From Macrostomum hystrix (lineage: Eukaryota > Animalia > Platyhelminthes), in NCBI GenBank assembly GCA_950097015.1, contig CATNEN010000037.1, positions 186,001-250,000 on the forward strand: 64,000 nt of DNA. Direction: 5' to 3'. Made by a program: the position numbers and the translations under genes. Below, piece after piece: positions 1-64,000 of the stretch; positions within the stretch are counted from its first letter, which is position 1; each line of letters begins with the position of its first letter. Under the pieces are notes generated by a model. The model had not been told where the DNA came from. It saw only the letters and a list, made by a program, of their open reading frames with translations, and made no database searches.

Positions 1-1095
1 TCTCTCACACATTTCTCATGACATCGTTCTCTACTCTCACACATTTCTCATGACATCGTTCTCTACTCTCACACATTTCTCATGACATCGTTCTCTACTC
101 TCACACATTTCTCATGACATCGTTCTCTACTATCGCACATTTCTCATGACATCGTTCTCTACTCTCACACATTTCTCATGACATCGTTCTCTACTCTCAA
201 CACATTTCTCATGACATCGTTCTCTACTCTCACACATTTCTCATGACATCGTTCTCTTCTCTCACACATTTCTCATGACATCGTTCTCTTCTCTAACCAC
301 ATTTCTCATGACATCGTTCTCTTCTCTCACACATTTCTCATGACATCGTTCTCTTCTCTCACACATTTCTCATGACATCGTTCTCTTCTCTCACACATTT
401 CTCATGACATCGTTCTCTTCTCTCACACATTTCTCATGACATCGTTCTCTTCTCTCACACATTTCTCATGACATCGTTCTCTTCTCTCACACATTTCTCA
501 TGACATCGTTCTCTTCTCTCACACATTTCTCATGACATCGTTCTCTTCTCTCACACATTTCTCATGACATCGTTCTCTTCTCTAACCACATTTCTCATGA
601 CATCGTTCTCTTCTCTCACACATTTCTCATGACATCGTTCTCTTCTCTCACACATTTCTCATGAAATCGTTCTCTTCTCTCACACATTTCTCATGACATC
701 GTTCTCTACTCTCACACATTTCTCATGACATCGTTCTCTACTCTCACACATTTCTCATGACATCGTTCTCTACTATCGCACATTTCTCATGACATCGTTC
801 TCTACTCTCACACATTTCTCATGACATCGTTCTCTACTCTCAACACATTTCTCGTGACATCGTTCTCTACTCTCACACATTTCTCATGACATCGTTCTCT
901 ACTCTCACACATTTCTCATGACATCGTTCTCTTCTCTCACACATTTCTCATGACATCGTTCTCTTCTCTCACACATTTCTCATGACATCGTTCTCTACTC
1001 TCACACATTTCTCATTACATTGTTCTGGTCTCTCACACATTTCTCATGACATCGTTCTCTACTCTCACACATTTCTCATGACATCGTTCTCTTCT
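1..1095. repeat. 32-bp tandem satellite (TCTCACACATTTCTCATGACATCGTTCTCT[A/T]C)n, runs off the window start
   Basis: Period 32 read directly (unit starts at 3, 35, ...); same family as 7960-11366. Confidence 0.95.
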
Positions 1096-1099
1096 TTCA

Positions 1100-2101
1100 C
1101 ACATTTATAGAATGAGATGGAATAGAAGGAGGATAGGCAGATGAAAGATAAACAGGGGAGATCACAGGAACAAAAGATTTAGGAAAAGCAAAAGAAGATT
1201 GACCAGGATCAATAGAATGCAATGGAAAAATTAGCTGGCATAAAAAGGTTAGAGTTTGGCACTTTAGAGGGAGACAGTCAAGCCTCTTTAATGTAAGGCA
1301 CACCATTTGAGTAGAGGATGCATAGGTTCTTCTCGCCATTAAGTTGTCGTTCCTTGAGCTCCCTGACAAGCCTGTTTTTGAAGGTCTTCTAGCTGCTCTG
1401 TTAGGTCATAGTCAATCCGGATTTTGGCAAACTGTTCCAGAGGTTCTGAATTTGTCTTTCTCTTCCTTGAAGCGGATTACTAGGGGCCGTGCCTTTCCAG
1501 AAGTCCTGTTCCCACTTCGGCTAGTGCTCTTGATAGACAGGTCAGAGGGTTGTAACTGTAGCCCCTCCTTGAGAAGCTTGTCCACTGAATAGTCATCAGA
1601 GTCGTTGTCTGGAAGGCCAAACACAATCAGGTTGTTGGCCTTCATGGTCCGCTGCCTCACCTCATTGGCTAGAAAATGAAAGTCGAGTTTCTTGGTTGGC
1701 TTACATGCGTTGGTGTCACTGCCATCACCAGAAGCTTCTAGACTTTCGATTCTGGCTTCGAGGAGTTCCATCCTACTCGTTAGCGCCTTGAAGCGCGCAG
1801 CTCCCTTTGAGAGGAAGGTCCTAGCCGCCTCCTTACAGTTTCGGCAAGACCAGAGCAAACAGTCTGCCGAATCGTCCACCAGAACATCAAAGGCCGCCTT
1901 GGAGAGTCCAGAGCAACTACGGTGGCACCAGCGGTCGCAAATGTCGCATTGGATACCTCCGTCAGCTACCGTGCTGTCGCAGGCTAGGCATTCGCAGCTG
2001 TTATCGGCTAGAGTGACTGTCGAAACGTTGAGATTTCGATTGAGACGCTGAGTTCGACGAAATATTGTTTTTATTCGTCGGCTTGTTTCTCTTTCTGCCA
2101 T
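1100..2101 (-). pseudogene. Decayed LINE (CR1/L2-type) ORF1: PHD finger, coiled coil, RRM-like region; frameshifted and truncated at the satellite
   Basis: PHD pattern CLAC..IQCDICDRWCHRSC..LWSCRNC, then NNLIVFGLPD..RPLVIRF. Shifted frames continue as FAKIRIDYDLT and RLVRELKERQLNGEKNLCI, typical ORF1 C-terminal segments. No ORF2 seen. Confidence 0.75.
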
Positions 2102-3268
2102 TTTTACAACTCATTTCTTTTTTAATCGAAAAGTTATCAATGTTATTAATGTCAATATTCTCCTATACCATCTGTACCATGCAATAAATTGAGTCTTCGC
2201 AGTAAGAGACCGTCTTTACGTCTTAACATCTTAACCTCTTCACGTCTTTAAACCTGAAGAAGGTTCACGGTTCACGGTCGCACCAAGGACCACTAGAAGA
2301 AGAAGAAGAATCTTCTGTTTTAAGAAGACCGCTGTTTTAAATACTAAAGTCTCGGTTTCAACAAAAAAGAAACTGTTATTAGAAATGGAGCTCAGAAGCT
2401 GGTAATTCTTTTCACCTTTTCCATTCAGGTCTTTCAAATTCTGGGGGTTTCATATTGAAATATTTTTTGTGTGCAAAAAAGCGCAATTTCATAACACGCT
2501 ACTACATGTAGATTTGGACCTTCTACATAATTCAAATCACAATTCTCTTTACAGCAGCCCAAATAGTTAAATCAGCTCCTCGATAAATAATGAACTTAAT
2601 GTGCGACTCTTTATTTGTGACCCTACTCTGGTTCCTTTTTGGTGGAAATTTAAATTAACAATTATATTTAAGCTCAAAACGAGCTGACCACGACCCATTG
2701 TTTGTTTCTACACAAAAGAGAAAGTTTATTGTACTATGAGCTTTGGAAGTGTTGTGCTTTATTGTTCACTTCAGCTCATGTACGCTCGTGCCCACGCTGA
2801 TTTGTAGGGTCGGTGCTTGCAAAGTGCGGCTGCGCCCCTCCGCAATCGTTAACCAATACATATATCGACCCTTAAGACCTCAGTCTGCATTTCGTGTTTC
2901 TCGTGACTGAATTCTCGCTGGTCTTACAGTACTATGTTTTTATTTTCAACGACACTAAGCAAAAATGTGGAGTTTGGACATTCTCTCACCGAGCCTGTAG
3001 GTCAAAAGTTATAATGCAAAACTCAAATTAATAATGGGCCTACAGCTTAGGTTAGGAGATAAAAGGTGTTCGTGTTGATAAAGCAGTAAACCCTCCACCA
3101 CTCTCACGTACCCGTCGCATGCTTAGTATATATAACTAACGCATTTACATAGCAACAGAAGTTACCGCGGTTAGAACCAAATAATTGTCTTGTAGTTTGA
3201 TCAGCTCACTTATTAACCAAAGTTTTTATTCTAGCTGAACGAAGCTTCCGAAATCAAATATTTTAATC

Positions 3269-4649
3269 ATGCCTGAGAATCAGAACCTCTTTGGCGCCTG
3301 GAAGGCCTACAAGAGTGAGAACATGGCCGCGGTGTTGGAGAAGGCAGGTGCGTCAGTTTTTTGTTCAACAATTGCTTTAAAGTTAAATAAAATATTCACG
3401 AGGATCGGAAAGTCAGGAAGCTAAGTTTCTTAGAAAAGTTTATAGGAGGCTGCAGCATGGTTTCGCCGTAAAATTCACTATTACTAAAATAGGAAATTTT
3501 ACACCTTTTTACACTAAAATGGTGATCGTTTTCTCTTGAAAGCTGATCCAAAGCTTTTCTTTGAATAAGTTTGCTTGATCCCTGATCAGAGAATTGAGCT
3601 CGGAGGGCTAATTATGGAGAAAATGAAAATAATAATATAAAATCTATCTGTACAATGTACATGTAATCACACAATCATTAGGGGCACCTTGGATGGCCAG
3701 GAAGATGGCCGCGAACGCCACGCCGACGGTGACGCTTAGCAAAGTCGACGACAAACACATCAAGATGTCATCCAAGTCGGCGATCTTCACCATGGAGCAG
3801 ACTTTTGAATTGGGCGGCACTGTCGAGTTCAAGCCGCCATTCCAGGGCGAGTCACAGGCCTTCTACACGGAGTGGAGCGACGACGGGCGGTTGGTGTGCT
3901 ACCAGGGCCCGGCTGGCAGCGACTTGAAGAACAGCGGCGTCAAACAAATTCGCAGTGTGGAACCCAATGGCGAGATGCTTACGGTAAGAGTTGTTGTTTT
4001 ATCAAAAGTACACCGATTTCCTGGATATTTTTTACTGCCGATTTTTATTCCATGCAGCGAAAATGCAATACTTCTCATTAAGCCTCTTTATCCATAGTAT
4101 CATCCGCTTGATCTGTAGAATGTCTTCATCGAGATGTAGAATGTCTTCATCGAGATGTAGAATGTCTTCATCGAGATGTTGAATGTCTTCATTGAGATGT
4201 TGAATGTCTTCATCGAGATCTACAATGCCTTCATCGAGATTTTGAATGTCTTCATCGACATGTAGAATGTCCTCATCCAGGTGTAGAATGTCTTCATCGA
4301 GATGTAGAATGTCTTCATCGAGATCTAGAATGTCTTCATCGAGATGTAGAATGTCTTCATCGAGATGTAGAATGTCCTCATCCAGGTGTACAATGTCTTC
4401 ATCGAGATGTAGAATGTCTTTGTAGAAATATACACTAGTTGGGATGTCACCATGTACCTTACCAATTGAGTTTCAATTATCCGAAAAATTGGGACAGAAA
4501 AAAGCGGGCATTTCCCGTGTCTTTGAAATGAGACTTAATCTTGCAATAGGGACTTATCCAATGAACTAACTGCTAACAAATAACCCCCATTCCAGACTGC
4601 AATTCAAGGAGATGTGACTGGATATCGATGGTTCAAACGGGAGAACTAA
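3269..4649 (+). CDS. Fatty acid-binding protein-like (FABP/iLBP), copy 1; exons 3269-3347, 3682-3983, 4596-4649; 144 aa
   Basis: N-terminal LFGAWKAYKSENMAAVLEKAG (FABP GxW motif), phase-1 intron after Gly, ATPTV, C-terminal GYRWFKR; canonical GT-AG sites, phases add up. Confidence 0.85.
4115..4420. repeat. 21-bp minisatellite (TAGAATGTCTTCATCGAGATG)n in FABP copy 1 intron 2
   Basis: Direct reading. Confidence 0.9.
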
Positions 4650-4884
4650 CTTCGAACCCAAACGAATTGTCTCTGACTTCTGAGCTAGCTCGAAATATAG
4701 ATTTTTGTTAATTTTTACTAAACTGATTTAAATTACATTTTATACACACTTTAACTTTAAAATGATATATAAAAAGCCAAGAATATAATAAAGATTAATG
4801 CTTAACACAAATAAAATCAAATCAGTGCAAGTCAATTATAATATCTACTTCGTTTTCTAATCTTCAGCATTAAGTTTATAGGTG

Positions 4885-5408
4885 CAGAGCAGCGGACAAG
4901 CCACTGACGGATCAGGGGATTGGGAGAGAGCAGTGGACACCCCACGGAAGGATCAGGGGATTGAGAGAGAGCAGCGGACACCCCACTGAAGGATCAGTGG
5001 ATTGAGAGAGAGCAGCGGACACCCCACTGAAGGATCAGGGGATTGAGAGAGAGCAGCGGACAAGACACTGAAGGATCAGGGGATTGGGAGAGAGCAGAGG
5101 ACAAGACACTGAAGGATCAGGGGATTGGGAGAGAGCAGCGGACACCCCACTGAAGGATCAGGGGATTGGGAGAGAGCAGCGGACAAGACACTGAAGGATC
5201 AGGGGATTGGGAGAGAGCAGCGGACACCCCACTGAAGGATCAGGGGATTGAGAGAGAGCAGCGGACAAGACACTGAAGGATCAGGGGATTGGGAGAGAGC
5301 AGTGGACACCCCACTGAAGGATCAGGGGATTGGGAGAGAGCAGCGGACACCCCACTGAAGGATCAGGGGATTGGGAGAGAGCAGTGGACACCCCACTGAA
5401 GGATCAGG
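4885..5408. repeat. 41-bp minisatellite (GGATTGGGAGAGAGCAGCGGACACCCCACTGAAGGATCAGG)n
   Basis: Period 41 (e.g. 4971 to 5012). Confidence 0.9.
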
Positions 5409-6120
5409 TAGGTTAGTAGCTTTCGCAGCACATTTCGGATCATGCTGATTGTACTGACATATGCACAGGCAAATCAAATCTCATTTCGCATAGCTACTAG
5501 GGTCATCGAAATGACACAACCCCAGAAGGTTTTAACAAACTGATTTAAATAACATTTTATACTCACTTTGACTTTAAAATGATATATAAAAAACCAAGAA
5601 TATAATAAAGTCTAATGCTAAAAACAAATAATAACATATCAGTGCAAGTCAGGTCAGTTATCAACTTCGTTTTCTAATCTCCAGCATTAAAGTCATAGGT
5701 GACTTTCATATCATGTCATGTCATAGTCAAAGTCATAGGTTAAAATCTTCAAGCGACGAAGAGAAAGAAAAAAGCTATTTTGTTTTGTTAGACCAAACCC
5801 AGTCAGACATGGCTGTCTCTCATTCTCGAAATGATAGAGAGCTAAGATACGTACAGTACAATTGAAGGGAATTGAGAAGGTAGTCACTGGGGTAGAAGGG
5901 AGGGAGAAAAAAGTACTGGAAAGCTTATAGCTTCAAGCGTACACGGCCAAGTTGGCGCATTCACTGTACAGCGCGAGTTGTGCAAAGATTCCGCCCTACA
6001 AATAGCTGTAACTGGCCAGAAATACCCTGGCTAAAAACGACAATTTTTTCTGTCATAAGGCGCGCGCGTTCGAAACACATTAACCGATTGAGTCCTCAGA
6101 GAGGCAGCAGAACCAGAAGA

Positions 6121-7712
6121 ATGTCAGCTACTGCGGGAGAGAATGCAAATATGTTCGGCGTTTGGAAGGCCTACAAAAGCGAAAATATGGCCGCCTTGAT
6201 GGAGAAGGCTGGTGAGAATGGGGGCTTGGAAATGCAGAGGCTGAGGGAAATATGAAGATAAATACCATGCAATCCCAACTAACTCACCTTAGTCAGGTGT
6301 CAGAATATAGTAGGAGTCAGTGAGTCAGGGTCAGTGAGTCAGGCAGTCAGGGTCAGTAAGTCAGGCAGTCAGGGTCAGTGAGTCAGGCAGTCAGGGTCAG
6401 TGAGTCAGACAGTCAGGGTCAGTAAGTCAGGCAGTCAGGGTCAGTGAGTCAGACAGTCAGGGTCAGTGAGTCAGGCAGTCAGGGTCAGTAAGTCAGGCAG
6501 TCAGGGTCAGTGAGTCAGGCAGTCAGGTTCAGTAAGTCAGGCAGTCAGGGTCAGTGAGTCAGGCAGTCAGGGTCAGTGAGTCAGGCAGTCAGGGTCAGTA
6601 AGTCAGGCAGTCAGGGTCAGTGAGTCAGGGTCAGTGAGCCAGGCAGTCAGGGTCAGTAAGTCAGGCAGTCAGGGTCAGTAAGTCAGGCAGTCAGGGTCAG
6701 TGAGTCAGGCAGTCAGGGTCAGTGAGTCAGGGTCATTGAGCCAGGCAGTCAGGGTCAGTAAGTCAGGCAGTCAGGGTCAGTGAGTCAGGGTCAGTGAGCC
6801 AGGCAGTCAGGGTCAGTAAGTCAGGCAGTCAGGGTCAGTGAGTCAGGCAGTCAGGGTCAGTGAGTCAGGCAGTCAGGGTCAGTAAGTCAGGCAGTCAGGG
6901 TCAGTGAGTCAGGGTCAGTGAGCCAGGCAGTCAGGGTCAGTAAGTCAGGCAGTCAGGGTCAGTAAGTCAGGCAGTCAGGGTCAGTCAGTCAGGCAGTCAG
7001 GGTCAGTAAGTCAGACAGTCAGGGTCAGTGAGTCAGGGTCAGTGAGTCAGGCAGTCAGGGTCAGTGAGTCAGGCAGTCAGGGTCAGTGAGTCAGGCAGTC
7101 AGGGTCAGTGAGTCAGACAGTCAGGGTCAGTGAGTCAGGCAGTCAGGGTCAGTGAGTCAGGGTCAGTGAGTCAGGGTCAGGCAGTCAGGGTCAGTGGGTC
7201 AGGGTCAGTGAGTCAGGGTCAGGCAGTCAGGGTCAGTGAGTCAGGCAGTCAGGGTCAGTGAGTCACCTGGCATTCACTCCACACTCGCAGGAGCTCCTTG
7301 GATAGCCCGAAAGATGGGCGCCAACGCAACGCCCACCGTGACAGTGACTCGCCTGGACGACAAGCGCATCAGCATCAACTCCAAGACCATGATGTTCAAC
7401 ATGGATCAGGTTCACGAGCTCAACGCCACAGTCGAAGGCGAGATGGCGATGATGGGCCATCTCACTGAGTGGACGGACGACGGCAAGCTGGTCATCTATC
7501 AAGGCGATGTTGGCACCGATTTGAAGAAGACCGGAATGAAGACTGTCCGAAGTCTGGAGCCGAACGGGGACATGCTGATTGTGAGGCTGGTGATATTGTC
7601 ATTGGTTGTCAGTAAAACTGATTAGAGTGATTGTAACAACTGTCACCCCACATTTCAGACTGTCAGCCTTGAGAACGTTGTGGGCTACAGATGGTTTAAG
7701 AAGGAGGCTTGA
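6121..7712 (+). CDS. FABP-like, copy 2; exons 6121-6211, 7291-7580, 7659-7712; 144 aa
   Basis: MFGVWKAYKSENMAALMEKAG / APWIARKMGANATPTVT / GYRWFKKEA; same intron positions and phases as copy 1. Confidence 0.85.
6313..7266. repeat. Composite 15/22-bp minisatellite (AGTCAGGGTCAGT[G/A]AGTCAGGC)n filling FABP copy 2 intron 1
   Basis: Direct reading; ends about 25 nt before the 3' splice site. Confidence 0.9.
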
Positions 7713-7959
7713 GTCTGTTCTCAGGTGACAACGCGAACACAAAAAGCGTAACATTTGAAAACTGACAATTTAACACATTTTTATTAAATATATCGATTAA
7801 CTCAAAGCATACTTGATAATTTTTTTAATTAAAATAAATTCTTATATTTATAAAACACACAAAAGACAAGCAAAACTAAAGAAAATTATTGATTTTTCAC
7901 ACAGCTTTTTGTTGTTTTGCTTTATCATAATTTTACTCATTTGCCATAATTAACATTCC

Positions 7960-10900
7960 CGTGAGATCATTCTCTACTCTCACCGCATTCCGCATGAGAT
8001 CGTTCTCTTCTCTCACACATTTCTCATGACATCGTTCTCTACTCTCACACATTTCTCATGACATCGTTCTCTACTCTCACACATTTCTCATGACATCGTT
8101 CTCTACTCTCACACATTTCTCATGACATCGTTCTCTTCTCTCACACATTTCTCATGGCATCGTTCTCTTCTCTCACACATTTCTCATGAAATCGTTCTCT
8201 TCTCTCACACATTTCTCATGACATCGTTCTCTACTCTCACACATTTCTCATGACATCGTTCTCTACTCTCACACATTTCTCATGACATCGTTCTCTACTC
8301 TCACACATTTCTCATGACATCGTTCTCTTCTCTCACACATTTCTCATGGCATCGTTCTCTTCTCTCACACATTTCTCATGACATCGTTCTCTACTCTCAC
8401 ACATTTCTCATGACATCGTTCTCTACTCTCACACATTTCTCATGACATCGTTCTCTTCTCTCACACATTTCTCATGGCATCGTTCTCTTCTCTCACACAT
8501 TTCTCATGAAATCGTTCTCTTCTCTCACACATTTCTCATGACATCGTTCTCTACTCTCACACATTTCTCATGACATCGTTCTCTACTCTCACACATTTCT
8601 CATGACATCGTTCTCTACTCTCACACATTTCTCATGACATCGTTCTCTTCTCTCACACATTTCTCATGAAATCGTTCTCTTCTCTCACACATTTCTCATG
8701 ACATCGTTCTCTACTCTCACACATTTCTCATGACATCGTTCTCTACTCTCACACATTTCTCATGACATCGTTCTCGTCTCTCACACATTTCTCATGACAT
8801 CGTTCTCTACTATCACACATTTCTCATGACATCGTTCTGGTCTCTCACACATTTCTCATGACATCGTTCTCTACTATCGCACATTTCTCATGACATCGTT
8901 CTCTACTATCACACATTTCTCATGACATCGTTCTCTTCTCTCACACATTTCTCATGACATCGTTCTCTTCTCTCAACACATTTCTCATGACATCGTTCTC
9001 TTCTCTCAACACATTTCTCATGACATCGTTCTCTTCTCTCACAAATTTCTCATGACATCGTTCTCTTCTCTAACCACATTTCTCATGACATCGTTCTCTA
9101 CTCTCAACACATTTCTCATGACATCGTTCTCTACTCTCACACATTTCTCATGACATCGTTCTCTACTCTCAACACATTTCTCATGACATCGTTCTATTCT
9201 CTCACACATTTCTCATGACATCGTTCTGTTCTCTCAACACATTTCTCATGACATCGTTCTCTTCTCTCACACATTTCTCATGACATCGTTCTCTTCTCTC
9301 ACAAATTTCTCCTGACATCGTTCTCTTCTCTCAACACATTTCTCATGACATCGTTCTCTTCTCTCACACATTTCTCATGACATCGTTCTCTACTCTCACA
9401 CATTTCTCATGACATCGTTCTCTACTCTCACACATTTCTCATGACATCGTTCTCTACTCTCACACATTTCTCATGACATCGTTCTCTACTCTCACACATT
9501 TCTCATGAAATCGTTCTCTTCTCTCACACATTTCTCATGACATCGTTCTCTTCTCTCACACATTTCTCATGACATCGTTCTCTACTCTCACACATTTCTC
9601 ATGACATCGTTCTCTTCTCTCACACATTTCTCATGACATCGTTCTCTACTCTCACACATTTCTCATGACATCGTTCTCTTCTCTCACACATTTCTCATGA
9701 CATCGTTCTCTTCTCTCACACATTTCTCATGACATCGTTCTCTTCTCTCACACATTTCTCATGACATCGTTCTCTACTATCGCACATTTCTCATGACAAC
9801 GTTCTCTACTATCACACATTTCTCATGACATCGTTCTCTTCTCTCACACATTTCTCATGACAACGTTCTCTTCTCTCACACATTTCTCATGACATCGTTC
9901 TCTTCTCTCAACACATTTCTCATGACATCGTTCTCTTCTCTCACAAATTTCTCATGACATCGTTCTCTACTATCACACATTTCTCATGACATCGTTCTCT
10001 ACTCTCACACATTTCTCATGACATCGTTCTCTACTATCACACATTTCTCATGACATCGTTCTCTTCTCTCACACATTTCTCATGACATCGTTCTCTTCTC
10101 TCACAAATTTCTCATGACATCGTTCTCTACTATCACACATTTCTCATGACATCGTTCTCTACTCTCACACATTTCTCATGACATCGTTCTCTTCTCTCAC
10201 ACATTTCTCATGACATCGTTCTCTACTCTCACACATTTCTCATGACATCGTTCTCTACTATCACACATTTCTCATGACATCGTTCTCTACTCTCACATTT
10301 CTCATGACATCGTTCTCTACTCTCACACATTTCTCATGACATCGTTCTCTACTCTCACACATTTCTCATGACATCTTTCTCTACTCTCACACATTTCTCA
10401 TGACATCGTTCTCTTCTCTCACACATTTCTCATGACATCGTTCTCTACTCTCACACATTTCTCATGACATCGTTCTCTACTCTCACACATTTCTCATGAC
10501 ATCGTTCTCTACTCTCACACATTTCTCATGAAATCGTTCTCTTCTCTCACACATTTCTCATGACATCGTTCTCTACTCTCACACATTTCTCATGACATTG
10601 TTTTCTTCTCTCACACATTTCTCATGACATCGTTCTCCACTCTCACACATTTCTCATGACATCTTTCTCTACTATCACACATTTCTCATGACATCGTTCT
10701 CTACTATCACACATTTCTAATGACATCGTTCTCTTCTCTCACACATTTCTCATGACATCGTTCTCTACTATCACACATTTCTCATGACATCGTTCTCTAC
10801 TATCACACATTTCTCATGACATCGTTCTCTTCTCTCACACATTTCTCATGACATCGTTCTCTACTATCACACATTTCTCATGACATCGTTCTCTACTCTC

Positions 10901-11366
10901 ACACATTTCTCATGACATCGTTCTCTACTCTCACACATTTCTCATGACATCGTTCTCTTCTCTCACACATTTCTTATGACATCGTTCTATACTCTCACAC
11001 ATTTCTCATGACATCGTTCTCTTCTCTCACACATTTCTCATGACATCGTTCTCTACTCTCACACATTTCTCATGACATCGTTCTCTACTATCACACATTT
11101 CTCATGACATCGTTCTCTTCTCTCACACATTTCTCAAGACATCGTTCTATTCTCTCACACATTTCTCATGACATCGTTCTCTACTCGCACACATTTCTCA
11201 TGACATCGTTCTCTACTCTCACACATTTCTCATGACATCGTTCTCTACTCTCACACATTTCTCATGACATCGTTCTCTTCTCTCACACATTTCTCATGAT
11301 ATCGTTCTCTTCTCTCACACATTTCTCATTACATCGTTCTCTACTCTCAACGCATTTCTCATGAGA
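7960..11366. repeat. 32-bp tandem satellite, about 3.4 kb, same family and orientation as 1-1095
   Basis: Same consensus unit. Confidence 0.95.
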
Positions 11367-11687
11367 GTTAATAATTTCTCATTTCATATATTTCTGTATT
11401 AGCAAGTGTTACGGCAGAGATAGCAAAGGTGAACGAGATCTTATAACAAATAAGCGAAAGTATGACTACGGTAACTGTTCAGTATCACAAAGTGGTAATC
11501 TGATTTAAATCTGGTTTAAACTGCCTGATTAGCTTCAATAGGCTACAGGTTTACAATGAGAAAAACAGAAATTTTGAAAGAAATTTGTCTGGGAATCGTG
11601 ATTAAAATCTTATGTGATTTAACACCGTCAGAATAATTCATGCAAGTCTACATTTTTATTAAAGAAAAATCAAATCAAAAGCTGTAT

Positions 11688-13047
11688 AAGCCGCTAACCC
11701 ATCTGGTCCTTCTGTATGAGCCACGAACCCATCTGGTCATTCTGAATGAGCCGCTAATCCATCTTGTCATTCTGAATGAGCCGCTAACCCATCTGATCAT
11801 TCTATTTAAGCCGCTAACCCATCTGATCATACTATTTAAGCCGCTAACCCATCTGGTCATTCTGGATGAGCCGCTAACCCATCTGATCATTCTGTTTAAG
11901 CCGCTAACCCATCTGATCATTCTATTTAAGCCGCTAATCCATCTGATCATTCTATTTAAGCCGCTAATCCATCTGATCATTCTATTTAAGCCGCTAACCC
12001 ATCTGGTCATTCTGAATGAGCCGCTAATCCATCTTGTCATTCTGAATGAGCCGCTAACCCATCTGATCATTCTATTTAAGCCGCTAACCCATCTGATCAT
12101 ACTATTTAAGCCGCTAACCCATCTGATCATACTATTTAAGCCGCTAACCCATCTGATCATTATATTTAAGCCGCTAACCCATCTAATCATTCTATTTAAG
12201 CCGCTAACCCATCTGATCATTCTATTTAAGCCGCTAATCCATCTGATCATTCTGTTTAAGCCGCTAACCCATCTGGTCATTCTGAATGAGCCGCTAATCC
12301 ATCTGGTCATTCTGAATGAGCCGTTAATCCATCTGGTCATTCTGAATGAGCCGCTAACCCATCTGATCATACTATTTAAACCGCTAATCCATCTGGTCAT
12401 TCTGAATGAGCCGCTAACCCATCTGATCATTCTGTTTAAGCCGCTAACCCATCTGATCATTCTATTTAAGCCGCTAATCCATCTGATCATTCTATTTAAG
12501 CCGCTAATCCATCTGATCATTCTATTTAAGCCGCTAACCCATCTGGTCATTCTGAATGAGCCGCTAATCCATCTGGTCATTCTGAATGAGCCGCTAACCC
12601 ATCTGATCATACTATTTAAGCCGCTAACCCATCTGATCATTCTATTTAAGCCGCTAACCCATCTGATCATTATATTTAAGCCGCTAACCCATCTAATCAT
12701 TCTATTTAAGCCGCTAACCCATCTGATCATTCTATTTAAGCCGCTAATCCATCTGATCATTCTGTTTAAGCCGCTAACCCATCTGGTCATTCTGAATGAG
12801 CCGCTAACCCATCTGATCATACTATTTAAGCCGCTAACCCATCTGGTCATTCTGAATGAGCCGCTAATCCATCTGGTCATTCTGAATGAGCCGTTAATCC
12901 ATCTGGTCATTCTGAATGAGCCGCTAACCCATCTGATCATTCTATTTAAGCCGCTAACCCATCTGATCATACTATTTAAACCGCTAATCCATCTGGTCAT
13001 TCTGAATGAGCCGCTAATCCATCTGATCATTCTGTTTAAGCCGCTAG
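11688..13047. repeat. 30-bp minisatellite (CCGCTAACCCATCTGATCATTCTATTTAAG and CCGCTAATCCATCTGGTCATTCTGAATGAG variants)
   Basis: Period 30; long ORFs on both strands are a by-product of the unit length. Confidence 0.92.
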
Positions 13048-13111
13048 ACAATATCGACCTAGAAGTGCCTCGCTAATGCATCCAACCGACTCCAAAAGCT
13101 TCAGGGAAGAC

Positions 13112-13492
13112 TCAGGCAAAACATTTGTCAGCATTGCGCAGCAGTGCATCCCGGTGCTTCTCTCTCAGATGGAGCAGAAACTCTGGTGCCAATCCGTAGA
13201 ACTGACAGTCTGCCGCCGGACATTGAATTGGCCGCTTTTCGCAGCCCGACTCGTGAACACGGATCTCGCCGCGCGGTCCGCGCCGATCGCAGTGGGGACA
13301 CTTGAAGGGCAGGCTGTCAACCATGCGGCGAGCCAGGGCGCTGGCCTCGGCTCGCACTGGCTCGTGTCGGCACTGGGCGCAGCGGTCAACCCGGGCGATG
13401 CAGGCGCGACAATAGACCTGATGACAGCAGGTGGTCTCGACCGCCTCATCGGCCACTTCGAGGCAGATGCCACATTTGAGCCAAGCTTCCAT
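13112..13492 (-). CDS. Small RING-HC + TRAF/SINA-type zinc-finger protein (putative E3 ligase), 126 aa, single coding exon
   Basis: CGIC..TCCHQVYCRAC..CAQCR RING; CPHC..HESGC and CPAADC..HLREKH zinc fingers; GC-rich coding signature. Confidence 0.8.
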   Translation of the reverse strand: MEAWLKCGICLEVADEAVETTCCHQVYCRACIARVDRCAQCRHEPVRAEASALARRMVDSLPFKCPHCDRRGPRGEIRVHESGCEKRPIQCPAADCQFYGLAPEFLLHLREKHRDALLRNADKCFA

Positions 13493-14684
13493 GCTAGTCC
13501 TATTATACTAAATTTAGTTTACTCAAGCTCAGAGCAATGCCGATTTTAGTTCGTGAGCCTGTGTTATATATTTGGGTTGGTCTTATCTATAGTTTGGTCT
13601 TGAAGGTGTCCAGCGCAGACAAAAATATTGAGAGGAAGGCGGGGTGGGAGTGGACGTGCCGCCCATATTAGGCAGAGAATGTACACTTTGCTAATGAGGG
13701 GAGGTTGGCTTATATTTAATGTACATTAAATTCCTCCCCGTGGGTCATCGCAGCCGACACGAGGGTAAAAGCACTGGGTGCAATAGGAGAATGGCAGGAA
13801 GGATGGTAGGGTTTAAATGTTCAGCCAGCTAAATGTACATTTACGCTAAGCTAGCGAAAGAAGACAAATTGACAAAACTTTGAACAACAATATCTCGGCA
13901 ACTAGAGAAGCGATTGACAAGCGGTTAACTGCAGATTGTTTATGATTTATTCCTCTACAATCTAGTCAAATTTCATGCGTTAGTTTTAGCTATTTTGGTA
14001 CAAAACGGCCTAGAAAATTGTGGGTTTTACCTAAATTGAGCATTTCTTATAGGGCAGAGAATGTACACTTGTTATGGAGTGGAGGTTGGCTTATATTTAA
14101 TGTGAATTAAACTCCACACCCGTGAGCGTCTTCTCTTCAACCATTTAAACGAATACGTCGAGATGAGTAGAATGAGTCCTTTTTCAGCTTTCCAGTTATT
14201 TTAATAGGGCGGATGAAATTCCGTAGAAATTTCTGAATAAGCCAACTATAGCTGCTACATTTTGCGGCTTGGTTTAACAAAATCCTTCTAAATGAAAATA
14301 CTCGTATAACCATTTTGGAACTCTGAAGAGGAAACTCATGAAACTAGTACGAATACAGAAGAACTTGGAACTTCAGGCAGGGAGCTGATGCGCACAGTTC
14401 TGAAATACTTTTCAAACCGAAGTTAAAATCCTACTTTCCTACTTATACAAAAAGTTAGTAGAATGCTTCGGAAATTTCTTTACTGGTCTTAGAGAAAGAC
14501 ACCTTATTCCCACAGTAACTGGTGGGAATAGAAACCATGAGGAAAAACAATAATGGGAAATGGTAATAAATAGCGATTTATTCTTGTGATAGAGTTGATT
14601 GGGTGGCTTCAGAAAACCAGGGTGGTTTTTTGGTACGTAGTAGTGGTAGTCGAAGGCAGTAGTACGTAGTTCATGGAGAGGGTA

Positions 14685-15725
14685 GTTTCAGGGTGAGGGT
14701 AGGTTCAGGAAGAGGGTAGGTTCAGGGAGTGGGTAGGTTCAGGAAGAGGGTAGATTCAGGGAGTGGGTAGGTTCAGGAAGAGGGTAGATTCAGGGAGTGG
14801 GTAAGTTCAGGAACAGGGTAGTTTCAGGGTGAGGGTAGATTCAGGGAGTGGGTAGGTTCAGGAAAAGGGTAGTTTCAGGGAGTGGGTAGGTTCAGGAAAA
14901 GGGTAGTTTCAGGGAGTGGGTAGGTTCAGGAAAAGGGTAGTTTCAGGGTGAGGGTAGGTTCAGGAACAGGGTAGGTTCAGGAACAGGGTAGGTTCAGGAA
15001 AAGGGTAGTTTCAGGGTGAGGGTAGGTTCAGGAACAGGGTAGGTTCAGGAACAGGGTAGGTTCAGGAAAAGGGTAGTTTCAGGGAGTGGGTAGGTTCAGG
15101 AAGAGGGTAGTTTCAGGGAGTGGGTAGGTTCAGGAAGAGGGTAGATTCAGGGAGTGGGTAGGTTCAGGAAAAGGGTAGTTTCAGGGAGTGGGTAGGTTCA
15201 GGAAGGGGGTAGTTTCAGGGAGTGGGTAGGTTCAGGAAAAGGGTAGTTTGAGGACGAGGGTAGGTTCAGGAAGAGGGTAGTTTCAGAGAGTGCGTAGGTT
15301 CAGGAAGAGGGTAGATTCAGGGAGTGGGTCGATTCAGGAAGAGGGTAGGTTCAGGAAGCGGGTCGATTCAGGAAGAGGGTAGGTTCAGGAAGCGGGTAGT
15401 TTCAGGGAGTGGGTAGGTTCAGGAAGAGGGTAGATTCAGGAAGAGGGTAGGTTCAGGAAGCGGGTCGATTCAGGAAGAGGGTAGGTTCAGGAAGCGGGTA
15501 GTTTCAGGGAGTGGGTAGATTCAGGAAGAGGGTAGATTCAGGAAGAGGGTAGGTTCAGGAAGCGGGTAGTTTCAGGGAGTGGGTAGGTTCAGGGAGTGGG
15601 TAGTTTCAGGAAGAGGGTTCGTTCAGGAAGAGGGTAGTTTTTTCAGGAGTAGGTAGGTTCAGGAGGATCTGTGATCTGTGGGTAGTTTTAGTAGGAGGGT
15701 AGTTTCAGGAAGAGGGTAGATTCAG
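14685..15725. repeat. 17-bp G-rich minisatellite (GGGTAGGTTCAGGAAGA / GGGTAGTTTCAGGGAGT)n
   Basis: Direct reading. Confidence 0.9.
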
Positions 15726-16111
15726 CGAGATTTCAGGTTTTTGTGGCGGCCTCCACAGTCCACGGACTAAACAGCTGTACATAGTCTTTGGAAGCGCGCA
15801 CGCAATAGTTTCTGCTGTCACAGGCTGTACATCTGGCCAAAAGCTGGGTTAGGTGTACAAGCGTAATGCTCGATATGATATATTTCATTGTTTGGACTTT
15901 GTTTAAACAAAAACGGTTTACCAAAGCGACTGGCGCTGACAATGGAACTATGCTGACTAGACAGTTAAAATTCCGCATAGTTACGTATCACTAGGCACAA
16001 AAATCATGTTGTTGTGAGAAGTTAAAAAAATTAAAGTTTAACAAGCTACTTCTGTACACAGGGGTTTAGGGAGCATTTTAGGCTTGTTTTTGGACTTTGT
16101 ACTCTTGAAAT

Positions 16112-19100
16112 TCAGACATCGCTGACGTGGTCGTACGGTATCCGCGCCTGCTTCCTATTGCCGGCCGCAGCAGCAGCAGCATCAGCGTGCTGCTGGGGCA
16201 ATATGGTTCGCGCGTTCAGCTGGGTGTAGCCCGCCGGCTGCGGCTGCATCATCGGCTGATGCCGGCGTTGCAACTGCGGCGATCCGGGACCAGTCAGCTG
16301 GCGAGGCACGCTGACGTAGGTGCAGCCGCCCGCCTGTCTCTGCAGCTGCCTAGACATAGTCGACGCCGCGAAGGCGACATCGGGAGCGCCGCACTGGCGC
16401 AGGTCCGTGTCCGACTGGCAGTGCGTGGAACGAATGTGCGCCGGGATCGCGTCCAGGCCGCCGACTCCCAGCTTGGCCAGGTCGGCACCGCTGGACATTG
16501 CCATCATGTGCTGCGTCGGCGCTACGTCGCCATCGCACTTCTCGTATTGCTGCTGCTGGAGTGTCTGAGCTCGTCTTTGATGCTGCCGACGATTTTTAGT
16601 CATTGCTAGTGGCTGTGGTTGTGCAATTGAAAAGGCTAGTTTTTGAAATTTATAAAATAGACCAACTCTTTGGTTAACCAACTTGCACCCCTTGGGGCCA
16701 ATCCCCGGGGCACACTTCTGACAAAAGAAAACTCGAGGCAGATGTACACACCTGTGGAAGTGTGCGTCGTTGGTTTAGACCAGGGGTCGGCAAACTTATT
16801 AGCTAGTGGGCCAAAAAGAGAACCTAAAAGACGGCAGCGGGCCGCATTGACTGTAGAAAGATGAGATAGGGGAGAGATGAGGCACGGGAGAGACGCGACT
16901 GAGGAGAAACGAGACTGAGGAGAGATGAGACATGGGAGAGACGAGACTGAGGAGAGATGAGACATGGGAGAGACGAGACTGAGGAGAGATGAGACAGCGG
17001 AGAGATGAAACACGGGAGAGACGAGACTGAGGAGAGATGAGGCATGGGAGAGATGAGACATGGGAGAGATGAGACTGAGGAGAGATGAGACAGGGGAGAG
17101 ATGAGACAGCGGAGAGATGAGACACGGAAGAGACGAGACAGGGGAAAGATGAGACAGGGGAAAGATGAAACAGGGGAAAGATGAAACAGGGGAGAGATGA
17201 AACAGGGGAAAGATGAAACAGGGGAAAGATGAAACAGGGAAAGATGAAACAGGGGAAAGATTAAAGAGGATACTGTAGGTGTCGGAAGGGGCAACGGGCC
17301 GGATTTGGGAGCTTCGAGGGCCGCATCTGGCCCGCGGGCCGGAGTTTGCCGACCCCTGGTTTAGACAGTAGAAAGACCTGCACGCTATTTTCCCCTGGGG
17401 AAAGACCATGGGGTATTTAAAATACCCGCTACATACTTCACGATAAGTCCCACTGATGACCGATTTTTCGTGAAAGTCCACCTCATGAAACAAACTTTCC
17501 GCCCCTTGCGATGAACTTATGTTCAGCGATTCAGCTGTTCATGAAGGGACCAGCCTCTAACTTACAATCGACTGCGCCGGGTAGCCAGCGGGTTCAAGTC
17601 GACCAGTGATCGGCTGAGTCTTCAGCGTCAGAGACTCGTAGGCTCGCGGATCCATCTTGGTCAACTCGGCCGGATCGGCTGCGGTGAGCGGGATGCAGGG
17701 GATCATGAAGGCTTGTTGCTCGCAACCTCATCCCTATATCACACATTCTATATTATAGATTCCTCCATCTCGAACCCTAGACTGCACATCCCTCCATCTC
17801 GAACCCTAGACTACGCATCCCTACATCTCGAAGCCTAGACTGCACATCCCTCCATCTCGAAGCCTAGACTGCACATCCCTCCATCTCGAACCCTAGACTG
17901 CACATCCCTCCATCTCGAACCCTAGACTACACATCCCTCCATCTCGAAGCCTAGACTGCACATCCCTCCATCTCGAACCCTAGACTACGCATCCCTCCAT
18001 CTCGAAGCCTAGACTGCACATCCCTCCATCTCGAACCCTAGACTACACATCCCTACATCTCGAACCCTAGACTACACATCCCTACATCTCAAACCCTAGA
18101 CTACGCATCCCTCCATCTCGAACCCTAGACTACGCATCCCTCCATCTCGAACCCTAGACTACGCATCCCTACATCTCGATGCCTACATCACTAGACGTGC
18201 ATATTATTTTAACAGAAATGAATCGTTATATCCACTATTTACTATAAGGCTGAAGAGCAAATGTCCCAGTCATTTAGTTAGATAATCTGTCATTAGGCCA
18301 GCGCACATCAAAGGCCTCTCTCAACCCTGCAGAGACAAGGCCAAATCAGAAAGGCGGACCTGCATAATGCGGGATTTTTTTATTTAGACACCTGAGCCGT
18401 AATTAAAGGCCGGAGTGAGACTAGGACTCATGCGACAGCTGCTCCGTGGGTGTGAAAATTGCGTGTTTGAAGGGGAGTCGCGCTAAAAAAGCGGAGGCGA
18501 GAGTGGCGATGGGTATCTGATGAGCTTCTCTCTTTAACTTTGCTCTGAGATGATTCAAAAATCGCAGTTCTACGCTAGTATAGTCAGCGCTTTGTTACAA
18601 CCTGTTGATGCTTGTCCCCCATCCCGAATTCGCCAACAAAAGCATCACTCCAGCTGGTGGCAATTAGTGAAGCCATACTTTACCTACATTGAAAAGGGAT
18701 TTATTTGTGACGCAAGAGGACTTAGAATGGAGAGGCAAATGTGCCATTGCGCACAATGAGACTCCAAACCACTCAAGCGACGCCCTGGGCTGCTATTGTT
18801 AGCTGACAGGCTAAGCTAGAACAATTGGCGCCTGAAATCAAGTCACAATGCGAGACACCCAGGGTGAGGATACAGGTAGGGGAATAAGTGAAAAATAGGG
18901 GAAAATGGGAGAATCCGACGCTGCTCAGTCGAGTGTGTCGGAGTGTCAGAGCCCACCTATTCCATCTGTGAAAGCAAAAAATCAATCTTAGGAAGCTGCA
19001 TGGGTTCAACAAAGAAAGAAATGAGAGTAGAAAATGCTTCTGCTTGTTGTTAGCAGCGAAACCAAAGAACCTGCTCAGAGACTGACTGACAGCGAGGTGA

Positions 19101-22100
19101 GATATTGCGAAAAACACTGCGCGTTATTAAAATCCACCATAGCGGAAGAAGATCTTAATTGCTTCAAAGCCGCGTCTGTTTCATTTTGACAGACGACCTC
19201 CCCCTTCGGTCAGAAAAGTGAAACGCGACACTGACTTTGCCGCGCTCAAATCAAATCTAAAGAAGACATGCTAGCAAAAAAATTGATTATTTACAACGGA
19301 CAGAAGACGCGCAGATGCTGGGCGGAATCGGGTTTCCTCCACCTGGGTTTTCTTCATCAACGTGATGAAAAAACGCGGGTGCGTTTTTCCCTTTACCAAA
19401 GGCACCTGGTCATGTTTTGCTACGTGCGGCTGCTTCCTCACACAATGGCTCCTCCACTTTCTCACACTCTCTCACTCCAGCCTTTATGTAGATTGAGCAA
19501 GGCAGACTTGTGCATGAGTCAGTAGTCTAGCCCTGATTGAAACCTCCTTGAAGCAATTTGTGGGGAATTTTTTCAAGCATCGGACAACCGCTCTCCTCTG
19601 TCGCTGGTTGTGTTAAGAAGATTTCGGCGACATCAAAAGAGGGCGAAAACAGCTTCGCTGCGGTGCACTTTAAGGCCAGAGTGTCACCAATCAGCTAAGC
19701 TCAATGAACAAATTGAATATGAGCTCACCGAATACTCCAGATTGAGATGCTGTCTCCGCTCGTCGCTTGACGATGAGGAACGCAATCGATAGAATGAGAA
19801 TGAGCAGCACCAGAATGGCCAGTCCGGACACCAGCAGCAGCGCCGGCCCGGACACTTCAGAGGAGCCTCGACCAATGTCTCTGTGTCCGCCGCCTGGCTG
19901 CGATGGAGGATGCGGCCGCGCCGCCGCTGAAGTTGTTGAAGACGACGATGAAGAGTCGTTCTCAACGGCCACCTGCAGTAGGGTGTCGCGCTTTAGCTGC
20001 CGGTCGCGCCCGGCGTCGGAGGCCTCGATGCGCAGGACGAAAAGCCGGCCAGCGAAGGGCCGGAGATTGGCGCGAACCAGGAGGTTACCGGTCAGCGGCT
20101 CCAACTCGAAGTGCTCGCTGTCGTCTGGCGCCGAAGAGCCACCAGTAGCTGCGGACGTCGGTAGCAGCCGGTAGGTCACGTTGCCATTCTCGTCAGCGTC
20201 GTCGTCACGGGCGGCGATTCTCGCCACAAGGCTGCGTGGTGCCAGGGCGCTGCTGATGTTCACCTGGACACGTAGGGACAGTTTTAATTAACTATATCAA
20301 CTGTGCCTTGTGGGTCAGGCGACATGGGCATCTTGGCTGTTCCCCAGGTTAGGGGTATCTCTTGGACGTCTAAGAAGATTTTAGACTCGAGGTCAACTGG
20401 TTCGAGAACTAGGTGCAATGTAACATTACTGTCCCTAAGAAATTTCCTATCTAAGAAAATTGGGCCTGGTTTTGTATGTGAGCAGCTCAATTACTGATTC
20501 ATTTCTCTCTCATGTGGGTGGGGCAAGCTAACCTCTGTGTCCGTCTGTTATGGATTTTTGTTATACATAAAAATTCTCTAAGGGAAAGATTAAAATCTAT
20601 TTCTACGTTAACAATGCTGCTTTAGGGAAAAACGACGTAGAATTGATTCCTAAGCAATCCAGTGTACTGATAATTTACCCGATTGACCCTGCGCTCCGGA
20701 TCAGGGAAGATGAACCTTGGCGGCGTGTCGTTCACGTCGCCGACCTCGACGGTCAGGTAGAAGACGCTCGAGCGCGCCGGATGCACGCCGTCACTGACGC
20801 CGATGCGCAAGTGGTACTCCTTCTCCAGCTCGCGATCCAGAACGTCTCTGAGCGTCAGGCGGCCCAGCGAGTCGATCTGAAACTTGCTGGCGCCTCCGCC
20901 GATTCGGTTCCTCTGTCCGCCGACGCTCGTGCTGTCGTCGCTGGTCAGGATGAAGTTGAACTCTCGCCTGACGGGCTCGTCCGCGTCTGTAACATTCAGC
21001 GCAATGACCAGGGTACCGCGAGGCGCGTCCTCCTGCACCTGTATCCGGCGCGGAGTCGCCAAGTCAAACACCGGATTGTTATCGTTGACGTCAAGTATGG
21101 TCAAAACAACGGAGGCCGTGGCTGAGTAGTGCGGCTCGACTGTGTTATAGGCAACAACCTGGAAGGTGTAGCCCTCGCCCTCCTCTCGATCGAACACTCG
21201 ATTAGTCACCAGGCGGCCTGTGCTGGGGTAGATGCGGACATCCGTGAAGGTCGGTGGCTCGATTCTGTACTGAATGGCGTCGTTCGGTGGAGCATCTGCG
21301 TCCTCGGCCTGCAAGGAACCGATGGTCGTTCCCTCCGGCTGGTTCTCTTGGACGCTGAACGCGAATTCAGTGCGCCGCCACACCGGTGGAGAGTCGTTGG
21401 CGTCCTCGACCTCTACGCGAACGATTGCCTCGGTGCGCCGCGGAGGGCTGCCGTGGTCGCTGCACTCTAGCCGCACAATGTGCACAGCCTGTGTCTCGCG
21501 ATCAAAGGTGCGCACAGCATACAGGTGATAACTGGCTGCTCTACTGCTGCCCATTTGCTTCATGTATTGGAGCCCAAAAGATGCCTGCTGCTGTTGCTGC
21601 TGCTGCCGCTGCTGCGGCTCGTTGACCAGGCGGCATTCCACTCTGCCGTTGTCACCTGAGTCCTGGTCTGAGACTAGCACTGTGGCGATCACACGGGCAG
21701 TGTAGGCCACATTCTCTAGCACCCTCACAGACGATGTCTGGCTGCCGAATCCGATGACGCGCACTATTGGGCTATGATTGTTGACGTCAATCACCCTGAC
21801 CTGGTTTGCATGGTGAGTCTTTGTTGCTTCAGTATGCGCGGCAAAAAAATGAAATAATTTAATGTGCATGCGAACAGAAACTAACCTCGACTTCCATCTC
21901 GCTTGACCTGCGGGGCGATCCGTAGTCAAAGGCAGTAACCAGCAGTTCGTATGTGTTTTCCTCACCCCGCCTGTACAGTAGCCGGCCGTTGAGGGTCACA
22001 CGGCCAGAGAATTGGTCAATGCCGAACAGGCCGACTGGGTAGGGCCGACGTTGACCGGAACGCAGAGTGTATCCTACGCGGCCGTTCTGCCCAATGTCCC

Positions 22101-22992
22101 GGTCCACTGCCAGCACGGAAAACACAACTGAGTGCGGCCTGGCGTCCTCATCGAGACTTACGGTTAGACGTGAGCCATTGAGGAACTCCGGGCTGCAGTC
22201 GTTGACGTCATCGATGCTGACGTTGATGAAAGTGACGCCGACATTCCGGTCGCCATCCTCGGCCAGCAGCTGGAAGCCGTAGGAGGCGCGGCTCTCCCGA
22301 TCCAGCGGCTCTCGGTTGACCAGTTCGAGCGCGCGAACAGCGTCCGGGAAGGCGAGGCCGCCTCGATCATCTCTCACCTGGCGCAGCTCGAACTGCTCAG
22401 CGCCGCTGCCTAGCCGATAGGCCACCACACCGTTGCGTCCCCAGTCTGCGTCATGCGCAGTAGGCAGCGCTACGGAGACGCCCGCTCGGTCTGTCTCCTT
22501 GAAACGTACTTCGCTGCGACTGCGCTGAAACACTGGCTTGTTGTCGTTAAGATCAACCAGCTGGATGTTAAGCGTCAGTGCCAGGAAGCGCCTGTTTATT
22601 ACAGTGGTGGCCGCAGCGTCATACCTGAGGTCGCACACAGCTAATTGGTCCATCTGGCGCATGTCCTTCTCGCAGCAGAGGCCCCGACTGTCGCATAGGC
22701 TGTCCCGGTCGATGCGGCCGGCGGTAGTCAGAGTGCCATCTTCGGCCAGGCGAAACAGCGGCGCCACCGGGTCGTCAGGCAGGTAGGGACGCACGCTGAC
22801 ATTGGCCAGTTCCTCCGGATGCAGATCCCTGCGGAGCAGCTCCTTGAGGTTAGCCACAAAGTAGCCCGTCTCGCGCTCCTCCTGCAGCTGGCAGAAGCGT
22901 TCGACTGTCTGTGGAGAACTGCCGACCGCCTTAGCCAGGAGGGCTGCCATCAGTGCTGGCAGGCAGACTGATAGAAGACAGGCGAAGGCCAT
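16112..22992 (-). CDS. Protocadherin with signal peptide, 7 cadherin repeats, TM helix and cytoplasmic tail; exons 22992-21886, 21800-20679, 20263-19729, about 17726-17566, about 16582-16112; about 1130 aa
   Basis: Seven EC repeats with xE, DRE and DxNDxxP-type linkers (DLNDNKP, DVNDCSP, DVNNHSP, DANDSPP, DVNDNNP, DVNDTPP); TM LLLVSGLAILVLLILILSIAFLIV followed by KRR. First three exons have clean splice sites; acceptors of the last two are uncertain. Confidence 0.88.
16781..17358. mobile_element. Non-autonomous hAT (Charlie-like) MITE carrying an internal 16-bp purine minisatellite
   Basis: Perfect 16-bp TIR CAGGGGTCGGCAAACT (16781-16796) / AGTTTGCCGACCCCTG (17343-17358); 8-bp TSD GTTTAGAC at 16773-16780 and 17359-17366; subterminal GGCCCGCGGGCC motif. 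Confidence 0.92.
17762..18185. repeat. 29-bp minisatellite (CTCCATCTCGAACCCTAGACTGCACATCC)n in a protocadherin intron
   Basis: Period 29 (17763 to 17792). Confidence 0.9.
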
Positions 22993-24007
22993 TCTCAGCG
23001 TCTGATGCCTCTGCTATGTAGAGTATTTATAGAAGTGAGCAAAGTAGGTGGGAAGAAACTCATGATCAAGTATTTAAGAGGCCTAGCCACTCTCCTTCAG
23101 TTAGTCTCCTCCCAGTCCGGTCCAGTCTGCGCTGGCGATCAAAAGGAAGAGATTGGATGCGCGCGAGGGAGAAAGAGAGAGATTGAGAGCGCCAACAAAA
23201 CACCCTCCTGGTATTGCGTGAGTAAACAGTAGCAGCTTGTAAAATTTCCCGCCTGAAATTAAAGGCAAACAAGAGCGAAAAAGAGTGCGATAGATGGGAA
23301 GCTTGCGTGGAGGGATGCAGCAGTGCCTGAGCAGCGACGCGGCCCACCCTGAGGGCACGGGGAGGGATCAGCGGCTTGGAGGAATTGGCCACCCCGGCCC
23401 TATTCCTCCACCCAGTCACACAGGCACACGCGGCGATTCTCCCAACGGTTTTCCACAGCAAGCCCGCTCGAGGGCCAATTCCTTCTTTGAGGTGGGTGGT
23501 TCGGTAGACTCCGAGAGGCGCGAAAGTCTCAGCTCTCTATATTTTCCCTTGCCCGCGAACAGCCAGCGGGCAGGCAAACAAATGCCCAGATGATGATTCA
23601 AGTCGATTAGGGAGTACCATCCACCCCACACACAGCCAGTCCAACAGCTTTATTTGCTAGCCACAGCCAGAAGTCTTGGACAAAGATCGGGTTGGTTGGA
23701 TGAGAAACATGATTTACAGCCGAGCTGTGCGAGTCGGAGTTACCAAAGTGTCCACACTTTATTTAGTGTTCACGCCCCTGGGAAAGGGAGATTGATCTCA
23801 TCTGCTGCCCTACTTCTGCTATCAACTTTTATGCGACCGATGAGTCGGAAAAATAAAATTGAAGAGTTTGAGCATGAAAATATGCAAATTTATTCCGAAC
23901 TAACTGGGCCTGTCCAAATTGGCATTGCTTTCTTGGAAAAAGCTTGGCAGCAATGGGCAAAGGCTATAAAAGAGAAGTTTTGTGTGCCGAGTTCTATTCC
24001 ATTTATA

Positions 24008-24528
24008 ACTCGGGAGAGATGAGACTTGGGAGAGATGAGACACGTGAGGGATGAGACTCGAGAGAGTTGAGACTTGGGAGAGATGAGACTCGGGAGAGAT
24101 GAGATACGGGAGAGATGGGGAGAGATGAGACACGGGAGAGATGAGACACGGGAGAGATGAGACTCGGGAGAGATGAGACACGGGAGGGATGAGACTCGGG
24201 AGGGATGAGACTCGGGAGGGATGAGACTCGGGAGGGATGAGACTCGGGAGAGATGAGACACGGGAGGGATGAGACACGAGAGAGATGAGACACGGGAGGG
24301 ATGAGACTCGGGAGAGATGAGACACGGGAGAGATGAGACTCGGGAGAGATGAGACACGGGAGAGATGAGACACGGGAGAGATGAGACACGGGAGAGATGA
24401 GACACGAGAGAGATGAGACACGGAAGAGATGAGACACGAGAGAAGACGAGACAGTGGAGAGATGAGACACGCGAGAGATGAGACACGAGAGAGATGAGAC
24501 ACGGGAGGGATGAGACTCGGGAGAGATG
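24008..24528. repeat. 16-bp purine minisatellite (GGGAGAGATGAGAC[A/T]C)n, related to the array inside the hAT MITE
   Basis: Direct reading; no TIRs seen at its ends. Confidence 0.9.
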
Positions 24529-25081
24529 CCTAAACGGCAATAGGGTTATTATTCAGATCCTAGGTCTCATGCAGTTAATGTTAATCATTCAAATCTATAT
24601 AATTGTGCTCTGCATGCTTTGTGTGTAGAAAAAAAGCAAAAATTGTTGAACAAACACTGACGACACTGTCGAAAATGGTTGTCAACACCGCTAATGGATG
24701 CGACACGGAGCCTAAATACACGCCTAGCCACTGCAGCTGTGCGCCCAGAGTCCAGAGTAATTCAATGACGCCCTTCTCTAGGGAGCTCAGCCAGCTAATA
24801 TAACAAATGACCAGACTTCTCTAAGCTGGGCATGCGATCCGGGCGCGACAATTGCTTAAGTGTTTGCCTGGCGTCATCAACTCTGCCTAGTGTGGGAAGC
24901 CAGTCAGTAAGGGTGAGAGACCAGAAGAGAGTAAAAGCTGGCTAATACATTATGCGCGGGTCTCCGCCCTCTCGGGTTGGAATTTTTTTCTAAAACGTGG
25001 AACAAAAAAATGGCTTGCACCAGTTGAGAGCAAGCACCGCGCTGTTCCCAACCCGTTGACTCGATGGCTTTCTGAAGCGTG

Positions 25082-25276
25082 GCAGCAGCAGCAGCAGCAG
25101 CATCATCATCATCAGCAGCAGCAGCAGCAGCATCAGCAGCAGCATCATCATCATCATCTGCAGCAGCAGCAGCAACATCAGCAGCAGCATCATCATCATC
25201 AGCAGCAGCAGCAGCAGCAATATCAGCAGCAGCATCATCATCATCATCTGCAGCAGCAGCACAACATCAGCAGCAT

Positions 25277-25328
<52 letters not shown>
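25082..25328. repeat. (CAG/CAT)n microsatellite; resumes at 26000-26045 after the LINE insertion
   Basis: Direct reading. Confidence 0.9.
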
Positions 25329-25999
25329 TTTCTGCCACAATGAAGCGGCCCCCGGGCCCAAAAGCATCGCCGTCCTGAGCGACAGCCTTAGCGCGCTGTC
25401 TGCCCTCGAACAAGGACCGCTCAGCCAGTCGACCACGGTGGGGGAAGCTTGCTGGAGCATCATCACCGCCAGCGAAGCTTCTTTCGCCTTCATCTGGGTC
25501 CCCGGCCACGCCGGCATCGACGGCAACGACGCTGCGCACGCGGCAGCCGCCGAAGCCGCAGCCCAGGACCAAGCCAACTCTGCAATCAGCCTGTCGGCAG
25601 CCCGCGCTGCAATTCGCCGCGGACGCCAGGAACCTTGGATATCAGATCCTTGGGCCGCCGCTCCGCCCCACTGACCCTGGTCGATCGACACTCGAGTTCG
25701 TTACGATCAACCAACTCCGAGCCGGGGTCAGCACCATCTGTGGCGTAACGCGGCAACGACTTGGCCTGCAGGACGACGACATCTGCCGAGACTGCGGCGC
25801 CACAGACACCACGGGCCACGTCCTGCACCACTGCCCTAGGGGCGACGCGGTCCGTCACCGCATCTTCGGCACTGACGACCCCCTGACCGGACCTGCCGGG
25901 AAGATTTTTGCCTACCTCCGCGACATGGGGCGCTGGCCCCCGCCAATATTAGCGCCGATGCGCTACCGGCGAGCTGAGTAATAGAAGAAGAAGAAGAAG
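25329..25999 (+). mobile_element. 5'-truncated non-LTR retrotransposon 3' end (I/R1/Ingi-like): RNase H, CCHC zinc knuckle, (GAA)n tail; one frameshift
   Basis: RNase H motifs SDSLSALSAL and WVPGHAGIDGNDAAH; shifted frame QLRAG..CRDCGATDTTGHVLHHCP; ends TAATA(GAA)6. Confidence 0.85.
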
Positions 26000-27532
26000 C
26001 AGCAGCAGCAGCAGCATCAGCAGCATCAGCAGCAGCAGCAGCAGCGGAGTTCCCCTTTTCGACAAACACTAGTCAAAAGTTTGAATTAATTTTTTATTCA
26101 ATCGGCAAATCTTGCAGTGCACTCATCGCAAGCATGAGCGTCGTGGAGCACACATTCTTGAGCACGTTGAGGTTTTTTTCATACAGAGCTTGCGTGACAA
26201 CAAGCTTCACCAATAAGCACCGGCATTTCAGCAGCAGCAGCAGCAGCAGCGGTAGCATCTACCCACCCACACGAAGGAGGCGCCGTCATGGGAAGCTTCC
26301 GCAGAATAAAGATCCTTGGTAAAAATTAGGGGAGGAGAAGAATACGGGGAGTTTTATGGTTGGGCCGGATTTTTTTTGAAAGCCGAGCGGCAATTTTTAA
26401 ATCGCACAATTGAGCACTCAAAGGGGCTAGCTGGCCCCCTAAACCTTCCCCCATCTCTCCTGCTGAAGGGTGGACAACTTCCTGCGGTCCGCTACTTTAG
26501 CCACTTGTGGGGGAGGAACAGAAGAAGAAGCTAAGAGTGGCGCGCTCAAGCTAGTGCTCACTGCTCATCCCAAATAGCTTGAATAGGCTTTTCTTTTGTC
26601 CGGAGCATCATCTCCTCCCACTGGACCCTCTTCTTCTGAACCCCGGCGCGTGAGCGTTAAGTTATTATTCTCTCGCCACTTGGCAGAAAACCTCCACGAA
26701 TTCTAAAGGGGGTTAGTCTCTACAAACTATTAGACTATTTATTTGTAGGGATGGAATTCCTATACCTGCGAGTTATAGAGGTTGACAGTCACGGTGTCCC
26801 AAGAATACTCAACTATTGTTTTCACTGGTAATCCGACTGTAATGAATTTTGTATGAACTTCTTGGTCCAACCCCGACTTTTCTTACCCTGCAGATTTCAA
26901 GTCTCTTTCATGGCTCTGCTCAGCCGAGCGGAAGACCAGCTCAAAGCCGCCTGTTTTCTCCATCCTCACCGTCCATCATCAGCGGCCTATTGTCTATTCC
27001 GCCGCCTATGATGACTCCAACTGACGAGCTCTCGGTGTTTGATCAATACAGAGGAGAGGGTGCCTTGTTCTAAAAGGCTATTGTTCTAAAACTCTCAACA
27101 GTCAAGCTATGGATGGCACAACAAGTTGCTTCCTGAAGTTATTTTAGTTTTAAGGGCCAAGGCACCAGACTAAGCCCATCCTTTCATTAATTATTAATGA
27201 GGGTCAGGCGGCGGCGGCAGTGCTATAAGCAAGGGGATTACAAAGGATTAAGATCTGGGATCTCACGGGCAGCCGTAAGGCGCAAAGTTAAGGTGAGATG
27301 AGATGCGGGACACCTGCTTGTTGGACTCGGAACTGCCAGAGTTGGGCTGAATTCTGCAAGACTATGATTCTGTCCCGTCGGTACGGAGCACTAACAAGGA
27401 GGAAGAGTGTTGTCCCGGAATCAAGATATCCAAAGTTGCATAGACAAGTTTTGACGCCTTAGCAACGACACGTTTACTGTGACAGCCATGCTTTTGCGCC
27501 AGTCCCAGAATAATATAGCATCCCTGATAACA

Positions 27533-28380
27533 CATCAAAGGATTCAGATCTCGAATCAAAGGATTCAGATCTCTAATCTAAGTATTATGAACTCTAATCA
27601 AAGGATTCAGATCTCTAATCAAAGGATTCAGATTTCTAATCAAAGGATTCAGATCTCCAATCAAAGGATTTAGATCTCTAATCAAAGGATTCAGATCTCC
27701 AATCAAAGGATTTAGATCTCTAATCAAAGGATTCATATCTCTAATCAAAGACGTCAGATTTCTAATCAAAGGATTCATATCTCTAATCAAAGGATTCAGA
27801 TCTCTAATCAAAGGATTCAGATCTCTAATCAAAGGATTCAGATCTCTAATCAAAGGATTCAGATCTCTAATCAAAACTAGACGTCAGATTTCTAATCAAA
27901 GGATTCAGATTTCTAATCAAAGGATTCAGATCTCTAATCAAAGGATTCAGATCTCTAATCAAAGGATTCAGATCTCTAATCAAAGGATTCAGATCTCTAA
28001 TCAAAGGATTCAGATCTCTAATCAAAGGATTCAGATCTCCAATCAAAGACTTCAGATTTCTAATCAAAGGATTCCGATCTCAAATCAAAGACTTCAGATT
28101 TCTAATCAAAGGATTCCGATCTCAAATCAAAGACTTCAGATTTCTAATCAAAGGATTCAGATCTCCAATCAAAGACTTCAGATTTCTAATCAAAGGATTC
28201 CGATCTCAAATCAAAGGATTCAGATCTCAAATCAAAGGATTCAGATTTCTAATCAAAGGATTCAGATCTCAAATCAAAGGATTCTTCAGATCTCAAATCT
28301 AAGTATTCAGATTTCTAACCAACGGATTCAGATCTCTAATCAAAGGATTCAGATCTCAATACTCGAATTAAAGGATTCAG
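27533..28380. repeat. 21-bp minisatellite (AATCAAAGGATTCAGATCTCT)n
   Basis: Direct reading. Confidence 0.92.
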
Positions 28381-28907
28381 ATAAAAAATCAAAGGCTTTA
28401 GGAGAGCCCACCTGCGATTGTCTCCGGCCTAGGTGAAGAAACTGCGTCACCACAACACTACGCAACGTGATTTTTGTTACGAAATGTCTATTCATTACTG
28501 GACTATAGGACTTTTATCGCAGCAAAGCATTTCTTACCTGAAACGCGATAAAGTGCTGGACAATTTCGCAGTCGCTTATGGAACAAATTTCTTTCAGCTT
28601 TCTCAATTTATAAGGATCCAACTTGGAAAAATGATTGAATCAAGACACAGTCTACAACAGACTAACATGCGGTTTTTTGTATAAAACACCAGAAAGCTTT
28701 TGATTGGATGTGGGCGATGAGAGATCAGAACATCCGTGCCAACTGATTCTCTCAGATCACACCGGCTGCTCTCATTGGCTACATAGAGTGAGGCTGCGTT
28801 TACTGTAATTATTTCATGCCTAATCTGACATATCAATCAATTTTTGGCTGTTTTAGCTAAACACGACATGTAACAAGCTGCAAAGATGGGACACAGAGGT
28901 AAAAAGT

Positions 28908-29235
28908 TTGCAGACAGGTGTGACACACAGGTAACAACACTATACAGACAGGTCTGACACAAAGGTAGCAGCACTATACAGACAGGTGTGACACACAGGT
29001 AACAACACTATACAGGCAGGTGTTACACACAGGTAACAACAACACTATACAGACAGGTGTGACACACAGGTAACAACACTATACAGACAGGTGTTACACA
29101 CAGGTAACAACACTATACAGACAGGTGTTACACACAGGTAACAACAACACTATACAGACAGGTGTGACACACAGGTAACAACACTATACAGATAGGTGTG
29201 ACACACGTGTAACACCAAAATACAGACAAAGTGTA
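28908..29235. repeat. 34-bp minisatellite (ACAGACAGGTGTGACACACAGGTAACAACACTAT)n, left array
   Basis: Same unit, variants and orientation as 34620-35225. Confidence 0.92.
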
Positions 29236-29556
29236 AAATAAAATTGAAAAAACAAGTAAATTGTATTTTAAAACAATGAAAAGAGTAATATAAGACGCTT
29301 TTTAAAAAAAAAGCTTAAATAAGCGCAATGGTTACTACAAGTATTACTAATTGAATAGGATTGACATGAGAATTAATATCATAGCAACGGCACAAAAATA
29401 AATTTTGGCTAAGGATAAATAATTAATGTCTAAATTACTTTCTTATAAAAAATCGACAATAGAAACTTAAGTTTCAAACTGGGTCCTAAAAGCTATAAAA
29501 AATCAATGCATAACTTAGAAAAATAGAAAACGTGTTGATCTTGAGACTTTCCGGAG

Positions 29557-32500
29557 TCAGTGCTGAGACGTGATCTGCCACTTCAAAGCCTTGAGCGACC
29601 TTGCACAGGCCATTTCCTTCAGACAGGTCTGAAAAAAGCGAACTTCATATCTTTAGACATTTTACCAACCATGGCTGTTTTATGATAGCTAGTTACTATT
29701 TTCCCAGCATTAAACTCGAACAAGGAAAAAAATATTTTTGTGCCTTCGTCTTTATCTTATTTAACGAGTGATTGCATACACAGAAACCATTAGCAAAAGT
29801 CTTAATATTCTATTCAGCTTTGAAATGAAACTTCGAAAATAGTTTTAACGAACTAATAATAATAATAATTGCAGGAGGGCTGCGGGCAATGGCACATCAT
29901 TTGGCTGAAGGGTCGGTAGCAGAGCGGTTAACGCGTTTGCCTCTCGCCCCACGGTCCTTAAGTTCGATTCCGCGGCGAGGCCACATTCATTTGGGGCGCA
30001 GTCATTCGTGCAATTTACGCCCTTGAAGGCAAAGCTCCAAGGCACAGTGAAATGTACACTGCCTGACGATGAGAAAGTCAGGGCAGATGTACACACCCGT
30101 GCGAGCTTGTGCCTGCGTACAGTATCTGTGTGCGTGTGTGCTCAGGAGTCAGCGAAATGGGCAGAATTGCCTCCTCGCTGGCTGCGGGTCTAGTATTTCA
30201 ACGAACTGGAAGTTATTTGTGTTTTGTGACTAGTGACTCGGAATTCTCTCAGTCAGTCAATCGGGGTCTGACTCACCCGCTCCTTCACCAAGTCTTCCAG
30301 CTTCTGCTTCAACGCTACTTCGCTGTTGATCAATCGATGATGCGACTGAATTAGTCGAACGAGGCAGTCCGAATCGGTGGCATAGTACATCACCATGGCA
30401 ACCTCCTGCGAGTCGGCGTCTTCGTCCTGCACAATGGCATCAAAGTACGCCTCCGCACTTATTTCTCCTGGTAGAAACTCCAGGAGTAACGCCTTCATGA
30501 GGATGTCAAAGTTAGCCAGGTAATAGCTCATGTAGTTTCTTATTCGAATGGGAAAAATTTCTCTCAATTTCTCCGGAAGGAAGTCGAATTTGACGCCTTC
30601 AAAGAACTCTAAAAATCCAGGAATGTTGAAGTAAAACTTCCACGCCGAATCAGAGCCAGTCAGGTGTCGCCACACCAATTCCGGCGTTGCTTTATCCACC
30701 GTCAACTCGTGGGGCAGGTAAATGCCCCGGCTCACCGCATGGCCTTTGTAGTTGTGCAATACTGCAACCGCCTCATCCACACGGCCCAGTTTCAGAAGCC
30801 GCATCACTCTTAGGCCTTCTCGGGCGGTTTTGGCACAGTCTGGCAGCCTATTTAGGTCGGACTCAAATGACCGGAGGTCGCAGTCCTGTTCATCATCTTG
30901 CAGGTCAAGAAGCAGGACTCGCACCATGTCGTAGACTTCGTGGTACTCCAGCTCGCCAGCTGGGCTTACAGGCAGCAGTTGCCACAGGTCGGGAATGATG
31001 AGGAACGGGTGAAAGTAGAATGAGTTTGGGGATTTCAGTGGCTTCAGGGTTGCCCTGAACTGCTCAAATAGCTGGGGCAGTCGCTCCATGGTTTTTCTAA
31101 TCACTTCAGCCACTTCTTGCTTCTCATTTGAGCCTCCTTTCAGGTATACAATCGCGTCACGCAGGAAGAAGTGTCGCATGCACTCGCCTGTCTCTGAGCT
31201 GGCACTGAGCAGGCTGGCACGGAGTTTCTCGAAAGCTTTTATAGCCAAGTGCAGCAGGTTGCACGGCTGCCACTCACCCTGCGGCGTCTCTTCCAGCATG
31301 TAGAAGATGAGTGTCTTGGCGTGGTAGGTCTTCAGACCCGCGATCTTCTTGCCAATGACCTTCTTAATTATGAACTTGAGCGTCAGGAAGAGCTGACCCT
31401 GGACAGTCGTCAGGCTGCGCATCAAGCGGTTCTCCAAGAAGGTGGTGCTGAGCCTTAGGAAGCTTCCTTCCTGGCCTGGCGGAGCTGCGGTGGCCAGGTG
31501 ACACATGGAGCGCGCGGCTTCCAATTTCAACGCCAGCAGTACTTGGTCAGGTAGGCAAGTTGGGAAGCCTTCCTCCAGGATTTTAATTTCCGGGTAGCAA
31601 CAACAGCGGTATACGGTTACGTTGTCGATTGCAGGCCTGGCAAAGGATCCCAGTTCCGCCTTGGACGGGTTCGACGCTAAAAAGCAACGGAGATGCAAAA
31701 TGGAATCAGCTGAAAGCTATGAAAATGTATTTGGCATCAGACAGATCGAACGCACTGGCTCCGCTGAACTTCACGTGTCCGTTCTCGTAGTCGACAACGT
31801 CTTCGCCAGCTGCCTCTTCGCAGCGGCACAATCCTCGAATGTGAAGCAGGCGACCCGGATAGAATGACGTCACGTCAATGTCCGAGTCCGGGTCCGTCTT
31901 GCCGCTCAGCCGCACCAGACTGTTGCCCCAGCCCTCCGAGAAGCTGCCAACGATGAAAGTTGTCGACTCCTTGGATCTCTGTCTGATGATTTGCTGAAGT
32001 ACGTTGGCTGTGGCTCCTTGTACAGCAGAGCGAACTTCGTGAAATCCTGAGTCGACAAGACTATCGTGAAGCCGCAGGCTCACATTATCTGGCGCTAAGC
32101 TGCTTAAGTTGCGAAAATTGGCTTGATTTAATGTTTAATAATGAAAATATTGCAGGAGGGCTGCGGGCAATGGCACATCATTTGGTGACACTAGACCCGC
32201 AGCCAGCGAGGAGGCAATTCTGCCCATTTCGCTGACTCCTGAGCGCACACGCACACAGGTGCGTACATCTGCGCTGACTTTCTCATCTTCAGGCAGTGTA
32301 CCTGTGCCTTTGAGGGTACGGAAGGCCCACAAGCCTTCTCTCCGCGGCTGCGCCCCAAATGAATGCGGCCTCGCTGCGGAATCGAGCTCAGGGACCTTGA
32401 CGCGAGAGGCAAACGCTTTAGACCGCTCTGCCACTCACCCCGTGCTTAATTAGTTTACCTTAAAACAACTTAGCAACAGGACATTTTGTAGCTGAAAATG

Positions 32501-33925
32501 GAAGGCTTACCGCTCAGAGTTGATCGGTGGTAGGGTTTCAGAAGCCCGTGACTTCAAAAGCCGAATGCGCTCCACGATGGCGGGCAGGAAACTCGGGTCC
32601 GGTTTCAGTGCCAGAATTAGCGGCTCGTCGATGCTTGCGGCGGCCAAAGCCTCCAGAATCTCTCGAGCCTCCGCAAAATCGCCGTGAAAACACAAGGACT
32701 CAAGCAGGTCAATCTGCACCTTTAGATTATTGGACTCGCTCTCTGCTTCGGCTAAAATGTCCGCTACCTGTCTCTGGCCATTGTGCACTGCCAAGTCAAT
32801 GGCCGTTAGGCCCTCCTCGGATGCCAACAAAATATTAGCTCCAGCCCTGATCAACTCTGCGGCAACTTCAACGAATCCCTCCTGCGCTGCCACATGCAAG
32901 GCGGCGAAGCCTTGGTACTGCTGCTGATTGACATCGGCACCGGCGTCTGCCAGAATCTTGACAGTCTGGTGGAGGCCATTTTGGGCAGCAGCAAACAATG
33001 GCGACTCACCCGTCAGCTTTGGGAGGTTCACCTGTGCTTGAGCACTTAGCAGTGAGCGCACGACCTGGTTGTGCCCGTTCTGGGCCGCAATGTACAGCGG
33101 AGTGGAGCCGGTCTCGGAGGCCAGATCCACGTCGGCGCACGCGCCGATCAGAGCCTCCACCGCGCGCTGTTGGCCGTTCTCCGACGCGATATGCAGCGGC
33201 GACTCGCCGTTGAACATCTGCAGATCCACGTCAACCGTGCAAGTGTCAATTAGCAGCTTGACCACCTCCGAGTGGCCGTTCTGGGCGGCGATATAGATCG
33301 GTGAAGCTCCCTGCTGCTGCTGAGCGTTCGTGTCGGCGCCCGCTTCCGCTAGGGCCTTAGTCAGCTTCGCGTGGCCACTTTCTGCGGCTATGTAAATCGG
33401 CGACTCCGCGGTAATTTTAGGCAGGTCCGGGTTCGCCCCGGAGTTCAGCAGCAGGCAGGCCAGCCGGTTGTGGCCTTTCTCCACCGCGAGGTACAGCGGC
33501 GTTGCGCCAGACTCTTGGCGAGCGTCAACATTCGCCTGGGCTGCAATGAGGCTGCGGGCCACCTGGAAGTGGTTGTTAAGGACTGCAAGGTGCAGCGCCG
33601 AGTAGCCCTGGCTCTGCAGGGCATTCACGTCCGCCTGGAAGACTAGCAGCTCGTCCGTCACCGCCTTGCTGCCAGCATCCGCTGCCAGATGAAGCGGCGT
33701 CAAGTCGGAGCTGACAGTTGACAGGCTGGGATCCGCGCCAGCTAGGAGCAGGGCTGCCGCAAACTCAGCTCGGCCTAGGTTGGAGGCCAGGTGCAAGGCG
33801 CTGATTCCAGCATTGTTAATGGCATCGGCCCTGTGACCCTGACGCAGCAGCTGCTCGAGACCTGGCAGGTCTCCCCTCAGGACTGCGTTCATTAACTCCG
33901 CTGCCTGGTCAGCGGTGGAAGCCAT
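29557..33925 (-). CDS. Ankyrin-repeat / cGAS-like receptor (Mab-21 nucleotidyltransferase) fusion; exons 33925-32511, 32099-31756, 31676-30277, 29628-29557 (1076 aa), or exon 3 read through to the stop at 30253 (1060 aa)
   Basis: Exon 1 has 12 ANK repeats (TPLHLAA-type). Donor GAGCG|GTAAGC (phase 2) joins acceptor TAAGCAG|C in frame. GSFSEG..DSDID in exon 2; 79-bp intron GCCA|GTGCGT..TTTTTAG; IDNV third Asp, LRLSTTFLE, LKTYHAKT, HFF Mab-21 motifs in exon 3; donor CGG|GTGAGT and acceptor TTTTTTCAG give an in-frame exon 4. Domains are certain; the splicing is predicted. Confidence 0.8.
29855..30195 (+). mobile_element. tRNA-derived SINE copy 1 with 5' inversion (body on +, 3' end and (ATT)n tail on -), about 12-bp TSD
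   Basis: A box GGTAGCAGAGCGG and B box GTTCGATTCC at 29910-29965; TSD TTTTAACGAACT (29843-29854) / TTTCAACGAACT (30196-30207). Confidence 0.82.
32137..32441 (-). mobile_element. tRNA-derived SINE copy 2, collinear, in intron 1 of the ANK-cGLR gene
   Basis: A box TGGCAGAGCGG and B-box-like GCTCGATTCC on minus; body and 3' end homologous to copy 1, including a 55-bp identical block. Confidence 0.85.
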
Positions 33926-34619
33926 GTTTGTGATCGACAAATAGATTTTTCTCTTCTAGGCTCGGCGTTGCGTACCATGTGTTTTTGTAGAAGGCGAAAA
34001 TATATAGAAACCACATAGTACCCAAGTTCTCTTTTTTGAATAAACAATTAAAAGGACCGGATAGGGGATAGGGAGAGGAATGTACAAAGCAGAAATTTCT
34101 TGTACAGATCCACCAACCCCTTGACCGTACTGCTGTGAGTGCAAAGCTTTGTGCATGGCTTTCAATAGCTAGTAGCAGTAAAGGCGCAGTGCTGTACACA
34201 GCCGAGACAATCGACGCACAACCAACAGAAACGATAAGAGTATGAGCTGCTTGTCCAGCTACAATACAGGCTACAATACAGAACTGTACAGATGACTGCT
34301 TATACGAGAGGTAACGTTGACGCGGATGATTTTGACAATGAAAAGTTCTAGAGACACATTCTTAGGATTGTGTCTAACACTTACTGAATCAATATGAAGC
34401 TTATGAGCAGTTAGGAATGAGCTCATTTGAAGTATTCAGCCTTTGCATTATGATTAGGCTAGCTAGGGGCTCTTAAAATAAGTTAGGTTTCACCTCGTGA
34501 CCACTGACGAGGCTAAGGATGAAAGATTAGAGGACGACTTGAGCCGCAGCAACACCTGTTCATCAACGATCTAAGCCATCTCAGCTTTAGCTACGAGTCA
34601 AAAAGACAAACGCACTAAA

Positions 34620-35225
34620 GAGACAGGCGTGACACACAGGTAACAACACTATACAGACAGGTGTGACACACAGGTAACAACACTATACAGACAGGTGTGA
34701 CACACAGGTAACAACACTATACAGACAGGTGTGACACACGTGTAACACCAAAATACAGACAAAGTGTGACACACAGGTAACAACACTATACAGACAGGTG
34801 TGGCACACAGGTAACAACACTATACAGACAGGTGTGACACACAGGTAACAACACTATACAGACAGGTCTGACACAAAGGTAGCAGCACTATACAGACAGG
34901 TGTGACACACAGGTAACAACACTATACAGACAGGTCTGACACAAAGGTAGCAGCACTATACAGACAGGTGTTACACACAGGTAACAACACTATACAGACA
35001 GGTGTTACACACAGGTAACAACACTATACAGACAGGTGTGACACACGTGTAACACCAAAATACAGACAAAGTGTGACACACAGGTAACAACACTATACAG
35101 ACAGGTGTGACACACGTGTAACACCAAAATACAGACAAAGTGTGACACACAGGTAACAACACTATACAGACAGGTGTGGCACACAGGTAACAACACTATA
35201 CAGACAGGTGTGGCACACATAGGCA
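34620..35225. repeat. 34-bp minisatellite, right array
   Basis: Same family as 28908-29235. Confidence 0.92.
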
Positions 35226-35779
35226 ACACAAACAGTGATTCATTCGAACTACTGAATTTCAGTAAGAAAATAAAAGAAAGAAAAAAGTATTGAAGTTATT
35301 AACGGTTATCAGCAAATGCTGAATGGCGAACTGTAAAAAACTTAACTGAAATGCATCCGTTGAAGCTGGGCTATAAGTGGATGGGAAAAATATCCCTTTG
35401 TTTTTATTATAAAAATGCAGATACGAGTATAGTCTCATGACGACCTGACTGACAGTTATTGAAAAAATGATACAATTTTACTAACAAATAACTTTTGCTA
35501 CGAAATAAAAGAGTGAAAACAGTACATCTGTTTTGCTTCGCGAAAAAAATTGTTGAAACAAAACATCAAGACAAATATTAAGCGCTTGTGGAAGAATGAA
35601 TATTCACACACACAAATACTAACTGTATAATTAGAATGCTAAAAAGCAAAGATAAAAACTGAGTACATACTATTAGTTTTTAATAAAGAAAATAACATGA
35701 ATGCAAAACTGCAACAAATATGAAAACGGCCTAAACACTTAAGAGCACATAAGCACTTGTAGTGAAACGCCTCCGATCA

Positions 35780-36365
35780 CTAGAATGACTGTCCCAATCG
35801 CTAAACTGACTGTCAGGATCACTAAAGTATCTGTCACGATCTATAAACTGTCTGTCACGATCACTAAACTGTCTGTCACGATCAATAAATTGACTGTCAG
35901 GATCACTAAACTGTCTGTCGCGATCAATAAACGGACTGTCACGATCACTAGAATGACTGCCCCAATCGCTAAACTGACTGTCAGGATCACTAAACTGACT
36001 GTCAGGATCACTAAACTGACTGTCACGATCACTAAACTGTCTGTCAGGATTACTAAACTGTCTGTCACGATCAATAAACTGTCTGTCACGATCACTAAAC
36101 TGTCTGTCACGATCAATAAACTGACTGTCACGATCACTAAACTGACTGTCACGATCATTAAACTGACTGTCACGATCACTAAACTGTCTGTCACGATCAC
36201 TAAACTGACTGTCACAATCACTAAAATGACTGTCACAATCACTAAAATGACTGTTAGGATCACTAAAATGACTGTCACGATCACTAAACTGACTGTCACG
36301 ATCACTAAACTGTCTGTCACGATCACTAAACTGTCTGTCACGATCACTAAACTGACTGTCAGGAT
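35780..36365. repeat. 21-bp minisatellite (ACTAAACTGACTGTCACGATC)n downstream of the MORC stop
   Basis: Direct reading. Confidence 0.9.
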
Positions 36366-36571
36366 CGCTTTATCTAAACAAATACATTCCTTGGTATTCT
36401 AGTTTAAAAGCATCACTCCTAGGAGACGAAGAGAAGTTGTATATGGCACAGAAACAATGTCTTTAATCTCTGTTATACATGTATGTGGCCATTCCAAATC
36501 CCAAAAAAGAATGCCAGGATGGCCACTTAATGTTTTAAATTGCTACAACTCGAATATCCTAACAATGGGCG

Positions 36572-39500
36572 CTAAATTTCATCCTTAATCTCGACTTCGC
36601 TTTCGTTATCGCTGCGCTCAACCAGGTGCCAATTCTGCAGCACCGCCGCAACAGCGATATCAACGCGCCTATCTGGCGCAATGGGCAGCGAAGCGTCCCC
36701 TGGCAGCAGGCGCTGCAGTAGCTGCAGGACCGAGGCGCGCAGTTTAACCAACTCCTGACCGGCGGTAGCGTCCGCGGTGGCGTCGGCCTCTCTCGGCTGC
36801 CGCGGCTCCGACTTCACCTGACCTAGCTGCGGCGTAGCTACAACTTCGGGCGACTCGCCGACAGCGGAGCTGCAACGTCGATGGCTGGCGTCGGAACTCG
36901 AATGCCAGGACGATGAAGGCGGCGGCGGAGTCGATGACGTCGACGTCGACGATGTTGATGGCGTTGCGGCAGGCGGCAGCGGCAGCGGCGGCGGTGGCGC
37001 AGATTTGGCGTCGTAATCAACGTCGACTGCGGCAACTGGGACGGTTCTACGACGCTTGTATCGATTAACTGGGACAGCGACACGAGGTTCGTTTGTGAGG
37101 TTGGCAGCGATGGCGACTGGCATTCCGTTTGGCATTACAGATGCGATCGACGCCTCCCGTGCTTCTAGCAGCAGACGAGATACCTGGTGAGAATATTTTT
37201 TAGGATTATAATCTCGTAAAATTAAATACGAGCCATTTAGTGTGGGATTGTAATCTGTTGGGAATATTTAGTGTGGGATTACAATCTGTTGGGAATATTC
37301 AGTGTGGGATTACAATCTGTTGGGAATCTCGGTTGCCAAACCAGTGGGCCTTTTTCATGCAAGTATGGGCCAAACTGTGGGCCAATATTCCGGCCCATGG
37401 CGGCCCACACCTGCCGGCCCACGTATGCTGACCCACATATGAATGCCGGCGAATGTCTGCTGGAATCTTCGAATCCGCGCATGCCAAATTGCGTGGTCTC
37501 ATACACGGCTCTCGACCAACGGACACGGAAGTAGCTGGAGTGTTGCGGCGCCAACTGGCGCGGTGCGCTTTCATGACACAGCTTGGGTTGCAAAACCCTT
37601 TCACAGATAGGCCGCTGACTGGCGAAACCCGCCTACATGACGTTACGCGGTTGCAGAAGCCGAACCGTATTACAGCTGGCGCAGCACAGCAATACAGTAA
37701 GGCCATTCTACGAGCTAAAGCATGGAATTGAGTTGGAGATTTTCACGCCTAGCTTACGGAAACAGCGGTCTGCATCTTGTTTCGTAGCTTTTTTTGGAGG
37801 CAGAGGGCTCCTATCGCTGAGTTTGAATTCGCGCGCATCCAGACTATTAGAGCATCCGCGGACTCTGCAAGGGCGATTCTCCGTCTCAAGCGCCTGTCGA
37901 CAAGTAGCCCCAATGCAGAAGATCATCCGATGTTTCGGTTGACGCAGAATACAGCGCATGGCGGCTGCTCGGCGGCACACGTACGTCAGCTCCAAACAGA
38001 CCATTTTTGGCGACATTGCGCGGCTAAGGTGGCGGCCAAGTCCACAGCCAAGCAGCAGAAGGCCTGAGAAGCAGCGGCTAAGGTGGCGGCCAAGTCCACA
38101 GCCAAGCAGCAGAAGGCCTGAGAAGCAGCGGCTAAGGCGGCGGCCAAGTCCACAGAAAAGCAGCAGAAGGACTGAGAAGCAGCGGCTAAGGCGGCGGCCA
38201 AGTCCACAGCCAAGCAGCAGAAGGCCTGAGAAGCAGCGGCTAAGGTGGCGGCCAAGTCCACAGCCAAGCAGCAGAAGGCCTGAGAAGCAGCGGCTAAGGT
38301 GGCGGCCAAGTCCACAGCCAAGCAGCAGAAGGCCTGAGAAGCAGCGGCTAAGGCGGCGGCCAAGTCCACAGCCAAGCAGCAGAAGGCCTGAGAAGCAGCG
38401 GCTAAGGCGGCGGCCAAGTCCACAGCCAAGCAGCAGAAGGCCTGAGAAGCAGCGGCTAAGGCGGCGGCCAAGTCCACAGCCAAGCAGCAGAAGGCCTGAG
38501 AAGCAGCGGCTAAGGTGGCGGCCAAGTCCACAGAAAAGCAGCAGAAGGACTGAGAAGCAGCGGCTAAGGCGGCGGCCAAGTCCACAGCCAAGCAGCAGAA
38601 GGCCTGAGAAGCAGCGGCTAAGGTGGCGGCCAAGTCCACAGCCAAGCAGCAGAAAGCCTGAGAAGCAGCGGCTAAGGCGGCGGCCAAGTCCACAGCCAAG
38701 CAGCAGAAGGCCTGAGAAGCAGCGGCTAAGGTGGCGGCCAAGTCCACAGCCAAGCAGCAGAAGGCCTGAGAAGCAGCGGCTAAGGTGGCGGCCAAGTCCA
38801 CAGCCAAGCAGCAGAAGGCCTGAGAAGCAGCGGCTAAGGCGGCGGCCAAGTCCACAGCCAAGCAGCAGAAGGCCTGAGAAGCAGCGGCTAAGGCGGCGGC
38901 CAAGTCCACAGCCAAGCAGCAGAAGGCCTGAGAAGCAGCGGCTAAGGCGGCGGCCAAGTCCACAGCCAAGCAGCAGAAGGCCTGAGAAGCAGCGGCTAAG
39001 GTGGCGGCCAAGTCCACAGCCAAGCAGCAGAAGGACTGAGAAGCAGCGGCTAAGGCGGCGGCCAAGTCCACAGCCAAGCAGCAGAAGGCCTGAGAAGCAG
39101 CGGCTAAGGCGGCGGCCAAGTCCACAGCCAAGCAGCAGAAGGCCTGAGAAGCAGCGGCTAAGGCGGCGGCCAAGTCCACAGCCAAGCAGCAGAAGGCCTG
39201 AGAAGCAACGGCTAAGGTGGCGGCCAAGTCCACAGCCAAGCAGCAGAAGGCCTGAGAAGCAGCGGCTAAGGCGGCGGCAAAAATTTTCGACTTGGACGCA
39301 CCCAATAACTCCGGGTACACAGACTTGCGGAAGAGGTTAGCCACTGCCCTCGATGAGCCCGCTGCTGATGCCCACACCGATGGGCTGATATGTGTGGGCT
39401 GATATGGGCCGGCATATGTGGGCTGATATGGGCCGATATATGTGGGCTGATATGGGCCGATATGTGTGGGCTGATATGGGCCGGCATATGTGGGCTGATA

Positions 39501-42500
39501 TGGGCCGGCATATGTGGGCTGATATGGGCCGGCATATGTGGGCTGATATGGGCCGGCATATGTGGGCTGATATGGGCCGATATGTGTGGGCTGATATGGG
39601 CCGATATATGTGGGCTGATATGGGCCGATATGTGTGGGCTGATATGGGCCGATATATGTGGGCTGATATGGGCCGATATGTGTGGGCTGATATGGGCCGA
39701 TATATGTGGGCTGATATGGGCCGATATGGGCCGATATATGTGGGCTGATATGGGCCGATATATGTGGGCTGATATGGGCCGATATATGTGGGCCGGCATA
39801 TGTGGGCCGATATGGGCCGATATATGTGGGCTGATATGGGCCGATATGTGTGGGCTGATATGGGCCGATATGTGTGGGCTGATATGGGCCGGCATATGTG
39901 GGCTGATATGGGCCGATATATGTGGGCCGATATATGTGGGCTGATATGGGCCGATATGTGTGGGCTGATATGGGCCGATATATGTGGGCTGATATGGGCC
40001 GATATATGTGGGCTGATATGGGCCGATATATGTGGGCTGATATGGGCCGATATATGTGGGCTGATATGGGCCGATATGTGTGGGCTGATATGGGCTGATA
40101 TATGTGGGCTGATATGTGTGGGCTGATATGGGCCGATATATGTGGGCTGATATGGGCCGATATATGTGGGCTGAATGGGCCGATATATGTGGGCTGATAT
40201 GGGCCGATATATGTGGGCTGATATGGGCCGATATATGTGGGCCGATATATGTGGGCTGATATGGGCCGATATATGTGGGCTGATATGCGCCGGCATATGT
40301 GGGCTGATATGGGCCGGCATATGTGGGTCAGTCTGGGCCACTTTCTGCTTGGGTCAGCGTAGGTCAATGTGGGCTTTCTGCGGGCCGCTCAGAACCTAAA
40401 TTTGGCCCACTAGTGGGCCAAATAATGTGGGCCAGCCGACTTTTTTGGACAACCGGGAATATTTAGTGTGGGATTATAATATGTTGGGAATATTTAGTGT
40501 GGGATTATAATATGTTGGGAATATTTAGTGTGGGATTATAGTCTGATGGGAATATTTAGTGTGGGATTATAATCTGATGGGAATATTTAGTGTGGGATTA
40601 TAATCTGATGGGAATATCAAGTGTATGATTATAATCTGATGGGAATATTTAGTGTGGGATTATAATCTGATGGGAATATTTAGTGTGGGATTATAATCTG
40701 ATGGGAATATTTAGTGTGGGATTATAATCTGATGGGAATATTTAGTGTGGGATTATAATCTGATGGGAATATTTAGTGTGGGATTATAATCTGATGGGAA
40801 TATCAAGTGTATGATTATAATCTGATGGGAATATTTAGTGTGGGATTATAATCTGATGGGAATATTTAGTGTGGGATTATAATCTGATGGGAATATTTAG
40901 TGTGGGATTATAGTCTGATGGGAATATTTAGTGTGGGATTATAATCTGATGGGAATATTTAGTGTGGGATTATAATATGATGGGAATATTTAGTGTGGGA
41001 TTATAATATGTTGGGAATATTTAGTGTGGGATTATAATCTGATGGGAATATCAAGTGTGGGATTATAATCTGATGGGAATATTTAGTGTGGGATTATAAT
41101 CTGATGGGAATATTTAGTGTAGGATTTAGAATGCTATCATATTTACATTAGGGATATATTCATAGGGAAGAACCAATCGGAATCCCCAAATACCTCGCTA
41201 TCATCGTCTTCCTCCGGATCGTTGCAGCTATTGAAGAAGGCGTCTGTGCTCATGGCGCAGTGCCAGGTCCGCTTGTCCAGCTCGCGGCTCGCACCGCTGG
41301 CAGGCAGGCGGCGACACTTGCCACAGCGGCTGCACTCCAGCCAGCAGTAGACTGCAGCCTGGCCAGCGGAACCCGGCTCCGCTCTGCCGTTGAGGTCTAG
41401 GTACTCCCGCAGCTGGTGCGTCAGGCGGGCCATGCAGTTGCTGACCGGGCAGGAAGAAAACAGAATTCTTGCATTTCCCAGTGACGGTGGATACATCCAA
41501 AACGATTGCGCCCCCAAAAGCTACATGCTACATTCAAGTAGCATGTGAATGTAGGATCACTCAATATCCCAATGTAGGATCAATATCCTAAGGTAGGATC
41601 AATATCCTAAGGTAGGATCAATATCCCAATGTAGGATCAATATCCCAATGTAGGATCCAGATCCTAATGTTGGATCAAGATCCCAATGTATGATCAAGGA
41701 TTCGAGATCCCAATGTAGGATTAAGGATTCGATATCCAAATGTTGGATCAAAGATTCAAGATCCCAATGTATGATCAAGGATTTGAGATCCCAATGTAGG
41801 ATTAAGGATTCGAGATCCCAATGTAGGATCAAAGATTCGAGATCCCAATGTAGGATCAAAGATTCGAGATCCTAATGTAGGATCAAAGATTCGAGATCCC
41901 AATGTAGGATTAAAGATTCGAGATCCCAATGTAGGATCAAAGATTCGAGATCCCAATGTAGGATTAAAGTCTGTGGACTGGGGAGGCGGCTATTGCTGGT
42001 GTACTCATTTTACAGCTGGGTGAACTGAAGCACCAGGGAATTCAGTGTGTTTCTCAAAGAAACGAAATGCTTTCCTTGGACTGAGAATCGAACTCCCGAC
42101 CACTCAGTCAGAAGTCCGAAGCTCTAACCAATGGGCTAAAAGGTCAAGTAATATTGATTTTCAACGAAAATCCCCAATTCCAATAAAAATAGCAAGCTCA
42201 TCCGGGACGCAGACCGAAAATTCTGATTCCGCTCAAAGTCCTGCTTGACGTGATTTGGCTGCAGATGATCGACCTCGGCAACCAGGGCCACACCGCGCGC
42301 CTTATTGGGCTCCTTGACCAGCTTCTCGTAGGCCAGGATGAGTCGATTCCTGTGATAGAGCAGTGCGCCGTAATCAGCGTGACCCTGTGGCAGGAAGCCA
42401 ATCACCATGCGGCAGCGATAGTTGAGCCTGAGATCCATGCGCTCAAACTCTGCCTGACTGAGCTTAGGAGAATAGTACTGCAGGCATTGTCTGGTAAGAA

Positions 42501-44115
42501 CTCGCTGCATATGCTGCGACTGCACCGCCTGACCATCGATGCGAATGGCCATGCGGGGCCGCATGTACAGGATGCTCAGGTAAGACCGCAGCGACCGCCT
42601 GTACTCTGGTACCTGAGGCAGAGAGTTCATCTGTTTGATGGGAGAGGGGTGGCTTGGATGTAGATGCACGATGATTTGCTAACACAAAATTACCCAGAAA
42701 ATAATCTAAAAATGTTGAAATGATATGTGAGGGGTAGTAATTGCTGGCCCTACAAATGGTATGAGGGGTAGAAGTTGCTGGCCGTACAAATGGTATGTGA
42801 GGGGTAGAAGTTGCTGGCCCTACAAATGGTATGTGAGGGGTAGAAGTTGCTGGCCCTACAAATGGTGTGTGAGGGGTAGAAGTTGCTGGCCCTACAAATG
42901 GTGTGTGAGGGGTAGAAGTTGCTGGCCCTACAAATGGTGTGTGAATGTGAGGAGTTGAAGTTGCAGGTTTTTGAGGGTAAGCAGCAAAATCTGGCTAAAT
43001 AGACTCGCTAACCAGCATTCTCTGAGCGGGATTCAGTGCCTCCGCGGACACAGACTCCAGGCAGATGATGTCGCCCGGAACGCTGCGGAAGTCCAGCTCG
43101 AGGGCCGCGTCAGGCTGCTCGCTGCACCGCTTCAGATTGTAGATGATGATTCGAGTGCCCGTGACTGGAATGATGTCAAACTGGTCCATTAGAAGCTGCT
43201 GGCTGCCGCTGAACAATGGACAGTGATCACAGATGAGAGCCAGTGACTGATAGCCGTCGGGATCCGTGTCAATCATCGCGTCGTCCACCCAGGAGCAGAT
43301 TGGCAAAATTACTGTGTCGGCGCCAACATTGGCTAGAAATGTTTGCGAAAGAAATCCGACAGATTTGAGTAGGCGGCTTCCATCGGCTGACCAACACTTC
43401 GTGAGCACCAGCGCGTCCTTGCCTGGTGAGTTGGGTAAGTACATTTGTATCAGCATTGTGGTCGACGGAATATAACGAATAACGGCAATCGTCTACATGA
43501 CATGCCTAAAATTAGACGAGACATCCCATTGTTAGACAGAACGTCCTATTGTTAGACAGAACGTCCTATTGTTACACAGAACATCCTATTGTTAGACAGA
43601 ACGTCACATTTTTAGACAGGACATCTCCTTTTTAGGCAGGAGTTTCGTTAAGTAGACAAATGAAATCCCATAGTTCGAAGAACATGCCATTGTTGGACAT
43701 AACCATTGTTGGAAACTTCATACTGGACTCCCCAAATCTCCTTCTCACCAATCCGCATGGAGCCGGACTTGAAGCCGTTGCCATACTGGCCTACAGGCTT
43801 GTAGCCCCGCTCTGCCTGCTTGGAGCAGTAGCCAAAGCTCAGCATTTTATGCAGCTTATCGATTGGCATGCCTCTACCATCATCAGTGAAAGTCAAGTAG
43901 TCCAGCCCGTTAATATATTCATGCGCCATTTCCATACTGGCCGCCCGACAGTCGGGGTCATAGGCATTGTCAATAATCTCTGCGATGGCTGAGAATACCC
44001 AGGTGTGTGAAGTGGAGTTGGAATCTAAGTAGGCTGGACTGGTCTGGGCCAACCGCAAGCCATTGATTGAGTTGCTACTGGCAATTATACTGAGTTTGCT
44101 GCACTCTTCTGTCAT
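36572..44115 (-). CDS. MORC: MORC-family ATPase (GHKL + S5 + CW zinc finger, MORC3/4-like); exons 44115-43749, 43422-43013, 42612-42215, 41440-41194, 37183-36572; 677 aa
   Basis: AIAEIIDNAYD, DDGRGM, GQYGNGFKSGSMRIG, GTRIIIYNL, SLRSYLSILY, YHRNRLI, QPNHVKQDF; CW WLECSRCGKCRRL..WHCAMSTD..C; all splice phases are consistent. Confidence 0.9.
38022..39280. repeat. 54-bp GC-rich tandem array inside the CMC-like element
   Basis: Unit GCGGCTAAGGCGGCGGCCAAGTCCACAGCCAAGCAGCAGAAGGCCTGAGAAGCA. Confidence 0.92.
39383..40330. repeat. 24-bp subterminal array (GGGCTGATATGGGCCGATATATGT)n inside the CMC-like element
   Basis: Direct reading. Confidence 0.9.
41553..41968. repeat. 19/27-bp minisatellite (TGTAGGATCAAAGATTCGAGATCCCAA)n in MORC intron 3
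   Basis: Direct reading. Confidence 0.88.
41975..42138 (-). mobile_element. tRNA(Arg-like)-derived SINE fragment in MORC intron 3
   Basis: Minus strand TAGCCCATTGGTTAGAGC (A box), CTTCTGA loop, GGAGTTCGATTCTC (B box), followed by CACCCAGCTGTAAAATGAGTAC. Confidence 0.65.
42725..42945. repeat. 36-bp minisatellite (GTGAGGGGTAGAAGTTGCTGGCCCTACAAATGGT[A/G]T)n in MORC intron 2
   Basis: Direct reading. Confidence 0.9.
43520..43640. repeat. 20-bp minisatellite (CCTATTGTTAGACAGAACGT)n in MORC intron 1
   Basis: Direct reading. Confidence 0.85.
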
Positions 44116-44334
44116 AGTGCTTCTTTAATTAAGATCAGAGTAGCAATCACTGCCAGGTGAATAGACTGATATTTATAGTCAACAATATTACAGCTGCAAA
44201 GCATTGGATTCATTGGATTTCACTCACATTAATTTTGATAGTCCAAACATTACAGAAATAGTAAAAAGCTAGATTTTTTATTTGACAGGTCAGAGGTCAC
44301 CAAACTTTACCATGTAGAAAAGGTAATTATCAGT

Positions 44335-44650
44335 AACAGGGGACATTCCCCTATAAGACAGGACATTCCCCTGTAAGACAGGACATTCCCCTATAAGACA
44401 GGACATTCCCCTCTAAGACAGGACATTCCCCTCTAAGACAGGACATTCCCCTCTAAGACAGGACATTCCCCTGAAAGACATACATTTCCACATAATACAG
44501 GACATTCCCTTGCAAGACAGGATATTGCCATGTAATACAGGACATTCCCCTGCAAGACTCGACATTCCCGTGTAATACAGGACATTGCCCTGAAAGACAG
44601 GACATTCCCATGTAATACAAGACAGTACCTTGTAAGACAGGACATTCCAT
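44335..44650. repeat. 20-bp minisatellite (GACAGGACATTCCCCT[A/G/C]TAA)n upstream of MORC
   Basis: Direct reading. Confidence 0.85.
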
Positions 44651-45127
44651 CCTATAGCCTTTATAGACAAGATAGCTATTCCCCATAAAATAGGGCATCC
44701 TACCTCTGGCCTTAGAGCAAACATAGCAGATATATATTTAATATTTTCATTTGAATTCTATTAAGTAAGTAGGGCCTATGCATGTGGAATGCTTAAGTTT
44801 GGCTCAAAGTAGGTAGCTAATGACTGATTATAACCATAGGGGCCTAACATATAAAATATAGGACATAAGTTCATAACAAATGAATCACCAGACAACAGTT
44901 TTGTTTTTCAAATTATTGGACGATCTAGCAATATTGACAATGATTGATACATTTCACAAAAAAAATGTTTGTAAAATTGCAAAATTTGTAATTTTTTAGA
45001 TATTAATGTTTTATATATAATATATGAATATTAAATATGTACATTTTTAATATATTGTCTGAGGATAATGTCAGTACATAGAATATAGGGCCTACTGTCA
45101 AAAAAGACAAAAGATATGCAAAGGAAG

Positions 45128-45848
45128 TGCTTATTCCCATGGTCCCGTGCGATAATTTCAATTTTATCCACAGATTCCACACGGATCCATGCCGATAATT
45201 TTCTGCTTATCCACTCGGCAGCTTGTATGAATAGCTCTACTTTCAAGTCCCTACCTATTCTTCTCTGAGCATAAGGCTTTTGCTTCAGAGTATAGTGTAT
45301 GGTGTACACTATCAATGCATAGTGTAAAATAATAGCAATGATGTATAATATGTGTGACGAGTTTGGTGCTGACTAGAATTCTGCTGGTTGACTCGTATGA
45401 TTTTCTTTGATATACTTCTTACTTTGTTGTACATAAGTCAATACAATTCGAATGAAAACCAAGGACCACTAGAAGAAGATCTTCTTCTAGTGGTCCTTGA
45501 TGAAAACACGTAACGATGACAAAAGATTTAGTAAGTTGTTAAAATTAAAAAGGATGACATTAATGTCGGTTAATGAATGTGTAGGTCGAAATGTAGAACA
45601 CTGTCGTAACACACTGGCAACTTTGTCGATCTATTGGCTCGAGGGTTCAACAAAACGTTCAAACTCGAAAGGGCCTCGTTTGAATGAACAGAACCGTGTG
45701 GATAAAATTGAAATTAACGGCACGGCATATTTATATAAAGGGTTTTAGACCTATTCATACAAGCTGCCGTGTGGATAAGCAGAAAATTATCGGCACGGAT
45801 CCGTGTGGATAAAATTGAAATTATCGGCACAGGCCGTGGGAATAAGCC
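45128..45848. mobile_element. Fold-back/MITE-like structure with about 100-bp inverted arms (45128-45235 and 45750-45848)
   Basis: Reverse complement of the left arm matches CTATTCATACAAGCTGCCG.GTGGATAAGCAGAAAATTATCGGCA.GGATCCGTGTGGA..GGGAATAAGC of the right arm; no clear TSD. Confidence 0.65.
45460..45499. mobile_element. 40-bp perfect palindrome flanked by an 8-bp direct repeat
   Basis: CAAGGACCACTAGAAGAAGA|TCTTCTTCTAGTGGTCCTTG; ATGAAAAC at 45452-45459 and 45500-45507. Confidence 0.75.
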
Positions 45849-48776
45849 CTGCCCAATCACCAGTATCTAAGCGAAGGGTAAAGAACTTAGAGCTTAGAAG
45901 AATCGAATATTGAATACTGCACTGCATAGATTGAGGTTGTGTCGATTATGGCCCATTCAACAAATTGTTTTGCGAGTTAAAATTATAGGCCCGCCTCTAG
46001 TGAGTGAGTCATCAGTTTATCGATGCTATAGGATAGGCGGCTGCTCTGTCCAGTCACGTGACATTGATTTAGTCAGGCGGAGGGCCTCACTGTAGTCTTT
46101 AGTATGTACATACATTGTACACCCAATGGGCCATAGAGCCCTAGTAGGCCCTATTGGCGCCCCAGTCATAACTGTGCATTTGACTAAAGTAGGATAGTAG
46201 ATTTGACTAATATCCAGCTTCTAAGAACACTTGTTTTGGTAAAACTCATGAGTGTCACCTGACCTGGTCAATCTATTAAACTTCGCCTATTCAGCAATGC
46301 CTCAATTATGTTTAGACCATGGTCCGATGTATAAAACCAGACAATTTTGCAGATATTTTTGGTTTTCAATTAGCAAAAAGGAACGAATAATTATGTATCT
46401 CTGATGTAAAAATATTTGTTGTATATGAAATGTACTTTATAGTTACTTAAGCTGATGCAAGCCTGACTGGTAAATGAGACGTTTAATTTGACTGATGCTG
46501 CGCATAATTCCACTGAATCAGTTTAAATTTATAAGCTTACAGGCTTATGTACGCATGAGGTGGGTTGTACAAGGAGTACGTTTTGATTTTGTTGTACGGC
46601 TAAATTTCTGTTCTGCTAATAACCTAAGAGACAAAACTGTAACGACAATTACTAATAGCTGTAGTCCTGAATGTTATAACTGTACTAATTGAATCAGTGA
46701 AATTAAAGAAATTCGCGCCAGGGTGTCCATAGTGGCCTAGTTCCACATGATGTAGCCATTGAAGGTCCAACAGTCCGTCTAGATAAAGGTAGGTGACCAC
46801 CGAAGACGGAGATGCAGGCACATTCTGATCAATTATGAAGGCCTGGCAAGGCCGCACTGAGGCGTAGTGCACTGGTTCGTGCTTCAGAAGATGCGCAACA
46901 AAAAGTTGGCCCGTGTTCTAGAGCTTTGTGTACAGCAAAAAGTTGCGTTGGTCCTTTAGGGTACAGCAAAAAATGGTCAGGGGGAAATCACCCCCCCTAG
47001 TTTTTCAGTTGAACACCAAAAAAGACGTAAAGATTATTCACCTTGAGGCAAGATGAAATTAGTGGCGGGCATTAAGGATCAAAACTGATTTAGCTTCTTG
47101 TTTTTATTTTTTTCTCACGCAGACAGCAGCAAAGCATTGCCACAGACCAGACCAGCAACAGGAGACGCGGAAACTTACTAGGTGGAACGAATCAGAGGGG
47201 CGCGAACACAAGACCACTAATTGATTTATTTAGTCGCGAGACTGGAAAAAATCGACGAAAGAAAGGCGACAAAATGGCGGACAAAAAAACAAACCAAGAA
47301 AACACACAAATCGGATTTATCTAACAGAAGCCAATAAACGCGGAACAAACGAGAGAAGAAGACAAATTTGGGGAAATAGAACCGACCGCTAAATCTAAAT
47401 ATGGGCGGGCAGGGGGTAGCTACAAAAGCGCACAGAGCAAACAGAACATCGGAATCGAGACTGAGCTCGTATGTTTAAATGAATAGATTAGTGGCCGCAA
47501 CTAGGTTTGTACAAGCAGGCAGACTTTGCACGCGAATTAGAAACAAAGAGCTTAGTAAAGGCAGACAGAAGACACGGACTGACCGACTCAGGCCTAATCA
47601 ATTCGCACCCGACATTTTTCAGATATTTTCTGCTATCCGATTCTAAGCTAGTTGTGAAAGACGCAAGACAGGAAAAAGGCAGAGAGACAGACAAAAGCAG
47701 ACAGGCAGACAGACAGGCAAAGAACATGAAAGACACATTCGCTCAGCACAGAGAGGACTTACATGAAGGAGACCAGAGATTAGCAGACACATCAGTGAAT
47801 GAGTGGGTGAGTGAGCTAGTTTAGAGTGAGTGCAATTATGAGTTCAACACTCGCTGCCGAAATTAAACCTCTTGGAAGAAGGACAGAGCATTGACAAAGA
47901 CAAGGAAGGCAAACATAGCAGGCAAACAGGCATAAAAGCACTAGTTGATGTAGTTATTACTTAGCGGACTTTGCAAATGAGTTATTAAATGAATGATTAA
48001 CAAAAAAGGTAGCCAGTCTGAAGATTGAATTGAATGCAGTCGGATAGACGTGGGACACAGCTAACACAGGTCCGGGATGTGCACATACTTTAATAAGTTC
48101 AGTAGCATACTGTTAATAATTTTAAATGATCTCGGAGGTACAATGGACTGTGGACAAGTTTGGATTTAGACAGCACAGACGCAGCATCAGCAGCAGCAGC
48201 AGCAGCAACAATGCAGATAACAGGCAAACATATTTTAGTTAGAGCACTCCCTGAAACGGCGAGGAGAAAACTAGGAGAAAAGCCGTGTGTTACAGAATAA
48301 GCAGCAGAAATAGGACAGACGGTACCCGCCATTGTGTCCTTGCTCCTAGAGATGATGTAAACCAGTGCACTGCTTATCAACAGACATAATAAAACACACG
48401 CACAAGCGGTACTTGCAGAATAAAAAATATAAAGAGACCTTATTTTAGATCAACTACCTCAACTAGACGGATGGTATTCAAACGGGCTGGATAGATGCTA
48501 ACGCTTAGAAATAATTAATTTAGAAATCGTTCCACAATAGATTTAGACCGATTTTTGTATTCTTAAAATATAAAACATGGAGGAAACATACTTAGTCCAT
48601 GGCTAGTTAATGACTATCCCATTTAAGAAAGGTTGATACTACGAGTCAATTCCTTAGCTATGCTTTCCTATTCTCTGAAGAATGATCTTTTATACGCAAC
48701 GACACCTGTTGCCAATGAGACAGACAGAACAGAGACCCCAAAACAAAGAGTTGCTAAACATCTGGAGACGCCAGCA

Positions 48777-51019
48777 TCAGAAGCTAAACTTTGTAGCTTC
48801 CTGACTATTGCCCGGATTGAAGGCGAGCTGCTGCGACGGCTCCGAGGTTGAGTCGGCGGCGACGACTGCGGCTGACGGCGCAGCGGCAGCTGCATCGTCA
48901 GCATCCGGATCGTCGGTGAAATACTTTTCGATGATGCCAAACGACAGGCGATAGATCTCCTCGTTGTCGTGCTCCTGAAGCTGTTCAATCTTGTCTAGGC
49001 CGCCGCACTCCTCGATCATCTCGCAGACTAGGCCGACGGCGCTCTCGGCAGCTTTTAGAATGTTAGACAGGCCGTCTAGAACCACCTGCACCACCTGGGT
49101 GTCCTTCACAGTGAGCATGTTGCACAGCGGAGGAATGACTCCCGCCTGTACAACACAGCCAATCTGCTGCCCATTGCCAGATATGGTGAGGTTGGACACA
49201 GCCCAGGCCGCCTCCTTCTGGGTCTGGAAGTCGCCCTTGTCCAGGTGGTGCACAATCAGCGGAATCAGGCCATGATCGATCACCGACTGTACTTGGGCCT
49301 GGCGATGGAGGCAGTACGTAGATTTGTAGAGTTTCATTCATCGACAGTTTTTGCATTTCCATTCGCACAACTTTTCATTTTTGTATGCTAGTACTGCATT
49401 GAGCGTTGTACTACTTCTCAGTCTTGTGATAATAAAAACTCAAGCCAGTATTGTACCAATCCTTGAGCCAGTCTTGTACCAATCCTTAAGCCAGCCTTGT
49501 ACCCACCCCAATCTCAATCTTGTACCAATATCCATTACATTCTTGTACCAATCTCCATTGCAGTCTTGTACCAATATCCATTACATTCTTGTACCAATCT
49601 CCATTGCAGTCTTGTACCAATCTCCATTACATTCTTGTACCAATCTCCATTGCAGTCTTGTACCAATCCCCATTACATTCTTGTACCAATATCCATTACA
49701 TTCTTGTACCAATCTCCATTACATTCTTGTACCAATATCCATTACATTCTTGTACCAATCTCCATTACATTCTTGTACCAATATCCATTACATTCTTGTA
49801 CCAATATCCATCAAATTTTTGTACCAATCTCCATTGCAGTCTTGTACCAATATCAATTCCAGTCCTGTAACAGTCCAACGCAAATCCAACCTACCTGATT
49901 TCCGGCCGTGATGTTAGACAAGAACCAAACGGCCTCCTTATTAATTTTCTCCTTGCTGTGAGTTAGCAGAGCCGGGAAGAAGCTTAAAGCGCCGTGATTG
50001 ATAACAGTCTGAGTCTGCTCATCCGTGCCAGTCACGATGTTGCCAACGGCTCGAAGGGCGGCAGTCTGCACCTTGACGTCAGTGTGCGACAGCAGTGGCA
50101 CCAGAAACGGCACAATGCCCTGATCAATAACCATCTGGATTTGATCGTTGCCACCGTCAGTTAGATAGGACAGGGCCCAGACTGTATCAACCAGGATATT
50201 GGTGTCCGGATGCTGGATGAGAAACAGCAGGGCTGGCAGCAGCTCCAGAATGGTGGCTACAGGTGGCGGCGGCTCCTTATTACGGCACAGGTTGACAATC
50301 ACCCAGGTGACGTTGCGCAGAAAGGTCACGGGAATGTCCGGACCGATAAAACGCAACAGCGGCTTGACAACACCCAACGAGATGACGTAATCGCGCAGAT
50401 GTGGCCCGTCACCGATGATGTTGCCGAGTGCCCAGACAGCCTGCTCGCAGACATTCTGATGCGGCGATGAGAGCAGGTGTAGAAAGTGCGGTATAGCGCC
50501 AGCTTTCACCACAGCGTTGGTCTGCTGGCTGGTGCCGGATGCGATGTTAGTCAGGGCCCAGGCAGCTTCGAATTGCAGATTGGGATTGTCTGAGCAGGAC
50601 AGGCACTCCACAAGGATGGGCAGGATGCCGGAATTGATTAGATCGTCAATTGGCGGATTGCGATCCGAGCTAAGCAGCTTCCTGGCGTTCTGGACAGCCT
50701 TCAGGCGAGTCGACTGGTTCGGACTGCGAGCGTCGGCGACAATGACACCAAGGCTGCCAACGGCTGGGGGTCGGTCGTTTTCATCCGAGTCGGTCATGCC
50801 AGAACCGGCAGATTCAATGCCACCAGCTGGCACGTTGCGCTTCTTGAGCAGATGCTCGTCGCGCTTGTTTTTGCGCAGTTCAACCTGATTGTCCTGTCGC
50901 CTGCGCCTCATTTCATCGGCATCTTTGCCGGCATTCTTGAACAGGTGCTGATGCCCGCCAGCATTGGCGGCACCCGAAGTTGACGAACTGTTAGCGCTGC
51001 TACCCTGAGGGTCTGACAT
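48777..51019 (-). CDS. KPNA3/4: Importin subunit alpha, alpha3 (KPNA3/4) subfamily; exons 51019-49895 and 49298-48777; 548 aa
   Basis: IBB domain [27 protein letters not shown]; ARM repeats [65 protein letters not shown]; CAS-binding C-terminus; phase-0 intron. Confidence 0.95.
49480..49860. repeat. 23-bp minisatellite (CTTGTACCAATCTCCATTACATT)n in the importin intron
   Basis: Direct reading. Confidence 0.9.
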
Positions 51020-53559
51020 GGCTTGCTTTTGTGCTTCAATGTATTAACTTGGATGTGTCTCTTCTCTTTTGATTTTAGAATCAACAATTGGTTGCCTGTC
51101 TGGTAGTGTTATTGCTCTGAAATATATTTCAAAGTAAACAATTATATTATTGATCATAAAAAGAAGAAAATAAAAAAATTAAAATTACAATAAACTTTGT
51201 AACTTGCATTATAGAGATAATTTTTTTTGAAAAGAAACATAAATGTAGGAGATTCTCTAAAGGGTTATTTATATGCAATTTAACAAAAAATGTACATTTC
51301 AACATTTATTTGCATTGCCGTTATAAATAATAGGTTAGGTATGTCAAATGACCAGAACATTCTATTTCTTATTACAATAATAAGTATATATATATAAAGT
51401 ATAATAAGTATAATTAATACTTATATCTTTTTAATCTGAAATACAAATAAAAAATACAGAAATGATCTTTGCATCTTGACTAGTAGGCCAGACTAAACAT
51501 AGACTAGACATCATGCCACACAATTACATACCATGGCATATATTGTTATGCCAAAATAGTCCATAAACAATACTAATCATAAGCTAGTTATTTTATACAC
51601 ATTTCTTAATTTAGACTTTTAAGTGACTTTCATTTAAAAGTTTTTCAAAGTAAAAAGACTTGTGTAAAAAAAATAGGCATATTGATAGAAACAATAATGC
51701 ACTTATAGAGTTATTATGCTATTATGGATATGGCAATGGGAAGTTATGGATATCAAGCTTTTTGGATAAAAGTTATGGATATGGATATGGTTATAGGAAC
51801 TTATCTTTCTTAAATCTAGTTTTAGTATCTTGAGTTCTCAAATATAGTTTGCACAAGAAACAAGAGACAACAAGAAAAGGTAGAAAGAAAACTCTAGTCA
51901 AACAAATCTATGTGGCTTGAGTTTGTATAACATTTTTGTTGGAGCCCCTAAAGACGTCAAGGCTACATGCATGTCTTGTGGGGATATGTGGATTGCTATG
52001 ATGAGAAACAAGAGAGATTTCATCAAAGATTTCACAGTTTGTGAAGAACTTTTCTAACTGCCTACAAAGGGAACTCTTTAATTGTGGTATTAGGGACATG
52101 TAGACTCCCCAGTCCCGACTAATGGGACTCAAGCCCTTCAAAAATTTCAATGCAACATGCTAATTGTGGGGTGGGTTTTTTCCAGCCTATTGACTGTTGG
52201 TGGGGAATAAAGATAGATAGGCTGTCAGAGAATTTATAACAAAGGCACTTCTCTAGACTGCTTACTATTGAAAATCTTAATTCCCTGCTATCTATGGTAT
52301 TAGTGACTCAAACTTTCAAGATTTCAATGCCACATGCATGTTGTGTGAAGGTAGAAAAGGGTTTTACTTCAAACCTGTTGAGCCCCACAAAAGGCTTGAA
52401 TTCTCCTTGGCTACAGTTTTCCTAGCCCCATTGGTCCTTTGGCTTCCACTAATGTATGTGTATATATATATCAAAAGACTAAGGGACAGACTTTAAGTTT
52501 CTTATTTAATTTGAAAAAAAGTGCATTATATATAAGGAAATTGTGCCTAGCAGAGAACTGTACACAGTAGGCCCCCCTAGAGAGCATATTTTATTACATT
52601 TCTCTGACTTACATGTATTCACATGAAAATAAGGCACATGATTTAAGATATGTTAAGGAAGCTATAAGAAGATATAGGAATTTTTCTTGTTATGGATATG
52701 AATGGGCTGTGTGAAAAAATTGAGGTATAGATCTATGACACTAGGCCTATGTATAGGCCTATAGATACAAGAAAAAATGGGTTGTAGCGGAACTCTTTAC
52801 AACTATATACTTAGATTTTTCATAATGCATAGACTAATATAGCCCATAGTCCAGATCATGTAATGCTTTCTGTTGTGCATTTGAAAAGTTGGCATGCATT
52901 GACATGCAAAAGCAATTGCATGCCATCAGCTGGCATGCAGGAGGGTTGGCAATGGTGTGCATAGCAATAGCCCCTATGAGTATTATTTAATAGCCAGGTA
53001 CTTCTATAGTATAGTTGCATAGCTATACTGCTATGTAATCACTCTAAACATACTCATTATATTTTCGTGGTCGTTAAAAGACCTTGTTCAACAACTTGAA
53101 CTGCAAGCAATTACAATTGCATGTGGTAATCAAATACAATATGCTGTAATGACATTTAAAAATAACTTTCTAAAAAGCGCACTAGTGGTTTTCATATCTA
53201 GAAGCAAAAGTTACTATGCTTATGAGGCGTGATACAGTTATCATGTGGCTGATGTGTGCATTTGCATTGTTGTCCTTCCTAGGTTCGAACGAAAATTAGT
53301 CAACAAAATTAATTTAAATTTGTTGGCACAGTAAACCAAACTATAAAAATCCCTTTCTTTTTTATTCTATTATACAAATCCACATAAGTATAACTTCCTA
53401 AACATATTTATTTATTGTTTAATACTGACTTCGAATTTCTTTTTTTCTACACGAATACTCAATAAACAACTATTTCAAACACAAAGTTCATCAAGGCGAC
53501 GGACTAGCACTTAAGATTCAAAGATTGGCGACGAGTAACTATTAGTTAGTTACTAATGC

Positions 53560-53800
53560 GTAAGCACTGCATTGCCGCGCCAGCCTGGTTCGTCCAAATA
53601 GTGAACTGCTGAGGCGTAGGCGACACCATTTGGCAGGCCACATCATCGACGCGTATCGTACACTCAGCTGCCGGTTTAGGAGGTGCAACCTACCGGGATA
53701 AAGTTCCTTAGTCGACTGCCTGCTGGGTGATCCCTGCGCCCTAGACTCTGTGTCTGTGGTGCGCCTTTGTTTGTGTCGAAGCTCTGAAGCTTGCCTTTTA
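53560..53800 (+). mobile_element. Degenerate RTE-like LINE ORF2 C-terminal remnant
   Basis: Pieces in shifted frames read LLRRRRHHLAGHII and LVDCLLGDPCALD, resembling the R-rich LAGH(V/I)I segment at RTE ORF2 ends; recalled resemblance only. Confidence 0.4.
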
Positions 53801-55752
53801 GACACTGCATATATTTATTACCCTTTGAGTGCGTTCGTAGTAGTTGTTGTTTTGTTATTGTTGTTATCGTTGTTTTGTTAAGCATGTCAAGCATCATATG
53901 CTTGACTTCGTGAATTCGTGAGGAATCTTCTCCATTTTTGGTTTGTAACACTGTTTGCATTTGAAAGCAAAATTGCAAAATAGGCTATTTTTTAATTCAT
54001 ACAAGGAATATGTTTTTTCATTGAATAAATAGAAAAATAAGTTTAAAATCCTTTATTTGTTAAAACGATGGGAGGAGCGTTTTAAGTGTGCCGTATATTT
54101 TCACTAAAACGACTATAACTTTTACAAAGCATTTAGAAGATTTAACACTTAGCTTGGTTACTATCAAACTCAAAGGCAAAGCGCAAAGTGGTGTATGACT
54201 GAAGCAGTTTTTGTCTACTCTCGGTAGTACAGTTAGCATTTGCGTTAGAAATGGAGAACATATAGTTTCAAGGCATTATAAAACGAACCAACTGAAGGGA
54301 TAAAAATGATTAATTTCTGCAAAAACTAACCTAGCTTCAGGCCATCTGTTTATTTGTTCATACATGAACATTTTTAGGGTGAACATTGAATGGTAAGCAG
54401 CTGGTAACAATGTGTCTACTTTTTCAAGAAAAAATCTAACGAAACAAAACAAACAACTTTTTATAAAAAAAAGGCAAAGAGCTAGTCTAGCCTATGCTTT
54501 TGTTGTTAGAAAAAGTTGAATTTTTACAGTTTGCGTTACAGATCCAGAGTGGATAGAAGGAGCTACGATAGGCGTTGAAAATTAAGAATTTGTTAAATTA
54601 AACATCTAACAATCTAACTAATGATTGGTTTCATTTAAGAAAAAGTATATTTCATAACAAGTATAAAAAATGTAAGTCGGCCCGAGTTTTCTCGCAATTC
54701 AAATAGTGTCTAATGGAGTAGCAGTTAATTAGGAAGAAAAAGAAGACAACAAATCTGTGTTTAGACAACACCAATGCAGAAATTAATAGTACACAGGGGG
54801 AGAATAATGTAAAGCAGCGAATAGTTGGGTTAAGTGTTGATATTTTATGCAAGCCCACGTAGTTAGAGACGGAGCTGAGAAAAAATGATTAAGAAATATT
54901 TCTTTACTGGTTTTTCCGAATTTTAGTAACAGTGCACAGGTGCACTCTTTGCTACGCGTCCAACGATAATTTCTCGAAATGTCTTTAAAACTCGCTGGTA
55001 ATAGAATGTAGCCTGTGGATTAAAGGAGGCCCAGACCAAAACCAAATTTCTACCCCAGCTCACATTGCATTCTGAACTCTATACCCAGTAAAACGTTGTC
55101 AGTAAGCAGAAAATTTCGTTATATTATATGATCGGATATCACAATTCAAAGTCTGTTGTTACAAGCATTAAAACTACTTTTAATGCACTAAAAATGTTCT
55201 GAAAAGCAAATACAAAGCGTAAAAATTTGGACAAAAAAGCAACTCAATTTCTGCTTTAGCTTGGGCAGATGTTGATAGGGGTGACTTTCAAATTATCTGG
55301 ATTCTAATTTTATTTTAAACTGTGTATTATGTCTGCAGATTAATTAAATCATCACCAGTGTATTGTTTGTTTTAATCGACTGCCCAAGTTTTACAGAATG
55401 AGTGTGAAGTCTATAAAAATCTTGCTTAGTAAAAACTTATACGAGCATATTTCTGAGCGGCTAACCACAATAAAAGGGCATGCACTTTAAATTATAGTAA
55501 TAAGCACATTTTTTTGATAAAACAATCGTCTATATTGTTTATTTAGTAAATTAAACAAGTTATTAAAGTTCGCTAATTCGCTGACAAGTTGTTCGCTCCA
55601 CCTGAAAGGATAAACATTAATTTGCTATATATTCATAATGAAAAATATGATTTGAATAAGTTTGATAAGATCAAATTACTTACCGAAAAGCTGCTGAAAT
55701 ATGAGCCCCATGACTTGGCTATTTGGCAGCGGTAGAACCGACGCGGTCAGCC

Positions 55753-56830
55753 TTAGTTGTTGGCGCCATCTACAAGCGGATGAATTAACAGTCGTTATTT
55801 AAGACAACTACCGTGAGCTTTGAGATTTTCAGCAAAATAATCATCATAAGCCAGCATAGGCTTGTTGGGTACAACAAAGTACAATTGAAGATCAGGTTAT
55901 AGATCTTATTTTGTTGGTAGCATTTGCTTGAAATAAAAAGAAGAAAAAAGTTCTTATTGAATTCACAATACTTAGTTCTCTCTTACGCCGGTCATGCCAA
56001 GAAATAGTGAGTGATTAAGAGAAACAAAAAAATCGATTCGCAATGCGACTGGTTGCAGGACTGAAAAGCGTGCACTAACGGATTTTCAACTATAACAGCT
56101 AATATATTTTGCGATTGATTAACTCATGAGAACTAATGCTGAATTATTTTCCTTTGAAGTCTTTCGAAGTTTTAAAATAAAAAAATCTGATCAAAAGAGA
56201 AGAGAGAGGCCAGCAGATGGGGAGTGAAATTAGAAACGAGAATAGCTTGACCTCAAAAAAGTATTTTGGCTGGGTTTCTTTGCCAAGTTGCAATCACAGT
56301 CACATTTAACAGTTAGTCACTTTTGGCAATGTCCTATACCCTTCTTTTGAGCATACCTCTTAAAAACGCGATCGTCTAGGCTAATCCTTTACGGAATACA
56401 GCTTTCATTATTTATTGTAAAAAGCTCACACACCTCCGAAGGAAGGAGGAGGGAGGTCTTCGTACTGCCAAGACAGCAAGTGCTTGAGCTTGGTGTGCTC
56501 ATACACTGGTGGGCCAACTCACGGTACTCTTCTGGAATGCCTTGGGCAAGAAAATGGTCGTGCTCTCGCGGATCAACCTCCACTGCGTACTCTTCATCCA
56601 TGCTGATGTATCTTTTGTCTGGAAATATATGATACGTCACTAGTTTAGAGCTCACAATTATTCTATCCTTTTCTATTCTAAGGAGCCATGATAAAATCGC
56701 ATTGATGTCGCAAAAAGGCGCCATCACTCAATGCGTTTCTCTCTCACCGGGAGACAATTTTCTGTTGCCGCTTGCGCCCTGAGCACAGCTGCCACTGGCT
56801 ACCTCGCCGGCTCCTTGCTGCTCTTTTAAA

Positions 56831-56863
<33 letters not shown>

Positions 56864-56964
56864 ATCACCTGATGCCTCCGCTGACTCCCTAGCTGACTGT
56901 GGCTCGGCTGCAGCTGCCACAGAATCTTTGCTATCGCTTCCGGATGCACTGCTGTCTGACATGC
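55753..56964 (-). CDS. Three small downstream coding exons (56964-56803, 56618-56523, 55769-55753), probably the 3' end of the giant-exon gene or of its short isoform
   Basis: AG/GT boundaries all phase 1 chain into MSDSS..poly-Q..RRDKRYISMDEEYAVEVDPREHDHFLAQGIPEEYHGANN*; link to the giant exon not resolved. Confidence 0.5.
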
Positions 56965-58383
56965 CTCGATAAACTAAACAGATTAATTTTCCTTCTTTTC
57001 CCGTCTCTGTCTCGCTCAGCCTATTTTAATTAGCTGGATCGCGGACTCTTGTGAATCAAGGGGAGACGTTCTCAGCCTGTGGAGTAGTTTTTTTGCTCTG
57101 ACGCGATTGAATATCCACGCCGATGATACGTGCCTAGAGCTGAAGCAGCCCCGCGGTGCGTGCCCGTTGTGTCTATTTGAATTTTGGCTGGGAAATTTGC
57201 TCAGCCGTTGCTAGCGATCCTCAAACTTGCTCCCGGCCTGAGCTGCCGCTATTTGTCTCCAGCTGCTCAGATTAGGGCCACACGTTGGGCCAAGTAGGGA
57301 GGCCCAATTGAGGGGCTTATAACGGAGTACTTTGCGAGTGATTGGATTGGAATGGGAAATGCAGATGAGGAGAGAGGCGAGACTGGAGAGAGAAGAACCA
57401 CAGCCCGAAAGAAAGGATACAAATGAGTTGAGTAGGCAGAGGGCCAGTCTGAGGCAAATCACACTGGCTGAGCACTGCTTCAATAACCCCGCAGAGATAC
57501 GTGGAAACGGAGGGAAGCAAAAAAAATTGACCTGTTCCTGGCAAAGGCACTGGGAGCAAAACTGGCAGCACACACAGAAGAAGCACACAATGGAAAGCAA
57601 AGCGTGGGGATGCTCAGGAAGGGGATGAGAACTGAGCCAGATCAAATTATCACATGTTGCTAAGGTGGGGCAGCTGCAGCGACATCTATAATTCCAGACT
57701 GGACAGTTAAAGCAACACATTTGGACAACTGACACTGACAATGGATTGCCTGCAGAGCTTCATGCCTGACTCTCTCCTTCTCTCTTTGAAGTTGAATTAC
57801 ATTTGTATAACATTTTTTTTTCGAAATTCCATGACGACTTTGGCCAACAAACGTGACAAAGATGGGAAGGAAGCTACGATGATAAACTACAACAGTGCAG
57901 GTGCATTCGAAGGATAGCCAATAGGATAGCGACAACACAATAGAAATAACACAATAGGATAAGCATGTCTAATTATCCAAGCTAAAATGTGAAGGATGCA
58001 GAGTGTTCGACTTCTTCTGGATGCAATAAAAATAAAGTCCTAAAGAAGCCAGCTACAAAATAAGGCAAAGTAGAGCTTGGATAATGTACTTTAGACAACA
58101 GGCATAAGGTAGCAGGCGAAACTAAAACAGCTAAAATAAACTGAAAAGCTTCACTGTCAAAATGCTAGCTAAACAAAAAGATGAATTAACTGAGGGAAAG
58201 AGCACGGCACAAAAAACACGTGAATAATAATTAATCAACAAACTAAATCACGGCTACCTGGCTGAGTGTAAAGCTGGCCGAATGTATTCGAGATTGGAGA
58301 GTAGCTGAGAGGACTTGGGATCGGGACAGGGCGGGAAGGTTGACGAGAGCGAGGCGAGAGAGGGCTGCAGAGACCCGCAGTGG

Positions 58384-61300
58384 CTACCGCTGACTGTTGG
58401 AGTTGTCCAGACTGTCGGTTGATGCTTGCATCGCGCTCGAATTTGGCTCGTCCCTGGCCAGCGGCTCAATGCTGTCCACGCTGGCAGCCATGTGCGCCTC
58501 CGACAGGGAGTCGATATCGCTCGCTGCCATCACCGAAGAGTCCATGCTGGTGGTCAGCAGTGCTGCATCCTGTTGGCCGGCCGCGCCAGCGGCTGCTGCT
58601 CCCAACGACTGACGCACTGACGACTGACGCACTGAGGACGCGTCCTCATCATCATCTCCTCCGTCCAAGCTGTCAAGGTCGTGGCGATCCTCTTCAGTGG
58701 CTTCCACTGTACCAGTCACCCCAACGGTCGGCAGCGCTCGAGTCTGCTGCTGGATGCTCTCGTCGGAGCTGCGAGCAGATGTTAGAATCTCTTGGATGCG
58801 CCGATAGCTGCTGCTTGGCTGCTCCACTGCTGGCGAAGGAGTCGAGGGAGCCAAGGCCGCCGCTGGTGAGCTAATAACTGCCTCACCGCCTCTGGCTACG
58901 GCTGTGGGTGAGACGTCTTTCTCCGAACCCACAGAATCTGGCGACAGCTCCCCAGTTGGTAGCTGACCGGCCTCCAGAGCCTGTGCGATCTTCGACGCCT
59001 CGGAGAACAGTTCATCATCTCCAGCTGATTGCTCGAGCTTCTCAAACTCGGCCAGCGACGAAGACTTGGATGAGTCTAGGGCGCCACCCTCTTCCAATGG
59101 GCTTTCGGGCAGTGGCTGGCGCCAAAAATCACCCGGCGAGCCGATCGACTCGCACTCGCGTTCTAAACGTTCAAACTCCACTAAGGAGGAGCTGACGGAC
59201 CTCGGAGCTTGGTTGACGCCTTCGCCACTGGAGGAGGACTTCTTCAGGGATGACGCACTCGCCTGCTGTGAAATCTCGTGCTCCAAGCGTTCAAACTCAG
59301 CCAGAGACGACGGAATGGAGGAAGATGTTGACTGATCGTCGGCGGACCTAGCCTGGACTGGCTGTTGGGACGCGTTGCTACTCGGACTCTTCTTTCGCAG
59401 ACGAATCGGCTCAGAATGAAGGCTGCTCTCAGAGGGAGCCGAACTCACTTTGCCTGCCTCATCCGTTCCAGATAGAAGCTCATAGTCTTCCAAAGAGTCC
59501 TTTGATGTGGAAAACTCTGAGTGCAATTGATCTTGAGCTGTTGTGGCATCGGAGCTGCAGGATTGAGTCATTAACTCCGGGAATCGGTCGTGCTTAGGAA
59601 TAACTGTAGTCTGACTGGATACGCTCGAAGGCTCTGAGATCTCTGAAAACTCTGGCAGCTCCTCATCGTGTCCCGGAGCAATATCGAAACCGACCTTTGG
59701 AGCGGATCTCGGTATCAGCGGCCGAGGGATTTGTGATGACTTTGGCCTAGATGCACCTCTCTCTTCGTCCTTTTTCTCGGCGTCCGTTTCTGGAGAACTC
59801 TCGGGTGTTTCTTTTAGCTCAATTATTGGAGAAAGTATGTTGTCTTCAATGAGAACTTTCTCGATTCCCTTATTAGTCAAGTACACGTAGGACTCTTCCT
59901 GTTCCGTCAGCGACTCAGCAGAAGAGCCGGGCTCGTCTAGAATGTTGGGGTCATCCCTGTCATCAAACTCTGGACCAAAGTCTTCCCCTTCCAAGAGCTC
60001 GCCCTCCATTTCTAACAAGTGTTTCTCAGCCGACAACTCAGCCGCCAAAGCTTTCTCTTCCAGCTCCGGTGTGTCAACAATGTCCTCCTTCATTATCTTT
60101 ACAGCTTCATTTTCAAAGTCAATGGCCAGTTCTTCCTCATGTAGCGAGCGATCCAAGGTTTCCTGGGCCGATCGCTCGAACTCTTCCGATTCGATCTGCT
60201 CCACCGCGCCACATATGGCACTCATCACAAGCTGTTCGGCGAATGGCTCGAATTCTGCCTCACTCAGCGCAGTCTCTTCTGGAATGTACAGCGATTCTTC
60301 TGGCAGATCAATCTCTTCGTATCCAGACCTGGATGCAAAGCGAAGCTTTCTCTGCAAGTCCATTTTGAGCAAAGAGTCATCCGGACTCGGAGATCTCGGG
60401 CGAGACGGCAGGTCCGTTAGATGTTCGAGTTCCGCTTCAGCGTCGGTGTCGGTGAGACCAAAACTTGGCAAATCGGAGGATTGCTGTCGAGACGAGGTCC
60501 ACGATGCGAATCCGGGTATAATTTCAGCTTGCCTAAGAGCCGCAATTCCTGGCCGCAGTGCTTCTGGCGTCTCTATGAGGCCCTCTGGCTCAAGAAACTC
60601 AGTTTCTTCGCACTCAGAGCTCTGTAACGTGTCTGGTCCTGCGGGAGTTGACGTAACATCGCTAGTTATTGACGCTGAGGCATCGGTTCCCTCGTCATCA
60701 CGATGGCCTCCTCGCTGATGCAGTTGTTCATCCGGATGCAGAGCTGCGACTGCAGACAGTGCAGATTCCTCAGGCTCCATGACTAGAATAAAGCCGCTGT
60801 CATCTTGGCTGTGGCTATCTTCTGTTGTTGACGGCCCAATGACGTGATCGTGAACACTGATTCCTGAGCTGAGATGATCGCTAGATCTAGACGTATCTTG
60901 GCTCAGTGAGGAAATGTCTCTAGGCAGGGCGCGACTGTCGTCAGACGGCATGTCGAAGCCTTCGAGTGTGGTACACGAGTCTAACATATGCTGAGGATCA
61001 AAAGCTTGAGCATTACGATCGGACGAAGGCTCAGAGGCCTCCTCCTCTTCCTCAGCAATTGGCTCCTTCCAGCTCGGCTTGTGATCAATAACCTCGTCAT
61101 CGGATGCTGGGCTATGTTCGGACTCAAGCGGAAACTGGTAGCCCTGATCGTCAGGAGTCTCAGCAGCAGAAGGGGGGCCCGACTGACTCTCTTCTGGTGT
61201 AGACAATGCAGCCGCTACTGGGGCAGCTGTCTGACTAGCATCCTTGCCTGTGACCAGCGGCAACTGCATACTCTTGGGCGGATTATGAATGACCGACTCG

Positions 61301-64000
61301 CAAGATTCTGGTGTCCTCTGCTCGACCACAGAAGACGCTGAAGGTGGACTTGGACTAGTCGGTTCTTCCTCCTCCAGATGTTGGAAAATAGGATGCGCGT
61401 GATGACCAACTGGTTCCTTTGCTTCTCGTTGAGCAGCTGCGGGAGCACTTTGATCCATCTCAACCAGAGGAAAGGCTTCTTTCCCAAAGACAGTTCGAGT
61501 CTGGTCAGCAACACGTGAAATTTGAACTTCCGCTATGCAAGACAACGGGCTGTGCAATTGGTGTGTAGCTGAGCTTTGCGCCTCTGCTGCAGTTCCACCC
61601 TCCAGAAGCTGCAAGACTTTAGATGTAGGAAGAGACTCCTCAGTTGGGTCAGGTCGTGAATCGTGAAGCGGTGATACCTCAGCAGAGTGAAGATGCCTTT
61701 CGGACGTTGCTGGACTATCGCAAACTTCAGCGGAGCGAAGAGTCTCTTCTACTTGGCTAGGGGGCTTCTCAGTTGGAACAGGGCTATCCCGAAGCTGCAT
61801 CACTTCAGCTGAGCTAGGATGCTCCTCAGTTGGAACAGGGCTATCCCGATGCTGCATTACTTCAGCTGTGATGAGATGCTCCTCAGTTGGAACAGGACTA
61901 TCCCGATGCTGCATCACTTCAGCTGTGATAATATGCTCCTCAGTTGGAACAGGGCTATCCCGAAGCTGCATCACTTCAGCTGAGCTAGGATGCTCCTCAT
62001 TTGGAACAGGGCTATCCCGAAGCTGCATCACTTCAGCTGAGCTAGGATGCTCCTCAGTTGGAACAGGACTATCCCGAAGCTGCATCACTTCAGCTGAGCT
62101 AGGATGCTCCTCAGTTGGAACAGGGCTATCCCGATGCTGCATCACGTCAGCTGAGCTAGGATGCTCCTCAGTTGGAACAGGGCTATCCCGAAGCTGCATC
62201 ACTTCAGCTGTGATGAGATGCTCCTCAGTTGGAACAGGACTATCCCGATGCTGCATCACTTCAGCTGTGATGAGATGCTCCTCAGTTGGAACAGGACTAT
62301 CCCGATGCTGCATCACTTCAGCTGTGATGAGATACTCCTCAGTTGGAACAGGACTATCCCGATGCTGCATCACTTCAGCTGTGATGAGATACTCCTCAGT
62401 TGGAACAGGGCTTTCACGAAGCTGCATCACTTCAGCTGTGATGAGATACTCCTCAGTTGGAACAGGGCTTTCACGAAGCTGTATCACTTCAGCTGAGCTA
62501 GGATGCTCCTCAGCTGGAACAGGGCTATCCCGATGCTGCATCACGTCAGCTGAGCTAGGATGCTCCTCAGTTGGAACAGGGCTTTCACGAAGCTGCATCA
62601 CTTCAGCTGAGCTAGGATGCTCCTCAGTTGGAACAGGGCTATCCCGAAGCTGCATCACTTCAGCTGAGCTAGGATGCTCCTCAGTTGGAACAGGGCTATC
62701 CCGAAGCTGCATCACGTCAGCTGAGCTAGGATGCTCCTCAGTTGGAACAGGACTATCCCGATGCTGCATCACGTCAGCTGAGCTAGGATGCTCCTCAGTT
62801 GGAACAGGGCTATCCCGAAGCTGCATCACTTCAGCTGAGCTAGGATGCTCCTCAGTTGGAACAGGGCTATCCCGAAGCTGCATCACGTCAGCTGAGCTAG
62901 GATGCTCCTCAGTTGGAACAGGGACTATCCCGAATGCTGCATCACGTCAGCTGAGCTAGGATGCTCCTCAGTTGGAACAGGGCTATCCCGAAGCTGCATC
63001 ACTTCAGCTGAGCTAGGATGCTCCTCATTTGGAACAGGGCTATCCCGAAGCTGCATCACTTCAGCTGAGCTAGGATGCTCCTCAGTTGGAACAGGGCTAT
63101 CCCGAAGCTGCATCACTTCAGCTGAGCTAGGATGCTCCTCAGTTGGAACAGGGCTATCCCGAAGCTGTATCACTTCAGCTGAGCTAGGATGCTCCTCAGT
63201 TGGAACAGGGCTATCCCGAAGCTGCATCACTTCAGCCGAGCTAGGATGCTCCTCAGTTGGAACAGGGCTATCCCGATGCTGCATCACGTCAGCCGAGCTA
63301 GGATGCTCCTCAGTTGGAACAGGGCTTTCACGAAGCTGCATCACGTCAGCTGAGCTAGGATGCTCCTCAGGTGGAACAGGGCTATCCCGATGCTGCATCA
63401 CTTCAGCTGAGCTAGGATGCTCCTCAGTTGGAACAGGGCTTTCACGAAGCTGCATCACGTCAGCTGAGCTAGGATGCTCCTCAGGTGGAACAGGGCTTTC
63501 ACGAAACTGTAGTACATCAGCTGAGCGAGTAGGTTCATCGGACTCCGTGAAACTAGTGGCTGACGCTACCTTCAGATCTTTTCCGCTTTTAAAAGCCTCG
63601 ATTTCTAGTTTCATTTCCTCGGATGAAGATGTTTTGGGGCTAGAAGCTGCTTGAGCACCTAGATTCTCGGCTAAGAACTCCCTTTCCATCTCCTCAGGAA
63701 TCGAGCGGAAGACTTCGTCGGCATCTGCGCTGGACTCTCTTTCGTCTTTAGTGTCTGGCGACTTGGAACCGGCAGTGGCTGTTGATGCGAACATGCATTC
63801 CGGAATGTCCTCCTGGATTTTAAAGCCAAACATTTCAAGATCGCCGTGAATGCCTCTATAACGGCTGTCAATGTCTTCAGCTGCCTCTTCAATTAGCTTC
63901 TCCGCCCTTTGAATACGCTCGTCGAAGCCCCTATCTACGTCGCTGCCTTCCTCTTCGGTAATCCGACCCATCGCCTCTACTTGCGAGACTGGCTCCGCAG
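58384..64000 (-). CDS. Giant acidic, Ser/Glu/Pro-rich exon (more than 1850 codons, continues past the window) with a 19-aa repeat; giant ankyrin (UNC-44/Ank2-like) tail candidate; apparent frameshift near 62925
   Basis: ORF track 62925-63971 and 58384-62886 share the same repeat; frame is open to 64000; three SSLxEFE[R/K]LE motifs and MxxSxDS motifs. No ankyrin core in the window, so identity is inferred. Confidence 0.7.
61775..63530 (-). repeat. 57-bp coding tandem repeat (PVPTEEHPSSAEVMQLRDS and PVPTEEHLITAEVMQHRDS variants), about 30 units
   Basis: Direct reading and translation. Confidence 0.92.

Follow-up and report, generated by a model that had tools for sequence, protein, structure and literature searches.

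The window, that is, the whole stretch of 64,000 nucleotides of Macrostomum hystrix DNA that was analysed, carries on its minus strand, between 29350 and 33959, a four-exon gene in which an ankyrin array (ANK) precedes a predicted cGAS-like nucleotidyltransferase (NTase), in other words an ANK-cGLR fusion. Its features are listed below in the direction of the gene. The evidence for its expression consists of assembled contigs (Logan) of public sequencing runs aligned to the window, the runs being called here X1, X4, X5 and X6.

33926..33959, minus strand: 5' untranslated end; the X4 contig starts at 33959, and an upstream ATG is absent from this stretch
32511..33925, minus strand: exon 1, coding for residues 1-471 plus 2 nt (N-cap, 11 ankyrin repeats, linker)
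32100..32510, minus strand: intron 1, 411 nt, GT..AG; joint 32099/32511 in X4, X5 and X6
31756..32099, minus strand: exon 2, coding for residues 473-586 (N-terminal spine helices; NTase core, first half)
31677..31755, minus strand: intron 2, 79 nt, GT..AG, interrupting the catalytic core; joint 31676/31756 in X4, X5 and X6
30277..31676, minus strand: exon 3, residues 588-1053 (D604, Mab-21_C helical lobe, start of the C-terminal domain)
29629..30276, minus strand: intron 3, 648 nt, GT..AG; joint 29628/30277 in X4, X5, X6 and X1
29557..29628, minus strand: coding part of exon 4, the last 23 residues and the TGA stop, ending at 29557
29350..29556, minus strand: 3' untranslated region; contigs end at 29350 (X5), 29408 (X4) and 29430 (X6)

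The reading frame starts with the ATG at 33925 of the minus strand. Exon 1 ends in the donor ...CTGAGCG/gtaagc at 32511, which is joined in phase 2 to the acceptor ...aagcag/CTTAGCG at 32099; exon 2 ends in ...GGAGCCA/gtgcgt at 31756 and is followed by ...ctttttag/CGTCGA at 31676; exon 3 ends in ...GAGCGG/gtgagt at 30277 and is followed by ...ttttttcag/ACCTGT at 29628. Joined together, the four exons make an open frame of 1,076 codons, which is interrupted unless the three introns are taken out. At 32511/32099, 31756/31676 and 30277/29628 the contigs of X4, X5 and X6 all display CT..AC skips, which are GT..AG introns when read on the minus strand, and a single X4 contig of 3,414 nt (29408-33959) contains the three joints at once. 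The three pieces listed separately in the track of open reading frames (ORFs) are one expressed four-exon gene, whose splicing, expression and order of domains are established. The original prediction had assembled the gene from these three ORF entries, and every coordinate which it gave holds: the in-frame phase 2 splice from 32511 to 32099 is present in three runs, the 79-bp intron linking the GS..DSDID half of the enzyme to the IDNV half is removed in the contigs of the same runs, and the three junctions which it had proposed to look for in transcripts were all found there. It had also remarked that the cGLR ORF has no in-frame ATG, and indeed the exon 2 peptide does not contain a single methionine, nor is there one anywhere in the NTase part ahead of its catalytic residues. 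This means that the enzyme half can be made only as a fusion.

One could object that ANK and cGLR are two neighbouring genes, brought together by read-through transcription or by a chimera in contig assembly, as Logan contigs carry no information on direction or on transcription starts and X4-X6 have no recorded library type (we read their contigs as cDNA because the GT..AG introns are removed from them). We hold this to be very improbable, given that the 32511/32099 junction is identical and in frame in three runs, that the NTase exon offers no methionine to initiate from, that the proteins of the family in Macrostomum lignano have the same architecture in a single chain, and that Ank_2 domains are recorded on M. 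lignano cGLRs in Table S2 of Li et al. 2023 (bioRxiv 10.1101/2023.02.22.529553). The gene model gives exact exons, start and stop for an ANK-cGLR which ORF-based annotation splits threefold.

The ankyrin array extends over about 32726-33919. On exon 1 the Pfam profiles Ank_2 and Ank match at 2.7e-64 and 1.9e-63, and the array contains 11 clear repeats in a 33-34-aa register; with its N-terminal cap it amounts to about 12, which is the number announced beforehand. In the profile comparison suggested at the same time, exon 1 matches Ank (E about 1e-64) and exon 3 matches Mab-21_C. Taken two by two, the repeats are 32% identical on average and 52% at most. Between the array and the NTase lies a helical linker of about 70 aa (residues 401-472), which is not conserved between the window protein and its M. 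lignano relatives.

The remainder of the protein, residues 472-1076, is colinear with M. lignano proteins across both exon junctions at about 40-50% identity, and the full-length relatives in that species (1,109-1,218 aa) have the same order of ANK and Mab-21_C. Among these ANK + Mab-21 proteins are PAA61028.1 (P0015, 1,146 aa), PAA45980.1 (P0046 region), PAA86972.1 and PAA68676.1; what they have in common with the window protein is an ANK array, then an NTase with the motifs VGS.SEGWGN, SDIDV and RPA.D.V, then a helical lobe with YH.KT, and then a C-terminal domain reading FHPFL...RLPDCA...DSAWKF...NFDAL. The importin-alpha which the window also encodes shares 89% identity with its M. lignano counterpart, as befits a Macrostomum-like flatworm host; compared with this value, the 40-50% identity tells us that the window gene is a diverged paralogue, or an orthologue in another species. 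The window protein itself does not occur in protein libraries of 5.8-billion and 1.84-billion entries. When identity to the paralogues is taken domain by domain (NTase 43-46%, C-terminal domain 31-40%, ANK 35-44%), no module stands out as fast-evolving. With its colinear ANK, NTase and C-terminal domain, the window gene is one of the many ANK-cGLR paralogues that arose by expansion in macrostomids.

The residues which concern catalysis are the following.

31943-31948, minus strand: G523-S524, GS loop, in exon 2
31880-31882, minus strand: D545, catalytic position, in exon 2
31874-31876, minus strand: D547, catalytic position, in exon 2
31624-31626, minus strand: D604, third catalytic Asp, in exon 3

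Pfam recognises the helical lobe: PF20266 (Mab-21_C) matches exon 3 with 27.2 bits, the cut-off being 24.1 (E 4.3e-6), the lobe having YH.KT at 704-708 and ending at about residue 805 (31021). The Mab-21 NTase family of Pfam, PF03281, finds no match in the N-lobe, neither in the window protein nor in its relatives from M. lignano, exon 2 has no Pfam match at all, and a phmmer search with the exon 2 peptide against the sequences of the PDB returned only noise. With a profile of the family, the helical lobe alone was aligned to PDB sequences (matches to the C-lobe of cGAS), and the motifs of the N-lobe were therefore tied to cGAS in two steps, by way of Mab-21 proteins. In hhalign the family matches Mab-21 proteins bearing PF03281/PF20266 at 99.9% (E=4e-32, 301 columns); the profile of such Mab-21 proteins reaches 9e-37 with cGLR1 and about 1e-22 with cGAS, and pairs GS with GS, SDxD with NEFD and D.V.A with SVDIILA. 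G523-S524, D545, D547 and D604 share their columns with GS, D73, D75 and D172, which are invariant in the Mab-21 set, and in cGAS with GS, E-F-D and SVD, so that their place in the right alignment columns is established. Across the family these columns hold G in 42/43 sequences, S in 41/43, and the three Asp in 42/43, 39/43 and 38/44; of the more than 40 diverged Macrostomum paralogues, about 90% thus retain the GS loop and the carboxylates. On the strength of this alignment, the GS loop and the acidic triad appear intact at the catalytic positions of cGAS, and the GS, DSDID and IDNV motifs which had been singled out as such do fall in the Mab-21/cGAS catalytic columns.

The structure model used here is that of PAA61028.1, residues 545-1146, a colinear paralogue 43% identical to the window protein and not the window protein itself. 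The AF2 model of its NTase and C-terminal region has a pLDDT of 94. Its best 50 Foldseek matches in the PDB are all cGAS or Cv-cGLR1, and in VIA-align about 270 residues can be aligned at Z 19-20 (14-348 of the model against 162-521 of cGAS), a match which covers the whole catalytic domain of cGAS. The cGAS-type fold being established on this paralogue, the window NTase is predicted to have the same bilobal fold, with a pol-beta-like core and a helical lobe. Colinear proteins, profile alignment and the fold of a homologue, including the comparison with cGAS that had been recommended, agree on an ANK + cGAS-like architecture; the earlier interpretation of the gene model, of the architecture, of the flatworm origin and of the triad is supported. 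Cv-cGLR1 (PDB 8GJW/8GJY) and vertebrate cGAS have the bilobal NTase fold in common with the flatworm family (Z 18.8-19.8 for the paralogue model), and their GS loop and acidic triad align with those of the family, whereas sequence identity is about 15-18% and the flatworm protein adds the ANK array and the C-terminal domain. In addition, the flatworm N-lobe has a conserved H558/C563/C565/H580 cluster (exon 2) instead of the zinc thumb of cGAS.

The C-terminal domain begins at residue 806 (31020), downstream of the Mab-21 lobe; it is helical and about 270 aa long. A model made from the window's own exon 3 part of it has a pLDDT of 90, and no search with it gave a convincing relative: Foldseek against the PDB found nothing significant (best E 0.76), a wide VIA-align search reached at best Z 6.9, under the noise guide, with generic TPR-like helical proteins, the shape search of the ESM Atlas gave TM 0.44 or less, and its language-model features gave scores under 0.9, all of them TPR-like leads. 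As the scores were too low in all structure and profile searches, we rejected the idea of naming the domain after these leads. The original prediction had mentioned about 250 aa of unrecognised sequence after the Mab-21 domain; we find about 270, and profile and fold searches are negative. Outside flatworms the nearest sequence relatives of the NTase are bivalve-type Mab-21 proteins (hhalign 99.9%), which are about 700 aa long and whose tails contain TPRs. Their GS..EG and SD.D motifs resemble those of the flatworm family and they too have a helical C-terminal extension, but an ANK array is absent from them, and their tails have no detectable homology with the flatworm domain (hhalign 0.8%, AFDB TM 0.42-0.46). 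A conserved C-terminal domain without structural relative and the His/Cys cluster of the N-lobe are concrete features for testing.

We consider it probable, with good confidence, that the locus encodes an expressed four-exon ANK-cGLR of a macrostomid expansion, predicted to synthesise a nucleotide messenger under the control of a ligand or partner. The product would be a cytosolic protein of 1,076 aa made of an ankyrin solenoid with about 12 repeats, the short helical linker, a cGLR NTase and a lineage-specific helical C-terminal domain. It would rest inactive until a ligand or partner binds, the most plausible site of binding being the ankyrin array, the C-terminal domain or both; NTPs would then be turned into a nucleotide second messenger by the GS loop and the metal site D545/D547/D604, and a downstream receptor would read it. 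That the enzyme is active and that ANK acts as sensor or regulator, as had been suggested from the start, is likewise what we infer. An ANK-fused cGLR is also known from Stylophora pistillata (Li et al. 2023, Fig. 4C), where the ankyrin repeats of the coral proteins, attached to a cGLR core as in the window, are read as a protein- or ligand-interaction module (bioRxiv 10.1101/2023.02.22.529553); the likeness is one of domain description, in another phylum, and the flatworm family adds its C-terminal domain of about 270 aa.

The in vitro screen of Li et al. 2023 bears on catalysis. Its 140 proteins included NTase-side constructs of five M. lignano members, and poly I:C and dsDNA were supplied (bioRxiv 10.1101/2023.02.22.529553). 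The 'Note' column is empty for these five clones, which therefore are outside the 15 named active enzymes; enzymatic activity has been reported for no member of the macrostomid ANK-cGLR clade. This would suit a pseudoenzyme or scaffold, as proposed for MAB21L1/2, which uses the Mab-21 fold and binds partners via ANK without any nucleotide signal; an N-lobe too divergent for PF03281 would suit it too, and MAB21L1/2 do have the superfamily fold in common with the flatworm family (5eog match of the Mab-21 profile). Yet the window protein has the GS loop and all the catalytic carboxylates, and the family conserves them: 38-42 of 43-44 sequences per column keep them, which is unexpected without catalytic constraint, whereas a predicted functional active site is absent from Mab21L1/2/3 (Li et al. 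2023). Moreover, many cGLRs seem inactive in vitro because their ligand is missing (Li et al. 2023). A pseudoenzyme is in our opinion unlikely.

Another possibility is that the enzyme is active and senses its ligand at the NTase surface, as cGAS and Cv-cGLR1 do nucleic acid, ANK being an adaptor, a localisation module or an autoinhibitory module. Enzymes that sense DNA or RNA are the best matches in structure, and the NTase domain taken alone has a pI of 8.3, while that of the ANK array is 4.7 and that of the complete protein 5.3; a pI above 8.5 goes with nucleic-acid-sensing cGLRs (Li et al. 2023), a threshold which 8.3 nevertheless does not reach. The five NTase-side constructs, moreover, stayed outside the named actives despite poly I:C and dsDNA, and the ANK fusion is kept across the paralogue family. 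Sensing at the NTase surface is thus possible, though it is not what we expect. Gating through ANK and/or the C-terminal domain, which we prefer, may also be taken further: the macrostomid ANK-cGLRs could form a germline-encoded, diversified receptor repertoire in which the ANK solenoid and the C-terminal domain recognise the ligand and a non-canonical receptor reads the messenger. We regard such a repertoire as doubtful; if true, it would be a new logic of cGLR activation, in a phylum mostly described without cGLR signalling.

Flatworms are indeed mostly reported to be without cGLRs. A literature search found no statement on STING in Macrostomum; in Table S5 of Li et al. 2023, the Platyhelminthes rows consulted, which are cestodes, give 0 cGLR and 0 STING, and M. 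lignano is not in the table (bioRxiv 10.1101/2023.02.22.529553). ANK-cGLR fusions, M. lignano members included, are catalogued in Tables S2 and S3 of the same work. The architecture which had been called little studied is so, but it had already been described in these domain tables; the advance is incremental, as gene family and fusion type are already published. Repeat-array-fused cGLRs are catalogued but functionally untouched as regards ligands, products and the roles of the appended domains. The family in free-living Macrostomum is expanded, expressed and conserved at its catalytic residues, and offers a practical way into the question of what ANK-cGLRs do. Macrostomum is a model genus, amenable to transgenesis and RNAi.

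Finally, two introns of the gene contain copies of an abundant interspersed repeat. A tRNA search of these copies was negative and an Rfam search gave no family match, so that a tRNA-derived SINE identity is unsupported. One copy lies in intron 1 (about 32150-32450) and the second in intron 3 (about 29870-30230), inverted with respect to the first.

The minus strand was read over 34300-29400 and the exons of the original prediction were joined by script, which gives the following gene.

Exons of the gene, all on the minus strand (a slash marks the splice site)
33925-32511, minus strand, exon 1: ATG at 33925; donor GAGCG/gtaagc
32099-31756, minus strand, exon 2: acceptor aagcag/CTTAGCG; donor GAGCCA/gtgcgt
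31676-30277, minus strand, exon 3: acceptor ctttttag/CGTCGA; donor GAGCGG/gtgagt
29628-29557, minus strand, exon 4: acceptor ttttttcag/ACCTGT; the TGA stop ends at 29557

The frame of 1,076 codons is open only with all three introns spliced out; they measure 411, 79 and 648 nt. In a run search, four public sequencing runs contain about 0.75 of the words sampled from 29500-34000, which is the exonic share of that region. We aligned three of them (X4, X5 and X6) to the window, and each of the three predicted junctions is present in each run.

Joints in the contigs of X4, X5 and X6, each with CT..AC ends when read on the plus strand and GT..AG in the sense of the gene
32099/32511, minus strand: 411 nt skipped
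31676/31756, minus strand: 79 nt skipped
29628/30277, minus strand: 648 nt skipped

Record 8 of X4 is a single contig of 3,414 nt which covers 29408-33959 with all three introns removed, and exon depth is uniform, at about 11-13. As the introns are removed, we take X4-X6 to be cDNA (the run records give no library type). The continuous frame and the contig junctions show that three entries of a mechanical ORF list are, as had been proposed, one spliced, expressed fusion gene. A read-through artefact is one of the rival explanations, an unlikely one. The translation of the whole of exon 2 holds no methionine, in agreement with the claim that the cGLR (cGAS-like receptor) reading frame lacks a start of its own, and the first methionine of the enzyme part comes only downstream of the catalytic residues; hence the nucleotidyltransferase (NTase) can be made only as the C-terminal part of the ankyrin protein. 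Within the assembled contig, whose 5' end is at 33959, there is no ATG upstream of 33925.

In another run, X1, labelled as a different organism (organism A), the exon 3/exon 4 junction is found at 100% identity in a contig of 228 nt (window 29552-30427); the source of this run may be the same or a near-identical species filed under another name.

The Pfam profiles fall where the original prediction placed them. Exon 1 consists of ankyrin repeats (Ank_2, 2.7e-64; Ank, 1.9e-63): 11 of them in a 33-34-aa register over residues 36-400, while a cap-like helix pair before them brings the total to about 12, the number predicted. They are ordinary, diverged repeats (mean pairwise identity 32%, maximum 52%), and they are followed by a helical linker, residues 401-472, unconserved among relatives. 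Exon 3 passes the Mab-21_C (PF20266) cut-off of 24.1 with 27.2 bits, and exon 2 has no Pfam match.

The window's own protein is absent from both protein libraries searched, and its relatives were found with the exon-3 peptide, which matches Macrostomum lignano proteins at 37-53% identity. Of the 160 cluster representatives returned by an exhaustive HMMER search, 80 have E<1e-10; many matches are M. lignano "hypothetical" proteins of 1,100-1,200 aa, matched in their C-terminal half, with an ankyrin array and then Mab-21_C as in the window protein. By BLAST, the spliced residues 472-1076 are colinear with M. lignano proteins across both exon junctions (about 40-45% identity over some 570 residues). 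The splice model gains from this a line of support that does not depend on the cDNA.

Sequence searches against the PDB matched the helical lobe only (cGAS and cGLR1, E 1e-3 to 5e-5), and we therefore took three further routes: conservation, profiles and fold. In the flatworm family alignments A1/A2, the motifs VGS.SEGWGN, SDIDV and RPA.D.V are conserved, and the catalytic columns hold G in 42/43, S in 41/43 and D in 42/43, 39/43 and 38/44 sequences; the window protein has G523, S524, D545, D547 and D604 there. A profile A3 was made from the weaker matches of the exon-3 HMMER search, canonical Mab-21 proteins with both PF03281 and PF20266. It aligns with the flatworm family by hhalign (99.9%, E=4e-32, 301 columns), GS pairing with GS, SDID with the invariant D73/D75 of A3 and RPAvD.V.A with its invariant D172. 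The same profile matches cGLR1 (8gjy, 9e-37) and cGAS (about 1e-22), where GS falls on GS, SD.D on N-E-F-D and D.V.A on S-V-D-I-I-L-A, the catalytic positions of cGAS (E225/D227/D319 in the human enzyme). Family alignment and profile pairing thus show the catalytic residues in place and conserved family-wide, and the three acidic positions (D545, D547, D604) appear as intact as predicted.

The fold was modelled on residues 545-1146 (NTase and C-terminal region) of the M. lignano paralogue P0015 (PAA61028.1), the closest full-length relative at 43% identity, rather than on the window protein. In this AlphaFold2 model (pLDDT 94, pTM 0.93), the best 50 PDB matches by Foldseek are all cGAS or Cv-cGLR1; by VIA-align, model residues 14-348 align on cGAS 162-521 with Z 19-20 over about 270 residues. 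GS follows strand 54-57, D80/D82 start strand 80-94 and D138 lies inside strand 136-145, the expected pol-beta-type topology. The paralogue model shows a cGAS-type fold.

The stretch separating the DxD strand from the third-Asp strand has a cluster H558/C563/C565/H580 (window 31775-31843) that is conserved family-wide (H 40/45, C 34/42, C 41/42, H 37/42). The four residues are a candidate metal-binding site, and they lie elsewhere than the cGAS zinc thumb.

The unrecognised sequence said to follow the Mab-21 domain corresponds to residues about 806-1076, which are conserved family-wide (FHPFL, EYHE.YD, RLPDCA..ARE, DSAWKF, NFDAL). Modelled directly (pLDDT 90), residues 800-1053 of the window protein are mainly helical with a small sheet. 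Foldseek gave nothing significant in the PDB (best E 0.76), a wide VIA-align search only generic TPR-like helical proteins (Z <=6.9), and the ESM Atlas no match. In AlphaFold DB, significant matches are confined to the flatworm family, with marginal ones to tails of bivalve Mab-21 proteins (TM 0.42-0.46); a profile-profile comparison with these tails came out negative (0.8%). The region is best regarded as a helical domain specific to this lineage.

A survey of about 3,000 cGLRs (Li et al. 2023, bioRxiv 10.1101/2023.02.22.529553 / PMC9980059) reports cGLRs fused to ankyrin repeats or TPRs among its minority architectures (Fig. 1C, S2A) and shows, in a coral, cGLRs with ankyrin repeats and with death domains. 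Its Table S2 lists Ank_2 on M. lignano PAA68676.1, PAA86972.1, PAA45980.1 and PAA68216.1, and Table S3, for a screen of 140 proteins, includes clones of five M. lignano proteins (numbers 89-93) that begin at the NTase part. These five share motifs with the window protein, and number 90 is P0046, the region of PAA45980.1 in our family alignment. A literature search turned up nothing more recent on cGLRs of flatworms. The architecture, originally called little-studied, is thus functionally uncharacterised, but it is already catalogued, M. lignano members included. For the rival reading as a pseudoenzyme, the "Note" column naming selected active enzymes is blank for numbers 89-93; against it, the catalytic residues are in place, and the authors caution that many cGLRs seem inactive in vitro for want of an identified ligand (Li et al. 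2023, PMC9980059).

The earlier observation is confirmed, and its interpretation is supported: the protein would be a cGLR-type sensor making a nucleotide messenger upon triggering, in which ligand or partner recognition, or autoinhibition, may be the task of the ankyrin array, the C-terminal domain or both. Alternatively, the ligand would be sensed by the NTase surface. The pI of the NTase domain alone is 8.3 (ankyrin array 4.7, whole protein 5.3); compared with the >8.5 used as a rule of thumb for nucleic-acid sensing (Li et al. 2023, PMC9980059), this value speaks neither for nor against such sensing. Macrostomum is a tractable model genus for questions about the trigger, product, receptor and two appended domains of such a protein.

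The host was placed with another gene.

48777-51019, minus strand: importin-alpha gene, at least two large exons (query ORF 49856-51019)

This ORF is 89% identical to its M. lignano counterpart and at most 78% to anything else, and the host is therefore a Macrostomum-like flatworm, a congener-level relative other than M. lignano. NCBI attributes a 347-aa partial protein (P0002) to a "Kangiellaceae bacterium" MAG; it shares 50% identity with the flatworm protein of the window, and the JGI metagenome proteins P0001 and P0003 resemble it. P0002 probably stems from flatworm DNA that ended up in a bacterial MAG during binning.

Other features of the window
32150-32450 (intron 1) and 29870-30230 (intron 3), opposite orientations: interspersed repeat copies, about 300-350 nt each
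19691-22992, minus strand: three large ORFs, cadherin-repeat-like (DxNDNxP), with a transmembrane tail, by eye
42995-44115, minus strand: ORFs with GHKL-ATPase-like motifs IDNAYD, DDGRGM and GQYGNGFKSG, by eye
11640-13076, 35785-36402, 37958-40367 and 58384-63971: long coding-looking minisatellite arrays

The two intronic copies share a 69-nt core, 99% complementary, and lie inverted on either side of exons 2-3. They have no tRNA or Rfam match, and word depth in the RNA contigs reaches thousands over them versus about 12 on exons. Inverted in this way, they could give rise to intramolecular dsRNA or promote back-splicing. The ORFs at 19691-22992 look like a protocadherin-type gene and those at 42995-44115 are reminiscent of MORC proteins. 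One minisatellite array carries a 1,500-aa ORF whose N-terminal part consists of tandem units of about 19 aa, VMQLRDSPVPTEEHPSSAE; open frames on both strands are typical of tandem repeats.

Follow-up and report, generated by a model that had tools for sequence, protein, structure and literature searches.

Inverted dispersed repeats close to splice sites promote back-splicing and exon skipping in C. elegans and in mammals (PMC8330042, PMC8938519). A locus of comparable geometry was found in the flatworm Macrostomum hystrix, in a stretch of 64,000 nt of contig CATNEN010000037.1 that was analysed as a whole (hereafter, the window). Like the circRNA loci described at C. elegans zip-2 (PMC8330042) and in human (PMC8938519), it has inverted dispersed repeats flanking internal exons near an acceptor and a donor, a long intramolecular duplex is possible, and an ADAR is encoded in the genome. 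Unlike those loci, its downstream flank is a putative intron and its arms are without locus-specific conservation. For flatworms, including macrostomids, a literature search on circRNAs returned nothing relevant.

The origin of the repeats invites a second comparison. Twin priming with 5′ inversion is described for L1, processed-pseudogene and Alu insertions, in PMC2912911 and by Ostertag and Kazazian (2001) as cited in PMC12016303. The repeat that lies downstream in the M. hystrix gene shares with such insertions a single target-site duplication, a sense 3′ segment with a tail, an inverted 5′ segment and the contiguity of the two segments in the source RNA. It differs from twin-primed L1 and Alu copies in being a SINE of 340 nt that ends in (ATT)n and not a poly(A), L1-dependent element, and in that its non-inverted part is only ~50 nt long.

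Two bodies of ~290 nt, belonging to one SINE family, lay inverted to each other at 29905-30195 and 32190-32441 (Table 1), and BLAST detected these two copies only within the 64-kb window. Relative to the gene, which runs on the minus strand, the right body is sense and the left body antisense. The original prediction had described this orientation, a perfect 55-bp block and other long matches between the bodies, all of which we confirmed. The longest inverted match (30126-30194 / 32190-32258) covered 69 nt at 99%, and two more reached 88% (29929-30001 / 32348-32420) and 80% (30043-30112 / 32243-32312). The pair brackets exons 2 and 3 only (344 + 1400 = 1744 nt) of an ankyrin + Mab21 gene, as had been claimed for the nucleotidyltransferase exons, and the size proposed for a circle of these exons is arithmetically right. 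The identification of the elements as SINEs also held, since they are dispersed, numerous and flanked by target-site duplications. A 37-nt direct repeat adjoining both copies (29868-29904 = 32149-32185) had gone unmentioned. This repeat corresponds to the 3′ piece of the SINE itself, which in the left copy is flipped with respect to the body.

Table 1. Positions in the window of the predicted gene parts, the two SINE copies and their target-site duplications
Feature	Position	Strand	Description
Exon 1 (ankyrin repeats)	32511..33940	-	Open reading frame; ends ...GAG CG / GTAAGC, phase 2
Intron 1	32100..32510	-	411 nt, GTAAGC...CAG; frame continues into exon 2 open reading frame
Exon 2	31756..32099	-	344 nt, open reading frame; nucleotidyltransferase core, GS..GWG motif, SDIDV acidic pair
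Intron 2	31677..31755	-	79 nt, GTGCGT...TTTTTAG
Exon 3	30277..31676	-	1400 nt, Mab-21 C-terminal region; ends ...GAG CGG / GTGAGT
Putative intron 3	29629..30276	-	648 nt (295 without SINE); good donor and acceptor strings; holds left composite
Putative exon 4	29557..29628	-	23 codons and stop after TTTTTTCAG acceptor; from sequence only
Right SINE	32112..32441	-	Canonical order on gene strand, aligned with 27 genomic copies; head from 32441, body, core, 37-44-nt 3′ piece 32185-32149, tail 32148-32112
Right SINE target-site duplication, 3′	32100..32111		CTGCTTAAGTTG; 9/12 match to 32442-32453
Right SINE target-site duplication, 5′	32442..32453		GTGCTTAATTAG
Left SINE body, head to core	29905..30195	+	Opposite in orientation to its 3′ piece; antisense to gene
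Left SINE 3′ piece and tail	29855..29904	-	3′ piece 29904-29868, (ATT)n tail 29869-29855; sense on gene strand
Left composite target-site duplication, 3′ side on gene strand	29843..29854		TTTTAACGAACT; 11/12 match to 30196-30207
Left composite target-site duplication, 5′ side on gene strand	30196..30207		TTTCAACGAACT
55-nt perfect block	30140-30194		Exact reverse complement of 32190-32244

The SINE is abundant in the genome. With 2 mismatches allowed, its 33-nt core matched 3,912 times, counting both strands, while the reversed control had 0 matches, and the family thus has at least 3,912 copies; these were spread over many contigs and were 82-91% identical to the left copy. Alignment of 27 genomic copies gave an element of ~340 nt, in the order tRNA-like head, body, conserved core, 3′ piece and tail, and the junction from core to 3′ piece was found in this canonical order in 821 exact genomic copies. 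The head of the consensus (~75 nt) carries motifs that by eye resemble an A box (TGGCAGAGCGG, 10/11) and a B box (AGTTCGATTCC, 10/11). ARAGORN recognised no tRNA in the head, and no Rfam match to the SINE was obtained at E values up to 1. In the consensus, as in the two local copies, the 3′ piece is followed by a tail of (ATT)n or TAT-rich sequence; that of the right copy (32148-32112) is degenerate and A/T-rich. As short dispersed retroposons with target-site duplications and a simple-repeat tail, these elements are SINEs. They resemble tRNA-derived SINEs with simple-repeat 3′ tails in having A- and B-box-like motifs within a head of 75 nt, a core that is conserved, a trinucleotide repeat after the 3′ piece, target-site duplications of 12 nt and copies numbering in the thousands, but their head is unrecognised by tRNA finders. 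Searches of the literature for this family and for Macrostomum SINEs found nothing relevant, and the M. hystrix genome paper leaves repeats uncharacterised (PMC10468722). The family of ~4,000 copies, whose structure is defined here, is apparently undescribed.

Judged from its sequence, the gene that carries the pair belongs to an ankyrin + Mab21 (cGAS-like) family that has expanded greatly, with at least 91 paralogous exons in the M. hystrix genome. Exon 1 matched Ank families of Pfam with E values as low as 3e-64. Exon 2 alone had no Pfam or PDB match; its open frame contains GSFSEGWG and DSDIDV, and GSxxxGWG and SDxDV were the consensus of the five M. lignano proteins containing this region in an alignment made without exon 2 itself; a third acidic residue was not located. 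Exon 3 matched PF20266 (Mab-21_C) at 27.2 bits, with a cut-off of 24.1, and weakly matched cGAS chains (E = 0.002-0.003) and cGLR1 (E = 0.019), so that a Mab-21 domain is detectable at the level of sequence similarity. The nearest named proteins were ANK + Mab21 proteins of M. lignano, found in single-exon searches (full-length relatives of ~1,090 aa were outside the length range). The diversity of cGAS-like receptors has been documented (PMC9980059), and cGLR1 of Drosophila senses dsRNA (PMC8410604). The predicted protein resembles these receptors in its Mab-21 C-terminal domain, in the GS and acidic-pair motifs of the preceding exon and in its weak matches to cGAS and cGLR1 structures. Unlike the receptors compared, it has an N-terminal array of 12 ankyrin repeats, and the Pfam Mab-21 core model did not match it.

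We consider it probable that the locus arose through two independent, probably neutral insertions of the abundant tRNA-like SINE into non-coding parts of this one gene, the downstream copy being 5′-inverted in the manner of twin priming. The right SINE accounts for 330 nt of intron 1, which is 411 nt long. On the gene strand, the last two bases of its duplication at 32100..32111 are the AG acceptor of exon 2, and the former acceptor AG reads AC in the duplication at 32442..32453. Removal of the SINE and one duplication leaves an intron of 69 nt. The upstream copy would have inserted at the 3′ splice site of this short intron, enlarging it to its present length.

The likeness between the two arms was ordinary for the family. 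The 55-nt block was identical in 4 of the 27 unrelated copies, had at most one mismatch in 10 of the 27 and coincides with the best-conserved columns of their alignment. Because unrelated copies share it, the block reflects conservation in the family and not a locus-specific signal. The local copies were 89.3% identical to each other, and their identity to random copies was 88.3 ± 1.6% for the right and 88.8 ± 1.4% for the left, which shows neither conversion nor selection for complementarity. Identity to the family consensus was 92.3% for the right copy (over aligned columns, with 77 gap columns) and 93.8% for the left.

Inverted neighbours were not rare either. On contig C1 (13.2 Mb), the first 100 listed copies with an exact core included 3 inverted and 2 direct pairs of neighbours no more than 2.5 kb apart; a full-length inverted partner within 1.5 kb was present at 2 of 27 SINE-centred loci, and SINE copies adjoined 3 of the 11 paralogs. 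Genome-wide, we estimate 100-300 inverted neighbour pairs within 2.5 kb, a base rate drawn from the listed part of the copies. With such pairs so frequent genome-wide, the locus no longer hints at design. As a sequence, the repeat is far beyond chance; its inverted placement within ~2 kb is not unusual in M. hystrix. The locus is better seen as an ordinary outcome of abundant SINEs in a genome that is compact and gene-dense than as a purpose-built circRNA or self-dsRNA device.

That the pre-mRNA has the capacity to fold on itself, as originally predicted, was borne out in silico. Cofolding of the arms gave a ddG of ~-206 kcal/mol, compared with -9 ± 3 for shuffles, and in the minimum-energy fold of 3,021 nt of pre-mRNA the arms formed 206 pairs with each other, the longest helix measuring 55 bp. 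This pairing was predicted to end 91 nt from one of the two splice sites and 83 nt from the other; such proximity, together with the unusual strength of the duplex, counts against a neutral reading. Both arms, if present in one primary transcript, could pair imperfectly over ~250 bp, with the acceptor of exon 2 and the donor of exon 3 each less than 100 nt away. Plausible by-products of such a duplex would be back-splicing at a low level, skipping of exons, editing by ADAR and processing by Dicer, and the genome has an ADAR1-like gene with Z-alpha, two dsrm and A_deamin domains. Nothing indicates selection for these by-products, and we infer that both insertions were neutral and that the left arm is co-transcribed. 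With the ADAR1-like gene and an estimated 100-300 exon-proximal inverted pairs, M. hystrix would offer a ready set of loci in which public RNA-seq could show whether repeats drive back-splicing and editing in flatworms.

The right arm lies in intron 1, and the left arm is intronic only if the putative exon 4 is real. Exon 3 could instead be the last exon, read through the GTGAGT to the stop at 30253, with a transcript whose end falls upstream of the left SINE or inside it. The arms would then never or rarely occur in one RNA, and the pair would have no consequence at the RNA level. We hold this to be rather unlikely, though it has several points in its favour. The open frames of several paralogs end 0-20 codons from the homologous position and have no donor there, tblastn and tblastx found no similarity to putative exon 4 in 11 paralog loci, nor was any found in M. 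lignano C-termini, and the stretch separating the stop from the SINE contains a variant hexamer, AATAAC, at 30217. However, a poly(A) signal scan of the gene strand from 30300 to 28900 found neither AATAAA nor ATTAAA, so a 3′ end before 30195 gains no positive support. In addition, the M. lignano relatives extend 15-45 residues past this point, and the near-consensus donor of exon 3 stands exactly at the position where 4 of the 11 paralogs keep GTRAG.

Back-splicing requires a donor, here at 30276, and a downstream exon. The locus has a usable acceptor (CAG/C at 32100/32099) and a usable donor (CGG/GTGAGT at 30277/30276). It is improbable, in our judgement, that the arms act as a working reverse-complementary match, which would bring this donor to the exon 2 acceptor and yield a 1744-nt circRNA and/or an mRNA skipping from exon 1 to exon 4, altering the output of the full-length receptor. 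The predicted pairs and perfect helix, the low cofolding energy, the nearness of the arms to both splice sites and the donor shared in position with the four paralogs would all suit such a match, the exon phases fit (the skipped junction reads R-P-V-stop), and in C. elegans reverse-complementary matches drive both back-splicing and skipping (PMC8330042). Nevertheless, exon 4 is putative and drew no support from the paralog loci or the M. lignano proteins, complementarity between the arms does not exceed that expected of random members of the family, and pairs of this kind are common in the genome. The 411-nt intron 1 may also leave before an arm 2 kb downstream is transcribed. The protein encoded by a skipped mRNA would consist of the ankyrin part only, ending ...SER-PV-stop.

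We give very little credence to a more elaborate version, in which a twin-priming accident would have created in one step a duplex yielding a circRNA with the whole nucleotidyltransferase coding region and/or the ankyrin-only isoform, with ADAR1-like editing or Dicer tuning an innate-immune receptor. The original prediction had further proposed that the transcript presents the encoded protein with its own ligand. Sensing of the intronic duplex by this protein is unlikely, as a nuclear pre-mRNA would have to meet a presumably cytosolic sensor, and the idea sets one conjecture upon another.

In the left composite, one 12-nt duplication (11/12) encloses both parts, with none between them, the 3′ segment is sense and carries the tail, and the 5′ segment is inverted. 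The two parts are adjacent in the source element, with ~3-4 nt missing at the break. A single target-site duplication around the whole composite points to one 5′-inverted insertion of the twin-priming type, and we infer twin priming as its mechanism. We think it very doubtful that two insertions produced the composite, a 5′-truncated SINE end of 50 nt on the minus strand having come to lie beside a 3′-truncated body on the plus strand. SINE copies do cluster locally in the M. hystrix genome, and in the one well-studied system, human, SINEs very rarely show 5′ inversions, with 1 among 5,936 germline Alu insertions (PMC12016303), a rarity that counts against twin priming. However, separate insertions would not be expected from the shared duplication and the adjacency of the parts in the source, and the body would lack the 3′ piece and tail of its own that are presumably needed for mobilisation.

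On this reading, both insertions entered with their 3′ ends sense to the gene. At the downstream copy, reverse transcription would have been primed from both nicked target strands, flipping ~290 of the 340 nt, and it is because of this 5′ inversion alone that the left arm is antisense and an inverted repeat was formed. The copy would have landed in putative intron 3 or the 3′ UTR, with its duplicated target 46 nt, and the element itself 58 nt, past the read-through stop. It represents a clean case of a 5′-inverted SINE outside mammals, and suggests that 5′ inversions can yield intragenic inverted repeats from insertions entering in the same orientation.

As sources of the inverted repeat, gene conversion and a local rearrangement of the DNA, such as inversion of the intervening segment, can be dismissed almost entirely: the 69-nt stretch at 99% in an otherwise 73-89% similar pair resembled a conversion tract, but it is the conserved core of the family, equally identical in unrelated copies, the pair is as similar as random copies are, each copy retains an intact target-site duplication of its own, and the exons enclosed by the arms keep their normal order and frame.

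We also considered, and rejected, a propagating subfamily in which the 3′ piece comes first. Flipped junctions, with the 3′ piece before the head, numbered 2 genome-wide, compared with the 821 canonical ones; one was at this locus and the other, with a different breakpoint, on contig C34.

The inverted SINE pair predicted around the nucleotidyltransferase exons of the ankyrin and Mab21 (cGAS-like) gene was recovered both by reading positions 29700-32700 and by a repeat search. The repeat search gave three collinear inverted matches between 29929-30194 and 32190-32420 (69 nt at 99% identity, 73 nt at 88% and 70 nt at 80%). The predicted perfect 55-nt block was present, 30140-30194 being the exact reverse complement of 32190-32244. 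When the left copy, downstream of exon 3, was queried against the 64-kb window using BLAST, two copies were found in all, itself and the right copy in intron 1. A 37-nt direct repeat adjoining both copies (29868-29904 = 32149-32185) was absent from the original prediction. The pair most likely represents two neutral SINE insertions, one of them flipped by twin priming, and RNA-level effects of the arms, if any, would be by-products.

Coordinates of the gene and SINE features in the window
Feature	Position	Strand or orientation	Remarks
Exon 1	to 32511	minus	ankyrin repeats, Pfam E down to 3e-64; ends CG/GTAAGC
Intron 1	32510-32100	minus	411 nt
Exon 2	32099-31756	minus	344 nt; GS..GWG and SDIDV motifs
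Intron 2	31755-31677	minus	79 nt
Exon 3	31676-30277	minus	1400 nt; Mab-21_C 27.2 bits vs 24.1 cut-off
Putative exon 4	29628-29557	minus	after TTTTTTCAG
Right SINE copy	32112-32441	minus, sense to gene	canonical order
Right target-site duplication	32100-32111 and 32442-32453		12 nt, 9/12 match
Left copy, head-to-core body	29905-30195	flipped
Left copy, 3′ piece and (ATT)5 tail	29904-29855	sense on gene strand
Left target-site duplication	29843-29854 and 30196-30207		12 nt, 11/12 match, around whole composite

The left copy matched copies on many contigs in a genome BLAST search (82-91% identity). A 33-nt core, with up to two mismatches permitted, occurred 3,912 times in the genome (2,005 + 1,907), and its reversed control had no occurrences. 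An alignment of 27 copies gave the canonical order: the head, about 75 nt long, bears A-box-like and B-box-like motifs and is followed by a body and a very conserved core, after which come a roughly 44-nt 3′ piece, corresponding to the 37-nt direct repeat, and an (ATT)n-type tail. Because neither ARAGORN nor Rfam recognised the head, it could be called tRNA-derived only on the basis of the box motifs. No published description of this family was found in a literature search, and the M. hystrix genome paper leaves repeats uncharacterised (PMC10468722).

The order of the left copy was not canonical, with only some 3-4 nt of source sequence missing at the break. This anatomy is that of the twin-priming 5′ inversion defined for L1 (PMC12016303, PMC2912911). 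The canonical core-to-3′-piece junction occurred 821 times genome-wide and the flipped 3′-piece-to-head junction twice, in the left copy and, with a different breakpoint, on contig C34. Given these counts and the differing breakpoints, the flipped form is not a subfamily but arose by a rare accident. The C34 element (G000:C34:1549626-1549674, minus strand), broken 14 nt further into the core, looks like either an independent 5′-inversion event or a head-to-head pair. Under the proposed mechanism both SINEs would have integrated in the orientation of the gene, so that the inverted repeat would be due solely to the twin-priming-type accident.

The insertion point of the right SINE coincides with the 3′ splice site of an intron that measures 69 nt once the SINE and one duplicate are taken out. 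The AG of the exon 2 acceptor is the end of the downstream target-site duplicate, which thus supplies today's CAG. The upstream duplicate has AC (CAC) there, and therefore the right SINE is not exonised.

There is no sign of conversion or of selection for complementarity, since the 55/69-nt block falls in the best-conserved columns of the 27-copy alignment and the two copies resemble each other as random copies do. Across the block, four of the 27 unrelated copies were identical to the left copy and 10 differed by at most 1 nt. Left and right copies shared 89.3% identity in aligned columns, against 88.3 ± 1.6% (right) and 88.8 ± 1.4% (left) with random copies; their identity to the consensus was 92-94% (family mean 93.3%). 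Among the first 100 exact-core copies listed on contig C1 (13.2 Mb), neighbours within 2.5 kb formed three inverted and two direct pairs. More inverted pairs were present among the listed canonical-junction matches, and a full inverted partner lay within 1.5 kb at 2 of 27 SINE-centred loci. Scaled to 3,912 copies, the pairs among the copies listed give an estimate of roughly 100-300 inverted pairs genome-wide. Annotated genes cover about 84% of the assembly (PMC10468722), and SINE copies lie beside three of 11 sampled paralogs. On this evidence close pairs are common and this one is not special. Three further copies at G000:C34:6390602-6393774, each 90.2% identical to the query, lie 1.2-1.6 kb apart in direct orientation, an arrangement suggestive of a tandem segmental duplication that includes the SINE.

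Gene searches were run exon by exon, without joining exons. The exon 2 motifs are the consensus of five aligned M. lignano proteins, and exon 3 also weakly matched cGAS (E about 0.003) and cGLR1 (E 0.019). The nearest named proteins were M. lignano ankyrin and Mab-21 proteins (33-40% identity). The 1744 nt predicted for a circle of exons 2 and 3 agrees with their sum, and leaves a remainder of 1 on division by 3, in keeping with the exon phases. Exon 3 ends CGG/GTGAGT, and the read-through frame stops 8 codons on, at 30253. A conserved phase-0 donor is likely here, because GTRAG (encoding V-S or V-R) is retained at the corresponding site in 4 of 11 paralogs. Putative exon 4 had no counterpart in the 11 paralog loci or the variable M. 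lignano C-termini, and no AATAAA or ATTAAA was found on the gene strand between 30300 and 28900; the left arm may thus be intronic, in the 3′ UTR or beyond the transcript.

In silico the arms pair as predicted, reaching -431.8 kcal/mol when cofolded as transcribed. The gain over separate folds was about -206 kcal/mol (shuffled partners, -9 ± 3). In the minimum-energy structure calculated for a 3,021-nt stretch of pre-mRNA, 206 pairs joined the two arms and the longest helix spanned 55 bp; the predicted duplex stops 91 nt short of the exon 2 acceptor and 83 nt short of the exon 3 donor. Skipping of exons 2 and 3 would give an ankyrin-only product ending R-P-V-stop. Editing of the duplex is possible in principle, since an ADAR1-like gene is present in the genome, combining Z-alpha, two dsrm and a deaminase domain. 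These domains lie on consecutive minus-strand ORFs at G000:C9:212248-216066, and A_deamin matches two more loci, on C2 and C25. The original prediction thus stands as to architecture and folding potential. Its suggestion that the gene presents its own dsRNA ligand is weak, as an intronic duplex in the nucleus would have to come into contact with a sensor for which dsRNA is only a putative ligand.

Exon 3, the Mab21 exon, had at least 91 matches genome-wide (32-49% identity), many clustered (C18, C3, C1), and the ankyrin/Mab21 family, judged from these matches, is very greatly expanded. A few of these copies bear in-frame stops. Arrays of one 34/37-nt satellite flank the gene (28908-29209 and about 34971-35229), and downstream of the satellite, at 27867-28400, there is a tandem array of a unit of about 20 nt (GATCTGAATCCTTTGATTAGA-like). 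Among protein-search matches, P0003 (347 aa), which shares 50% identity with exon 3, carries the label of a metagenome-assembled genome of a Kangiellaceae bacterium, and P0001, P0002 and P0004 derive from JGI metagenomes; in all four cases flatworm DNA was probably binned as bacterial.
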